Of a stretch of 64,000 nucleotides of DNA, positions 1 through 64,000 are shown one piece after another; position 1 is the first letter of the stretch, and every line of letters starts with the position of its first letter. The stretch is taken from positions 31,452 through 95,451 of the forward strand of contig DF237305.1 of NCBI GenBank assembly GCA_000708835.1, given 5' to 3'. The notes beneath the pieces were generated by a model that worked only from the letters and a program-made list of their open reading frames with translations, was not told where the DNA came from and ran no database searches. Both the position numbers and the translations under genes were made by a program. This stretch comes from Klebsormidium nitens. Taxonomy: Eukaryota; Plantae; Klebsormidiophyceae.

Positions 1-37
1 TGTATCCGCTGGTTGACATTCGTGTGGCTTACTGCAG

Positions 38-780
38 TTTTCGAGACCTACGTGCCGAGCACCTCGCGGCGTCTTGACTGCGATCTAGTTGCAATAGGCG
101 CGGAGTCGGACCCTCGGTACACTCCCGATCAGGTATGCGGAATGTCCACAGGTTCAGCACAATCTTAGGTTGCCACGGAAGTAGCCATTGCTGAAGTACG
201 TACGGAGGAATTGTGAATGTTCGGGGTCGAGCCTCTGTGATCGTTTTCTGAGAATGCAGCACGCATGCAAGCAGAACGTCCTTCTCGTTGGTCGTTTTAA
301 TAGCTTGCATCCCCGTCTCGGTCAGCAACTCGCCCTCGTTTTGAGAAGACAGTAGCGATACGAATTACACCAGCATTTTGAATGGTTGTCTTCTGCCAGA
401 TATCTGCTTGGAGGCAGCATACTGCCGGAGCATTTGAAGAGAGGTGGTTTGCGGGTAAGTGCCTCGGGTTTCGGATTGCAAGTACAGATTTTTGAACTAA
501 CCCCTTTGTCTCTCGTCTTTATATCCCGCTGTCCAGCAATGTTCGGCCTTGCACTGTGCAATCTTCTTCGCCAAGTTGCCTCTTGCATCTGCGAATGTCT
601 GTCGGGGGATGCTTTTGAAATCTCAACGAACCAGTCCTAGTATCTTATTTGACACATCGAACGAGCGAATGTGCAGGTGGACACCAGTTCGTGAGGGAAG
701 ATCCAGAAACGTTACTGGCGTACCTCAAAGAAGACCTGGCTCGTACAATCCAGGGCCAAAACACGCCCACTGCAAGCTGA
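38..780 (+). CDS. 3' end (last 3 exons) of a thioesterase-domain protein (type II / PKS-NRPS-type alpha/beta hydrolase); 5' part lies upstream of the window
   Basis: Not in the ORF track. Phase-consistent GT-AG exons 38-132, 400-454 and 677-780 give FETYVPSTSRRLDCDLVAIGAESDPRYTPDQ-ISAWRQHTAGAFEERWFAG-GHQFVREDPETLLAYLKEDLARTIQGQNTPTAS*. This matches the type II thioesterase C-terminal pattern (ETY...l.cpi...G..D..v....l.aW...T.g.F....f.GgH, catalytic His in GGH). Confidence 0.75.
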
Positions 781-892
781 TCCAAACTGGATCACTGAGC
801 GGCTCAGGCCCCGGGCCTGCTTACAGACCGAAGTCCGGACCCCCTTCGCAATTGCCGATTCTCCAGAACCACCGCCCTAGCCTTCGGCCGCC

Positions 893-3583
893 ATGGATCG
901 ATTTGAGTGGCTGCGGGGCCAGTGCTGGCTGACCCCTTGGCCCGCTACCCCGCACGTGCCTCAGACTTCCAGGTCTGCCATAGACTGGGTATTCAGGGGA
1001 ACGGCTTCATTCCACGTTAGCCAACAGGAGCAGTACGGCGGCTCCGGTGTGCACGATGACAGGGGACCTCTGACGCCTAACGCCCGACATCTCTTCTTCA
1101 AAACGGGACCGAAGTGCCACGACCCAACTGAGACAGTGAGTAATCTTGCTTGGCTGTTTGAGGGATTGACCGTGCTTCTCGAACCTCGACGAATATATTT
1201 GGGTACTTTGCCACAGCTTTCCGACAGTAGGTCCTCGTCTGCGTTGTTTGAGTCATTACGTCTTAAGTCGCGTCAGCGTTTCGAGGGACTTTCAAGCTCC
1301 TGCACGGCGTTGCAATTGATGCAGTGCGCGTCACACTCGGAGGGAGGACCAGGAGTTTCCTTTTGCGCAGGCCTGCTGCGTGGGTGTTGTTCAACACTCC
1401 GCCAACGACTTGCGGCTGGTCTTCTGCCTGGCAGATCAAGACGTTTGGGAAATCGAAGCTTCTCAGGTGACCTGACACACAATCCACACCTGAAAAGTCG
1501 GATCTGCCAAAACGTCGGGAGGTTTTTGACGGCAAGTCGAGGCTGTAGTGGTCGAGGATTACGTCAAAGGTCATATTCCTTCCGACGCCTGCTAATTCTC
1601 GAGTCCTCAACCGCAAGACTGACTGGGGCTTGCTCCTCAAATGGTCAATCCATAGTCCGTGCTCTTTCGAGCAAAGGGCAGATTCTTCGGAGTAAATCGG
1701 AACTTGTGCTGGAAAAATGGCTTCTCACTGCTGTTTTACTTTCACAGGTGCAACGGCTTGTGCTACAGGACAGTGAAGCCGAGGTCCGTCAAGAGAGGCC
1801 TGGAAAGTAGGCATCTTTGCATGGACAACCGTCTTATCTTGGCGCCCACGTTTGCAGACAGTCGAGTTACTCTGCAGAAAGGTTGCCTTCCGCTTTTGCG
1901 GGTGTTTCTGGAACTCTTGGAACCCTTCTGGCGCCCTAGACTAGCGTACAACGGCGTTGGTTCCACTTGTAATATCTCTCATCGAGGCGAAACGCTTTTA
2001 AATCTTTGGACTCTCTTCTTCGAAGCAAGTACGCGCTCGTACATATCCAGAACGCGAATAGAGCAAGTGTCCCCGTGTTTAAATGGAGCGTGCTCATTGG
2101 CCAAAAGCCCCGCAATATGAGTTTCCTTACTTTCTTGTCTATCTAAAGGATCCATTGAGGCCTCTTTCTGCAAGCGCTCAGGACAAAGTCTGACAAGTCT
2201 CGCCCTTACTTCCAGGCTGCCGGCTGTCTTGAGCGTCATCTTCCGCCACGTCGTCCTTAATCTCTACCTTTCGTCGCCCACAATCGCAGCAGAGGCGCCG
2301 CAGGTGCTCTCCAGGTTAGCGGCGCCCTGACCCCCGTCAAGGGTCAGGGGTGTCTTTCTAGATCGCTCGAAGTCTCAGCACCTTCTAAAGTGCTCGCAAT
2401 TACTGCGGTGCTGTCGGCCATGTTATCCGCTGCGAGCTGAAGTTTGTTGTCCTTCGCAGGGTGGCGGACCTTCTCTCTCGAGCTTTAAAGAATGACAGCT
2501 CTGTGAGACTCACGTCAGGTAAGCAACGGGCAGCTCGAGCGGATCTGTGGCGCGTTCGATACTGTCTGAACGCTTCCCTCGTCAGATGCTGGTTCTTCAC
2601 CGGCCCTGTTGATTGAATAGTCAGTCTGTTCCTTGCAGGAGGCGAGGCAGGAGCGCCACAGATGGCACGACCAGAGGAGCTTGCATGCAACTGGCTGCGC
2701 TCTGCCGACGAGCTGGCCGCCAGTGCCCGGAGTACCAGCAACGCCTTGGCAGCCACCGAGATCGTCGAGGGGGCGCTGACAGCGATGGTGAGCACAACTG
2801 CTTCTGGGGCCTTGCCGACCCGGGGAAAGAAGTCCCTGCACGACAGTAGCGTAGATGGCCAGGGTCCGTGCCGTTTACTTGCGAATGCGAAATTCTGAAG
2901 CATGGCTGCAGACGAGAAAAGCTCGGGGCTTTGACAGGGATGAACAACTGCGCCAAACGCATAGGTGGATTGCCCCAACATCAGGTCTCAACTTTCAGCT
3001 CGTCTCCTGCAGGCAGCCGCTGCTGTGACACGGGAAAAGGTTCGAGCAGCCGCAGGGAGTGTGCACAGAAAGTATCCGGTCAGCACGGATGCTGAGGAGG
3101 TGAGATGGTCATTGGGCACCCCGCTCTGATGCCATCTCATGTCGACCGCCAGATTCCCCGAGAAAAAAGCAACGGCATGCAAAGAGCTTTTGCATGCGTT
3201 GGCGACACGGCCTTCAATTGACTTTGAAGTGTGAAATGAGGAAAGCAAACGTTGCCGGCTCCTTGTCCTTCCTCAGGAGGTCGTAAGGTGGATGCTGGAG
3301 AACCGTGGAAAGCACGAGGGAACGGCTACTGACGTGACTGCCAAGTTGCAAGCCCTCCTCCAAGAAGTGAGTTCTCAAGCTTCTTACGGATTCCAGTCAC
3401 AAGCATTGAATGAAATATACGTGCCCTATTTCTGTGAAGCAATTGGATATCAACCGTCCCTGCGATTCTGTTGCGTGCTGTAAACTGCAGAGGGCGGCGA
3501 AAAGCAACGCTGTGATCAAACCATTCAATCGTTGCCTAGCCTCAAACACAACTTCTGTGTGTGCAGCAAAAGAAGCAGTATGA
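893..3583 (+). CDS. Uncharacterised 9-exon gene, about 324 aa
   Basis: ATG at 893 in a gccgccATGG context. Exons 893-1135, 1371-1466, 1748-1806, 2216-2314, 2460-2518, 2639-2787, 3013-3099, 3277-3366 and 3491-3583 all have GT-AG boundaries and matching phases (975 nt total). No family recognised. Confidence 0.6.
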
Positions 3584-4612
3584 GACTCGCCTGTGGCTCC
3601 AAACAGTGGGCGCGGCGACTTAGAGTGGTCTGTATTGCCTAATATCGGTACGTGGGGAGCCTACTAGCTTGTGGCTCATGCTTTATTGTCATGCCAGCTG
3701 TCATGTCAGCACACGACCATAGATACAATTATCCGCATCGTATGCATGCCCAAACGATCAAATGCACGTCAGATCGGTTCATGAGTGTGAATGAGACACC
3801 GGAATTACAACCACGCCCTCGTGACGTGGAGGAAAACTAACTTGCTGGCCATCGTACAGTTTGCATAGGTTCACTGTTGCCGCCCTATCTCAAACCTTAG
3901 AGTGAACAGAAGAAAGAATGCCTCAGCTGCATTCTTTCCCCAATTCACCAGTGCCCTCTATGCACTGACCAACATCTACACATCACTGAGACAATAATTA
4001 CAACCAATTATTGTCTCTCCATTCTAGTTTGCGACACGAATCGGACAGGACACAATCTGGCCTGACACCTGATCGAGTAACAAATTAAAAACTCTCTCTT
4101 GCAGCTCAATACAATAGTTCCTCGCGAGCAAAAATGGACATCTCAATCAATCCAACTGCTAGCGAGCGGCCAGAATATACCTTCTGCTAACCAAGTTCCC
4201 CTCGACTCAATGGACATTATCAGTGTGCAACAGTTCAAGCGATCACTCCCCCCCCAGGTTAAATGGCCCTTCTACCCTCAATGCCCCCTGTCAATTCAAG
4301 CCTGTGCAAACGGTACCCCATTGCATGCCTACCTCTATTTACATATGCAACTGTAAGTGCAACTGACCCAGCCACTCCCGAGCGTTCTGTACTTTCGAAT
4401 CTGCACAACGCTGCATGAGGCAAATATGAGAGGCTGTTCGCATTCACTCGAGAAGCCAAATGGAACAATGAAGAGCGCAGCTCTGAAAGGGGGTTCAGAT
4501 TACAAGAGACGCAGCACGCAACCACTCGGATTAACTCTGGCTTTGTAGTATTCTTGTAAGTTGGCAAGCGTACCTTTCCTCTTCCGCGTGTAGGTGATCT
4601 CGCTTTGTCCTG

Positions 4613-7600
4613 TCACCAGAAAGGGCACCACCTGCAGACCAGCACGTGTGAATAAGTCCCAAAGAGGACCTTCGTTACACCATGGCAAGTGATACGCGCG
4701 AGTGCCCTGTTGATTGGCAGCAAGCGCAATTCTGAAATAATTTCTTCACATCGCCTTCTGACACGGACGCCACACTCTTCAGGACCGCTAAGAAAATCGC
4801 ACCTCTCGCTTGAGGATCCGTCTCAGAGTCTACAACGTAACAAGGCACCAAATCTATGAGAAGTCATCTCGTAGCTGCTTCCATGCGAAGAATCCTCAAA
4901 CCAGGTTTTCAGTGTGCTCACCCGATGTAGCTCTGGCACAGGTTCTCGTGGCTCATCGCCTGCGCGATCAGTTTCTGGACCTGCACCTTCACGGTCAGCC
5001 CCGGCTCCTCCCGCTCCGCGCCCGGGGCCCCAATCCCCGAGCTGGCCAGGAGATAGCTGCTGGCAGCCCCCGCCGCGCCTGGGACGCCCGCTGCACCAAT
5101 TGGCGGGACGCCGTTGACCCCGAAGTCGCGCCCCGTCAGCTTGTTGCTCATGCGTGTCATGACGGCGACGGCGCGCTCGTTCAGAACCTCGTTTGCGTCG
5201 CCCAGCTGCCCAACCGCCTGGCAAGACAGAGCAAAAGAGGATGAGTGGAGGAGCGTGCAGCTTGTCACAAAGCCAGTGAAACGCTTGTACAGGACTGGCA
5301 ATTCTACGTTTCCGATTGAAGGACTCAGAAGAAGGTAGAAGTCGAGCAGGTGTTTGCAGGTGAAGCCATCTCAGCGCAGAAACACTCTAAAGGATCGAGA
5401 CCTAAATTTCAGGAAAGTCTTGCTCCCAACAAGAACGGCTGCGGAGGTAAATGACGCCTTCACAACAACCCCAGGCGAGAATCGCTGACCTCCCGCAGTT
5501 CCTTTTCCCTGGCCCCTCGTTGTGGGGGCGAAGGCGGCGCCGCCTGTTCGTCGGCAGGCTGCGCCGGTTGGGCCCCCCGGGCCCCCGTGGGGTGGGTGCT
5601 GCCGTCCGCCAGGTGGAAGAGACGCCAGTTGATGAGGGGGTCGTGCACAAACGCCTGCACCACAGGAGCAAGGTCAGCAGCTGCGACTGCTGACGGAAGG
5701 GGGACGCGACACGCCAAACGTACTGATAGGGTGCCTCACAACTGGCCTCCGGCGCCTTTCTACGTGAGTTCGGCGCAAAGCCTGGATGATGCACAACTTG
5801 TGAACACCTGGGCCAATGTGCAGAGAAAGTTTCGCAACCGACAAAGAACGTGCTGGCTGGTCGAGCCACGGCGTAGGGCTGTGAGGGACTGACCTCCATC
5901 ATGGCCATGACGGAGTCCTTGTTCTGGCGCAGCACGGTCATCACGTTCTCGCACGTGCTGCGGAAGTTGCCCTCGATGCCGCTGACCTCCATGGCCTTGA
6001 CCAGCATGCGCGTCAGCCGGAAGGGCACGCGCTCCGGGAACTTCTCGCGGTTCATGCTCGCCTCAAAGCAGTCGCCGAAGTCGATGTGGATGATCTTGCC
6101 GCTGCCGCAGAGAGGGGAGCACGTGTCAGGGTGAGCCACCAGCGTGGCAGGCGAGGATCAACATCGACAAACAGTACAGAATTGATTACTTGTTATGCCC
6201 GCGTGCGGTTTTACGGGAGTTTTTGATACAAACACCTTCATCACGAACTCCTTGAAAGCGAGGCAAAAGAGCGATAACACAGCTTCAATCGACGTACCTG
6301 TATCGATCGAGCATGAGGTTGCTGGGGTGCCGATCTCCCAAGCCGAGCAGATAGCCAACCTGAACGCAAAGGTAGCCGTGGGTCGTCAGCGGGCCGAGGA
6401 AGGCAGCAAGCGGCGGACACCGCAGAAGAAAGACTTGGCAAGCGTCGGACAGACACGCCACTGCATAAGCATAGCCAGTCTGCTGTGAAGACAATCTGAC
6501 GGCGTCTTGCCAGGCTGCTGAACGAGCACTTCGATCCCTTCAACCCCTCTTCTCCTTTCAAGCGCTTCCAGACTCTGTCCGGCAACCACCTCGTTTGACC
6601 TGCGTAATCCCCACCGGTCGATCCGAGAACTAGAGCCGCGTGGTAGCAGGGCGGCTCACCATGGACATGACGGCGAGGGAGCGCGTGTAGTTGGTGCGGC
6701 GGTCGAGCCAGACCTCGGAGGAGCGGCTCTTGAGCCAGAGCACCTTGTTGAGGTCGTTGCCGCTGGTGTTGTCCAGCGCGTGCTCGAACACCTCCACCTT
6801 GGCCATCAGCGGTAGCGCGTCGTAGTCGGGCGCGAACTGCAGCATCAGCCGGTGCTCGTGGTTCACGGGGACCTGCAAACATGACATAAAGAGATGCGAT
6901 TGAAAGGAAGCAAGCCTCAAACAAGAAGCACTCAGAGGAGGCTGGCACGCTTTGTCAATGTGATCCATTAAGAGCTGAAGTACTTACGGAAGAGACCGGA
7001 CAAAATGGGTAGGAACTAGGGAACCTGCCTCGCATGGAGGAATCTGTCAAAAGAGTTATTGACAGATAAGCACCAAAGCATTTGCAGTTCCTGACAGGGT
7101 TGTGAGCGCATGCGTCACCTTGCGTTGGTCGCGGTACTCCCGGATGAGCTGGTGCAGCGTGTCGCAGTTGGGCACCCAGCCGATGAGGCCGCTGTTGGGC
7201 GACAGCGGAATCACGCTGTACCGCTGGATCGCCAGGTCCAGCTCCGCGCTCTGCCGAGCATTCGCCAGCAGCGTGTTCACCAGCCCGAACAGCTGCTCAA
7301 AGAAAAAAGGGGCCAGTCAGCGGATGCAGGCGATAAGGGACGCGCGGACGAGCTGGCTTCGTGCATGAGACGGAATCTCCGACTTCTCGCTTTGACACGG
7401 CTTCCAGTCGTGCAGATAGAGCGCTTCTTGAACGCAGGATTACTTGGCTTGTGTCGAAACGAGATGTCCAACGGCGGACTGTCACGAAAGATCACCGGAA
7501 TGCTCTTCCAAGCAGCAGGTGACCCAATCTTGACCACCGACTTTGGCCTTGCCAGCACCAACAGCGCACGATAGTCTTGAGGCAAGGTGCTGTTGCATTG

Positions 7601-10600
7601 GCGCCCCCACCTGCATGACGCGCTCGTCCTGGCGCAGGTCCTCGTGGCCTTTGAGCAAGAACGTATACTCGACGCCGTCGCTGCCGTAGATGGTGCACTT
7701 GCGCGGCCGCTGCTTGGACGTGATCACCGTCAGCTGCGCCGCGAACGACGCAATGGTCACCACCGGCGCGCCCGCGCGGTAGGTCCCAGGCACGGCCAGC
7801 TCTAGGTTGCGCGCCTGGACGAGCGCGGGGGACACGTACTGCAGCTCGAGCGTGGTCAGGCTGGGCAGCTGCTTGTTGATGCGCTTGAACACGTTGTAGT
7901 ACAAGTCCCACGCCTGGCAGAACGTGGGACACGCGGGGTCACGGGTGGGTGAACGCAGCAAGGGAAAACAAGCACCCGTTGCAACTAGTTAGATAAAGGT
8001 GCAGATCTCGGGTATAGACACACGTTGTTGAGGTACAGCTCAATCGAGTTCTCAATGTACTATCTCAACCAAGCAAAAGAGCAAATCCGAGTGAAGCCGA
8101 TCCTACTAGATGTCGTTGGCCCCACCTGCGTGATCTCGGCCTCCTTGCCGGTGCGCCGGAAGCGCATGCAGCACTCGTGCGCCTCCTGGAGCTCTCGCCC
8201 GTACGCCTGCAGGCACAGCGCGGGCTGTCAGAAACCGAGCGACCGAACCTCGCACAACATAGATTTTCAAAGAACTTCGCTTACATCTACCCAATGAGAC
8301 CAGCTTTTCAGATACCTGCAGAGTCTTGTCCGGGCGCGCACCTGGCCGAAGGAGATCTCCTTGAGCGTCTCAGCGCCTTGCTTGTCCATCATGGCGTGCA
8401 GCGGCTCGAGCGCCTGCAGCATGCCCTCCACGTTGTGCTCGCCGAAGTACAGCCGGCTCGCCTCCTCCAGCGCCTCGTGCCACATCTCGTGCCACAGGAT
8501 GGCCATCCGGATCAGCTCCTTGCTCACCAGCTGCGCCTGCACGCGCGAACGTACCAGAAAGGGATTAGCCGCAGGGCCGACGGCGCAAATATAAGCTATA
8601 CACTTCGGAGGGAATAACCCGCAGGAAATACGATGCAAAAGGTTTTGGAGACCGTTGCATGAAGCAAGTTCATCGACGTAGCCAAAGCCTTGTAGCTAGC
8701 AAGCACGATAATTTTTGACTAGGTCCGTCTGACTAGGTCCTCCGAGTGTGTCGGTCTGCTACTGGTAAGTCGTTCCTCCGCGTTACTGTTGACCATTGTA
8801 AATGGGCTGGAGCGAGACAACTATTCTCTCAGAAGGGACCCTCGCAGCCATGCCTGTTCACCTCCTGAAAACGTACTTTGCCAAACACTAGCTGCGAACA
8901 CAACGGCCGAGCGGGTGCTACTGTGTGTACCTGCTTGACGAGCGTGGCGCTGTGGTTGCGCACGTTGTCCACGACGGCCTGCGCGGCCTGTTTGCGCGAG
9001 CTGCTCATCGACTTGCACGCCACCAGCAGCGGGTACATCAACGCCTGCAAGCACCCACACCGAAAAGTCAGAGTCTCAGCGCATCTTCAAGAACTGGAGA
9101 TACAAGCTCCCAAGCTCGCTTCAGCTCCCCTTTCGACTTGCCCGGCAGAGCTTTGCTCTAACACCTAACCATAGTTCTAGAGTAACGCAAGCAGAAACGG
9201 CAGTCCAAAATGCAGCATACTACATGACTTTGTCCAGTGCCGACCAGACAGGAACAACGTTGAGTTCGCCCAAGCGATTCCAGTGCAGAGTGAAACGCTG
9301 TGCCGGACCTGCGGGTGGTGGCGGCCGACCCTGGTGAGCAGCGCCTGGATGAGGTTCCTGACGGCGGGCACGGGCGAGTGAATGCGCGCAATGATCTGCG
9401 GGATGACCACCAGCCACGTGTCGATGTTGAGCTGCTGGAAGCCCTCCTGCAGCGCCGCCTGCACGTCTGTCGCCGCGCCGTGGTTGAACCACAGCGTCAG
9501 CAGCCGCAGAATGTCCTGCGAGTGAAAGCGAAAGTTGGTCAGGCGATGCAGGAAAGAAGCGTTCTTGTTGAAGGTGATGATTGGAAGGTAACGCAACCAC
9601 CACTTTGGAGACTAGGCGCCATTGAGAGCCTGCAAGCGGACTGCAGACAGAGCGCACATGCTCGTGGCAGAAGGATCCGTTGAGAGCAAGGATCCGCTGA
9701 TATACGCGTTGATACGCAGGTCATACAGTCTGGTGCCAACTCTAGAGTACGCACGACCAGGCGCATGCTTTCAGAACTGACCTGACCCCAAAACGAGCAT
9801 CGAGGCCAACCTCCATATCGTACTTAGGTAGAACGGCTTACCTGCAGGCTGCCGTCCCCGCCCTTTTGGTTGGCGCTCCCCAGCGCGATTGACCGGAAGT
9901 ACCCGTTCACGGCCGCGACCACATGCCTAGCCGCGGCGGCTGGGTTGTGCATAACTGTGTGGTGGCTCATGACAGCCGTGTTAAAGAGCGCCCACTTGTG
10001 CCACGCCTTGGCCCACCCCCGCGCGCTCTCGGTGGCTGCCGCCAGGCTGCTCAGGATGCCGCTGATGGCGTCATCATCCAGGCTGGCGCTCAGCGTCCAA
10101 CGCCACGTGCCCAGCTTCAGGTAGATGCGCGCCAGGATGGGCACCCCGCCCACCAGGATCCCCNNNNNNNNNNNNNNNNNNNNNNNNNNNNNNNNNNNNN
10201 NNNNNNNNNNNNNNNNNNNNNNNNNNNNNNNNNNNNNNNNNNNNNNNNNNNNNNNNNNNNNNNNNNNNNNNNNNNNNNNNNNNNNNNNNNNNNNNNNNNN
10301 NNNNNNNNNNNNNNNNNNNNNNNNNNNNNNNNNNNNNNNNNNNNNNNNNNNNNNNNNNNNNNNNNNNNNNNNNNNNNNNNNNNNNNNNNNNNNNNNNNNN
10401 NNNNNNNNNNNTGAGCGCGGACGCGGACAGGCTCTGCGGGCCGGCTGCGCCGCTCACTACGGCCGCGCTGTGCTCCAGCTCGCCCGCCAGCTCCTGGGAG
10501 AGACGGTAGGTTTCGAAGTTGAGGACCGTCGTGCTGCTTGCATCAGGGGGCCAATTTGAGGATGCAAACTACTTGGGATCGCCAAAATCCCTGTGAAGAC

Positions 10601-13600
10601 GAGATTCTGAAGAGTAGCGGGGAAGCCCGACCTGGCAGCATATCTGCATCCTTCAGCTATACAGTTCAGCGTCTGTTAGATGTGCCCAGCTTGAATCTCG
10701 AGGAGCCGACAGCCAAGACGACGATCGCTCTGAAAGAAGCAAGCAGCCTTCACTAACCACCCAAAGCCCCAACAGGCTGCGCCGCTCTGACCTGCATTTG
10801 GTGGAAGGCGTCCATCCTGTTGCGGTCCCCGCCGAGGGACCATTGGTGCTTGAGGTAGGCCAGCATGACGGGCGGCTCCACGGAGAGGCGGCCCCCGCCC
10901 TCCTGTGCGGGGTCGTACTGCAACAGCTTCACCAGCGTCGCCTGCGACTGGCTCACGCGCCCGCTCTTGCGGCACAGCGACGCAAACTTGAGCCACGTGG
11001 CGATGTCCTGCGAGGGGGGCAGCACCAGCGAGCGCACCGCCAGCAGCGCCTGCCACACCTGCGGAGGGACCGAGGAGGAGCGATTCCGGTCAGGGCTGAT
11101 AGGAGAAGAGAAAATAGCAAGCTTGATTGAGGAGAATTGAGTTCACAAAGATGGCACCATCAAACCAAGACCCCGGTCGTCCCTCAGAAGTATTGAGGCA
11201 ACATCTCGACGGGTATCTGAGAGTTTCATTGCAAGGTTGCAACCAAGCAGGACATATATCGCTTCTCGACCTGACCCTAAGCAGCGGAACGCGATGAGTT
11301 CCCGGTCCTCATGGTCAGCTCCTTACCTCGACATTGCGCTGCGCCCCACGGACCCTGTCCTGCCACATTCGTCGGATGAGCGCAGCACGCGCGTCGGCGG
11401 CAGCGTCAGCAGTGGGCAGCTGGCAGTAGTCGATGACCTCCTCCAGCTCCGCGAGCTGCTGCACGCGCACCATGTTGCCGTACGCGCGCTCGTAGCTCTC
11501 CAGCACCAGCGCGGCCAGTTCAGTAGCCAGCAGCTTGCGTGCGCGCTCCACGTACATGCGGGCATCCGCATACTGCACACATAGGCCAAGACCTTGTCGT
11601 TTAGGCGTATTGGAGACAACTATGGATTAAGGAGATTTGTGGTGTGTCTTGCACAACTCTGAAACCAAGCAGAGTGTCTCATTCAAGGGAGCTTGACACC
11701 AATTGACTTTGATCTGGGGCGGCCTTCTCGGAAAGGAAAGGACTGTGTACGAGATTAAAATGAAGCAATCAAGTGTGCGTAAAGTTCAAGGAAAGGCTGC
11801 TCCGGCCACAAAGCAGACACTATTATGCCGGCAAAATACACAACACGAAAACCAGTTGAAGCGCATGCACCAAATGGCCCCGCCTCACCTGTCCCCTCCT
11901 GACTGACAGTACGGCCCGGAAGAACGGCCCGTCGCTGATGCCGCTCCCGACGCTGCCCCCTCGCGAGCCGCCCACCGCGTTCATGGGCATCCTGCGGTGT
12001 GCGTCGTCGCCGTCGTCCAGCACGCTGACGTACTCGTGCATCTCGTCCCACTCGTTCAGGTTCCACGCCGCGCTTGCGGCCATGGGCGCCATCTCCAGCC
12101 GCGCCGCAGGCTCTGCGGGCGCCCACGTCTCGCGGCACAGCGAACCCAGCTCGTCCCAACGGGCGAGGGCTGCCAAGCACCGCATCCGTCCTGCATGCGA
12201 GAAAGAGGCGTCGTCAGAGGAAGGGCTTATTCAGCTGAATAAACTTGTCAAATCTAGTTCTTGAAAACACCAACGTCAGGATAACAACACGCGAAAAAAG
12301 GTATGGATTCTCTGTCGATGACCGCAGCTGTCTTGCTAAGAGGGGAAGTTTCGCGATAGCCCCACCTCGCCATTGTGCTAGAGGAGCCTAAAGGAGCGAT
12401 CAAGCCGACTGCCTTTCTGTACTGTAAGCAGGCAAGCAGAGTCGCGCAGCTCCGAAGTGGGAAACAACTTCGCAGTCAGGCCCCGTCATGGGCCTCACCG
12501 AGCGTGGCTTCAAGCGCCTGGTGGTGCGTCTGCGCCTGTGCTGCTTTGAGTTCGTACGCCTCGAGCGCCTCGTCCCAGCGCTGCAGCTCCTCGTACCACG
12601 ACTCCTTCAGCTCCACGCCCTGCTGCTGCTGCGCGTAGTGCAGGATGCCCACCGCCGCCTGTCACGACCACAGCATTTGGGCAGTCAGGCACCGCGCTTT
12701 GTACGGTTTGGACTTGCATACAACAGAGATCTTCCACGCCAGGCGATCAGTATACTGCAGTTGCACCTTTTCAGGGACTTTAAGAGCGTCCACATCTTCT
12801 CAGAAGTGCCCAGACTGCAACTTAAAGTGAATCTAGGAATACCTTAGGATTCATCTGCATCAGAAGGGGACGCAGAAACAGTTGCTTGGATGACACGCAG
12901 ACGAGCAGCTTCAAGATAAGCGACCATTGGACGCCTTTCTCCTTTTTCCCACTCAGAGTGGCTGTGCGCACCTCGTGCTGGTGCAGCTGGTTGTTGATAT
13001 GGATCAGCGCCTCGACGGTGGTGGTGGGGCTCGTCTCGAACTCGCGCTCCTTGTAGTGCAGCGCCTTGGCAAACGCGTGGCACTTCTCCGCGAGCGCGCC
13101 CAGCGTGCGGATCTCCATGGGCAGCGGTTTCTCGTCGTGCTCCATGAACTCGGCCAGGTTCAGCAGCGTCGCCAGGATCTCGGGCGGGATGGTCGGGGAT
13201 GCGAAGGCGGCCTCCAGGCTGCGCACCAGCTGCTCCCGGTAGTTCTGCACACAAAGCAAAGCAGGGTCGGCTCAGGGGCAAAGGAGAGGACGATGGAGGG
13301 CCCGACCGAAGATGTTCAGGGAGCTGTCCAAGGAGAAAGACTGATGGATGGCCCGACATGATTGCTTTTGAAACACTAATTGGCAACAAGTGAGGTTTAA
13401 GGTCATCGTCCGACGGGGATCTCGCATAACTCAAGAGGAAGCAAATATAGGTCCCTCACCGGCGAGAGCTCGGACCAGCAGCTGACGAAGCCCGCGGCAA
13501 AGAGTTCTCGTGCAACATGGGGCTGCAGCTGCGCGAGGCCGGCGCAGGTGCGCAGCGCGGGCGAGGGCGACTCCTTGAGCAGCTCCACGCTGAAGTGGCG

Positions 13601-16600
13601 CATCCACTCCGCCCAGTCCTCGCGCGTACTACGCTGACTCGATTCCCATGCGCGCCGCAGGGCACCCTCGTTCACCTATCACGCGGAAAAGGTACGTCAG
13701 AAGCAAGATACAGATGTGCCTGGGCTACTGCATTCTGTCCGGGCATCGTTCATCACTTCCCTGTCAAGCAACCTGCCTGCTTTCAAGACCGTAAAGGCGC
13801 TCGTCCGCTTGATTCTTCGTAAGTTCATCTTGTTTCGATTCACATAATACTAGCGGTCTCCTTCGAGCATCACATCCGGAAGTTGACGAGCAGCAGCAAC
13901 AATCACAGACTACAAAGGACGTTTGGACAGTGACTCTGTCGAGCAGAAACCAGATCGACCCCATGAATGTTTATTGACGCCCTCACCCTCAGCACCCTGC
14001 CTGGCGCCATGGCAGCGTCGTCCTCCCCATCGACGCTCTCCCCGTCGGCCTGCCTGGCGCCGTGGTACACCTCCGAGAGGCTGCTCGCGTCACTGGGCGC
14101 GTGCATCAGGCTGCTCGCCTCCAGCACCACCGCGGGCTCGCGCCGCAGCACGCGTGCAGCCACGCCCTCGAAGCGCGGGTGCTGCAAAACAAAGCCCAAG
14201 TTCGTGATTGCCAAATACTTCATCAGGCTTGTCTCGTTGTAGCCCACCATCCATTTTGGCAGAAGAACTGAGCTTGGCACCCGATTCTCCTCCCTTAAGT
14301 CGGGGCTGTGCGTCATCCAGGGGCGGACTCGTCATGCAGCAGTCCCCTCTTTATCTAGTCTAGTGGGACCGTCTCATTCGTACACCCTTCTGAAGGCTGC
14401 TGTCACGCCCGCCGGAGATCATCGAAGGGCAATGGCGGCTCACGGTGAGGCGGTGCTTGTGCAGAAGCTTGCGGATGGAGGGGATGAAGATGGCGAAGTC
14501 GGAGCCCATGGCGCCCGCCAGCGCGCAGATGGCATCCATTGCGTCCTTACGCAGCTCCTCCTGCGGCCTGCACGTGGCAGACAGACACACAGCGGCGTCA
14601 GCGGGTTGAACGGAGGCAACGAAAGCTCAAACCTCTAATCAAGGGTACTTTTAATTTAAACCCTATCTTCAACAAGGCGATATGCTAAGCATTCTCCGAT
14701 GCTAGAGGTCGAAGTGGCCTGGACAGCCACTTCGCCTTGACTCCTTCATATCGATCAGGCCTGCTACCAAACGGCTGTGGGCTGGAGTCGTATGCTGGAC
14801 GAGTGGTGTCCATGCTCGGGAGCTGACTGCTACAGCAGGTGGCGCCGCCCTGGTAAAGCACGTCTCTTGAGCCCGGTGCACTGCAGCAATAGTACCTCGC
14901 AAGGCCGAAACACACGGTTCAAGAGTGAGATGGTTCAAGTCGCTGACCCGTCGAGCACCCTGGTGAGCGGGTGCAGGATGGCGGACGCGTGGCCCGCGAC
15001 GTGCATGGTGGGCAGCAGGCGCCCCAGCGTACGGATGGTGGCGCGCCGGATATCCACGGGGGCGTCGACCACCGACGGCTTCAGCAGCCGCACCAGCGCG
15101 GGCAGGACCAGGTGCATGTGCTCGTCCATGCTGCCTGCGCAGCGGGAAGAGCAGAAGACGACTTCTTAAGGGCAGCAGAGGGGAGAAAATATTTTGTGTA
15201 CGTTGTACAAGCTTGATCGTGGTCGATGGTGCGGCTTGGAAGGAAGGAGGTGCGAATGCAAAGCCGGTAGAGGGTTCCGCTTTGGAGCCCTCATGAAGGA
15301 CATCCGCGAAGATACGGTTGCTCATAGTTGTGTTATTGTAATGAGCCGCAAAGAGGCGCTAATGCCACAACACATCGACCTACAAATTTCTAACAGGGGC
15401 ACGCGACGATGACAGGGAGCTGCTTCGACCTACACCACTAAAGCGGCTGTGCCCAAGAGGGATGTTGGGCCGGGCTTGCTCACTCCCGAAGACCTCAAAG
15501 GCGTGCAGGACGGGCGGCACGGAGGCGTAATCGCCGGTCTGCTCGGCGAGCGCGAGGACCTGGACGCAGCGCGGCAGGATCTCGGGCAGGTGCGCGCGGA
15601 ACTCGTCGTTGAGCGCGCGCGACAGCTGCTCCACCAAGTGCAGCACCTGCGGCAAAAGGACGCACAGCGTCAGGTAAGGGGAGACAGGGGGCGCCGAGAC
15701 GACACTTGCTTGCATATAATGACCAAAGGGACAAAAGGACACAGACCAGGCCAAAGGAGCCGGCGGACGAGCAGGTTCTCGACATCATATCGACCAAGAT
15801 TAGAACTCCGTCTATGATGTCAGAACCGCATTGCGTGTTGGGCCTCTGTTGCTTACCGGCAGGAGCAACGCGGGGTAGGACCAGTACTCGTGGATGAGAT
15901 TGAGTAGCTCCGGCAGGTACTTGCGAATGTGCTGCGTCAGACGAGTCATCCGTGAGCCCGCTAAGCCAGAACGCCAGCCAGGAAGCCACTTAAATAAGAC
16001 GCCTGCTGAGACAGGCATCAGCAGATTTCGAAGCGCCTGCAGTACAAACAGCAGAGACCGGCCCCGTGTCCCTTACCTGGCGCACGATAGCTACGAGTTG
16101 GGCCAGCTGGCGGAGCAGAAAGTCTCGCAGGGCGTCGTCGCACACGGTCATCACGTGAAACAAGTCGGGGAGGACCTGCAGGCGGACACGCGCTGGATCA
16201 GGGAACAAGGACTCGAAGCGAGGAGTGGCCGCCGAGATGCATACCGCCCGAGAAGAGACTGGACAACCCCCTTCCGCCTCAAGAGTCATCAAGGACGCAC
16301 AAGGGGAGGACGAGGTGATCCGCGCCGTCGTTCCTGAGTCGCAAGCCCGTGGTCAAAATATTGCTCAGATCGGTCTTCATTCGTGAAGCGAGAACTCGGA
16401 ACAAATACAGAAGATCGAGAAACCGCTTCGCCTCGGATGGCAGAGACAGCGGTGCCGAGCACGGCGTCTCCTCACACTGCGCTGAAGCTGCAGCGGATTG
16501 TATGCGCTGACCTTGGGGAGGTAGGGCACGCAGGCGAGGCCCATGGCGCGGAAGATGTACATGAGGCTGCCCACGACGCGCTGGTGGTAGCTGGACATGG

Positions 16601-19600
16601 CCTTCTCGCGCAGGATTCGCATCAGCGCGTTGATGGCCACCGTCGGGTAGTACTCCTCGCTGCTCGTGCTCATCCCGCTGCTCGGCAACACCTCCCCCGG
16701 CAAGTCCGCCTCCACCAGCGCGCTGCGCGCCATCCCGCCGTCTGCGGGCGCTGCGGGCCGCCCGCCCTCCGCGTGGCCCGCCTGCAGCAGCATCTGGTTG
16801 CGCTTGTGCGCGTGCGGGTCCAGCGCGCCGATCACGCCCAGCACCTGTGACGGGCAGCAGGGACAAACGTGAGGGGCAAGCTGCGGAGGACGCCAGGGTT
16901 TGCAAGCTGGCATTGATGCCGAGACTGAGGGCTTGGTTTGCAAAGGGGTCGCAAGACGAGGGTTGCTTGCTGGAAGGAGCCAAAGGGGAAGAACGAGATC
17001 CGGATGATATATCGCGTTAAGAGTATTCTGGATGACGCCCTTTGACTGCCTGCCTGGTCTGGACAAGTTAGACGGCCACGAGCGGGCTCTGGGGTGGTAT
17101 GGGGGCATGCGGCGCACCTTGAGCACTTCGTGGCGCATGGCCCAGGCGTGCTCCCCGTTGAGCAGCCGCAGCAGCACCCCCAGCAGCTGCGGGAAGTCCG
17201 TGTACGGCACCACCACGTACCTGCACACGAGCCACAAAGCACGCGCCAACTCAGCCGGACGTCACTGTGCTGTCCCCGAGATGAATTCAGATCTTCAGAT
17301 CTTTGACGGAATAAGCGGAGCGATCGCGGGATGAATATGTCGAAAATGACTCAACACTTTAGGATCGTACAGCAGGTTGAGCAGGTTCAAGGGCAGCAGC
17401 AAACATTCCCCTACTCCGTCGACTTGTTCCTAACACAGAGCGTGCGGTTCCTCACCCGGTGCTCTCCACGAGCTGCCCCAGCGTGCAGACGGCCACCTGG
17501 CGTCGCTTGCTATCGCTGCCGGTCCCGCCGTCGTGCAGCGCGTCCACCACCAGCGGCATCAGCTCGCCCACGTATGGTCGCATCGTGCCGCCACCCTACA
17601 CCAGGCAGCCAGGTTGGGCGCTTCGGTTGACATAAGGTCGATGCTCTTCTCGCAGTAGAGCGTCAACTCGATTGAGTCTACTCCAATCAAGCAGTCAATA
17701 ACCACCAACAGACCCTCACGCACAGAAAATGGATTGAAAGAAGTTACAAACAGGAGTGGGCTCGAGGCCAAGAGATGAGATTCCTTTTCGAAATTAACGA
17801 AAGTTTAAAAATCCCGCGCCAAGCGTTGTGAGACGTCATGCCGTCAGTCTTTCGCACCAGCAGCTTTGTCAACGGCCTGTGCTGGTCATGCGGCGTCGCT
17901 GCTCACCACTCTGGCAAGCTCTCCGACGGTAGCCAACACGTTTGTGATGACGCCACTGCGGCCGCCCCCGCTGCTAGTTTCCCCAGTAGCAGCCCCCCCA
18001 GTGGAACTCTCCCGCAGCTGGGCGACCAGGGCCTGCGACACAAAAACAAGCTTTGAGCCACCTGATGTTAGGGCACCAGCCGGAGAATCAAGACAGTAAA
18101 CGACAAATATGCAACAGAAATCTATTCTTACAAAATCCACCACTCTGATCGCAGGGGCAGGAGGTTTGCACGTTCGGCTTACCGCATGCGCGTGACTCTT
18201 TATCCATGAACACGACAACTTACCTTCAGGACGGGCGCGATGTAGGGCAGAATGAGGCGCGGGCAGGCGTGCACCAAACAACCCAGCAGGCGTGCGCTTT
18301 CTTGCTTGTGCTTGCTGTCCGAACTGCACCCCACCGATCATGGAGATAGATCAAAGAGCAGCCACGACACTTGAGGCGAGTGTCAGATGCCAGTAATCGA
18401 CATAGGCCGGCTTAATCTGCAGCAACAGATTCGGCTCGTGTCCAGAGCAGGTTTTGAGAAGTGGGGTGCTGAGGATCACCTGTGCTCCAAGTCAGTGAGC
18501 AGCTGCAGCAGGTGGCGGCGCAGTGCGGGCAGCACGTACGCAGGGTTGCGCTCCGCCAGTTGGCCCGCCAAAGTGATGGCGTACTGGCGCACCTCGAACG
18601 ACTGCAGGGCAGAGCTACCCCAGTCGATAAAAAAGCCGTGCGCAAGACTCAGGCAGGAAGTGAGCACAAAAGACTCACGATGTTCGTTGTATCAGCGCCT
18701 TCTCGTCTCCTCGTTGAGAGAGAAGAGCCATGAAAAGGTATCCAGCCGGCTTCAATGGTGCACTAGGACAGCTAAACATTCTCAAACTCGACAAGGAGCT
18801 CGCTCCGCATTTTTACTCCCAGCTTCCTCCCTGTCTCGTGTGGCCCAGTCTCACCTCGTCATTGAGCGCGATGAAGACGGCCCGCAGGCTGTCCGCCTGC
18901 GCAAGGTTCTCCTCGAAGCCGGCCCCCTCCGGCAGGCTCAGCAGCACGGCGCGGCGCACGCCCTCGTCTGCGTCCGCAACGGCCGCTACCAGCAGCCGCT
19001 CCAGCACTTCTTCCACTAGCACACGCTTGCGCCGCGAGCCTAGCGGGCGGCCGTCACGCGGCAGCCGCAGCCCCGCACCCGCCACGCTCGCCTTGAGCAG
19101 GCGGCAGCACGTGACGGCCGCCTCGCGCCGCGTGTGCACCTCGTCGTCGTCCAGGTAGCGCACCACGTGCTCGCGCACAAACTCAATCATGTCGTGCCCC
19201 TACGCACAGCGATGCCAGAGGACGATGGGTTGAGTGGAGGCACAAACAAACATAACATTGGTTGCAGGAATTGAGTCGATGCAGCAGATGAAGAGCTGTT
19301 CCGCTGTCTCAACGTTGGGCTCTGCGGAGGCTGAAGTCCAAAAAGAAACCTCGTTCACTGCGTGTGCATCGCCCGAGCTTTGGACACCGGCGCCCACATC
19401 AAGCTTTCTTATTGTCGTTGAATGATCCTGTTAATAAGCACAATCCAAAGGTCAACTGGCGAGGTGTGGCGTCGGCTCACGTTGAGGTCGAAGGTGGCGA
19501 GCGTGCGGAGGGCGAGCTGGGTGAGGCCGGCGGCGGTGAGCTCGGACTGGAGCACGGGGCTGCCCAGGCTGGGGCTGCGCGCAAGGGGGCTGGCAGCACT

Positions 19601-22470
19601 GGGGGGGCGGTACGGCTTCTTTGCCAGGATCAAGGATAGCACGTCCAGCAGGCGCTCCTGGATGGACGGCAAAAGGACGGGCAGGCTGCGAGAGGCGAGA
19701 CGAGAAATTGGGTCAGGGGCGAGCTGGCAGGAAAGAGACGGCAGACACAGGGCTCCTGAAGCGTGTCTTGCGCATACAAGCAGTCTGTCGAACGAAGCTA
19801 CCGCATCCGACAAGGTCAGGACGACGGCAGAGCTTCATCTGCAGAGCAGAGTTAGCATGGCATCATCCTTGTTTGCATGCAAAACTTTTCGAAGTCACAA
19901 GAGAGCCCCACGAGCCAATGAAGACGTACCTAGAAGCAATCTGCGCGAGGGACTCGACTAGGATGGGGCTGAGGCCCCCTTGAAAGAGGGGCTCCAGCAG
20001 GCTGCGTGCATGCTCGGTGTAGTCAGGCCCCACTGCCTGGGCCAGCTGGCCCACGCATGCCAGAGCCTCTGGGCAGGGGCGGCCCCGCCGAGAGGGCGCG
20101 ATCTGGGGGCAGATTCAAAGACGAAGATCGGTGGAGAGCAAATCAAGATTTAGACTCGAGAACCCCGACTTTTCCTCTGCCCCGGCAGAAAACTCGAGAA
20201 ACAAAGAAGCGACACATGCAACTTCGAAGCTGATAGAAAGCGAAGGCAGAATACCATTCAAGCAAGAATTGAGAGCCAGGCGTGCCACGAGGTTGGTAGG
20301 TGGCCTCACCGCTTCTCTTAGGAGAGGCGTGATGGACGGCAGGTATGGCGTGAGGGCCGGCCCCACTGCCCCCGCCATCTCGCCAAGCGCTGCAAAGCCG
20401 GTGGTGCGCTCCGCGGGGTTGCGCATCACGCCCAATAGGTGCTCCATGCACACCTGCGGCAACGCAAACATTCTTAATTACACATGTGTGGGCCACCTCC
20501 CTAGAAGTAAAGCATCGGCTTACGTTGGAGCATGAGCTGCGGTCGCCAGAGTAAGAGTGGACTCTCCATGAAGGCACGAGACTCGAATCTCTTGTGCGGA
20601 GCTGACCTTGAGGTAGCTGGCCACGAAGCGGTCGCGCAGGAAGTAGGCAATGCGGGGCAGCAGTGCTGTGATGCTACGGCGCACCAGGCGCTCTCGGTGG
20701 TCGCGGTAGTTGAGCACGATCTTGGCGACTTCTTTGTAGCGCGCCATCATGAACTCCCCCGTGTTCCTGGCCGCGCGGACACAACCACCAAGATCAGAGG
20801 CTCATCCCCACATAGTACAAGCCCTCGAAACGACCATTTGACAGGATGCTTCTCAGACAAAGAGAGGGAGTCCAGATCGACAATCGACATGATTGGGGTA
20901 GTAGATCGTCCGCTCGATACGACCACTGATCGCCATTATGAACTCGTGTCCGCTCGGCGCTTCTTAGTGCGGGTTTGCTCATTCCAGTCCATGCAATCGA
21001 TCATCCCAATTGCGCATCGCAACCTTTTGACATCATTTGTGCGATGTTCCTCACCTCAGCAGCTCCCCGATTGCTAGCAGCGACCCATGGATGCTTTCCA
21101 CTGATGCGGTCTTGTTGAGCCCCTTCTGCGTCTCCTCAAACATGCGGTAGTAGCCCTGCACGCGCCACCGCGTCTCGCGCTTCTCAATGACGCACAGGCA
21201 GGCACGCAGCGCGTCCACCGCACGCAGGCGCACCTCCAGCTTAGGGTCGCGCATCGCTGACCAAATGGCATCGATGAACACCGGGATGTGCACATTGAAC
21301 ACCGTTGGCGCGTTCTCCGCCATCTCCTGCGAAAGGTGCCGCAATTGCCCGACCTCAGCCCTGTCCAAGAGCATGGTTTTCTGGGCCGCTGATACACGTT
21401 TGATCTGACGTTCGTACTCGTACAAGGGCTTCAACGGCCAGCATATGATGGTGGAAGGTAATCAAGAAGCCCTGTCGGACACGGACCCCGTACTTTTATG
21501 GCTACTAAGCTGCAGTCCTGGTTCACCAGCAGCACAAGCACAAGTGAGTGGGTTTACAAAGTGTCCCCGAAGTGGAGCCCTCTTTTACCTTGAGGATGAG
21601 CACAGCCGCAAACCTCTTGGATTCCACGCGTTCGCCCTGCAACCACTCCAGTGCACGTTTTACCTGCACAGAAGAAGAGCGCCTCCTTATGTCTTGGCAG
21701 AGTAGACTGGATGTCTGTCCATGGAAGAAAGTGGGAGTCATCGCTGGACAAGAAGGCACTGGCTATCCTGCTCGCACCCCTGATTACACCACCTGCAAGG
21801 CAAACTGCTACCCGTTGGAGGCCCAGCTGATTCATACATTCAAGCGTACACGTCTCCCCTCCTTACTTGGAACTCCACCACATCAGCAGTGAGCGCCCCC
21901 CCTTCCCTGGCGAGGTGGCCCAGCGCCACGCTGGCGGCCACCATGACCGCGGGGTCCCCCTTCTCCTCAAAGATCTGGCGTAGGTAGTTGGCAAAGCGCG
22001 AGATCTTGGTGGCATTCTCCCCCAGCTGTACCCCAATCAGCTGGTCGATGGCGCGCACCGCTCCCAGGTTGTCCGCCACCTCGCTGCGCGCCACCAGGGC
22101 TGAGATGCGCTCAAACAGGGTGTCCATGAAGCGCGTGAACGCCTCCCCCTGCAGGTCCCGCGCCTCCTCCTCCACGTACTCGCGCAGCGCGGCGGCGCCG
22201 TCATCCTGGCAGCAGCGCACCCAGATGAGCGGGTCACTGTCGCAACTTGGCGTTCCTTACAGGAGAAACCTTCGTACAACATTTGTGGCACTTTTGAGTG
22301 CAGCTGGCTTCAATTGGTCCGTCAACGAATCGTCATTTATGTACTTGAGAGAAATGCTGCCGGGAGGGTTTTGGGGGCCTTACCTCGAGCGTGGGGAGCC
22401 TGGTGCACAGGTCCGCCAGCAGCCTCCCCAGGACATCCTGCCCCCCGGGGGTCTGCCGGACGGGCTGCAT
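4613..22470 (-). CDS. TOR: Target of rapamycin Ser/Thr kinase (plant-type; HEAT repeats, FAT, FRB, PI3K-like kinase, FATC), several dozen exons
   Basis: Exon 1 is 22384-22470 ([24 protein letters not shown]). The next exon starts at 22205 ([18 protein letters not shown]...). Diagnostic segments: [140 protein letters not shown]. The terminal micro-exon 4613-4631 completes LCQSYIG-WCPFW*. Confidence 0.98.
10164..10411. other. Assembly gap (N run) inside the TOR FAT-domain region
   Basis: 248 consecutive N. Confidence 0.99.
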
Positions 22471-23321
22471 TGCAACTGCTGCCGTGCTAGCCCGAGCGGG
22501 TGCTGCACCATACCATAGCTCCTCAAAGGGCAACTCCGCTACTTCCTCATCGCTTACCTTGGGCTGGTGTGATGCATGAGCGGACGCATTCTCAGGCCTC
22601 ACAGGCGGCCGCGGCTCAAACTCAGAGACCACGGAGAAATCCACGATGTGAGGAGGGGGGTGCAATGCCTGGGACACTCAAGTGCATGAGTGCAAAGCCC
22701 GGGAAACTGAGGTGCCTGGGTTCAAAGCTGGTAAACTCTTGTCACCACCGACAAGCAATTTTGCAGTCATGCAGCACCCACAAAAAGCTTCATCCAACAC
22801 TGAGTAGCCACATGGCACACAGCACATGCCTGCATTCAGCGGGACTCAACCACAAGCTCTGTCATATGGTGCGCCCAAGGACTAATGTAAGCTGGCTGGC
22901 AAGGAGAGATCAGAAAAACCCCACTGTTGATGTCAGAAGAAGGGCCAGCCATGGGCAGCGTCAGCGTTTTCCCAGCCCTTGCAGAAGCTCGAGCCTCAAC
23001 TTCAAGGTGCAAATTGGCTCCGTCTCTTCTCAGCCGGCCGGCATGCTGGACGGGGTATTCTACCGGGTAGCATGCCCGCCAGCTCTCAGGACCGCTTTCC
23101 AGCGCGACTTGGCTAACAAGAAATTCTTAGTCTCAACCGGGGAAATAAACCGGTGCTACCAACCTGGTCCGGTGGTAGAAGACGAAACGTCGCGGTTGGA
23201 TTTGAGGGAGTTCACACGGTGCTCATCCATCTTCGAGACACTTTGCTATGCAGGAGCCTGCTTGGCATTGGCAAGAGTTCAACCTTTCATTGTCAAATTC
23301 CAACCTCAGACCTCTCCCTCA

Positions 23322-25996
23322 ATGGCGGCTGCTACCAGGCTCCTCTTTGAAGCCAGCTTTTTACCTTCAACTGGGACTTTCAGCGGAGGGGCTGGACACC
23401 GAGAAGATGCAGTCCGGCAGAACGACGGGAACCTTGCAGCAGAGCGCGTTGGGTGTTCTCACCACCGATGGCACCACCTTAACCCAAAGCCGATTCTAAG
23501 AGAGCCCACCGAATGTGGTGGCAGCAGACGGTATGTATGTGGATTGCCAGGTGGTCAAATTCATGGGCGCCACCGGCGACGTAATTTGGTGGTGGGAGTT
23601 TCCCACATGGCGTACCCATCATCAGACAATGAGCGGTCGACCAGCTCCAGCCTGACGGAGACGTCTGGACAGGTCCTCTTTCAGCGGCATCGCCCCAAGA
23701 CAAAGTTCCAGTATGCATCTTCACTAGAGCAATTGGGTCTGGCGAGACTCTCCTCAACGGAGTCTCGAGAAGCGGCAGTGGCGATGGGCATCGAAGAGGT
23801 TGGGGATCAGGAGACGCCTGTCTGCATTGGCTTCACTGTTACCAAAGTGAGGGATTCGCACTGCCATGGTCATCTAATTCTGGCAGCCGGTGGTGCCCCG
23901 GTTTCTGCTTCGAATGGACTGGTTCGGAGGTCTTTGCAAACGCTCCTTCGGATGTCTGGGCACCTGATTGAGGGTGGTTATGTGTTTTGTTTGCACCTGG
24001 CCAGTGAAACTCATCCAAGCTCTTTAATATTGTATGCTTGCACTTTGTGGTCCTTTGACCCTTGAGTCATGAAAAGTTGCACACCTGCCGAGTGGTCATC
24101 TCCTGAAAGGGTTCACCTTCGACCACCATCTATCGCGACTGCTCGACGTTTTCAAGAAGACCTCTGAGTAGATTCTGAAGAGATTGAAGGACTCGTAGGA
24201 GCAGACTGGAAGAGTTACTTCTTTTGGAGTTGAAAGCAGTTGAGCAGCCCTCGTCAACCAACTAGTATGCTTGGGTCTCGACAGAGGTTTATGAAAGTAC
24301 CCGCGAAGACGCAACGCCTACGGCTGGGAACTGCGATCCCTGCATTCAAACGCTTTCCCCAGTGTCAATGTAGGAAGGAAGAGGAGACCTCAGGCTGGAA
24401 GGTGCAGCAGATACCGCGCTGATCGTGCCCTGTGCCAGGTAAGGCAATTCTCTTCCTTCAAACATGGTCTCAGATTTTCCTCTTTCAAAAAGCTGGTGTG
24501 GGAGCACATCGCTGGAATTGGTTCACATCGTTGGTTGGGGATCAACTATCGAGAATGCATTCGAAAATCCTTATCTCTAGAGAATGGAGAACAAGATACT
24601 GTGAACAGTTTAGAACCTGTTTTCCAAAATGAAAGCTGCATTTCTGTTGGTTGAGAAAGTAGGCTATACATCGGGCTGCAGGTGTGCATGTTCAGTCGGT
24701 GTGCCCATCGAGGGTCCGTTCAACCTGCTACTAACTGCAAAACCGCTGAGAGTGGTGGGCCGCACTGTAGTTGGTATAGTGCGTGGGCGCAAGGATCAGG
24801 AGCTGGAGGACCTGGAGGAGGCAGAGGCAATGGCGGGGGCGCTAGACGACGAGGCGTATGACCTGGACCTCGACGACAAGAAGTACTTCCCTCCAGAGTA
24901 AGCACCATGCGCTTCTCTTGAGAGGATGCACAATTTTTAACATTGCCGTGGATGAGGGCGTTCTTGACTTCGTGCGTAGTAGACGCGCTCATTTAAATTC
25001 AAAGGTCGAAACGAACTATCCTTTTCTACTGAAGCCTCTTCCGTTGACTTCCTGTTGGGGAGGATGCTCAGAAGGACTGCTCGATCTTGATCCTGGAACA
25101 ACTGCCTGAAAGTTCACACTTGTCACTTTATGATTGCAGGGCAGCCGAAATTGATCTATCGGAGTACATCAGACAGACAATTCTTCTCAAAGTGCCAATC
25201 AGGGTAAGACGTCTGCACCGTTAATCCACCTGCACGAAATCTGTAACCCCCCCGTTGGTCGACTCTGACGATGAATAAGTTGGTGGCAGCTTGGACCTTG
25301 GGAGATTTTAACCTGGAGCTGCCATGATGCGACAAGTCTCCCCATCTGATTTTATTGGATCGTTCAGCTTCGGGTGCTTTTCAAAGAACTTTAAAGCTGG
25401 CATGCAGGACTCAATGATGCACTGTGCAAGATTCTCGGAAGTTTCGCTTCGAAGATTTCAACCTTGTCCCTTGGCCTATAGCACGTCGTACACCAGTTGC
25501 ACCTCGAGTGCGTTGGACGAGCTCGTTTGAAAGATGACCGGACAACCTTTGCTTACTCAGCATCCGATTTTGAATGTCGCAAAGACAAACTTGATAGGGA
25601 AGGCCTTTTGATTCGGAATGTAATGTCTTTGCTTCCCAGGTTCTGTGCAAGGAGGACTGCAAGGGGCTGTGCATAGATTGTGGGGCAGATTGGAACAAGC
25701 AAAGTTGCTCTTGTGGTAAGTGTTACAACTCCTCAGTACATCGTTCTTTTGCTCCCTTGCCACTATATCTTCATTTGGCATTGACCATGGCTATCTAGCG
25801 GACTTCGGCTCATTGACCATGGCTAGTCAGCGGACTTCCGCTCATTGGACTTGCGAAGGTTTATAGTGAAATTTCTTTCAACTCTCGGTTTGCCTTTGCA
25901 GCTCAAAAGAAGAAACTCAACAACACGGGGGCTCCTAAAACCAACTGGGGGTCGGACCTTGCGCAGCTCCGAGATCGATTACGGAAGGAAAGCTAG
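23322..25996 (+). CDS. DUF177/YceD-family protein (large rRNA accumulation factor), probably plastid-targeted
   Basis: Exons 23322-23846, 24374-24438, 24682-24897, 25140-25203, from 25640 to about 25716, and 25902-25996. Product includes QYASSLEQLGLARLSSTESREAAVAMG...TPVCIGFTVTK-EGRGDLRLEGAADTALIVPCARC...PFNLLLT...DLDDKKYFPPEAAEIDLSEYIRQTILL...LCKEDCKGLCIDCGADWNKQSCSC, which follows the plant DUF177 pattern including the CxRC and C-terminal Cys-rich motifs. The N-terminus MAAATRLLFEASFLPST resembles a transit peptide. Confidence 0.88.
25779..25850 (+). repeat. Short tandem duplication, 32-bp unit x about 2.2, in a DUF177 intron
   Basis: cattgaccatggctatctagcggacttcggct / cattgaccatggctagtcagcggacttccgct / cattggac. 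Confidence 0.85.
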
Positions 25997-27124
25997 ACAG
26001 CGTCCTGGTGTCCAGCTACGTAAGCTTCGGACTTTTCCCTGTCGATAGTCCCTGCACAGCAAACCACTTTCCGAGACAAGACTGTCAGCGGTATGGACGG
26101 TAACTATCATTGTACAGTGCAGTTCGCTTCGCTTCAAGGCTTCACTTCGTGGTTCCTTCCAGATATCTGACTAGTGGAGAAAACGACGGAGCCAGTACAG
26201 GCCCACTCTAGTTATGCTGGTTGCCCTAGATGGCCGGGAGGCTGCACACGGCCGCCCACCAGCCCGCAATTCATTTGTGTCAATGATGCGTGCAGCCTGC
26301 CGGCAGATGCCAGCGCTCCATATAAGGCCCGATCGAGCGAGGTTGATGTGTACTTGCAGTGATCCGTTCGGTTGACCTCGTAATCTATCATGAGTGCAGT
26401 CTTTCAGGCTAATGCAGCTCTAGCTGCATCGCATATCATGCAGTCGATCATGCATGTTCTGTGCACGACTCGCAATTGACTGCAGCGCCATGGAAGTCGT
26501 CATTGAGCAAGAAACTTGGATAGTCCCTAGCTCAACCTTATAAGTGCCACAATGGAATTGCGGATTTGCCTGTACATGTGTATACGCAAGTGCAAGTACG
26601 TTGATTGAAACAGTGCGGGCCTGCGGCTAGTCTCTTATGACTGGCACCAAGTGAAGTCTGGCTCAATGCATGTCGGAGCAGTATATTCACATGGCCGGTT
26701 GACAGCTCTAACTCGCACGCTGTTCAGCTTGACTTTCAAGATTTTACTGCCACACCTTGCAGTTTAAGCACCCACTTATAATAGTTTCGAGGCAACTCCT
26801 ACATGTGTGTGTATCTCTGATGGATCCTTAAGGAGTGGTTCAATCTTATGCCCAGAACTCCTTGTCGACCAACCAGATCATAGAACATTGGCCCTTATGG
26901 GATTCTACAGTCAGCACCGCTCCTTGGATCGGCACGAGCTTTCTAACACAAAGCCAGGCTAAATTGATGCTTCCCATACCAGACCTGTTGGATCTGCAAG
27001 GAGGACGTCTACCAGAAGCAGTTTAGCCAGCACAAGTCAATGGTGCAAGTACAATCATTATCCTGATCGTGGAATAGTATGAAGATACCGCCAACATGGA
27101 TTGGAAGAGTAACAACTCGATGGG

Positions 27125-28455
27125 CTAATATCGGCCAGCAAACAAGCCCTCCTCTCTTTGTTCGTTCCACTTTTCAACCTGCAAACAACCTAAAACAAAT
27201 TAGCATGTGGAAAGGACAACAAGACATAACGCAAGCCACTCTTGCTCCTTGAATGACATGTTGAGGGGAGTAACATTGCAGATGCTATGACTCATACTGA
27301 CAACTCTTCTTGCAAGGCCTCACTGCAACTGGATGCACCCATGTTGCAACACGTCCAAGCATGCCCAACCTGCTTTGAAGAACAAACAAGCTCTGCAGAA
27401 CCCCAAGCAAGTGAGCGAAGCGCGTGAGGAGAAAGCTCCAACGGGCAGCTTACCCATTCACCAGGACAGAGAGATCGATAGTATTTAGCATAGATGGTGC
27501 AATCCGAGTTGCCCTCGCCCTTCTCCCCAATGCACCTGGAAAATGAGCATGCGGGTTCATCAAGACAGGAGGACATAACAAGGGGATCAAGGGACAGATA
27601 TTGGAACCTAAGTGCATGGAAGGCACTAGGACGGACGCGGGTCCTTAAAGCACGGCAAATTCTGTACGAGTGTTGAAAAAGAGAAGCAGTCAAGGACAAG
27701 GCTTTCCATCTCTCCTCATCCACTTGTGCAGATTTGGGGGCACCCAGGTTATCACTTACTTGTGATATTCATTGTAGCGGGTGAAGCAATGTTTTGCCTG
27801 GTTCGTCGTTGGAAAACGGTAATCCATGGGCGCAGTCTTGATGTCGTCTAACTGCGATCATCAAACAGGGCGTCACAACTCCTGACTCTTCAAGCTCGTT
27901 GCAACACTGGCAAGCACAGAACAATCAAAGCATGGGCAAACTGCAACTCGTACTAACACACAACTTCCCAGCTACGACAATCAAATGCTCTGAGGATGAA
28001 AAGCGCTGTCCGAACAAGAATAGCAAGAATAGATCAGCACATTTGCCACGTGAACGTGGCATTCCGGAGGATCCAACACCTAGTGGTACTCACAGTGATA
28101 CTCTTCTTTTCTTCCTCCTCCTCCTCCTCCTCAGGCTCCTCTGCCTGCTCAGCTGTGGCCTCCTCTTCCGGTGCATTTGCAGCCTAGCAATTAGCGGGCA
28201 GAATGGCAATAAGCAGATTTGCAAAAAGTTAAATCACAAGCTGCCAGCTAGCGTAGCACATATTTGCGTGCAATCCTTTGTATCCAACTTTCTCTGTGCT
28301 AAGCCATATTCACGCAATCATGTACTCTTCTTAAACCAAACAGATTGCATTTGACGGCCTCTCTGCCAATCAATGCGTTTGCTCACCTCAGATTCTTCAA
28401 CAACATCTGGTGCCTCCGCCTCTGCCTCTTCCATTCGAGCGACCGTGTTCCCCAT
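27125..28455 (-). CDS. COX6B: Cytochrome c oxidase subunit 6b (plant COX6b-1 type with acidic N-terminal extension)
   Basis: Spliced product M(GNTVARM)EEAEAEAPDVVEESE...EEPEEEEEEEKKSIT-LDDIKTAPMDYRFPTTNQAKHCFTRYNEYHK-CIGEKGEGNSDCTIYAKYYRSLCPGEW-VEKWNEQREEGLFAGRY*. Last exon is 27125-27178. Start could be 28455 or 28434. Confidence 0.95.
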
Positions 28456-29098
28456 TATCCTTGAGATGAGGCACACCTCCTGTGAGATGACCAGCAGCGT
28501 TGGCGGTCCCGGTTGCAAATCTGGTTTCTGGCCAAATTTTCTAGTCAATCAGCAAAGCTGCCTATTCAGATGTGTGACATCCGAGGGCAATGTTAACGTA
28601 CCGTGGCAAGGAAGAGGAGGAGCTCAGACTGCTGTGCTCCTGGCCTCCAACCTGAGGACTGGCAGTGGGGTGGGGGCCGGCTTGAAGTTGAAGAACCAGC
28701 ACTGGCAGCAGACGACCACCATTTCTTTGCAAATGTCGCCTTTGTCAGATGAAACTAGATATGCGCACAATTGACCAAGCAAGCTCTCAAGAGTTCCATT
28801 GGCTGGCAGACACCCTCCAAACTTGAGACTGAGCTCGATTTGGGTCAATCGAACGGCTCACAGTTGTCTGGGCATTGAGTCCTGAATGACATGGTCCAAT
28901 GCTGATACCAATTGAAATGTACAATTTCAATGTACTGTCAGTAATTCTAATAGCGCTAGCCTCATCCTTCATGTACGGTAGTACCGTAGGCAGTACCAAC
29001 ATTCCTACAGCTAGCTTACAATGTACTGTACATTCCTCCTGCATTGCACGAGTTTGCACCATTTTGGAAGTTGGGCCAGCATTCTGGCAGTGGCAGCC

Positions 29099-32000
29099 AT
29101 GGTGGCCGCCACCTGTGCGAGGCTGCAGCCAGCTATTCTGCGCGGCTTTGAAAGTACAAAGCTCTCTCCTGTGAATGGTGAGGCTGCGGTTAGTCAGGCA
29201 TATGCATATGCATATTCTGGTTGCGATACAGAGGAACAGTAGCTGCCATTGAGCAATACCCACTTTCCATATGGTGCACCTGACAGCTCACTTTCTGGTG
29301 GTCTGATATCCAACGCGGTTTCAAAACTCAGCAATGCTGCGCAGAAGTGCTGGCGCATCTTCCTCGCTTGAAGAACTGAGTATGATTGGAAGTACTGCAC
29401 TAACGCTTTGACGCCAACTCGCTTATAGGTGGCCCCGGCCAGCGGCAGGCACTCGCTGTGCCCCGCAGGTCAAGGAACTCGTGGTCCAGACTGCATTCCA
29501 GATGCATCCGTGCAGCCAAGGCTGTTGTAGAACCTGGGCCAACGGCTGACTGCAGTGACCAACAAAGATGGACTTCCAACCGCTTCGGCCCCTCACGCAG
29601 GGAGCTTCTGGTCGCCACCACGGGAGGGCTGATTGGACTTCAAACAAATGGTTGGAACTTGCCCCTCTGATGGTTGCTGGGCGCACCTCTTGATATGATC
29701 ACTCCTGCTTAAGTGGGGGCCATTGCCCTGATGCTGAAAGAGATCATCGAAGAAAATGGAGTTTTTGAGGGGCATGCCCTATGTCGTTGCTGACATATGT
29801 CCCACTCCGTCGATTGGTGCAGTTGCTGAAGCCCAACCAAAGTCGCTGTATGGATTCACCGTCAAGTACAAGGAGGAGGACCTTTCGTTGGGGAAATACA
29901 AGAACATGGTACGAAGAACAACGAGCTTTTCAGAGATTCGTCAAGGACACTTTCTTGACCGGACACCCCATGTGTTATGAAATCTCAACCTTTGCCTGAA
30001 AGATGTGGGAGTTCCAAAAGAGAGGCTGCGACTGTATTCTTTCCTCTTGTTCAGGCCCGCTACTTACAGCGCCTTGTCCTTGTCTGTGCAGGTTTCGGTC
30101 GTTCTCAACATAGCATCTGCGTGACCCCTGCAAAACGTGAACTATCCGGGTAGGCCATGCCTGGAAAGCAGGGGTACTGTGGCTGCGCACTTCTTGTATT
30201 TGTATGTTAAACCTGGAAGTCTGGTTCACACAGAAGCTTGTGATGCTTCTTTTTTGTAGACTTGGAATGAACTTTCCACCAGGGGACGTCGCGTGGCTTA
30301 GTTTGAGGTAACCACAGGTTCTCAGCCAATGTTTCTCCTTGCCAGGTCTTCGCTACTTGTTCAACAAGTACAAAGATCAGGTATGGAAACCCAACACAAC
30401 ATGCAACTTGAGTTCAGAGTATTCATGGCCATTCAAAATTCACCAGCTTCTTGGTGGATGGGTGTCACAAGAGGGGCAGGGGCGTTCTCAAGCAGCCGAA
30501 CGTATCCCAAGACTCGTAACTTGTCATTGTCTTTGGACCCTCATTCAGCGTGTTTGGTCAATCTAGTAAACAGGGACGAGTGGTGCCGTTTGTTAGGCCC
30601 TTGCACGGCCTGTTTTATATCTATACCATTTTTAAGCAGTGGTGCATCGGCCTGCAGGGGTTCGCGCTTCTTGCTTTCCCATGCAATCAGGTACGATCGA
30701 ACACCTGTATTGTCTTTTAGTGACGAACAGATCCGTTGGCACTAAAAGGAGGTTCTGGCATTTGAATCAGCATAAGACTCTGTTCCCAAAACTTTTTGAA
30801 GGGCGAGGTTGGCTTTTATTCAGCTTCTTCGATAAGAAAAGGGCTGGTAGTTCTCCAGAAAGCTACCTCGAAGCATTTGAACCGGGTCCTGGGCCGTCGA
30901 GCTTACTTCGTCTCAGCCTACTGACCGCCCTCGATCTCTATGTCCGTCAGTTCGGAGGCCAGGCTCCAGGCAGCAGCGACGAAGAACGGGATTACGCATA
31001 CTACAAGTTCGGCTTTGAGGTGAGCATCTATTCGCTTCCAGCACCTTCTCTAACATCTTGTAACACGAGTGCTGTGACGCAAGGACTGAACTGCTCAGGT
31101 CCTGGATAGCAAACAACATCAATCGAATATTTGGAACACCGCTGAAAATATTTGCGGATACTTCTGCTCATTCTGCTCGAACTCCGCCTGACCCCGTATC
31201 CTTTCTTCCGCTCATGACAGTTCCCCGTCTTCGACAAGGTGAGCCTGGTTGCCGAAGTTGTTGATGCTGCTCATCCACGGCCTCGGTATGGCCCATACGG
31301 GTGGGTCTTGCACGAGCGCGCCGCATGTTCGCTGCGATTTCAGCGCCCTCGTGGTGCGAAGGCAACCATGCTGCCCGTAGATTGTTAGGATGTGCTGAGG
31401 TTGTCGCTCTGCCATATGCGCTCGATTTCGGATGGTAGCTGCTGGAGGGGCGATCATGCGTCCGCTGTCGCCTCTGGGGCAGATCGACGTAAAGGGTCCT
31501 GCGATGTCACCTGTGTACGACTTCCTCAAGTCGAAGCAGCCGGGCGAGATTGAATGGAACTACGTCAAGGTGGGTGCTATTGTGGACGTTGGTCGCAGAT
31601 AAGATGTACCGAGTGCCTGTCTCATGTGAGGCATAATACCCACAAGTTGACGCCTTGCTTGCTGGTGTAAGGAAAGGACAGCCGGCCGTTCGGGTTCGTC
31701 GGGCTGAAATTGTAGGAAGCGAAGGAGCAAGGCCATAAGAAGCGTCTGGGCTTTTCCCTTATTGGATATGACTACAAGGCCTTTTCTTATGCTCGTTCAG
31801 TTGTGCTCTTTCTGACTCGCACCACATGACAAGTTTACAGTTCCGCGACTCTTGTTCGAGCTGTCGCAACCTTCGGAAGCGAAGCCTTGGGCCCTTTTTG
31901 AGGTTGGTCGCACGGACATGGATCGATGCAAAAGTTGCCTTTGCGAGCGAGGACATTGAGAACTAAATCACGATCAGAGGTGATCTACTTCGTCCCGCTA

Positions 32001-32710
32001 GGTTGGAAGAGAAGCGTATAAAGTCCGACCGCAAACGAATCTGCGAACCAGTTCTCGTTTCATCGTCGTTTTACCCTGGCACGTCAAGCGAACGGAGTGT
32101 ACTTTTCTGGTGCAGTTCTTGGTGGACCGCAACGGCGTCCCGGTGCGGCGGTACAAGCCCGGCTTCGATCCCGTGGTGAGGCCCAGCCCGGAGCATGGTA
32201 TCGGCACGCAGATCCGTCCCGTGACCCTGCACTTGCTGTCCGCCCAAGCTTCCCGTCTGTCTTCACTTGACGCACATGGGAATCGTTCAGTTGTGCTGTG
32301 CCGGATCAGAGGCGGATACCATCACGATATGGATCTGCACGATGATGCCAAGCCGCTTGTCTTGAAGTAACACCGCCGCCAAATTCTCTCCTGTTCAGAA
32401 TTTCGAAGAAGATCTGGTGGCGACGCTGGCGGGAAGGTGAGCGACAGACCAGTTAGCGCTTTAGCGGATCAGGCGCGAAATGCCAACTTCAAGAGGATCA
32501 AAAGGGTTGCCAGCTGCGGCCACGTCAGCCAAATCCTTTTTGCATTGCAAGTTCCCGCACTGTTTACCGCAAAGAGGTGTAGTAATTCTGTACCAGCATG
32601 CACGTCTCAAGCCATTTCGAAGAGGTCCTTTCTGTCGTCGGCCTGAGAGGAGGTCACGTTGTCGCAGGCCCCTCCCTCCAAAGCAGCGAGTGTACCTTGG
32701 CGCGCCATAA
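29099..32710 (+). CDS. GPX: Glutathione peroxidase with in-frame UGA (selenocysteine) at the catalytic site, 12 exons, 275 aa
   Basis: Exons 29099-29177, 29429-29650, 29823-29908, 30092-30149, 30346-30380, 30658-30690, 30951-31019, 31221-31238, 31483-31569, 32116-32175, 32399-32436 and 32668-32710 (828 nt, phases consistent). Product includes KSLYGFTVK...[18 protein letters not shown][TGA 30122-30124][38 protein letters not shown]...FPVFDKIDVKG...EIEWNYVKFLVDRNGVPVRRYKP. The first two exons are less certain than the core. Confidence 0.93.
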
Positions 32711-32776
32711 GCCGGTACATGGACGCATGTTGAAGCATCGGTCGGCCTTCTGTGCTATCTCCAAAGGCTCTGTTCA

Positions 32777-32845
32777 GTCTGCATTCCCATGACGGCGGCA
32801 CTCAGCAACCCGGCAGGGAGGAGTACCACTCGACAAAGATGAGAC
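32777..32845 (+). promoter_or_regulatory. Candidate type II SECIS element in the GPX 3' UTR
   Basis: Helix I gtct(g)cat / atgagac. Core ATGAC (32789-32793) opposite CGAC (32831-32834). Helix II ggcggcactc / gagtaccact (8 of 10 pairs, two C-A mismatches). Unpaired AA at 32807-32808, 13 nt after the core. Apical mini-helix CCC-GGCA-GGG. Folded by eye only. Confidence 0.75.
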
Positions 32846-33718
32846 AGGCCAAGCACTGCCTTAGTTGCGGACGACGCATAGCATTTGGAGAGAAGCAGAG
32901 GTTGGTCGTCTGTTTGGGTGCGACACAACAGCGTGCATTTGCGTTGGCCTGCGTTTCATATTACATCATCAATTGATTGCATTTTGTTCCAAGAACATGC
33001 TCCAATTTTCGATTGGCAGCAAGACTGAGAGCCCTAATTGTTTAGTGGGGCAGCAGTGTGACTCAGTTTTTGGTTGTAACGCGATTGAATATCCATACTG
33101 ACAACTTTGGGAGCGGATCGCATATGCTGAACATTCTAGGGACCCCGCTGCCTACCTTAGTTCCGTCAAAATCTGCATTGACAGTGACATGTGTGAATCT
33201 GGAGAGTCGCAGCTTAAAATTGTCAGGAAGCGACGGTTCATGGCATGCAAAATGCAGCGATTGCGGGCACACGGTTTGTATGGCACATTTGAAGTTGGAA
33301 TTCTGCATGCCCATCGGAAAATGGATTCCATGCATTAGTTCGAAGCTATCTAGTGGTAGAATGCACACAGCATACTCACTTGAGCGACATGTGGATATGT
33401 TGCAGTCATTGGACCGGGTTGACTGAACGTGGGCATGTGCATCGGGTTCTCAAAAATCAATGATACAAAGAGAGTCGTAGCCTTCAGCCTGCAGGAGCAC
33501 GTCGACATCCTGATCTCTGGATGCGACTTGAGATGCAGTGGCATCCTGCATCAACACAATATGAGAAAGACACCCTGCCACGCTGTATAATGTCAAACTT
33601 ACAAATTCCGAACCCCTGATCGCCCAGCTATAATTCCCGCCTTCTATCTGGCCGACTACCGACTACACATTCATCAAATCACCTCTAGACCGGGTCAGGG
33701 CCGAGGGGTCCTTGCCCA

Positions 33719-36700
33719 TCACCTTCTCTGTCTGGGCTTGTATCTAAACTCTGCTAGCAGAGCAATGTGATCCGACGACCATTCGGGGCTGGGCAGGCCC
33801 GTGTCTTTCCGGAGGTCCTCCTCGTTCAGCAGCTCCAGCAGAGCCTCCGGCTGCAGCGAGTCCGCTGCACACGCAACAGCAACGCGCTCAGCATCCGCTG
33901 TGTTTGCATAACAGCTGCTCATCAGATGCCAGATCAACAGTTGCCACGACAAGAACAACAGGCTCTTCGAGCATCCGTGCCAGATAGTCGCTCATCAAGG
34001 GAAAGCTTTCCGCAAGAGTGAGAGTCACGATAACGACTCTCAGTCGAAGGCCGGTGTGTCGAGCTAAGCACTAGCCCACTCTGATTGCCCACTTAATGTG
34101 CGACAAGTGGCGGCCTTGGCCGGTGTGCCTTGCACACTCACCTGTATAGAAGATGTAATCAAGTGTCCCCAGGAAGTCTCTCGTGCAATTGGTGAAGAGG
34201 GGCTCCTGTGTAGCAGGGTCGATCTTCCGCCGGAGGGCCTCGCCGTTTGGCCCCGGGACACGCGCGAAAGCTCCGTACGCGCTCACCTGCGACGACAATG
34301 GTCTGCTCAAAGCAACGCCCTGCCACAACGTAATGCTGTGCAGCAACAGGCCTCCCAGCACCGTGCTTAGCTTCAAAGCATCATCAAAAACGATCCGTCC
34401 AGCATCTACGGTTTACACTCTTCTCCACCTACTACGCAAACGAAGCTGCAAAGTCTGATTATGCATATTCTAAAATGGTGGCGTGCCATTATCGCCATGC
34501 TCACCAGCGGCAGCTGGTGCTGCAGCTTGGTAGCCGGCCGTAGGATGCCCAGCGGGTCCGTGGCCAGCTCCGGGTGGGCGGGATCCACGCGGCCCGTCGC
34601 CAGCAACGAATGCGGGCAGCTGCACACAAATATGACAGCAATGGCATCAGTAACGCAATTTATGTAGCGGTGCTGCACTGGTATTAACAGCCGTTGTCGG
34701 TGAACGGAAGGGAGCTAGCCCCGTCCGTGTAGCCCGCGTCTTGCAAGCAGACTCCAGACTGGACGTCACCAAGTCCTCGGTTTTGACCAAGGAACAGGTT
34801 GCCCTTCCAGACTTGACAACCGCATGACCCCAAGTCGGTTACAATGTAAGAAGGACCCCAGGACCCCAACGATTTCACCCAGACCCAGAGAAAAGCTTGG
34901 CCTTCCAGCAAGCCGACCACGACAACTTCCCAAGGCCGTCCCCTCTGACTGACAAGATGAAAGACGTCCAGCCAGGAAATGAAACGGCAGCAATTGCAAG
35001 TGGTGTCGGCCACTGACCTTCCGGGGACGCTGTTGAAGTCCCCTGCGACTAGCATGGGAATGTCGGCGCTGGCCGCGATCTTCTCGAGGCCCTTGAGCAG
35101 CGTGTGCACCTGCCACAGCTTCACGTCCTTCAACTCCGGGTTGGCGTGGATGTGCGTGTTGGCCTGCAACACAACCACCACCTCTCGCCAGTGAGCCCCC
35201 ATCAATATCAGACATCCAAAGACCCAAAACGTGGATAAGCTACCCAAGAAACTGCTTTAGAAAGCAATCTAGCTCAGTAGAGTCGGCTCAGCTGGCCAGG
35301 GAAGCAGGCCAAAACCAGTCCGCCGAATGTGTTATGCCGTTCAGATCTTGGAGCTTTGACATGGCGAGCAACCAGGCATCCACAGTGCAGCATCTGGCGG
35401 CGCAGTCCTGTAGCAAGGCGGGAGGGAGTGCTGCGCTGCTGACCACGCAGAGGAGCTGCCTCTTGCTCTGCCCGGGCAGGGGCCCGTCTGCGCCCTCGTG
35501 CTCCTTGGCCTCCAGCACCACGATGAGCGCCACGTTGTCCTTGAGCAGGCGGTTGAGGGCCGCCTTCTTGGACGCGGCGGGGCCCAGCGCCTCGCTCAGG
35601 GACAGCGCGGCCTTGTTGAACTCGACCTCGTACTTCTTGACTAGCGAGAAGCGCGACTCCTTGAAGAACGTGGCACACCCGTCGATGGCGTATGACGACC
35701 CCGTGTACACCTGTAAGTTAGCAGGTGGTTTTGTTGGTTTAAGAGGAACATGGAAGGGGATTGGACACTACACGGTGGGATCAGGGGAACTTGCTTGGCG
35801 GCATCACGATTGACCGCCTAGGCCCAATGAAGACGAACGCCGAGGGCGTCAAGCATGCCAAAGTTCAGGAGCAGGGGGAACTGTCACCAAGCCATGTGTG
35901 CATAGAAGTGAGGGCGGTGGAGGGGGATGGTAAGGTTGGATTGCTGACCTGGCTCACCTCGCCGGTCTTCTTCTTGTACACGGCCGCATACCCGTGCTTC
36001 TTGAGCTCCGGAGCAAAAAACTCCTCGTAGTGATCGCTCTGGACCTGCAGCACAAGACAGGCCCTGCCTTGGTCAGGGACTAGCAAGCGCTGGGCAGCAC
36101 GAGGCAGGGAACCCTAAATTGCGTCAACCTCCCCCCAACTCTGACAGACAATAGCGTGTGCTCCAAATTCTCTTAGAAAGCTGAGGGGGCGTCCATTGTG
36201 TGGTTTGCATTGGTGCATTTGAGGTGCTGCCTGACGGCTCACCTCCTGCAGGCAGAGGATGTCCGCCCGGTAGCCCACCAGCTCCTTGAGCAGGTTCTGC
36301 TTACGGTACGCCCACGAGAGGGCCCACGGCGGGCAGTAGCTGTACATCTCGTTGGTGGCGTACAGGTCCGCCAGCACATTGTACGACACCACCGTGAAAG
36401 TCCCCGGCTTTATCAATCGCTCCCCGATCTCGGACGTGCCCTCCCCAAAGATGGACACCATCCTGCGCGGGGTGGGCGAGGGCGCGGGGATCACGCGCGA
36501 GGTGAGCAGCGTGGAGGGCGCCGCCACCGGCTGGCGCGTCTTGGCGTCCATGGGCGTGCACTCCAGCTTCAGAATGTGGCCCACGTCGTCCGAGCTCGGC
36601 GTGTAGCTCTTGCCCTGCCCCACCTCATACNNNNNNNNNNNNNNNNNNNNNNNNNNNNNNNNNNNNNNNNNNNNNNNNNNNNNNNNNNNNNNNNNNNNNN

Positions 36701-37648
36701 NNNNNNNNNNNNNNNNNNNNNNNNNNNNNNNNNNNNNNNNNNNNNNNNNNNNNNNNNNNNNNNNNNNNNNNNNNNNNNNNNNNNNNNNNNNNNNNNNNNN
36801 NNNNNNNNNNNNNNNNNNNNNNNNNNNNNNNNNNNNNNNNNNNNNNNNNNNNNNNNNNNNNNNNNNNNNNNNNNNNNNNNNNNNNNNNNNNNNNNNNNNN
36901 NNNNNNNNNNNNNNNNNNNNNNNNNNNNNNNNNNNNNNNNNNNNNNNNNNNNNNNNNNNNNNNNNNNNNNNNNNNNNNNNNNNNNNNNNNNNNNNNNNNN
37001 NNNNNNNNNNNGGGGCCGGATACGCGGCCCCGTTTGGCAGCCCTATGATGCTGCGCCGCGTGGCGTGGCTGCTCCCAGGAGGCCCCGTGCCAAAGAGCTC
37101 CTCCTCCTCTGGTGCGGTGTTGTTGCCATTCTGGTCCTTGGCGGGCGCGGCGGCCGCGCGTGCATGCAGCTCCTTGTGATTGCGCCACGCGGCGGCAAAG
37201 CACTGGGGGCTGCAGTGGTAGCTCTTGGCAGCCGGCAGCTTGGCCTTCACGCACAGCAGGCACTGCAGCGTGGCCACCTCGCTTGGGTGGACGCTGCACA
37301 CAGCCACCCGCTTCTCGTTCTTAACCCGTAGCCTGCAGGAATGGGAGTAGTTGAAGTTAGCGTCCCCTGCCCTTGAGCGATGTAAAATGCAACTCCAGCT
37401 GGCAGCATGTAATGAGGGTTCGCTGCGAACCAGTGCCTGAACAAAGCTCTGCAAAGATGAACATTTTCCAGACCGAGTCCTTGTTCTTACCATTTGCACT
37501 GAAGGTAGTAGCCTTGCACGGGCGCGCCCTCTGGAATGTCATCGGTAGTGATGCTGTTGTCTGGCTTGCGCAGAAGCACGTACGGGGTCAATTCACAGCC
37601 CGCGATCGGAATGTCCGAAGGCAAGTGTGTTCTCAGAACGGACAGCAT
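33719..37648 (-). CDS. CCR4: Carbon catabolite repressor 4 homolog (plant CCR4a/b-type EEP deadenylase of the CCR4-NOT complex)
   Basis: Starts MLSVLRTHLPSDIPIAGCELTPYVLLRKPD. Includes CSVHPSEVATLQCLLC...SYHCSPQCF, FTVVSYNVLADLYA, ADILCLQEVQSDHYEEFF, IDGCATFF, NTHIHANPELKDVKLWQVHTLLKGLEKIAASADIPMLVAGDFNSVPG, FTNCTRDFLGTLDYIFYT and LPSPEWSSDHIALLAEFR, then a stop at 33719-33721. Confidence 0.96.
36631..37011. other. Assembly gap (N run) inside CCR4
   Basis: 381 consecutive N. Confidence 0.99.
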
Positions 37649-38525
37649 CTCTTTTGCGCAGGATACCTACCCTACCAGCGGTGTTCCTCAAGGCCCCAGC
37701 GTTTGGGGAGCTGCTCAGGATGCCAAACCCCATCACCCTGCGGCTAACAGGTCGAAGCTCATCCCTGATCCTAACTCAAACTACATGAAACTGGGGAGGC
37801 CCACATACTCTCGACACAGCAACCTGTGGTAAAACTTTGAGATTCGTGCCCCGCCCAAATCGTGCCAGGGATTGGCTCTAATCGTGCCCCAGCGGCAGTT
37901 AGCGGTTTTCCAGCATCAACTGTCGCCGTGATCGCCCATACCTTATTGTGCTGCGTAGACTGCACTTGCAGTGTTCTTGCTCCGTAGCTGCGATCCGTGC
38001 CCCTAGCTGCAACCCCCAAAACCTCAGAGTCGAGTCCCAGATTGCGCTGGTGCCATTTTCAGCTTTTCTACCCCTGTTGATGTTCTTCAGAGAGCACACA
38101 AATCGAGCTGGAGAAATCGGGGCTGTCACGGCTAGAGGCTTGTTCTATTATGGGAGCTTGTTCTAAACAAAATGCTCTCTTTTTTCTTGCCCGGGACGCT
38201 GGTGATGTTCAGGCCGGAACAGACTTTGTGGTCTGAACCTGGATGGGACAAACGACCGAAGCCCCTACTCGGGAGCATCAACCGGTGAGAGGCTGTCACT
38301 TCGAAGCGTACAAGAAACGGTCCCGAGCCACCTAGTATGCAAGCTTGCCATGGCTTCCAATTGCTTCCTCCCTCCACAACTTCAACACCGACTCGAGCCA
38401 TAAGCAGATTCCAGAATTGTCACTGATCTGGACGTTCCGTTCATCAGGACGCCAGCAAAGAAAGCGGGTCATCAGAGAACATCAGAGAAACTCTTCGTGC
38501 TCAGTGCGAGCCAAAGGCAATTGCA

Positions 38526-40791
<2,266 letters not shown>

Positions 40792-41295
40792 AGAGACATC
40801 AAGCAAGCGCATGCATATACTGAATGGGTCTGGCAGTACAAGCTTCTCTGAGATTGACTTCCTGACTTACTCAACTCCATGAGAAACATGCATGTGGGTC
40901 TCAGGCAATGAAGCAGTATGAGTGCGTCCCGTTGCACTTTAACAAGTGCACCCTGAGTGGACAGATGCTCAATCCAGGCATGGCTATGCATCTGATAGCT
41001 ATAATTTTCGCTTCCAGCAAGAGAAGGTCATCTTCCCCTCTTTGCCGGCCCGCAGATTGCATGACGGTCACTACCTTAGTCTGCGGCTGTGTTACCGGAA
41101 CGGTGCGCATGCGTGCAGCTGCATGGTTCCAGAGCTCTAGCCAGATCTATACCTAGCTCGTACTAATTTATTTCTATAGTACGGCACATGGCGTAATTAA
41201 GTACATAAGAAGTAGAATGTTAATATACTTTTGTGTCAATTGAAGCCTGATCATGACGATCTCACATGCAATATAGCCTAGATCTGCTATATTAT

Positions 41296-41317
41296 GACGA
41301 AAGCTCGAGCTTTCGTC
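41296..41317. repeat. Perfect 22-bp palindrome in the RPT3/kinesin-5 convergent spacer
   Basis: gacgaaagctc|gagctttcgtc. Confidence 0.9.
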
Positions 41318-41890
41318 GCACTGATGCGTCGATCATGCATGATTCTCGCCAGGCGGCGGCTCAGGCTATCAATTCTTATACTTTCGGCCGCCAGCGCTGC
41401 CATGTGTACTAGCTCTGCTGTATGCACTGAACGAGATCAAGGCGCCATTCACATGCAATATGACACAAAATAACGTCAAGGTCCAGATGGCATGCAGATG
41501 ATGCCATTCGCACTGCATCACGTCCTGAATGCACATGATTTTCTTGTGCACATGGAGACTCAAAGGAACTTGGTGATTGCATGATGCAACGTCACGAGGT
41601 TGCCAAAAAGATTCAGACGCTACCTCACGCTGAACCAGACAGCAAGTGACAAAGCTCCGGTACGTTTTGTGATCTTCCTAAAGACACGTTAGGTTTGAAG
41701 ACGACCTGATCATAATGCATCAGCGGTAAGCCGGCACGAACGTCCTAATAAGTACCTGTATGAGTCGTTTTGCAGCTTTAGCAAATTTTCGCTAACACCC
41801 AATACCCACCCAACGAATGGACCAACTAGAAAGCTCGAAGCAACCGCTGTGTATCGAAGCATCCCAATTCCTTTAGGTACAACCATTACT

Positions 41891-44800
41891 CTAGTTATTA
41901 CAAAGAGCTGCAAAAGGGATGCGGCTGTCCGATCTGTCGAGCCCCTCTTGCGACTTGCTAGTTGGGGGACAAGGAATGCGGCTTTCTGGTTTAACAGTTC
42001 CATCTTGCAAGAGTGGGTTGGAGTTTTGGGCCTGCTTCCCCCTGAAATCCTCCACCAAGCTCGAGAAATCAGGAGCACGAAGAGACTCGATGGTTGCCTG
42101 TGGGGGTACTTCGATGTGACGCCGTTTGGGAGTCCGGGCGGTCGAGATGTCGTCCTGGGACAAGGCATGCCAGGATGTGAGCCGGCGGAACGGTAGACCA
42201 TTCGTAACGGCGGTTCGCCTCTCGCTACACAGGCTTTGTGCAAACGAAGAATCTCTGATTCGAAAGATAAAAATTGACTGTAGCCTGGCACGTTCCACAA
42301 GCCACACCAATGGCAGTACTTCCAATCACCGAAAAATGTGCTCGTGTTGGTGCGCGCAACATGTGACGCGCTTACCAGCAGGTCGTGGTCGAAAAACTGG
42401 TCCAGCGCAGCCTGGACGTCGGTAACGTCGCGGCTGTGGTGCTCCTCGTCCCTCGCAGCCGCCGTCCCGCAGTTGGTCACCACCGCCGACAGGGCACCCA
42501 GGCTGCGCACCTCCTCCGAGTGGGCACCTGGGGCACACCCACGCGGCACAGCTCAGCACGGCGACGAACGACAACTCGAGCTGGACGGTGGCGAACCTGC
42601 TCTGCCCTTGGCCACAGGGATCCGTGAAATCGATCCGAACTGGAAGAGCCCAAAACTCGCCAGGAGGCTAGGCGGTTGCGATTGCCAAGCCTGCTCACCT
42701 GTGACAGCGGTCGTGATGCGCTGGTGCACGTCGTCTGCGGCTTTGGCTGCCGTTGTGGTCCACCCCTCCACGGTTGACAGCAAAGCCGTGTCCGCCTCCC
42801 CGGCCGTTCTGCAGCCAGACACCGAGAGTAAGACGAAGGGCCGAATTGAGGCCGAAAAAGCTGCCGCTGAGCAGACATCCTGCGCGTGCGGGTGTGCGCA
42901 CAGGGTCAAGCTGCCTCGCTCGCACACGCGCTCTGCTCACCTGCGCTCTGCCGCCTGCCGGTCTTGCTGCTCCTTCTCGTGCTGGGCGATCGTGGCTTGC
43001 AGGGCCGTCCAATGATGCGCGCTGGCCACGCGAAGAGACGCACTGCAAAATAGGCGGGGAACTCAACACATGGCTCTAGAGAGATAGCTTGTGCGGTGAG
43101 CTGTAGGCTGTGTCTGGCCTGCAGCCATTGTGCGCTAAGCGTCAAGAAACAAGATTCGGCGAAAGGAAGGCAGCAAGTCGCCTCGCGGCCGCTCCTCGGT
43201 GTGTGGCTCACCTCTCTTGCGCGGTCTCTTCCATGGCCTGCCCGCCCTGCGTGAGCGCCTGCAGGGTGGCGTGCGCGGTTTTCTCTGCGTGCTGCTCCCA
43301 CGTGCGGGCCGCGTCGATGGCGGCGTGGCCGTGCTCGCCCATCGTGGCCAGCGCGGCCTGCACGCCCGCCTCTCCGGCGACCAGCCCGCCCTCGAGCGCC
43401 TCCACGCGCGTCGCCAGCAGCGCTGCCTGCCGGCCCAGCGTGGCGCCCACCAGCGCCGACACGCGCTCCACCAGGGCCGCCTCCTCCGCAGCAGCCTGCG
43501 CCTGCAGTCAAGCACGCAGACACTGGTCAAAATATAGACAACAGGGACACGACACCGCGACCATCATCCTTGTAGAGAAACGTCAAAGGCACTTCGGCGG
43601 AAGTAAGACTCTCTAGTTACGCCCCCCTCTCTACCACTTCTTACATAATTCTGAAGATTGTATGCTACGATCTATTGTAACCACTCTTCCAAAGGCCTTC
43701 TATTTGACCGTTGCAAGAGAGAGTTTGTTGGTCAGGTTCGCCGGCTCACTTTGTAGTCTTGGACCAGGGTGGCCAGCACCTGCGTGTTGCCCCGGTGCGT
43801 CTCCGCCGCCAGCAGGCCGCAGTCTCGCGCCGCCTGCTGCAGCGTACCCAGGGCAGACTGCATGCTCGCGCTCATGGCCTGGCACGAGCCCAGCGCCGCG
43901 CTCGTGGCCTGCCCCAGAGAGAACCGTGTCAGGCCCCGTCGCAGAGACCAGCTTGCATTACAGCTTTACGACCCTCGACAGCGTGCCAGAGGGGAGTTCA
44001 CGGTGTGTTTTGAACAGCTGTGCGCGTTCTTTTCGTCTTCGCAACCAATCGCTCAAGCAACTGAGAAAAGACAAAAGTGGTCATGATGATTTTCGAAAAG
44101 TTCTCCTTTCATCAGGTGAGGCGGAAATGTGGTAGAAGGGAGAGCTTGCAGATAATTGGAGAAACCTGGAAGAAGCAATATACGGACGCGCAAGAAAGAG
44201 GTCCGCCCGAAAACGTTCAAAACGGATTGCTAACAACAGAGACCATGCACGCGCAGATTGTTTCATTTCCAATGCCACGAGGCTGGCTCTGTCCTCAAAG
44301 GGGCCTTTCAATCTTTTCAAGACGAGCTTGCCACAAAAGGATGACCCAAATTGCACAAGGAGTCTCGAACAGGCCCATAACTGCTCAACGTCGTGCTCTC
44401 CCCTGGCCAGCAGCGCGCCTCACCTCCCTCTGCTGCTGCACCATGGCCGTCACTTGCTTGTGCTGCGTATCCAGGGCCCCCTGCAGTGCCTTGAGCGTCT
44501 CCCCCGCCTCCTGCACGGCCCTGCCCAGCCCCGCCTGCGCCGCGGCCGCCGCCTCCTCGTCCTCCTGCTCCGCCTCCCCCCTGCGCTGCGCGCCCGCGTC
44601 TACGTGCTGCCGCACCTGCTCTAGGGCCCGCCCCGTCTCCCGCTCAAACAGGTCGCGCAGGTCCGCCGTCGCCGCACTGAGGGCTGGCAGGTCGCGCTCC
44701 TTGCGGTCGGTGAGCGCGGCCAGGCCCGTCGCCAAATGCGCGAGCTGGGCCTGCTGAGCCGCCACTGCAGAGTGAATGGCCGACTCCAGTGCGCTCAGCT

Positions 44801-47800
44801 GGCCCGCGACGCGCGCATGGGCCGTCGCACCCGTGCGCTTGTTGGACACCTCGACGGAGGACTTGCGCTCTGGCACACGGAACAAGTGGCCGTGATTATT
44901 GGGGGACTCGAACACTGGCGGAGAGATCTCAAAACGGCAAAATGTTCCGTAGTGGGAACTCATACTTGAAAGTTCGCGTGTAGCTCCTAACGCGGGTTTT
45001 GATGTAGGTACACCTCATGCAGGATGCAAAAAAGTCTTGGTCGCAGAGCAGGCAAACTGTGAGGTGGGAGCTCACCGATCTTTGCGAAGAGGCCAGTTAC
45101 GTCCTGCGAGGTTGCGTGCAGCTCGGCTCGGAGGCTGTCCGCCTTCTTGACAAGGGCTTCCTCTGCACAAGAAGAACCGAAACGAGTGGGGTATCAGCAC
45201 ACGGGCAGCCATCTACGTAGAGGAGACGAAACACGCATGGAGGTAAGACGATAAGAACCAGAGTCAGAGAACACGCCCTCAAATCCTCATGCGTCATCGA
45301 GTGGCGTAGCTGTCCCGTCGCACCTGCTCGTTTCTGGCAGGCAATCACGAAGTCCCGCTCCTGGACCGCACCCTCCGCCTTCTGCAGGGCGGCCTGTGTG
45401 TCCAGCAGCGCTGCCTGCGTCTGCTCCAGCTGCCCCTGTCGCCAGCAAGCGGAACGAGGTCAACGCTGAGGAAAGTAGGCATCATCATCTGCAATCTTGT
45501 ACTGGAGACCCTGAGGAGGCCCGTAAAAGGAGTCGAAGTCCACGAGAACAGACCGGGCTGCATCTTTGATTGGCATAAGAGCCCACTGGTAAACGTGTTC
45601 GTGAGCTGGCAGCCCGTCTCACCTGGGTGGCGGTGTGCCGCAAGGTCAAGTCCTCGAGCTGCTTCTTCTGCTGCTCGCACGTCTCCGTTGTCTCCTCCAG
45701 CACCTGCAAGGCCAGGGAAAACCAAGTTGGGGACTGCCCTTAGGCGCCACGCGGAGGTCATCGTCACACACTTCGAAGTGTCTGCCTGATGGGAACCTTT
45801 AGAGTTCCTTCAGAAGCTAGCAAAATACCGTTTTGCTTCACAGTTCATGGAGGGAAGGGACTTGGTGACGGCCCGTACCTTCTCCTTCGCCTCTGCTTCC
45901 GTTTCTAGCACCTCGACCCGCTCTGCCAGCTCCTGCATGCAAAAAATGGATGGCTTATCACCAGCAGACTCACTCCCAACAACACTCTTAAGCGACAGTG
46001 AGGACGTAGCCAGGCATATTGTGTTACTCGCATTCCAACAGCAAGACCTCCGACGTCCGGGCGGGCAGGAGACATGCACACCTTCTTGTAGGCCTCGTCC
46101 TCGAAGTAGCGGTCCCGGGGAACGTAGATGCCGTTTTTCTCCCTTGCGGCGCCCAGCTCTGCAATGGGGTGAGACAGTCTAATCAGTGGTTATAGTCTTC
46201 TTGATTCAGCAACAAAGGGTGACTGATTGAATACAGTATTGCAACCGTAGCGCAAGACCATAAGAGCGCTTTAGGAAGTTGAAAACAAAAGTTGAACCCA
46301 AACTCTACTAAAAGCTTGGGCCCTCAGGATGTGTTCTCAAAAGAGGCGGCCCACCTTGCTTGAGCCGGTCGATCTCGTGCGCCATGTCCTTGATGAGGGC
46401 GGTCTTGGTCATCTTCTGGTTCACCTCCGGCTTGTTCTTGATGTTCTTGGCACGCTGGGCATAGTCCAACGTGCTCAGCGTCTCCTCCAGGCAGTGCGCA
46501 TTGGGGGACACGGTGGCGATGATGCACGTCTTGGTGCGGCCCCCCAGGGAGTCGCGCAGCAGGCGGGTGAGCTTGCTGTCGCGATAGGGGATGTGCCCCA
46601 GGTGCTCCACCAGCGCGGTGATGACGCGGCCCAGCGTCAGCAGGCTCTTGTTGATCAGGCCAGCCTCCTGGGCACGGCCCTGCAAACAGGAGCGAACGCC
46701 CAGGAAAGCGTCATTCGCAGGAAAGAAAGCAAGTCACAACAACCTTGCGGACCTGAACAGGACTATCAGAACATGTCTGCATGTGCATCAGGGGGTTCGG
46801 GGGATTACATATGAGGCGAGACCATTTGACCATGGTGCTTTCGTTGTGTTGACGAGGTGTCTGCTCTGATCAAATCCAACCCAACTGCCTAGCCACTTGT
46901 AATAGTCCCCAACTTACATCTGCCCTGCTGGCCCCCGAGCGTGAGATGTTCTCTGACCCAGCAAGGTCGACCAGGTTCAGCTTCCCACACTTGATGAGCT
47001 CCTCGCCCTCAGGTGTGGACTCCTTGATGTGGATGGTGATAGCAAAGACGGAGTGCGAGCGGCTGCAGCAGTGCAAGTCTTGTTAGGATACATTCAAGGA
47101 CGAGTCCTGCCTTTGCCTTGCTTGCACAACAACGAGCTAGTGCGTCCTTATTGCCCACGATTGATGACCCTGCATTCGATTGAGGATGTTCATACCTGGA
47201 TTGCTTGTTGAGAAGAGTTTCTGCTGTCCGCCGCTTGGCTGAACCTCTGTCCAGAAGGCTATAGATCTCCCCTGCATTCTTCACAATCTCCTCCTCTAGG
47301 CCCCGCACAATGACGCCGCCCCGCCCATCTTCCATAAGGGCAAGCGGCTTTCGGGAGCCACCATCGGCGGAGGACCCCTGCACGAATACCAGACCCCGCT
47401 GTTGTATACCGATGGTGTCCCATTATACTGGTATGCTCAGGGGTCTCTGTAAAAGACATAGGTGCATCATATTGGTCTCAGTTTTGGCACACCAGATTGC
47501 AGATTGTTTGCCTGCCCTGTTCTAATGTGTTGAAAGGAGCAAGAGCGTCACATACCTTGATCATGTCCACATCGGTGGCTAAGAGGTCGGTAATCTCCTC
47601 ATTGTACAGCTCCAAGAACGTAGTTTTCACACTGTACTCGGCACTCTGGCTTTCGAGTGTGTCAAAAATCTGTTGTACGGCTCGGGGAATAACCCCTGCT
47701 CCTTCTGGCAAGGTGGAGTCCTGTCACGAGAAGAGCGTGTCCCTCTTTTGTTTCTTTATGCAAAGGGATTGGCGAAGCCAGTTAAGCAGGCAGATCAGGG

Positions 47801-48742
47801 TCTCAATTCTCACTGATTCGCATGCTGCAGGAGCAGATGTGCTAGTCGTCGGGCGCCAAGGAAATGCTACTTTTATGAACTTACCTTGCCCTTCTTAGCG
47901 TTGCCTTCCATGGTATACGTTTTGCCTGTTCCAGTCTGCACCACAGCATTCCAGCTTGGTTAGCCATGTTGTTGCCCCTACTTGTACACCTGGCCAGCCA
48001 ATGCTTTGCAAGATCACAGCATATCAGTGGCTTTGCTTCTTCAATGGCGACAGAGCGTTTGCTGCTAGACTTGCCACTGCCCTCACCTGTCCATAAGCAA
48101 AGATGGTGCAATTGAAGCCCTCGAGTACTTCATGCACAATGGGCACCACCGCTTGCTCATAGAGTTCGCATTGTTTGGACTCCGGTCCAAAAACCTGGAA
48201 GAGCAGCAGTGCAGAATTTAGAAATAGGATGCTTTTGCTTTGTTGTCAAACATAGCAGACCCATGATTTTCAGGATTACCAAATTCTGGTCAATCGCTTG
48301 AACAGCTTCTATGAAAACCAAAACCATGCCCATTTGCAAGGCTGGATCGAAAACCAACCTTTCGCCGTCGCTCTTCCCAGGCTGCCATTCAAGGATCAGC
48401 TTTTGAATCTTACCTTGTCAAAAGTGAATGTTCTATCAATCTGTTTCCCCGCTATGCTTTGGTGTACTGCCACTTCTTTCCGCGCCTCATTGCACACTAC
48501 GGCCTGAAAAGCACTTTGCTTGCTTTCCTCCTCATTGCTCGGCCTGCATACGGAAGGAAGCAGATTCAGGAGTCACGTTGTACAAACATTGCACTTCATG
48601 TATGATTCCTCTTTCCAATAAGAAGCAGCTTGTTGGAGAAGGGCATTCCCACCACCGGACGTGATCGTACTCACCTGCATCTCACAAGCACCTGTACATT
48701 CACGCCTTTGTCCTTTTCTCGCCCACCATGCACAGCAGCCAT
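41891..48742 (-). CDS. Kinesin-5 (BimC/Eg5 family) mitotic motor
   Basis: Starts [24 protein letters not shown]. Includes [103 protein letters not shown], a coiled-coil stalk, and the tail [22 protein letters not shown]...[12 protein letters not shown] (BimC-box-like TPxRR). Confidence 0.95.
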
Positions 48743-49834
48743 TTTGGCTGGTGGCAGGAACTAGATTGCCCAGCCTGAAACCCTAAACTTTGCGATCCAA
48801 TGTCTCCTGACAAAGTCTTATGACTTGTTGGCAGCCCTCTTTTCTATGCTTGCGCTGAGCAGTGCATCTCACTTGCAAATACACCAACGATACTGAGGAT
48901 TGTAGAGAATGTTGAGACCATCTTTTGCGCAGATGTCATTGATCAATTGCAATAGAGAACGTTAAAAGTGCTTGCTGCGTGCAGACTGATGTGTTCTTGC
49001 ACCTGCTTTCCGATCGTCAGGTGCCCTCTCATCAGACAAATTTCAATCAAATCTCTCAATTGGTGCACTTCTTGCTGCAAGTGCTACCGTTCAACCTAAA
49101 CCTTCCTTTCTCATGCTGCCAAATACACCTTGCAAGCTGATCCATATGCTAGTCCCGAATGCTACTCTTCTGCCAGCCAGAGCATGCCATGGTACACACT
49201 GGCAGTGGAGGAGGCACAGCAGCTTGGTCCGGACTCCGCAGGCTTCAACAACATGTTTTGTTCGCCATTTGTGCGCCAATATACGGTAATTTCGATGGCC
49301 TCAGCCTGAGGCTCCGAGTGACCGAGTCCAGGCTCCTCTTCAAAAGAATTGAATTTGAAAGTGCGTCAAGCTCGTTCTTAGAATACCATCGAGAACTTCG
49401 AGCCGTCGATGAGGTGACCCACGACAGGCTTCTCGATCGTCAGATCATACTGTCATCTACGCCTGGGAGTCCATCAGAGTCATATTACACTAGGTATGCA
49501 TTTGTGAACAAAGGATTCGCCTGATACCTTCCCTTGTCTAGTTACCGTACACAATGGCAACCAGGCTTGAACCAGCTGCAGCCTGGCCCTGACTCTGAGG
49601 CTGCATGAGGACCGAGGTATCGTGTTGACAGCTCAGCGATGACATGAGAAAGTAGACCAGGACTCGGGAGAATGGCATGGCTGCAGGCGCCATTGTCTGG
49701 CTCGGATGAGGGGTTCACATCCCCGGGTTGGGCGGCGGAAAGACGGTACTGTGCTCCGTTGATGCAAGGGGCACGGCGATAGCTTGTTAGTGGTTCTTAG
49801 GTCTTTGCAAGGGTTCTTGTTGTGCTTGCTTACA

Positions 49835-52800
49835 ATGGCGGGGATGGTGGCATCGCAGGCCGGCATGGGCGTCACAAAGCTGGTGACGCTCGTTGTTGGG
49901 GCAGGTAAGTACGCACAGGGTATACGTATGATTTAAGGGATCCAAATATTTTGCTTCTGTTTGAGTCTAGCTCGTTTCCTACATCGTATTGTGTGAACAG
50001 GCGTCCTGCTTTGCGAGTCTACCTCAAAGTACGGAGGTTTTCCGCATATGATTTACTTTCTGGTGCAGGTCTCGGAGGCGCATATGTGCTGGGTAACAAG
50101 AGTGTTGGGTCCTTGTTCTCAGATCTATCAAAGGTAGGTTTGCCAAACTTCACGCGCAGCAAACCCATGCCATGTAGCATTTAAGCGTGCGGCCACTTTT
50201 TCAAACTCTTGCCACTTTTTCAAACTTTTGCCTGTTGCGTTCCTTATAGTCTGGTTGACAGTGCTTACTTGTCTCGCTTTCCTTCACTGCGTATCCTTTA
50301 TGCTTGCAGGTTCTTACCCGCCACCTTGCTCCAAGTTCAGACAGTGAGCTGGGAGATGGGGACGGGGCTGGTCGAGGGATTGACGCAGCAACTGCAGCAC
50401 TGACAGCGCAAGTGAGTAGAGCGCTGGTTAGCAAATTGTGTTCCTCAGCCCAGGCCGCTGCTGTGGGCGATGAAGCCGCAATGCTGAAAGAAAGAGGGGC
50501 CCAAGACATACAGTTTTTCAAATCCGTGATTAACTGTTTGTCTCTTTTTTCGCCCAGGTTCGCCGCTTGTCTCAAGAGATGAGGCAGCTAGCCGCAGCTA
50601 CGGGGAGCCGAGTGACAGTGGTCAGCACCCGGGAGCAAAAAGGTGAGGAACGCTTGGGTTTGGCTGAGAGCGCTATCGCTGTATTGGGGGACCAGGCTAT
50701 CCCAGGAGTGTCTGACTATCAAGTGTTTAATTGAAAGGCTGGACAGCTCCCCAAAGAGACATGCTGTTCTTGCTCTCACTTGTGTTTCCTTTTGCAGGAA
50801 CTTTGGTATCATTAGCTGTTCCTATTGCGGTCGCAGGGGCAGGGGTATACGTCTACATGTACTTCAAGGTTAGTACAACTTTACGTTACTGCTTTGATGC
50901 GGAGTGGCTTTGGTGTAGCAATCTGTACATAATAAGATAAGTTCTCAGCTGTAGTGGCTCACTGTTGTCCTCCTGTGCCAATTGAAATTCTAGCGACGAT
51001 CGGCCGAAGATTTGCCCTCTTGCACTGCAGGGCGTCACCTTGGCAGATTTTATGTACGTCACCAAGAAGAGCCTCGACGGTGCCGTTGTCAACATGCAGA
51101 AAAGATTGGATCAATTTACAGCTTCTCTGGTGGTAAGTTGCTTTCCCAATGATATCCATAGACAAAGCACCTCAGAGGGCAGATCTTGAAGGATGCGAGT
51201 AGCTAAAAGTCAACCTGATGCTGGATCAGGTGGTCTTGTTCTGCTGACCACATGGATCCGTCGGATGAAAGGCAAGAGCAGTTCTATTCTTTCTGGGTCC
51301 TGCACGATCAAAATTGCGGAAAATCTTTTTGCAGGCCCACAAACGAGATATGGCAGGGCGCCTGGACAAAGTGAATCGTATTCAGGAGGAGGGTGCGGTC
51401 ATCCAGGGGCAGATCAAAGATCAAGTAAGGTCGACGGGTGATTTGTCAGCTCTTGGGTGACAGTTGCGTGCCCCATGGCAGATTCTCCATTGCTTATTAC
51501 CTGTAGTGATTGTTGCATCGAGGTTATGCTGCACTTGGATGCCAAGTTTTGCCAATCTGTTGATCATGTCCTCCTTGTGCAGGTTGATGAGATGAGTGGA
51601 AAAGTGCTCCGTGTGGGTCAGGACATTGAGGCGGTTCAGCGGATAGTTCGGGGACTGGTGAGGGCATTTCTAACAAAGGTCCAGCAAGAACAATTCAGAA
51701 GTTCGCAACGAACAGATGTTTCTGTCTGTAAATTTCCTATGGTCACTGAAAACCGATGCTGTAGCAGTGATTTCTTGCATGTTGCACACAGGAATGGGTG
51801 TTATCAGCTTCATTTGTGGTGCCAATATGCTGATTCTGCCCACTTTGCGTGCTTGTACAGGAGTACAAGCTGGAGGAGGTAACTGACAAGCAGGACTTCA
51901 GCAACCGAGGCATTATGTACCTGTGCTCCTTTGTCACGGAGGGCATCGAGGGCCGGCAACCTAGGCAAGAAACGATCCAGGTGAGCCGTCGAAAGGCAGC
52001 GGGCCACTGTAGGACGGAGAAACTTGTGTTTGGCCCTTGCAGCAATAGGGTGAGCAAACCACCAGACATCAAATCATATTGATTCGTCAAATCATGGCTG
52101 CTCCTTCTTCCTGGCTGCCTGAAGGCTGGCTGGCACGATCTGTTCCTCCGACTTTGTTGGCTCCAGTACATACATTCTGTTGTATGCAGGGCCTGCGTGC
52201 TCTTCGGCTCGACCGAAGTGCTTCCATGCCCATGGGCAATGGCCAATCGTTGTCTCTCAAGGTTAGGCTGCATTCTTCGACTTCCTTGTTTGCAAAGTGT
52301 ACAAAAGTTCTTGGTGCCAGTGCCGGGCTTGAAGGTCTACTTTCAATTGAAAGTTTTGAAACTTGGTGAATTGACATCCTGTGTTCTGCTGGCGAACTTG
52401 ACCCTGTTGATGGATGTATCTCTTAAAGTTCGTGCGTATCGAAGGCATGGGCCGTTGATCAATCGTCCTGATGGCTGAGAGTTGTCTCCTCAAATTGCTA
52501 GATGTTTCAAGCACGTTGCGCTTGTAGATCATGTGCATATGTCTAAGTCTTCACCTTGGCTAGAAGAAGGAACCGTATATGTCTCTTGCCATGTAGCTTG
52601 CTCGGGCGTATGTGCTGTTCTTGGTAGTATGAAAGTTGAGATGTCTAGACAACTCCCTCAATCATTGTTGTCCTGTCGCGAACATGGAGGCTTGGTCTCT
52701 TTCTACTGGCGATATGGTTTGATCAGTGTATCCTTCTTCGTGCAGGGTCTACAGCTTCTGTCAAATGGAGTTGGCAACGTTGCAGCCAGCAATGCTGCCA

Positions 52801-53130
52801 GTGGTGCCAGCACAACCACAAGCTCACCAGCAGACTCACCACACACAACGTTACAAGGGAATGGAAGGTAAGGGGATACGCTTGTGCAACCTGTTGGGCA
52901 AATGCTCCTTCTAGAACACTGGTTATCTTTTGCCATCGATACTCTGGATATTGTACTCCTATGTGGACTTCTTTGCAGCCAAGTTCGGACTTATTGCAGA
53001 TTCCCCATAGCAGATTGGGAAGTTGAACTCCTGTTGCATGGGGAAGCACGTTAGAAGCCCTTTTCGTACTTTTGTGTTGTGAGATTCTAATCTTCTTTTT
53101 CTTTCCATATGCAGATCAGGATACGGTTAA
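49835..53130 (+). CDS. DUF1664-family protein (plant, membrane-anchored coiled-coil)
   Basis: MAGMVASQAGMGVTKLVTLVVGAG-LGGAYVL...SLAVPIAVAGAGVYVYMYFK-GVTLADFMYVTKKSLDGAVVNMQKRLDQF...EYKLEEVTDKQDFSNRGIMYLCSFV matches the plant DUF1664 pattern. The 3' end is uncertain: stop at 52871 if unspliced, or about 53130 if the last GT-AG intron is used. Confidence 0.85.
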
Positions 53131-54911
53131 GTGAGCATTTTTTGGGCCCCTACTTGTCATACTAATATCTGTACAAAGTCAATATAGTGGATCTTGAAGC
53201 TTCGGGTCGAACTCGGTGAGGATTTTAAATGTCTTTTGGTCATCCGTCTGGTAAACCAAACGGTGATGTTCATAAGATGTGTGTATTTGCAGCATCAATC
53301 GAGGAGCGTGTTCGAAGATGTTTCAATAGTCACTATTGCATATGTGCTTTGCTGAGGAACACGTTGTATATGGTTGCGTGCTTCTAGACAGGTTGTGCCG
53401 CCTAACCGGGCAATACGATGCTCAGACGACCTTGCCGATGGTCTCTTTTCGTTCTCGCCGTAGCCAAATAGGCCATTCACTTCTCATGGCATACATGTAT
53501 GAAGTGTGTGTTTCTTGGTGCTACCGGCGTTATCTTTAGGCTATGCTAGCTCAACTCTACCAAGTATTCTAAATATCCCAGCCGAAGCGGAAATTCCAAT
53601 CCTATTACAATTCGTGTTCGTTGCATAAACTTGTCTCCATGTGCCAATCCACTACCTAGCTTGAACGTAGTCACAAAGGAGGAAGAGCGGCAGCCGCGGA
53701 TGGGTATGTAGATGCTGGTAGAATATCGGCAACTTCGGGCTAGTGCAAAGCTAAACACTGGTTTAAGTCGGATACATAACGCTGATCATGTTATGTAATT
53801 CGTCGGATAAAGCGTACGTTGACATGGACTTTGTGTGTGTATATGGTTGGGTTCTTGTCGCATCTGTGCTAATTAAGCGTGATAGCGTAAGGGCCACCCA
53901 AGTTTGTGAATAGGGTCACGAGATAAGAGAGCATGGCGGCAGCTCGAATGGATGCCGATCTCAACTATACCTAGATGGATGTATGCTCGCTTTTGGTTGG
54001 GAGCTGCTGATCACTGAGGAGTCATTGCATATTCATGTGCCCGGAAACCAATTAAAATCACAAACGGTTGGTGAAAGTCCGTCACTACAACCTGACGAAC
54101 TCCTATCCTAAAGAACGTTTCATAGAGAATGTTTTGGCGTCGAACCACTGTCGCCAAATAGACGACTCAGCATGCATGGCGCATACGGTACGGAGTAGGG
54201 CGAACTAGAGCTGTGCAGTTAATAGAATCCGACATTACCGTAAAAAACCGGGGTGGGCTCTGACGCACGGTCGCCGGGAGCGTGACCTGGCGGGGGGAGT
54301 CCCTATTCCGCGGACCGGGAAAACGCGGAAACTTGGAAACCGCGGAATATAATCGGCCTCCTTTCGGATTTCTCCGAGATGGGGGGGGCATTAATCCTGA
54401 AAATTATGTTATTGTGCGCGCGCAGCCCGCATTATCTGCCGGTTATGAAGTATCATTGAAGTATTAGAAGTACTGTCTGACCAGTCCGACAGCCCGCTCG
54501 GCTCGGCCTCCGGAGTCTCCGTCAAGGCCTCTTGACCTCTAGCTAATATTATACCTGTTCACGTCTATAATGCACATGCGTCGCTCACTCAAATCGCAAT
54601 ATGGCAGATGCTCAGTTCGCTTCTTTCCCAACTAAGTCAAGTGCGTCATCTTCAAATCTTCATGCGGAATGAGAGCGCGCCACAGAAACAGCAAAAAGAG
54701 TAGCTTCCCAGCATGCATATCTAGGAACATAGCTAGGAAACATAGCATTACCGATACCTTAGGCATCTCAGTCTGCTAGAAACAGAGAAAGTTCTTGGCA
54801 GAGTCAGTGTTCACTTTTTGTTGGTTGCCGGCCCGCGCTTGTAGAAGCAACTGAAAACGCTTCAAATAGGTTGCTGCATCGTTAGCTCAACATAGCATTG
54901 TCAGTAGCCGC

Positions 54912-57900
54912 ATGGCGCCAAAAAAACAGGTTGCGTTTGATCTGTCGCGCAACCGAACAAAAGAGATCACTCCAGTCAAGAGAGCATTGACAGATGAACC
55001 ATGTGTCTACCGTACACCTGGCAACAGTATTGCTGATAGACAGGAAGCAGCTCTTGGAAGTATTCAGCACCGGGAGCTGGCACCGCATGCATTTCTAGAT
55101 CCCCCATGTACAATTCACGCCCGCAGAAAACCTAGGCTTGCTTCCAATTGCAGCCTTTCTCTTATCTGCGATCAGACGGCAGCAACAACATCTCCAAAAG
55201 CAGCAACTACTTGTTCACGCACACTAACGAGCTTTGAGGGGTTCCAAGCATTTGCTGATAGCCATCCGGAACTAGCTTTCCGGAACACGGGGTAAGCCAC
55301 CGATTCAGATGTGTTTGTGCTCACAGCTTGCTCCATAGCTGCAATCTCTTGCTCTTTTCGAACATTGGTGTTTTCCACCACAAAAAGTGATTAGGGTTTT
55401 GTGCTTCCTCACCACCCTCAAAATCGGAAGCCAGATCAAGGCTGAGATATCTACGTTTCAAATGCGGGTGGTTTCAGGGTAGGTCATCCTTTCTCACGTG
55501 TAACTTTGAAGGCTAGCCCATATAAGCAGCTCCTTTACCGATCTAGGATCTTGCTCTAACTTCCAAAATGTATGACGTTGTGCAGTCAACCTAACCTCCT
55601 CTGGCATGCGTACGTGAGCACCTACAAGCCCGAGTACATGACAATGGCAGGACTTCCTAAAAGTAGACAAGAGGTCAATGCCCTAGAGGTGAGTCAACAT
55701 TTTGGGGGCGGACAACACCTCGGATCCAGATTTCCAGTCTCTGCAAACAGTTCTCTTGCCAGAAGATGTAACATCAACATGTCAAGCCAAGGATCTTCCT
55801 CTACGTTCGACCGCCTCTAAAGCACCCTAAAGTGAGCCTTATACCACGACTGCATTTTCATTTGCAGGCAAGGCACCCTGGGCTAGTGTTCAAAGCGGTG
55901 ACCTATAAGAGAGAAGCATACAATGCCAACGACATTGCGACACAGCTGCGAGATCCGGGGCATCCAGCACAATACGCCGAAATCACAAACGTGTATGACA
56001 CAGTGGACTCCATTGATGCCCTCCGCGTGCTCGCGGCAGGCTTGTTCGGAGCAAAGGCCCGCTCTCTTGCGCCGCTGAACTCAACATGTTCAACCACTAT
56101 CAATTGCTCCCCCATCCGGTAAGCTCGCAGATCAACGCCTAGCTCGTGCGCACCTTAGTTTCTTCCTTGCATTCTTGTAAGTTTTGAAAGGCATTATCGC
56201 CCTTCTCGATTGTCTCTTGAAGCCTGTCAATGTACCTCTGTTGGAGTTTCTTCTTCCATCACTTGACACATTGCAGTTAAGTGTGTCACGCCAGTCGGGT
56301 GGCCACCAACGTGCTCTTTTCATCAGCAGGCACCCTGTTGTCAATTTTAGAGCAGCCTAGTTACTGCCGCTTGACTTATCGCCTCTCCAGTTTCAAACTA
56401 CCTTCTACACGCGCATTTCTGCCTTGACAGCAAGACCCCTCTCATTGCACAGGTTTGGACCAGAGTCCGGCGTGCTCCCGCTTGCTGGTCGCCGCCTTGG
56501 GGCTCTGGTAACACCACACAAGAGAGATCATGTCTTAGCTAGGGAGGAAGCCATTGCCTTCATGTCCAGTCGCAGCTTTTTTGAGAACCGTGGCTTGCGT
56601 GACGTGCACATACCCCGTCCCGGTGCAGACTCAGCGCATAGCAGCCTGGCCTATTTCTGGGAGAAAGCATGTGCGCGAAAAGGTGGGGCATGCGAGGATT
56701 CGAGTTGCATTCTGGTGCAACTTCGTGGCGTTTTGAATCGCGGCCTACCGTTCATGTGCTAAGGGTTGCCAGCGAACTGAAGAGCTTCTTGGATCAGAAT
56801 CGTTTACTCGGGCCGAGTATGAAGACATGAAGCACAAATGAATACACCTTTCAATCATTGCCGCTGCCCAAAGCCCAGGTCGCGGCTCCACAAAATCAAA
56901 TCTCAGTAAGTCCACACTGCCGGTCTACAAAAGGCACCTACATTCCCTCGATTTTAAGCGTGACGGTTCATACAAAGACCTAAAACATGAAAGTCTTCTT
57001 TGCAGGATTGCAGCTTCACTCCCCAGCTGACTGGTTGACATGGCCATCTCAAGATGTCATCCCGGTTGGATGCAGTCCTCTTACATCTACCTTCTACCTC
57101 AAGGGCTTTATGCATCTCACTGACGAGCACCATGAGTTGCTTGGCTTGACGGCAAGGAATGGGGTCTTCTGGGCCTCGTCGATTCTTCCTGTGGGGGAGG
57201 CGCTCCTCTGCGTTTGGAACCATGGCCTTGAAAGCGACGAGCAGGTTCGTCCTTTAAGTACACTTCTCCTCTTCACTACTAGTACTTGCCAAGATTGTGG
57301 TTTGTAGGACTCTTTAAAGTAGGAGTCGGTCCATTGTCATCTGCTTCCCTCAGGATCAAGGCTGGATCAAGGCTTGACAAGGCTTGACAAACCCCGCTAT
57401 CTACTAACAAGATTCAAAAATTTACTTGTGATAAGTAGGACTTTAGGATATTCAAACAAGTGCACTGGTCCCGCGCTAACATTTTAAATCCACGTACTGC
57501 ACACAAAGTGCTGCAAACCAGATTTCATTTACTTTGCGGCCCTCAATGTCCAGCCTTGATCCGCATCGGAACTTTCTGTCACGGATCTTGAAAGGTTCCA
57601 ATGTAAACATGGTTTCTACTTTAATAATCCCGACTTGAAGCTTAGAGGACCTCCACAGTCTTCAATTCCTTCGACACATCCCGTTCATACGTCCCCAGCC
57701 AAGAATTATTAGCCAAGATCTCCAGCGTAGCGGCAAACCCGCATCTTTCATTCTCGCAGCTGAAGGCACGCTTGAAGGCTAAAGAAGACGAACTGCTGAA
57801 GGAATTGGACCCTGGAGAGACCCGCGAGCTTGCCGCCATGCAGCCCGGCTGCCTTTGGTTCGGAGTTCGACAAACTGATGCGAACGTTGCGGCTTTCCAC

Positions 57901-60024
57901 CGACTCTGTTCCGTAGCCTTCGGGGAAGATTATCTCCAACTCTTCTTGCAACACTCGGCGGATGACATTGTCCCACCGGCCGCCATGCTCAGCTTCATCA
58001 ACCAGCTCTTACCCGTCGAGGCAGCATGGTTCCTCGAGATCTCAATGGCGTTTCCCCCGGGGTTCCTTGCCGAGCATGGGATTGATATCAACATCGGGTA
58101 GGACACTCAGCTCGCGTCGCCTCGAGCGCACGGGCCCCAATCATGGAAGCCCTTGCTCGCTGGTTTAGTAGTAACGTGTTTCATGTATCCTAGATACTGT
58201 GTGGGCCCCAAATATTAGTTCGAGTAACATTCGTTACACGAATCAGTGTGACATAAAAGGCAGGCGTCCGCTCGAATTGCGTAGAGATTGCTCTTGGTTT
58301 GCACAAATGTTCTGAAAACCGTCCGTTATTAGACTTTCCTGCTGCCGTCATAGAGACGTCCGTTCAAGTTCTACGTAACGTGACTACGCACCACGTACAT
58401 TAATGCTTTCGTCAAAGCTATGCTGCTTTTGCTCAACCGTGCGTTACCACTCCTTTCTACTACAGATGGCAAGATCCCGGAAGCGACTTTATTGCCGCTG
58501 CTAGACATGCTGTGGCGACCTTTGGCCGTAACGCCACAGGAGCGCACAACTTTGCAACAGCCAAGGACCTTTCCCGATGTCTGCTAAGCAGAACCTACAT
58601 TACCAGGAAGGATCCAACGGCACCACCAGGCTGGACGGAAACCAAGTGGATGAAGGGAATTGACGCACCGTCTCTTGTCATAAAGGTAATATGGTACTCT
58701 TGTAGGCTCCAGCCGTATACGATACGTGATTCTTCGGTCACGTCGATTGTCCTTCCATGCTAACATCAACGCAGGACTTGTGTTCTGGCTTGCATCTATA
58801 TCATAGTTTGCCCCACATCACTGATCACACACAAGCGGCTGTAAGTCCAGATGGCTATATGAAGAGTTGGAGACCACCAACCACAACGCGAACTTAACGA
58901 GGATTGATCTAGTTCACCGAGCTTACTCTTCTAAACCGAGGTTTGATGCCTCCATTACTCGTCGAGGGCGATTTATACTTTCTTTAGCAGGCCCTCCGTG
59001 TTTTTTAAGGCTCATCAAAACAGTTTTGTATTGAGGCCAGCCAGAGGTATGAATTGCAGCTCATGGAGAGTTGCCCGGTGGACATGCTTTCGCCGGCGGA
59101 GGCGGCCGCCTTCCGAGACGAATTTCAAGCTTTGGGCGAGCTCTTCTCTGACCAACACAAGAGCACCGAGTGAGTTTTAAAGACACCTGAGACACGCAAA
59201 TTGGAAAGCTCTTCGTATATATAGGACACGAGAAGATTAAGCAGCATAATACTTTGTCTTGTTTGTGACACCCCAAAGCTTTATAATTGACATCTCATAC
59301 GTCTCTCGAAGTAAATGCCACTCAGGGTCAGGATGACGGCCAGTACTCTAGCTCATAGCGCTTGCTACGATTCTCTAGCATATCTGTTCAGCTCAAACAA
59401 GGCAACTCGATGCGCCACGCTCGTTTGATTGAAGTGAACTTTCCCATCAGATGAACTCGTATTGATTGGTTTAACCTCTCAACCGACTCTTAACAACCTT
59501 TCTGCAGGTTACAGTCGTTTTTGATGCGGCTGCAAGCCCGATGTGACACCGAGCTGCATGCGCAAGTGCCGCTTGCAAACGTTGGCTTCCACTCCCGCAG
59601 AGAAGGATCCGGAATGCTAGACGACGAGGACTGGTCGCGTGTTGTTGTTGAGACGAAACGGTATCCCTTTGCAACCGTTTTAGCGCGCTTTTTGCACGTT
59701 ACGTATCTCAGGCTGGAGATTCCTAAGGGCAACGACCTCACCTATCTCGTGCATCACGGGATTAGCCTGCTGAATCTTGTAAGAGAGGTCAACGAATATC
59801 AAAGGCAGTGGAAAGTAAGTGGTACTCCAGGTTCCTTCGCGGTCGACACTGGTGTAGTGCTGGAGGAGTCGGTTGTTGTCGAGCAACCTTTGAAAGGGCC
59901 AAATCAACAGGCGCTCGCGTGGTTCACGAGCACTTTATTGAGGGAGATTCTTGCCGTTCAGAAGTACTATCTGTCAACAAAGGGACCATTCAAAGGGACA
60001 TATTACGGTCTACTTAGAAGGTAG
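54912..60024 (+). CDS. Divergent JmjC-domain (KDM4/KDM5-like 2OG-Fe(II) oxygenase) protein, about 775 aa, 10 exons
   Basis: Phase-consistent exons 54912-55291, 55586-55688, 55868-56118, 56453-56682, 57006-57244, 57760-58097, 58466-58685, 59024-59169, 59508-59814 and 59911-60024. Motifs: PGADS (cf. YGAD); FYLKGFMHLTDEHHELLGLTARN (cf. [23 protein letters not shown]; H-x-E at 57128-57136); PGFLAEHGIDI; WQDPGSDFIAAARHAVATFGRNATGAHNFA (cf. QxAGEF...YHSGFNHGFNCAESTNFA; distal His at 58506-58508). The 3' end may extend past 60024. Confidence 0.75.
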
Positions 60025-61646
60025 AGTCTGACAGACCAACTTTTGAAGTTCTTGCGTTACCAACATAGCTGTACATATTTCATTGTAGGCCCCGACTGCA
60101 GCTAGGCACGTCTTGTGACAGCCGCCCGATTCTAACACATGTCACTTTCCGCATCATGTATTTTCCAATATGAATGTACACCCGTTTCTGTCTCGAAACC
60201 AAGAGTGCCACTTTTTAAGGTTTCAGGCTTGCTTTCAAATCTCTATGCTCCCCGTTATCGAGCCGCCATCTTAACGCACGCACATCATTCTTTACTTGCC
60301 CAAAACATTCGGAGTATGCCTGCACCAACGAAACTGTTTCAAAGGAACTCGTGCGGTACGTTTTTCCCTCGGTCATCTGCAGTGATGCTACGACGATACA
60401 TCTGTACAAATGAGACTATGCCCGGAATCCCGGAAGATTCGACACCCATATATATTAACGTGACATGTATTTGCATGGCTTAATGTCTGGCAAGGAAGGT
60501 ACATCAAGCTTGACGTTGTGAAGTTTTATCCCGTTGAGGGAATTGACGGCGAAAAAAAACTTGTCTGTTGGCAATCTTTGCATAAAGCATAAAAATGTAT
60601 GCGACCATGGCTTCTCCGAGTATCACCTTAATACAACGGTTCAGGGAAACGGATCAAGGCTTAAACTCGTCGACTTTTAGCCCACAATTAGTACCTCCAA
60701 TGCAACCCCGCATCCATGGTCCTTCCAGGAATTCTTCAAACATGGCCTAACAAGAATGATGAGGCACATATCAGATTTTCAAAACACTAGAGTTTCCAAG
60801 AAAGTTATCTGCACGTGCGCGAGTCTACGCATGTTTGTCAAATTCGGTTCACAATGGTGAAAGTTGGTATTCGGGTCGGTTCCTCCGCTCTACTGCTACA
60901 TCGTTATTCGATGACCCTTTTGGATGGCAGATTATTACTTTCGCCCCCGCTTATTCTTGCGTTGGGAAAGCAATTCCGTTATGTAAGCTTTAAATCCTTC
61001 TAGTAATCTCTCTTGCCCAGGACTCAAGTCCTCACCATCCGCTCCAAGTCGAATCTTGAACGGCTCTCCATTGTAACCCTGTGCGGCAGAGATTTCCACA
61101 TAGCATCCAAATACGAGGCTCCTTTGGGACAGGTTTTCTAGAGGTCATCTAGCAAAGAAGCCAGATGTTTTTCGCCAACAACAATACTCATGCCGAAAGC
61201 TTTGCCAACCAAGATTTGATGCTCATAAACGGTTGAGTCGGTCAACAGCCGACCAGATTCTATAATGACACCGTATAGCTTCAACCAATTCATGCGGTCT
61301 CTGTGCTTTAGAAAGCCACTCGATCGGTGTCTTACCGTCCCTTTATTTAGCATGCAACGCTGGAACGCGCCAGCGGAATCCATAACGCAGAACTGCTTGG
61401 CCCACGACTTGGTGCTAGCAGACTGCGTTGGCCTGCACGGGATCAGCTGAGGGTGATGGCAGATCCTGACCTCTAACCAAAGAAAAATCATTCATTGACA
61501 TTCCAGAGAGTGCATAAAGGCTCACTGGTGAATCGAAGGACGCCCGAGTTTTAGAATGAGAAGGGTGTGTCATCTTAACGATGGAGCTCCGAGCCTTGAT
61601 CCACTTGGCTAGTCAAGCGGCACCGATCAAAGTGAGATAGTCTAAG

Positions 61647-63833
61647 CTACAAAGTTTGCATCAACGGTAACTTCAAGCAAGAATTGTGTCTTTGAAATGC
61701 AGGAAAACGTTCACCGTTCAACAGGCCCGTGGTAGCAATCTTAGTTGCCACCCAAAATTTCTTGATTCTTCGAAGTTTGATGAAAGCGTACCTGATTGTG
61801 TCGCGTGGTGTTTGCCTTATCATCCGGGGTTGATCCCTACGGATTGTTATCTGGCACGACTGGCAAGCGGGTTCCAAGCCCGCCCGAGCCCCTGAGATCG
61901 CAAACGTCCAGGGGCTCTCTTCGTTCTTCCCCTCTGACGGCTTATTTGGCATGCCCCCGGTGGCAAAACCGCCGGAAGCCCGGGCTCCGCTAGGAACCCC
62001 CCTCTCAGGCCCATCACGGGCCTGCTCCGCAGTCCTTGTTTGGGGACTCGAATCGCCTTCCGTCCGTCGCCGCTTCTCATTACCGTTATAGTCCGCCCCG
62101 GGCCCTTTCTCAGTCTGAGAGTCGTCACCCTCCGCTTCCGAATAATCCATGGGACCAGGCGACCGCGGCCGCTTTGACCGGGAACGCCGCATTCCGCTTT
62201 TGGCCCCGCCCCTCTTCGTTCCTTTTGTGTCGGGCCGCACCCCATACACGCCTCGCCGACACGACTGCGTCATGTTCTCTGCATGGCTCTTGGAGGGGTT
62301 GTACAGGCGAACGAGCTCGCCGAGCGGACGCCCCGTTTTGAGGTAGATGGCCAACACGTGCGAGCAGAGTGGCCCCCGTTTTCTCCTCGCGGCCCTCTGC
62401 GCACCGCGGCATGGACATTGCAGCCGCTCCCCGAGCCTTCCCATCACCGAGTGCGGATGTAGGGGAGCGCTATTCGAGTGGACCAGCCACGCGGTCTCAC
62501 TGGAAGTGCTCTCGCATCTGTTGTTGATGCATCTGCGGGCGCTAAAGACCAGCGCTATGGCATGTCTAACCGCTCGAACCACGCCCAGCTTGAGCAACTT
62601 AGCCGCAATCGCGTTACCTTCCTGCGACATGAAGGTCCGCAGAGAGGCCGCTTCTGCTGGTGACGGACCCTCAGGCTGCCTCCCACGTGGAACTCCCCCG
62701 GCACCCCAGCCAAGCTCGACATTGGGCCGCGCGTCTGCCGCGAATTGGCTGAGCGGCAGAGGTGGCCAAGGCAACTTTGAGCACACTGCACAGTGGCAGC
62801 GTCCGTCCCTTTCGTGCTCCCGGTCTACCACGCGTGGTCGAGCTCCGCCTACTAGCCCCGTGGGACCGATGATGTGCTTGTCGAGCTTGACTTGCACTTC
62901 GGGAATCCTTCCGTCCGGGTCTCTACCCACCTCCTGGGGATCCTGCGCGAGGTCCGTCCACATGTACGCTCTCTTTGGGCGGTAGATGACGTCTTGGCAC
63001 GCAAACCCCCGATCCATCTGAGACAGCTGATCGAGACTGTACTCCTTGCACGCATCCACCATCTCGACCATGCTAACTTCTCTTCCGCCCGCCGCCCGAG
63101 AGAGCGCCTTGTGCAAGCTCTCAATGTCTTGCGTGTAGACGTTGTCCACCGTGCCGTCCGCAAAGATCAACCCCGCCTGCCTCCTTGCCCACAACGAAAG
63201 CTCGTTGACAAAGACCTTCTTCTTATTTCTCTCGAAGTACTCACCAAACCCCTCCGGCCAGGCCGTTATCCGCTCCCGAATAAGCCGCTCCGCCTCCTCT
63301 TGGCTCGCCGCTTGTATGATCCCCTTCCGCCCAGTTTGCTCGTCTCCCAAAAGGTCTCGGCGGATGCCCCTCCAAACCTCTTCGCCTGCACTTCCGCACT
63401 CATCCTTTACCTTCTCGTGGCAATTTTTGAGGATGTGGTTCAGGTCGGTGCCGTGCCAAGCCAATGGGAAAGCCCGCGCAAGAGCCTTCTTTAGGTGCCC
63501 GGCCCCATCCGAAAATACCCATCTCGCTTGGCCCAGGCTTTCCTCTTCGTGAACGAGGTCTCTCAAGAACCGTGACGTTGACTCCTCCCTTTCCGTCAGT
63601 ACGATCGCCAAAGCGACCAGCATTACTGGATCGCCGCGGAGAAGAGCGTTGCGGCATCCCACTGGCAGCAGGAGAAAGGGGCCCTTCCGGTACGTGTGGT
63701 CAAACGTCAGCGGTGTCGCCGAGTCCCCATACGGCCCGTCGTTGGAGCAGAGCATCCCGCAAAGACGAAGGGCCCTATAAAAGGTATCATCATAACACAG
63801 ATTCCTCAGTAATTCACGGTACATGCATTGATT
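61647..63833 (-). mobile_element. Mutator-like (MULE) DDE transposase with SWIM zinc finger; 5' exon(s) beyond the window end
   Basis: 725-aa ORF (63824-61647). TFDHTY (D42), WVFSDG (D106), the MULE C/DxxH motif AFPLAWHGTDLNH, YTQDIESLH (E235), and SWIM C470-x-C472-x14-C487-x-H489. An in-frame splice acceptor (ctcttag) just upstream of the first ATG, at 63834-63835, implies more N-terminal exons. The C-terminus is probably spliced (GT donor at 61791). Confidence 0.88.
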
Positions 63834-64000
63834 CTAAGAGACCTCGGAGTGTTCAAATTTAGTTTTGACTCATTATGTATGTCGATAGTGTTTGTTTTGA
63901 TTTGCCGGGTCGCTTGCGATCGAAATTCACGACAAGAGCCGTTAGTAGTCGCTCATTGGTCCAAGGTTTGAACGCCAACCTATCAAATCTTCAAGGGCCC

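What the first reader, a model, noticed from the sequence alone, without database searches (positions are those of the whole stretch)
30092..30149. In-frame UGA at the GPX catalytic position: a selenoprotein in a plant-lineage genome
Seen: exon 30092-30149 reads V-S-V-V-L-N-I-A-S-A-TGA-P-L-Q-N-V-N-Y-P, and the frame continues through eight more intact exons with the rest of the GPX tetrad (Gln in FGGQAPG; Trp-Asn in IEWNY). Established: this position is Sec in animal and chlorophyte GPXs (NVASxU) and Cys in land plants, which lack Sec machinery. Inference: Sec140 of a true selenoprotein. Standard gene finders would truncate it or invent an intron at the GC|GT just before the UGA. It marks retention of the Sec trait in this streptophyte-like genome.
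Basis: partly seen in the sequence, partly recalled or inferred. Interest (0 to 1): 0.85.

Follow-up and report, generated by a model that had tools for sequence, protein, structure and literature searches.

The report
Selenocysteine glutathione peroxidase gene, Klebsormidium
This green alga's gene for a peroxide-destroying enzyme uses the stop signal UGA to put the selenium amino acid selenocysteine at its active site. Both this way of reading UGA and this enzyme family were already reported in green algae, and selenoproteins have been reported in this species.

Summary
Exon 30092-30149 (+) carries an in-frame TGA (30122-30124, codon 140) where GPX enzymes have their catalytic Cys/Sec.

Spliced RNA contigs from four studies contain this exon unchanged, flanked by GT..AG junctions. 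They define a 12-exon, 275-codon gene with no other internal stop.

Evidence that the TGA is a conserved Sec codon:
- A metagenome pattern allowing TGA, TGC or TGT found 55 loci, all with TGA.
- Six related transcripts also keep TGA.
- Against the closest relative, the 133 codons after the TGA give dN/dS about 0.04.

A SECIS element lies 67-135 nt after the stop (32777-32845). A covariance model built only from the relatives' 3'UTR elements ranks it first in the 64 kb window (25.6 bits, E about 0.0015). Rfam does not detect it.

The gene is the orthologue of Chlamydomonas GPX2 (Cre08.g358525), a known selenoprotein.

Two papers already report a complete Sec machinery and two selenoproteins in Klebsormidium nitens, so the trait is not new. 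I could not tell whether this gene is one of those two.

This scan noted the same stretch in another window and other selenoprotein genes elsewhere in this genome.

One extra lead is a twin-arginine presequence conserved across the subfamily, which suggests thylakoid-lumen targeting.

The parts
29099..29177 (+). Exon 1: start codon and start of the transit peptide
   Evidence: First ATG of the transcript. RNA contigs start at 29049. Joint 29176>29428 is GT..AG.
29429..29650 (+). Exon 2: presequence with a twin-arginine motif (RR = 29596-29601) and a hydrophobic run
   Evidence: Joints. Translation. The two Arg are the only invariant columns in the 13-sequence alignment A7.
29823..29908 (+). 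Exon 3: A-E-A putative cleavage motif and the start of the mature GPX domain (SLYGFTVKY)
   Evidence: Aligns with the pre-Sec parts of orthologues.
30092..30149 (+). Exon 4: active-site exon N-I-A-S-A-U-P-L-Q-N-V-N-Y-P
   Evidence: Both flanking joints appear in all four runs, with the whole 58-nt exon between them.
30122..30124 (+). TGA = Sec codon 140 (peroxidatic residue)
   Evidence: Opposite BtuE Cys37. TGA in 55/55 metagenome loci and in six related transcripts.
30346..30380 (+). Exon 5
30658..30690 (+). Exon 6 (GFALLAFPCNQ)
30951..31019 (+). Exon 7 (FGGQAPG..., catalytic Gln)
   Evidence: tblastn E 1.7e-10 to orthologue L029. Joints.
31221..31238 (+). Exon 8 (18 nt, FPVFDK)
   Evidence: Inferred from 18 letters of record 9 of run X14 that lie between the two neighbouring exons. 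GT..AG context.
31483..31569 (+). Exon 9 (IDVKG...IEWNYVK, catalytic Trp-Asn)
   Evidence: All three PDB hits are GPX chains. tblastn E 2e-5.
32116..32175 (+). Exon 10 (FLVDRNGVPVRRYKPGFDPV)
   Evidence: 23 of 24 PDB hits are GPX chains or designs on GPX4, best E 0.006. tblastn E 4e-6.
32399..32436 (+). Exon 11
32668..33232 (+). Exon 12: last 13 codons, TAA stop at 32708-32710, and a 3'UTR of about 520 nt
   Evidence: Contigs cover 32666-33232. Translation.
32777..32845 (+). SECIS element. Helix I 32777-32785 / 32838-32845; AUGA 32789-32792; helix II 32794-32806 / 32818-32830; unpaired AA 32807-32808; 3' GA 32832-32833.
   Evidence: Only pattern hit in the 3'UTR. Top hit in the window for model R3, which was built from six orthologous elements without this one: 25.6 bits, E 0.0015. 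Helix II covaries.

Best explanation
This is an expressed nuclear gene of a streptophyte alga, Klebsormidium nitens according to earlier scan notes. It encodes a GPX4-like glutathione peroxidase whose peroxidatic residue is selenocysteine, encoded by UGA codon 140.

Shown: the mRNA is spliced from 12 exons and keeps the UGA. A SECIS stem-loop lies in the 3'UTR about 80 nt after the TAA stop.

Inferred from the standard eukaryotic pathway: SBP2 binds the SECIS and recruits eEFSec carrying Sec-tRNA(Sec), which reads the UGA as Sec instead of terminating. This yields a 275-residue precursor.

The mature enzyme has Sec, Gln (FGGQ), Trp and Asn (WNY) as its catalytic tetrad and no resolving Cys. 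Inferred: it reduces peroxides through a selenenic-acid cycle that is re-reduced by glutathione or another thiol.

The gene is the orthologue of Chlamydomonas reinhardtii GPX2. It belongs to a green-algal subfamily marked by U-P-L-Q-N-x-N-Y-P after the active-site Ser.
For: - Sequence and frame.
- Mature mRNA with the UGA in contigs of four studies, all junctions GT..AG, no variant letters.
- GPX identity: exon-wise PDB hits; colinear alignment to BtuE with TGA opposite Cys37; tblastn of orthologue pieces to the exons; Pfam GSHPx on the orthologues' post-Sec pieces, E 6.5e-21 to 1.4e-11.
- Conservation of TGA: 55/55 metagenome loci although TGC/TGT were allowed; six related transcripts.
- Translation past the UGA: pS 0.59, pN 0.042 and dN/dS 0.04 over 133 post-UGA codons against L057.
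- SECIS: pattern scan gives about 0.012 chance hits expected per UTR. The orthologues carry the same element at the same place. Model R3 puts the K. nitens element first in the window. For helix II, 70% of cells pair against 36-48% in the slid controls, and 8 of 11 pairs change on both sides. The L059 orthologue's element matches Rfam SECIS_1 over its full length at 22.8 bits.
- Machinery: PMC6627142 lists K. nitens eEFSec, PSTK, SBP2, SecS and SPS and two selenoproteins. PMC13578239 states that tRNA-Sec is retained in streptophyte algae.
- Orthology: PMC9404770 names Cre08.g358525 as Sec-containing GPX2, and its NCBI model P0044 is among the homologues.
Against: - Rfam finds no SECIS family in the K. 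nitens 3'UTR at any threshold tried.
- Helix II has four non-standard positions out of 13: two C.A and a tandem A.G/G.A.
- The 79-nt region folds no better than shuffled sequence (z = +0.30).
- No protein-level evidence (mass spectrometry, 75Se) is available here.
- The organism's name rests on earlier scan notes, not on a test of mine.
Confidence: 0.93

Rival explanations
1. The UGA is read through by a near-cognate tRNA (Trp, Cys or Arg) or is leaky, so the full-length protein carries no selenium. The 3'UTR stem-loop would then be a decayed relic.
For: The K. nitens SECIS is weaker than those of its relatives: no Rfam hit, four non-standard positions in helix II, and no thermodynamic excess. 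K. nitens lives subaerially and has a small selenoproteome.
Against: TGA is kept in every relative while synonymous sites are near saturation. A Cys codon is one mutation away and was never seen. The SECIS core AUGA/GA, the unpaired AA and helix I are intact, and the element scores first in the window with the orthologue model. The Sec machinery is reported for the species.
Confidence: 0.03
2. The gene is a pseudogene or nonsense allele. Translation stops at codon 140, giving a 139-residue fragment or mRNA decay.
For: A plain reading of TGA as stop. ORF callers split the relatives' transcripts at this codon.
Against: dN/dS is 0.04 over the 133 codons after the TGA. Eight downstream exons are intact and correctly spliced. 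Spliced contigs have greater word depth than the intron-containing ones. The same TGA is present across distant green algae.
Confidence: 0.02
3. The TGA is an assembly or sequencing error for TGC/TGT, or it is removed from the mature mRNA by an alternative splice.
For: None found.
Against: Contigs of four independent studies show the exon with no differing letter, and no joint skips the codon. The orthologues have TGA.
Confidence: 0.01

Closest known systems
Chlamydomonas reinhardtii GPX2 (Cre08.g358525 / CHLRE_08g358525v5), a Sec-containing glutathione peroxidase
   Same: Same subfamily: it appears among the homologues of the marine subfamily member L018 (61% identity to that query). The RR-hydrophobic presequence is conserved. 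It shares the VNYPGLR.L..KY and FPCNQFGGQAPG motifs. It is named as a selenoprotein in PMC9404770 and PMC3095285.
   Different: The chlorophyte proteins carry a loop insertion before IEWNY and a C-terminal tail with two Cys (..ECxxHPGRKVCKV). The K. nitens protein ends ..PLPPKQRVYLGAP and has no Cys there. The public Chlamydomonas model omits the Sec segment.
Mammalian GPX4 (phospholipid hydroperoxide GPX; e.g. PDB 2OBI, 6HN3)
   Same: Sec enzyme with a Sec-Gln-Trp-Asn tetrad and a SECIS in the 3'UTR. Exon 10 hits GPX4 chains.
   Different: GPX4 has U-G-x-T after Sec, whereas here it is U-P-L-Q. The targeting is different. Identity is low.
Land-plant Cys-GPX (e.g. poplar GPX5, PDB 2P5Q)
   Same: Same fold and motifs. 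Exon 9 aligns to 2P5Q residues 105-137, including W-N.
   Different: Land plants have Cys at the peroxidatic position and, from my own knowledge of the family, a resolving Cys used with thioredoxin. Here the peroxidatic residue is Sec, and the position I take to be equivalent reads Tyr (not tested).
Eukaryotic SECIS element (Rfam RF00031 SECIS_1)
   Same: In the 3'UTR. AUGA...GA quartet, unpaired AA(A), helix I and helix II. The orthologous L059 element aligns to the whole SECIS_1 model.
   Different: The K. nitens copy does not reach any Rfam threshold, and its helix II has four non-standard positions.

Membership tests
Glutathione peroxidase (Pfam PF00255 GSHPx) | Sequence match to the GSHPx domain | tested here: met
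   The K. nitens exons alone are too short for Pfam. They align colinearly to orthologue pieces (E 1e-10 to 4e-6), and those pieces match PF00255 at E 6.5e-21 to 1.4e-11. The PDB hits of exons 9 and 10 are GPX chains.
Glutathione peroxidase (Pfam PF00255 GSHPx) | Peroxidatic Sec/Cys in the N-[VI]-A-S-x-[UC] motif | tested here: met
   N-I-A-S-A-TGA. The TGA lies opposite BtuE Cys37.
Glutathione peroxidase (Pfam PF00255 GSHPx) | Rest of the catalytic tetrad: Gln, Trp, Asn | tested here: met
   Gln of FGGQAPG aligns with the Gln of FLEQEPG in BtuE. W-N of IEWNY aligns with W-N of poplar GPX5.
Glutathione peroxidase (Pfam PF00255 GSHPx) | Thioredoxin-like fold | not tested
No structure was predicted.
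Eukaryotic selenoprotein gene | In-frame UGA present in the mature mRNA | tested here: met
   Spliced contigs of four studies.
Eukaryotic selenoprotein gene | UGA conserved in orthologues and/or aligned with Cys in homologues | tested here: met
   55/55 metagenome loci and 6/6 related transcripts have TGA. Cys at that place in BtuE; land-plant GPX also have Cys there (established knowledge).
Eukaryotic selenoprotein gene | Coding constraint downstream of the UGA | tested here: met
   dN/dS 0.04 over 133 codons.
Eukaryotic selenoprotein gene | SECIS element in the 3'UTR | tested here: met
   32777-32845. Pattern scan, orthologue covariance model at 25.6 bits and E 0.0015, covariation.
Eukaryotic selenoprotein gene | Sec actually incorporated (75Se labelling or mass spectrometry) | not testable with these tools
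   Needs an experiment.
Eukaryotic selenoprotein gene | Genome encodes tRNA-Sec, PSTK, SecS, SPS, eEFSec and SBP2 | not tested
   None of these lie in this window, and ARAGORN finds no tRNA here. They are reported for K. nitens in PMC6627142.
Rfam SECIS_1 (RF00031) | Score at or above the gathering threshold (35 bits) | tested here: not met
   No hit in the window. The L059 orthologue reaches 22.8 bits. The marine orthologues' clear SECIS elements are also missed, so the model is insensitive for green algae.
cpTat (twin-arginine) thylakoid-lumen precursor | Bipartite presequence: transit peptide, then RR, a hydrophobic core and an AxA site | tested here: inconclusive
   The motif is present, and the two Arg are the only invariant columns among 13 presequences. 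Pfam shows no TAT_signal hit on exon 2. No localisation data exist.

The most novel reading that the evidence does not exclude
The GPX2-type Sec-GPX subfamily may be a thylakoid-lumen selenoenzyme imported by the chloroplast twin-arginine (Tat) pathway. Its marks are U-P-L-Q after the active-site Ser, no resolving Cys in the streptophyte members, and an invariant RR-hydrophobic-AxA presequence. It runs from Mamiellophyceae-like marine algae through Chlamydomonas to Klebsormidium and Mesotaenium. If so, green algae keep a selenium-dependent peroxidase next to photosystem II that land plants lost together with the Sec machinery. In addition, the K. nitens selenoproteome may be larger than the published count of two: this scan now lists GPX plus at least three other candidates.
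Probability: 0.4. Interest if true: 0.55.

Novelty: new member of a known kind. Interest (0 to 1): 0.33.

Why it matters
The result gives a fully evidenced gene model (12 exons, Sec140, SECIS) for a locus that automatic annotation gets wrong in its orthologues. The public models in at least six other green algae, including the Chlamydomonas reference, skip the Sec segment.

It places a Chlamydomonas-type seleno-GPX inside the streptophytes. That corrects the 2010 inference that seleno-GPX were lost before or during streptophyte evolution (PMC3095285), and it agrees with later genome surveys.

It does not change the picture of Sec evolution, because retention of the trait in streptophyte algae is published. 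The conserved twin-arginine presequence is a cheap, testable lead on where this enzyme works.

Tried and rejected
- Rfam for SECIS at the gathering threshold and three permissive settings: nothing. I judged this uninformative because Rfam also misses the clear SECIS elements of the marine orthologues.
- Pfam on single exons and PDB searches with exons 3 and 7: the queries were too short and gave nothing.
- tblastn with E. coli BtuE: only two weak exon hits, so I replaced it with piecewise alignment and with algal orthologues.
- Covariance models R1 and R2, built from the marine GUGA-type SECIS: too sequence-specific. They miss L018, L041 and the window, so I replaced them with R3 built from close relatives.
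- The search of protein representatives with exon 2: no hit.
- K. nitens' own public protein model was not recovered, so I could not see how this locus itself is annotated.
- The two published K. nitens selenoproteins are named only in figures that are not held. Dayer et al. 2008 is not held.
- Thermodynamic support for the SECIS was rejected: z = +0.30.

Full report
**Observation.** window:30092-30149:+ reads V-S-V-V-L-N-I-A-S-A-TGA-P-L-Q-N-V-N-Y-P. I laid contigs of four runs from four studies on 29000-33400. All of them carry GT..AG joints, so they are RNA. They bracket exactly this 58-nt exon (joints 29907>30091 and 30148>30345), and no differing letter is reported anywhere on the stretch.

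The joints, with splice-site context, give 12 exons:
- 29099-29177
- 29429-29650
- 29823-29908
- 30092-30149
- 30346-30380
- 30658-30690
- 30951-31019
- 31221-31238
- 31483-31569
- 32116-32175
- 32399-32436
- 32668 to about 33232

Exon 8 (18 nt) is inferred from 18 letters of one contig that lie between its two neighbours. Frame bookkeeping exon by exon gives 275 codons, a TAA stop at 32708-32710, and a single internal stop, the TGA at codon 140. No joint removes that codon. Lower-depth contigs that run through introns 5, 6, 9 and 11 look like unspliced precursor.

**Family.** Single exons are too short for Pfam. The PDB hits of exon 9 are all GPX chains: yeast Hyr1, poplar GPX5 and a trypanosomatid GPX. 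For exon 10, 23 of 24 hits are GPX chains or designs on GPX4, best E 0.006. Piecewise alignment to E. coli BtuE (L001:5559-6110:-) is colinear. It puts V-S-V-V-L-N-I-A-S on BtuE 27-35, so the TGA falls on Cys37 of the N-V-A-S-K-C-G motif. The Gln of FGGQAPG and the Trp-Asn of IEWNY align with the corresponding residues of BtuE and poplar GPX5.

**Relatives.** I searched metagenome contigs for a degenerate DNA pattern encoding N-[IV]-A-S-x-[TGA/TGC/TGT]-P-L-Q-N-x-N-Y. It found 55 loci, mostly marine, GC-rich and without introns. Every one has TGA, never a Cys codon, with an open frame of about 130 codons before it and 166-170 after. Their post-Sec pieces match Pfam GSHPx at E 6.5e-21 to 1.4e-11. 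They also hit the K. nitens exons colinearly at E 1e-10 (exon 7), 2e-5 (exon 9) and 4e-6 (exon 10).

A protein search with one such piece shows the subfamily across green algae. Public models of Chlamydomonas reinhardtii (CHLRE_08g358525v5), Tetradesmus, Chlorella ohadii, C. vulgaris and Myrmecia jump over the A-S-x-U-P-L-Q segment. Two metagenomic calls read the TGA as W. Many transcript ORFs start just after the TGA. A Mesotaenium endlicherianum model (ME000591S08508) also omits the Sec exon. PMC9404770 names Cre08.g358525 as the Sec-containing GPX2 of Chlamydomonas, so the K. nitens gene is its orthologue.

Six closer relatives were fetched as transcript contigs (L057-L064). All read ..[LMV]-N-[IV]-A-S-[AE]-TGA-P-L-Q-N-V-N-Y-P-G-L-R-Y-L.. 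with the same frame on both sides. Against the closest (L057), the 133 codons after the TGA have pS 0.59, pN 0.042 and dN/dS 0.04. That region is therefore translated and constrained, while the TGA itself has been kept through near-saturating synonymous change.

**SECIS.** Rfam reports nothing in the window or the 3'UTR. It also reports nothing in 18 marine loci whose SECIS elements are obvious by eye, so its silence carries little weight here.

My own scan used a SECISearch-like pattern, with the pattern recalled from memory. It finds one candidate in the 3'UTR:
- helix I 32777-32785 / 32838-32845
- a 3-nt internal loop
- AUGA 32789-32792
- 13-nt helix II arms with four non-standard positions (two C.A and a tandem A.G/G.A)
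- unpaired AA 32807-32808
- a CCC/GGG mini-stem
- C-G-A-C 32831-32834

At that stringency the whole window has four hits on both strands, so about 0.012 are expected in a 522-nt UTR. The local minimum-energy fold takes this shape but is no more stable than shuffled sequence (z +0.30).

The six related transcripts carry the same architecture 80-165 nt after their stops: AUGA(C/U), helix, AAA, helix, (U/C)GA. A covariance model built from those six alone (A5, R3) ranks 32773-32850 (+) first in the 64 kb window on both strands. It scores 25.6 bits with a rough E of 0.0015, and the next hits have E 0.46 and 0.79 and lack the helix.

On the seven-sequence alignment, 70% of helix II cells pair against 36-48% when the partner is slid. 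Eight of 11 pairs change on both sides, and 9 of 500 shuffles reach the covariation score. The best-formed orthologous element (L059) aligns to the whole of Rfam SECIS_1 at 22.8 bits, below the gathering score of 35. I conclude that the K. nitens element is a genuine, somewhat weakened member of this SECIS lineage.

**Machinery and prior knowledge.** Earlier notes of this scan name the genome as Klebsormidium nitens. I did not verify the name independently. The C-terminal tail shared with Mesotaenium and absent from chlorophytes does fit a streptophyte.

PMC6627142 reports for K. nitens a complete Sec machinery, with eEFSec, PSTK, SBP2, SecS and SPS predictions on named scaffolds, and two selenoproteins. 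PMC7539508 also finds two. PMC13578239 states that tRNA-Sec is retained in streptophyte algae. The families of the two published selenoproteins appear only in figures that I could not read.

Notes of this scan list at least three other K. nitens selenoprotein candidates: a membrane selenoprotein, a deiodinase-like one and a small one (unchecked by me). If those hold, the published count is too low, and this GPX may or may not be among the published two. PMC3095285 (2010) had concluded that seleno-GPX were lost before or during streptophyte evolution. This gene shows the loss came later.

**Mechanism.** Shown: a spliced mRNA with UGA140 and a 3'UTR SECIS, conservation of both, and coding constraint past the UGA. 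Inferred from the standard eukaryotic pathway: SBP2 and eEFSec deliver Sec-tRNA(Sec) to UGA140. The enzyme then cycles between selenol and selenenic acid. Because the mature protein has only one Cys (in FPCNQ) and none at the resolving position, it is re-reduced by an external thiol.

**Left out.** All searches used single exons or natural sequences of relatives by reference.

**Verdict.** The observation and the Sec interpretation are confirmed with high confidence. The kind is known and the trait is already published for this species, so interest is modest. The conserved twin-arginine presequence, for which I found no paper, is the most novel lead.

Noticed in passing
window 29596-29601 (RR), 29602-29650 and 29823-29833; alignment A7: The presequence reads ..S-R-R-E-L-L-V-A-T-T-G-G-L-I-G-L-Q-T-N-V-A-E-A | Q-P-K... 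Across 13 diverse members of the subfamily, including Chlamydomonas GPX2, the two Arg are the only invariant columns. A hydrophobic run and an AxA follow. This looks like a chloroplast transit peptide plus a Tat thylakoid-lumen signal. I found no paper on a lumenal or Tat-targeted algal GPX.
   Followed up: partly
P0044, P0025, P0041, P0088, P0015, P0052, P0122: Public gene models of the orthologues jump over the Sec-containing segment. This holds for C. reinhardtii CHLRE_08g358525v5, Tetradesmus obliquus, Chlorella ohadii, C. vulgaris, Myrmecia bisecta, a JGI 'Astpho2' model and Mesotaenium endlicherianum. Two metagenomic calls (P0010, P0012) translate the TGA as W.
   Followed up: partly
window 32668-32707; P0093, P0122 versus P0044, P0025, P0009: Chlorophyte orthologues end in a tail with two Cys (..ECxxHPGRKVCKV..). 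K. nitens, L057 and Mesotaenium end ..PLPxKxRxxLGAP with no Cys. The mature K. nitens protein has a single Cys (FPCNQ) and no resolving Cys, so the reductant may differ between the two groups.
   Followed up: no
L002-L056: Most marine (Mamiellophyceae-like) members have FPANQFGCQAPG, with a Cys next to the catalytic Gln. Their SECIS cores read GUGA or AUGA, and the near-identical elements of L007 and L006 differ at just that base. Rfam SECIS models miss all of them at the gathering threshold.
   Followed up: partly
window 30352-30684, 30661-30976, 31540-32143, 32408-32695: Lower-depth RNA contigs run through introns 5, 6, 9 and 11. This is unspliced precursor or intron retention beside the fully spliced form.
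   Followed up: no
window about 36.6-37.0 kb, inside ORFs 36114-37499 (-): A run of N (assembly gap) interrupts a neighbouring gene on the minus strand that looks like a CCR4/nocturnin-type endonuclease-exonuclease-phosphatase. At 38.5-40 kb (+) lie exons of a proteasome-type AAA ATPase. Both identifications are by eye only.
   Followed up: no
scan notes s1-270329, s1-324293, s1-290830 (other pieces of this genome): Together with this GPX, the scan now lists at least four selenoprotein candidates in K. nitens. The two genome surveys each report two.
   Followed up: no

What the first reader, a model, noticed from the sequence alone, without database searches (positions are those of the whole stretch)
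54912..60024. Intact, highly divergent JmjC gene invisible to the ORF track
Seen: ten phase-consistent exons with no stops. The Fe(II) triad H-x-E...H is intact, and the spacing of HAVATFGRNATGAHNFA matches the KDM4/KDM5 motif HSGFNHGFNCAESTNFA. No PHD, ARID, C5HC2 or FYR domains are visible, and the C-terminal third is unrecognised. Established: KDM4/KDM5-type JmjC enzymes demethylate H3K9/K36 or H3K4, and plant IBM1 (KDM3 class) removes H3K9me2. Inference: a non-canonical demethylase or hydroxylase unlike host housekeeping KDMs.
Basis: partly seen in the sequence, partly recalled or inferred. Interest (0 to 1): 0.75.

Follow-up and report, generated by a model that had tools for sequence, protein, structure and literature searches.

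The report
Mis-annotated divergent JmjC-like algal gene
A real, conserved, ten-exon gene of the green alga Klebsormidium nitens, wrongly spliced in the public annotation, carries the active-site pattern of histone-demethylase-type (JmjC) enzymes and lies next to a jumping-gene enzyme, but no profile or fold search could confirm its enzyme class or show that it belongs to a transposon.

Summary
The window is Klebsormidium nitens contig DF237305.1; the gene is KFL_003560170. Exons 5, 6, 7 and 9 are confirmed by three related environmental loci. Intron positions and phases are identical for the end of exon 5, both ends of exon 6 and the start of exon 7, and exon 6 gives dN/dS of about 0.16. GenBank's 484-aa model skips conserved exon 7, which holds the second catalytic histidine. 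Exons 1 and 8 have no support beyond being open.

No Pfam, NCBIfam or PDB sequence hit was obtained exon by exon, and two AlphaFold runs were useless. The one positive test is that exon 5 carries exactly the published JMJD3 (KDM6) spacing Y-x-K-x5-T-x2-H-x-E-x7-N (expected 2.5e-6 by chance), kept in a 45%-identical homologue. So the pocket looks KDM6-like rather than KDM4/5-like, with about 85 extra residues between the two histidines.

The family is very rare: four loci among 1.8 billion representatives. A divergent MULE transposase-like gene lies tail-to-tail, but the contig ends there. No terminal repeats or extra copies were found, so transposon membership is unproven.

The scan has noted other JmjC-like genes beside transposon genes elsewhere in this genome. 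I did not test those notes.

The parts
54912..55291 (+). Exon 1 (ATG at 54912; basic, low-complexity N-terminus)
   Evidence: Open frame, GTAAGC donor. It is not in the GenBank model, has no homologue evidence and has an atypical GC3 of 0.38. Unverified.
55586..55688 (+). Exon 2
   Evidence: AG/GTGAGT, phase-consistent. GenBank's model starts at the ATG at 55638 inside it.
55868..56118 (+). Exon 3
   Evidence: AG/GTAAGC. Shared with GenBank model P0002.
56453..56682 (+). Exon 4
   Evidence: AG/GTGGGG, 230 nt (2 mod 3), which is what is needed to link exon 3 (ends in phase 2) to the conserved start of exon 5. It lies in a 133-codon open stretch. Skipped by GenBank. No homologue evidence, because the related contigs are too short.
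57006..57244 (+). Exon 5: first half of the putative JmjC core
   Evidence: tblastn to L004 gives E=6e-16 over the whole exon, including the 23 residues GenBank omits. The donor position is identical in L004.
57095..57160 (+). Active-site motif Y-x-K-x5-T-x2-H-x-E-x7-N (H41 at 57128-57130, E43 at 57134-57136)
   Evidence: Exact match to the spacing of JMJD3 Y1379, K1381, T1387, H1390, E1392, N1400 (PMC11417268, PMC6055880). 0 of 200,000 shuffles matched; expectation 2.5e-6. All six residues are kept in L004, with one inserted residue.
57760..58097 (+). Exon 6: family-specific helical insert, then the middle of the putative JmjC core
   Evidence: Homologues in L002 (60% identity), L003 (41%) and L004 (31%). 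Acceptor and donor positions and phases are identical in all four loci. blastn of L002 aligns only 57752-58099. pN 0.22, pS 0.66.
58466..58685 (+). Exon 7: Q-x-P-G-S-x-F ... R-H-x-V-A ... N motif with the second His (58506-58508)
   Evidence: tblastn gives E=5e-14 to L003 and 7e-11 to L004. Acceptor position and phase are conserved. H14 and N28 are invariant. Skipped by the GenBank model.
58775..58840 (+). Exon 8 (66 nt, phase 0-0, optional)
   Evidence: Splice sites are fine, but there is no homologue match. L003 has only 139 nt between its exon 7 and exon 9 equivalents. Skipping it keeps the frame. Unverified.
59060..59169 (+). Exon 9
   Evidence: Weak match in L003 (E=0.011) and a visibly similar stretch in L004 at 2212-2343. 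GenBank uses an acceptor 16 nt upstream because it skips exon 7.
59508..60024 (+). Exon 10 with TAG stop; C-terminal region of unknown fold
   Evidence: 176-codon open stretch. Shared with P0002. No Pfam, NCBIfam or PDB hit. AF2 gave pLDDT 36.
60935..63755 (-). Neighbouring gene KFL_003560180, a MULE/SWIM transposase-like protein, tail-to-tail with the JmjC-like gene (context; link unproven)
   Evidence: P0001 is 100% identical; gene range. Weak hits, below Pfam's cut-offs, appear in the expected order: MULE (aa 16-111, 20.6 bits), Transposase_mut, SWIM (aa 444-473) and IS256. The contig ends 167 nt upstream of the open frame.

Best explanation
KFL_003560170 is a functional, intron-rich gene for an approximately 800-residue nuclear protein. 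Its middle part (exons 5-7) is most likely a very divergent JmjC-fold Fe(II)/2-oxoglutarate oxygenase. In the KDM6 (JMJD3/UTX) style, His41 and Glu43 of exon 5 and His14 of exon 7 would hold the iron. Tyr30, Lys32, Thr38 and Asn51 of exon 5 would hold 2-oxoglutarate. A family-specific insertion of about 58 residues sits in the hairpin after Asn51, and the two histidines are 165 residues apart instead of about 80. No reader or DNA-binding domain is recognisable. By analogy, the protein would hydroxylate a methyl-lysine, with H3K27me3/2 as the first guess from the KDM6-like pocket, or another protein side chain. The family is restricted to a few Klebsormidium-like organisms and evolves fast. Here it lies tail-to-tail with a divergent Mutator-type transposase-like gene, so it may be, or derive from, the accessory gene of a MULE. 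Shown: gene structure, conservation, purifying selection, residue pattern, rarity, adjacency. Inferred: the fold, catalysis, the substrate, and any link with the transposase.
For: Splice model. Exons 5, 6 and 7 are conserved in L002-L004, and intron positions and phases are identical for the end of exon 5, both ends of exon 6 and the start of exon 7. Only the exon aligns at DNA level. dN/dS is about 0.16 on exon 6. Exon GC is 0.50-0.60 (0.47 for unsupported exon 8) against 0.43-0.49 for introns. The published JMJD3 spacing (PMC11417268; PMC6055880) matches exactly in exon 5. Expectation is 2.5e-6 and 0 of 200,000 shuffles matched. All six residues are invariant in a homologue that is only 45% identical. 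The second His and the Asn 14 residues later are invariant in three sequences with 38-41% identity. Only four loci exist among 1.84e9 representative proteins.
Against: There was no JmjC or cupin hit in Pfam or NCBIfam, and no PDB-sequence hit, for any exon, for the exon profiles or for the annotated protein. ESM Atlas found nothing. The AF2 model of P0002 had pLDDT 38 and showed mostly helices. The His-to-His distance is twice the usual. The residue at His+10 in exon 7 is Thr/Ser rather than JMJD3's N1480. I recognised the KDM6 pattern after reading the sequence, so its P-value is somewhat optimistic. The homologue set is tiny: 2-4 sequences per exon. No transcript evidence was available. Exons 1 and 8 are unsupported and exon 4 rests only on the frame argument.
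Confidence: 0.6

Rival explanations
1. It is a real, conserved orphan gene but not a JmjC oxygenase. The motif resemblance is coincidental, and the His/Asp/Glu-rich conserved stretch serves another purpose, for example a different metal site or a helical protein-binding surface.
For: There was no profile, PDB-sequence, language-model or structure support. The low-confidence AF2 model is mostly helical in exons 5-6. The His-to-His distance is 165 residues.
Against: Six residues match JMJD3's pocket at exact spacing, with chance expectation 2.5e-6. They are invariant in a 45%-identical homologue. A collinear second motif with an invariant His and Asn follows in exon 7. All the negative searches used fragments or a mis-spliced protein.
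Confidence: 0.25
2. It is the accessory (second) gene of an autonomous Mutator-like transposon, and it erases repressive histone methylation on the element: a self-encoded anti-silencing enzyme.
For: The gene lies tail-to-tail with a MULE/SWIM transposase-like gene only 910 bp away. Both genes are essentially unique in very large protein databases. Both sit in a block of lower GC (0.47-0.51) than the 42-46 kb flank. Two divergent paralogues occur in one sample, which suits a mobile family. MULEs are known to carry second ORFs, including the anti-silencing VANC (PMC6446971).
Against: No terminal inverted repeats were found and the contig ends inside or just before the element. No second copy of either gene was found in K. 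nitens. The nine introns are more typical of a host gene, whereas the transposase ORF is almost intronless. The related contigs are too short to show linkage. The MULE hits are below Pfam's cut-offs.
Confidence: 0.35
3. It is a host lineage-specific (or long-domesticated) JmjC-like gene that merely neighbours a dead MULE relic. It may even act without catalysis, as the fission-yeast JmjC protein Epe1 does.
For: It is single-copy, intron-rich and under purifying selection. The neighbouring transposase-like protein has its MULE domain at residue 16 with no N-terminal DNA-binding part, and a long low-complexity tail is visible in its sequence. Epe1 is a precedent for non-enzymatic JmjC function (PMC7192584, abstract only).
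Against: The family is absent from all other streptophyte proteomes in the databases, which is odd for a useful host gene. The apparent truncation of the transposase may be an artefact of the contig end. All predicted metal ligands are kept.
Confidence: 0.35

Closest known systems
KDM6 subfamily JmjC demethylases (JMJD3/KDM6B, UTX/KDM6A)
   Same: The spacing of the pocket residues Tyr, Lys, Thr, His, Glu and Asn (JMJD3 1379, 1381, 1387, 1390, 1392, 1400) is reproduced exactly in exon 5. A later His followed by x-Val sits in a Q-x-P-G context. From my own memory of KDM6 sequences (not tested), the start of exon 6 (P-G-C-x-W-F-G-V) also resembles the KDM6 strand that follows the Asn.
   Different: No Pfam JmjC hit on any piece. 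About 85 extra residues lie between the two His. His+10 is Thr/Ser rather than Asn1480. There is no CxxC pair in exons 7-10, so no KDM6-type zinc domain. No TPR. Orthology was not tested.
KDM4/KDM5 (JMJD2/JARID) JmjC demethylases, including plant REF6-type H3K27 demethylases
   Different: The 2OG-binding Lys at His+18 is absent. No JmjN, PHD, ARID or C5HC2 hit. 'NFA' occurs only in the window copy.
Second ORFs of Mutator-like elements (maize mudrB, yeast mutB, Arabidopsis VANDAL vanB/vanC)
   Same: An extra gene lies beside a MULE transposase-like gene. VANC is a precedent for element-encoded anti-silencing (PMC6446971, PMC10398659).
   Different: No sequence relation. VANC is described there as a DNA-binding anti-silencing protein and the abstract names no enzymatic activity. 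Here membership in an element is unproven, with no TIRs, TSD or copies.
Epe1 (fission yeast JmjC anti-silencing factor)
   Same: A JmjC-type protein thought to oppose heterochromatin.
   Different: Epe1 is a host gene and acts largely non-enzymatically (PMC7192584). No sequence comparison was made here.

Membership tests
JmjC 2OG/Fe(II) oxygenases (Pfam PF02373) | Significant match to the JmjC profile | tested here: inconclusive
No hit at E<=10 for any of the ten exons, for the homologous exon ORFs or for the mis-spliced GenBank protein.
JmjC 2OG/Fe(II) oxygenases (Pfam PF02373) | Fe(II) facial triad H-x-E/D ... H | tested here: met
   H41-x-E43 in exon 5 and H14 in exon 7 are invariant in all available homologues. 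The assignment rests on motif spacing, not on a structure.
JmjC 2OG/Fe(II) oxygenases (Pfam PF02373) | Double-stranded beta-helix fold | tested here: inconclusive
   AF2 of P0002, which lacks exon 7, gave pLDDT 38. The ESM Atlas model had pLDDT 0.30. Neither is usable.
KDM6 (JMJD3/UTX) subfamily | 2OG/metal pocket residues Y, K(-9), T(-3), H, E(+2), N(+10) | tested here: met
   Exact regex match in exon 5. 0 of 200,000 shuffles matched and the expectation is 2.5e-6. L004 keeps all six residues with a one-residue insertion. Residue numbers come from PMC11417268 and PMC6055880.
KDM6 (JMJD3/UTX) subfamily | About 80 residues between the two metal histidines; Asn at second His+10 | tested here: not met
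   The distance is 165 residues. Position +10 is Thr/Thr/Ser in the three sequences.
KDM6 (JMJD3/UTX) subfamily | C-terminal helical plus four-Cys zinc-binding domain | tested here: not met
   The translations of exons 7-10 each hold a single Cys and no CxxC pair. The defining feature itself is quoted from my own knowledge.
KDM4/KDM5 subfamilies | JmjN domain and 2OG-binding Lys at His+18 | tested here: not met
   No JmjN hit. The pattern H-x-E-x7-N-x7-K is absent.
Autonomous Mutator-like element (two-gene MULE) | MULE DDE transposase | tested here: inconclusive
   MULE 20.6 bits (cut-off 27.6), Transposase_mut 14.1 bits, SWIM 11.8 bits and IS256 14.8 bits appear in the expected order, but all are below their cut-offs.
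Autonomous Mutator-like element (two-gene MULE) | Terminal inverted repeats and 8-11 bp target-site duplication enclosing both genes | not testable with these tools
   The contig ends 167 nt beyond the transposase ORF. No inverted repeat links 53000-55000 with the last 300 nt.
Autonomous Mutator-like element (two-gene MULE) | Several copies; both genes linked in related loci | tested here: inconclusive
   Only self hits came from K. nitens for both proteins. The related contigs are 0.9-2.6 kb and hold no transposase match.

The most novel reading that the evidence does not exclude
A Mutator-type DNA transposon of streptophyte algae encodes its own KDM6-like JmjC demethylase, which strips H3K27 (or H3K9) methylation from the element. 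This would be an enzymatic, element-encoded counter to Polycomb/heterochromatin silencing, in a lineage where transposons in related early-diverging plants are reported to be marked by H3K27me3 (10.1101/2022.10.24.513474).
Probability: 0.15. Interest if true: 0.85.

Novelty: new variant of a known kind. Interest (0 to 1): 0.5.

Why it matters
If the JmjC reading holds, this is a previously unrecognised and very rare JmjC family that current profile libraries miss when scanned piecewise. It has a KDM6-like cofactor pocket and a large insertion. It occurs in the green lineage, where the known H3K27 demethylases in Arabidopsis are KDM4-type (PMC7296913). Its position beside a Mutator-type transposase raises a testable idea: that transposons can carry a chromatin eraser as an anti-silencing weapon. 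That would be an enzymatic counterpart to VANC of Arabidopsis VANDAL elements. On a practical level, the public model of KFL_003560170 is wrong, because it skips a conserved catalytic exon. That error explains why the protein has stayed 'hypothetical' and folds badly in the ESM Atlas model.

Tried and rejected
1. Pfam and NCBIfam on each exon, on the homologues' exon ORFs and on P0002 gave nothing relevant.
2. phmmer and profile searches of exons 5, 6 and 7 against PDB sequences gave only chance hits: a GFP-like protein, papillomavirus E2 and an ankyrin design.
3. ESM Atlas on exon 7 and on P0002 gave no usable hit.
4. AF2 of P0002 with a 4-row alignment gave pLDDT 38, and AF2 of exon 10 gave pLDDT 36. 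Both were too poor for fold search, so it was not run.
5. Word-based homologue searches found nothing beyond the GenBank protein.
6. Two JGI metagenome scans and three IMG/VR scans with exon alignments found no relatives.
7. TIR and repeat searches around the gene pair found nothing convincing.
8. I considered a TET/JBP-like reading (H-x-D, H-A-T-T) by eye. I dropped it because the first motif is H-x-x-D or H-x-E rather than H-x-D, and because the collinear G-I...Q-x-P-G...H...N stretch is JmjC-like.
9. An in-frame alternative junction, from a donor at 57164 to an acceptor at 57843, would delete the 58-residue insertion and give a canonical hairpin length. I rejected it as the main form because both flanks of the insertion are conserved as protein, with conserved exon ends, in L002-L004.
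10. MAFFT placed the exon 5 piece of L004 on exon 6 of P0002. I took this as an alignment artefact or weak internal similarity and did not pursue it.
11. Literature searches for a transposon-encoded JmjC found no report.
12. The joined spliced protein was never built, searched or folded.
Full report
WHERE THIS IS. The 725-codon ORF next to the finding is 100% identical to Klebsormidium nitens protein KFL_003560180. Its contig is DF237305.1 of GCA_000708835.1, 95,451 bp. The window is contig 31452-95451, so window position 64000 is the contig end. The finding corresponds to KFL_003560170 (GAQ87490.1, A0A1Y1I974), annotated as a 484-aa hypothetical protein spanning window 55638-60024. The rest of the window holds ordinary nuclear genes, for example mTOR on the minus strand.

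THE OBSERVATION. I rebuilt the exon chain from the three-frame open stretches and checked every junction. There are ten exons, all with AG acceptors and GT donors and consistent phases. They total 2454 nt, which is 817 codons plus TAG. No ORF of 180 aa or more exists in the region. Exon GC is 0.50-0.60 (0.47 for exon 8) and intron GC is 0.43-0.49. The description is accurate.

INDEPENDENT SUPPORT FOR THE EXONS.
- An exhaustive HMMER search of exon 6 against 1.84 billion representative proteins found only five hits. These were the GenBank protein, three exon-sized ORFs from environmental or SRA assemblies (P0003, P0004, P0006) and one repetitive false positive.
- The contigs of the three ORFs are L002 and L003 (Logan SRR23617210) and L004 (ENA ERZ26165376).
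- tblastn of each window exon separately against these contigs shows exon 5 in L004 (E=6e-16). Exon 6 is present in all three (E=4e-50 to 1e-16). Exon 7 is in L003 and L004 (E=5e-14 and 7e-11), and exon 9 matches weakly in L003.
- The exon 5 donor, the exon 6 acceptor and donor, and the exon 7 acceptor sit at the same codon position and phase, with GT-AG, in every locus that has them.
- At DNA level L002 aligns to the window only over 57752-58099, which is exon 6 plus its splice signals.
- On exon 6, window against L002, pN is 0.22 and pS is 0.66, giving dN/dS of about 0.16.
- So exons 5-7 and 9 are real coding exons under purifying selection.

THE GENBANK MODEL IS WRONG WHERE IT MATTERS. P0002 joins exon 3 to an acceptor inside exon 5. 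It thereby drops exon 4 and 23 residues of exon 5 that are conserved in L004. It also joins exon 6 directly to exon 9, dropping the conserved exon 7. Exon 5 starts in phase 1 and exon 3 ends in phase 2, so an intervening exon of length 2 mod 3 is required. Exon 8 (66 nt, phase 0-0) has no counterpart, and L003 has only 139 nt between its exon 7 and exon 9 equivalents. Exon 1 is unsupported and has an odd GC3 of 0.38.

IS IT JmjC? All the standard tests were negative or unusable.
- There was no Pfam or NCBIfam hit for any exon, for the homologous exon ORFs or for P0002.
- There were no relevant PDB-sequence hits for exons 5 and 7 alone or for profiles of exons 5, 6 and 7.
- The ESM Atlas gave nothing, and its own model of P0002 has pLDDT 0.30.
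- AF2 of P0002 with a 4-row alignment gave pLDDT 38.
- These negatives are weak evidence. The putative domain is split over three exons, and the only database protein lacks exon 7.
- I did not build, search or fold the joined protein. That joined step is the obvious decisive test and it remains undone.

THE ONE POSITIVE, QUANTIFIABLE RESULT.
- Published structures of JMJD3 give iron ligands H1390, E1392 and H1470. The 2OG/inhibitor contacts are Y1379, K1381, T1387, N1400 and N1480 (PMC6055880; PMC11417268).
- The implied pattern Y-x-K-x5-T-x2-H-x-E-x7-N occurs exactly once, in exon 5 (residues 30-51, window 57095-57160).
- The expectation from composition is 2.5e-6. None of 200,000 per-exon shuffles contained it.
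- The L004 homologue is only 45% identical, yet it keeps all six residues with one inserted residue after the Lys.
- In exon 7 the motif Q-x-[PI]-G-S-x-F...R-H-x-V-A...N is shared by all three sequences, with His14 and Asn28 invariant at 38-41% identity.
- The KDM4-type lysine at His+18 is absent.
- From my own memory of KDM6 and KDM4/5 sequences (not tested), the start of exon 6 (P-G-C-x-W-F-G-V) and the exon 6/7 junction (G-I-x-I-x-I-G / W-Q-x-P-G) are collinear with the JmjC strands that follow the Asn and precede the second His.
- Against a simple membership: the two histidines are 165 residues apart, compared with 80 in JMJD3. His+10 is Thr/Ser, not Asn. Exons 7-10 hold no CxxC pair, so there is no KDM6-type zinc domain.
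- I recognised the pattern after reading the sequence, so the P-value is optimistic. The residue numbers, however, come from the literature and not from this gene.
- I put JmjC-fold homology at about 0.65-0.7.

CONTEXT.
- 910 bp downstream, on the other strand, lies KFL_003560180 (window 60935-63755).
- It gives weak hits, all below cut-off but correctly ordered, to MULE, Transposase_mut, IS256 and SWIM.
- Its MULE domain starts at residue 16. The open frame stops 167 nt from the contig end, so its N-terminal DNA-binding part and one element terminus may simply be missing from the assembly.
- No terminal inverted repeats link the upstream region with the last 300 nt.
- A DUF1664 gene ending at 53130 bounds the left side.
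- Neither gene has another K. nitens relative in the protein databases. The related contigs are too short to test linkage.
- MULEs are known to carry second ORFs, including the anti-silencing VANC (PMC6446971; PMC10398659). I found no report of a transposon-encoded JmjC.
- The two-gene transposon reading is therefore attractive but unproven. I put it at about 0.35.

MECHANISM, WITH THE STATUS OF EACH STEP.
- Shown: a selected, spliced gene; an invariant H-x-E...H with a KDM6-spaced Tyr, Lys, Thr and Asn; no recognisable targeting domain; a rare, fast-evolving family; adjacency to a MULE-like gene.
- Inferred: a double-stranded beta-helix that binds Fe(II) and 2OG and hydroxylates a methyl-lysine or another side chain.
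- H3K27me3/2 is the first guess for substrate, from the KDM6-like pocket. In Arabidopsis that job is done by KDM4-type enzymes (PMC7296913).
- If the gene belongs to the element, demethylation of the element's own chromatin would counter silencing. H3K27me3 marks transposons in several distant eukaryotes (10.1101/2022.10.24.513474).
- A non-catalytic, Epe1-like role is an alternative (PMC7192584, abstract only).

EARLIER NOTES OF THIS SCAN. I did not check these except where stated. The same stretch was also read as a MuDR-like two-gene transposon (s1-310254). Elsewhere in this genome, other JmjC-like genes were noted beside transposon-type genes, and a 'KDM6-like' JmjC was noted (s1-299314, s1-339119, s1-261793, s1-261788, s1-344155). 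These notes may have primed my KDM6 comparison, which I then tested on this gene. The organism hint in s1-332491 was confirmed.

VERDICT. This is a genuine, mis-annotated, very divergent JmjC-like gene (a new variant of a known kind). Its enzyme class still needs the joined-protein profile and fold test, and its link to a transposon needs a better assembly.

Noticed in passing
window 57164 (GT) and 57842-57843 (AG): An in-frame alternative junction from inside exon 5 to inside exon 6 would remove the family-specific insertion of about 58 residues. It would give a hairpin of nearly canonical JmjC length (three residues shorter than my remembered KDM6 hairpin). Both flanks are conserved as protein in homologues, so it is probably not the main form, but it could be a minor isoform.
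   Followed up: partly
window 60935-63755 (-) and the contig end at 64000: The MULE-like protein KFL_003560180 has its MULE domain at residues 16-111 and no N-terminal DNA-binding region. Its C-terminal ~250 residues look low-complexity and rich in Arg, Gly and Glu. The assembly breaks 167 nt upstream of its open frame, as often happens at repeats.
   Followed up: partly
window 5402-17249 (-): Exons of an mTOR-type kinase gene, with PI3_PI4_kinase and mTOR_dom Pfam hits. This is an ordinary host gene and confirms a normal nuclear context.
   Followed up: no
window 36114-37499 (both strands): A 461-codon minus-strand ORF has zf-C6H2 and the start of an Exo_endo_phos domain. Long ORFs on the plus strand overlap it (377 and 189 codons), an unusual stretch that is open on both strands.
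   Followed up: no
window 57353-57390 (intron 5): A short tandem repeat with a 10-11 bp unit and about 3 copies lies inside the longest intron of the gene.
   Followed up: no
L002 and L003 (both Logan SRR23617210): Two paralogues of exon 6, 60% and 41% identical to K. nitens, occur in one sequencing run. The source organism or community therefore holds at least two diverged copies of this family. The organism could not be identified with the tools.
   Followed up: partly
window 50935-53130 (+): A DUF1664-family gene (Pfam PF07889 on the called product) ends about 1.8 kb upstream of exon 1. It sets the leftmost possible boundary of any element that holds the JmjC-like gene.
   Followed up: no
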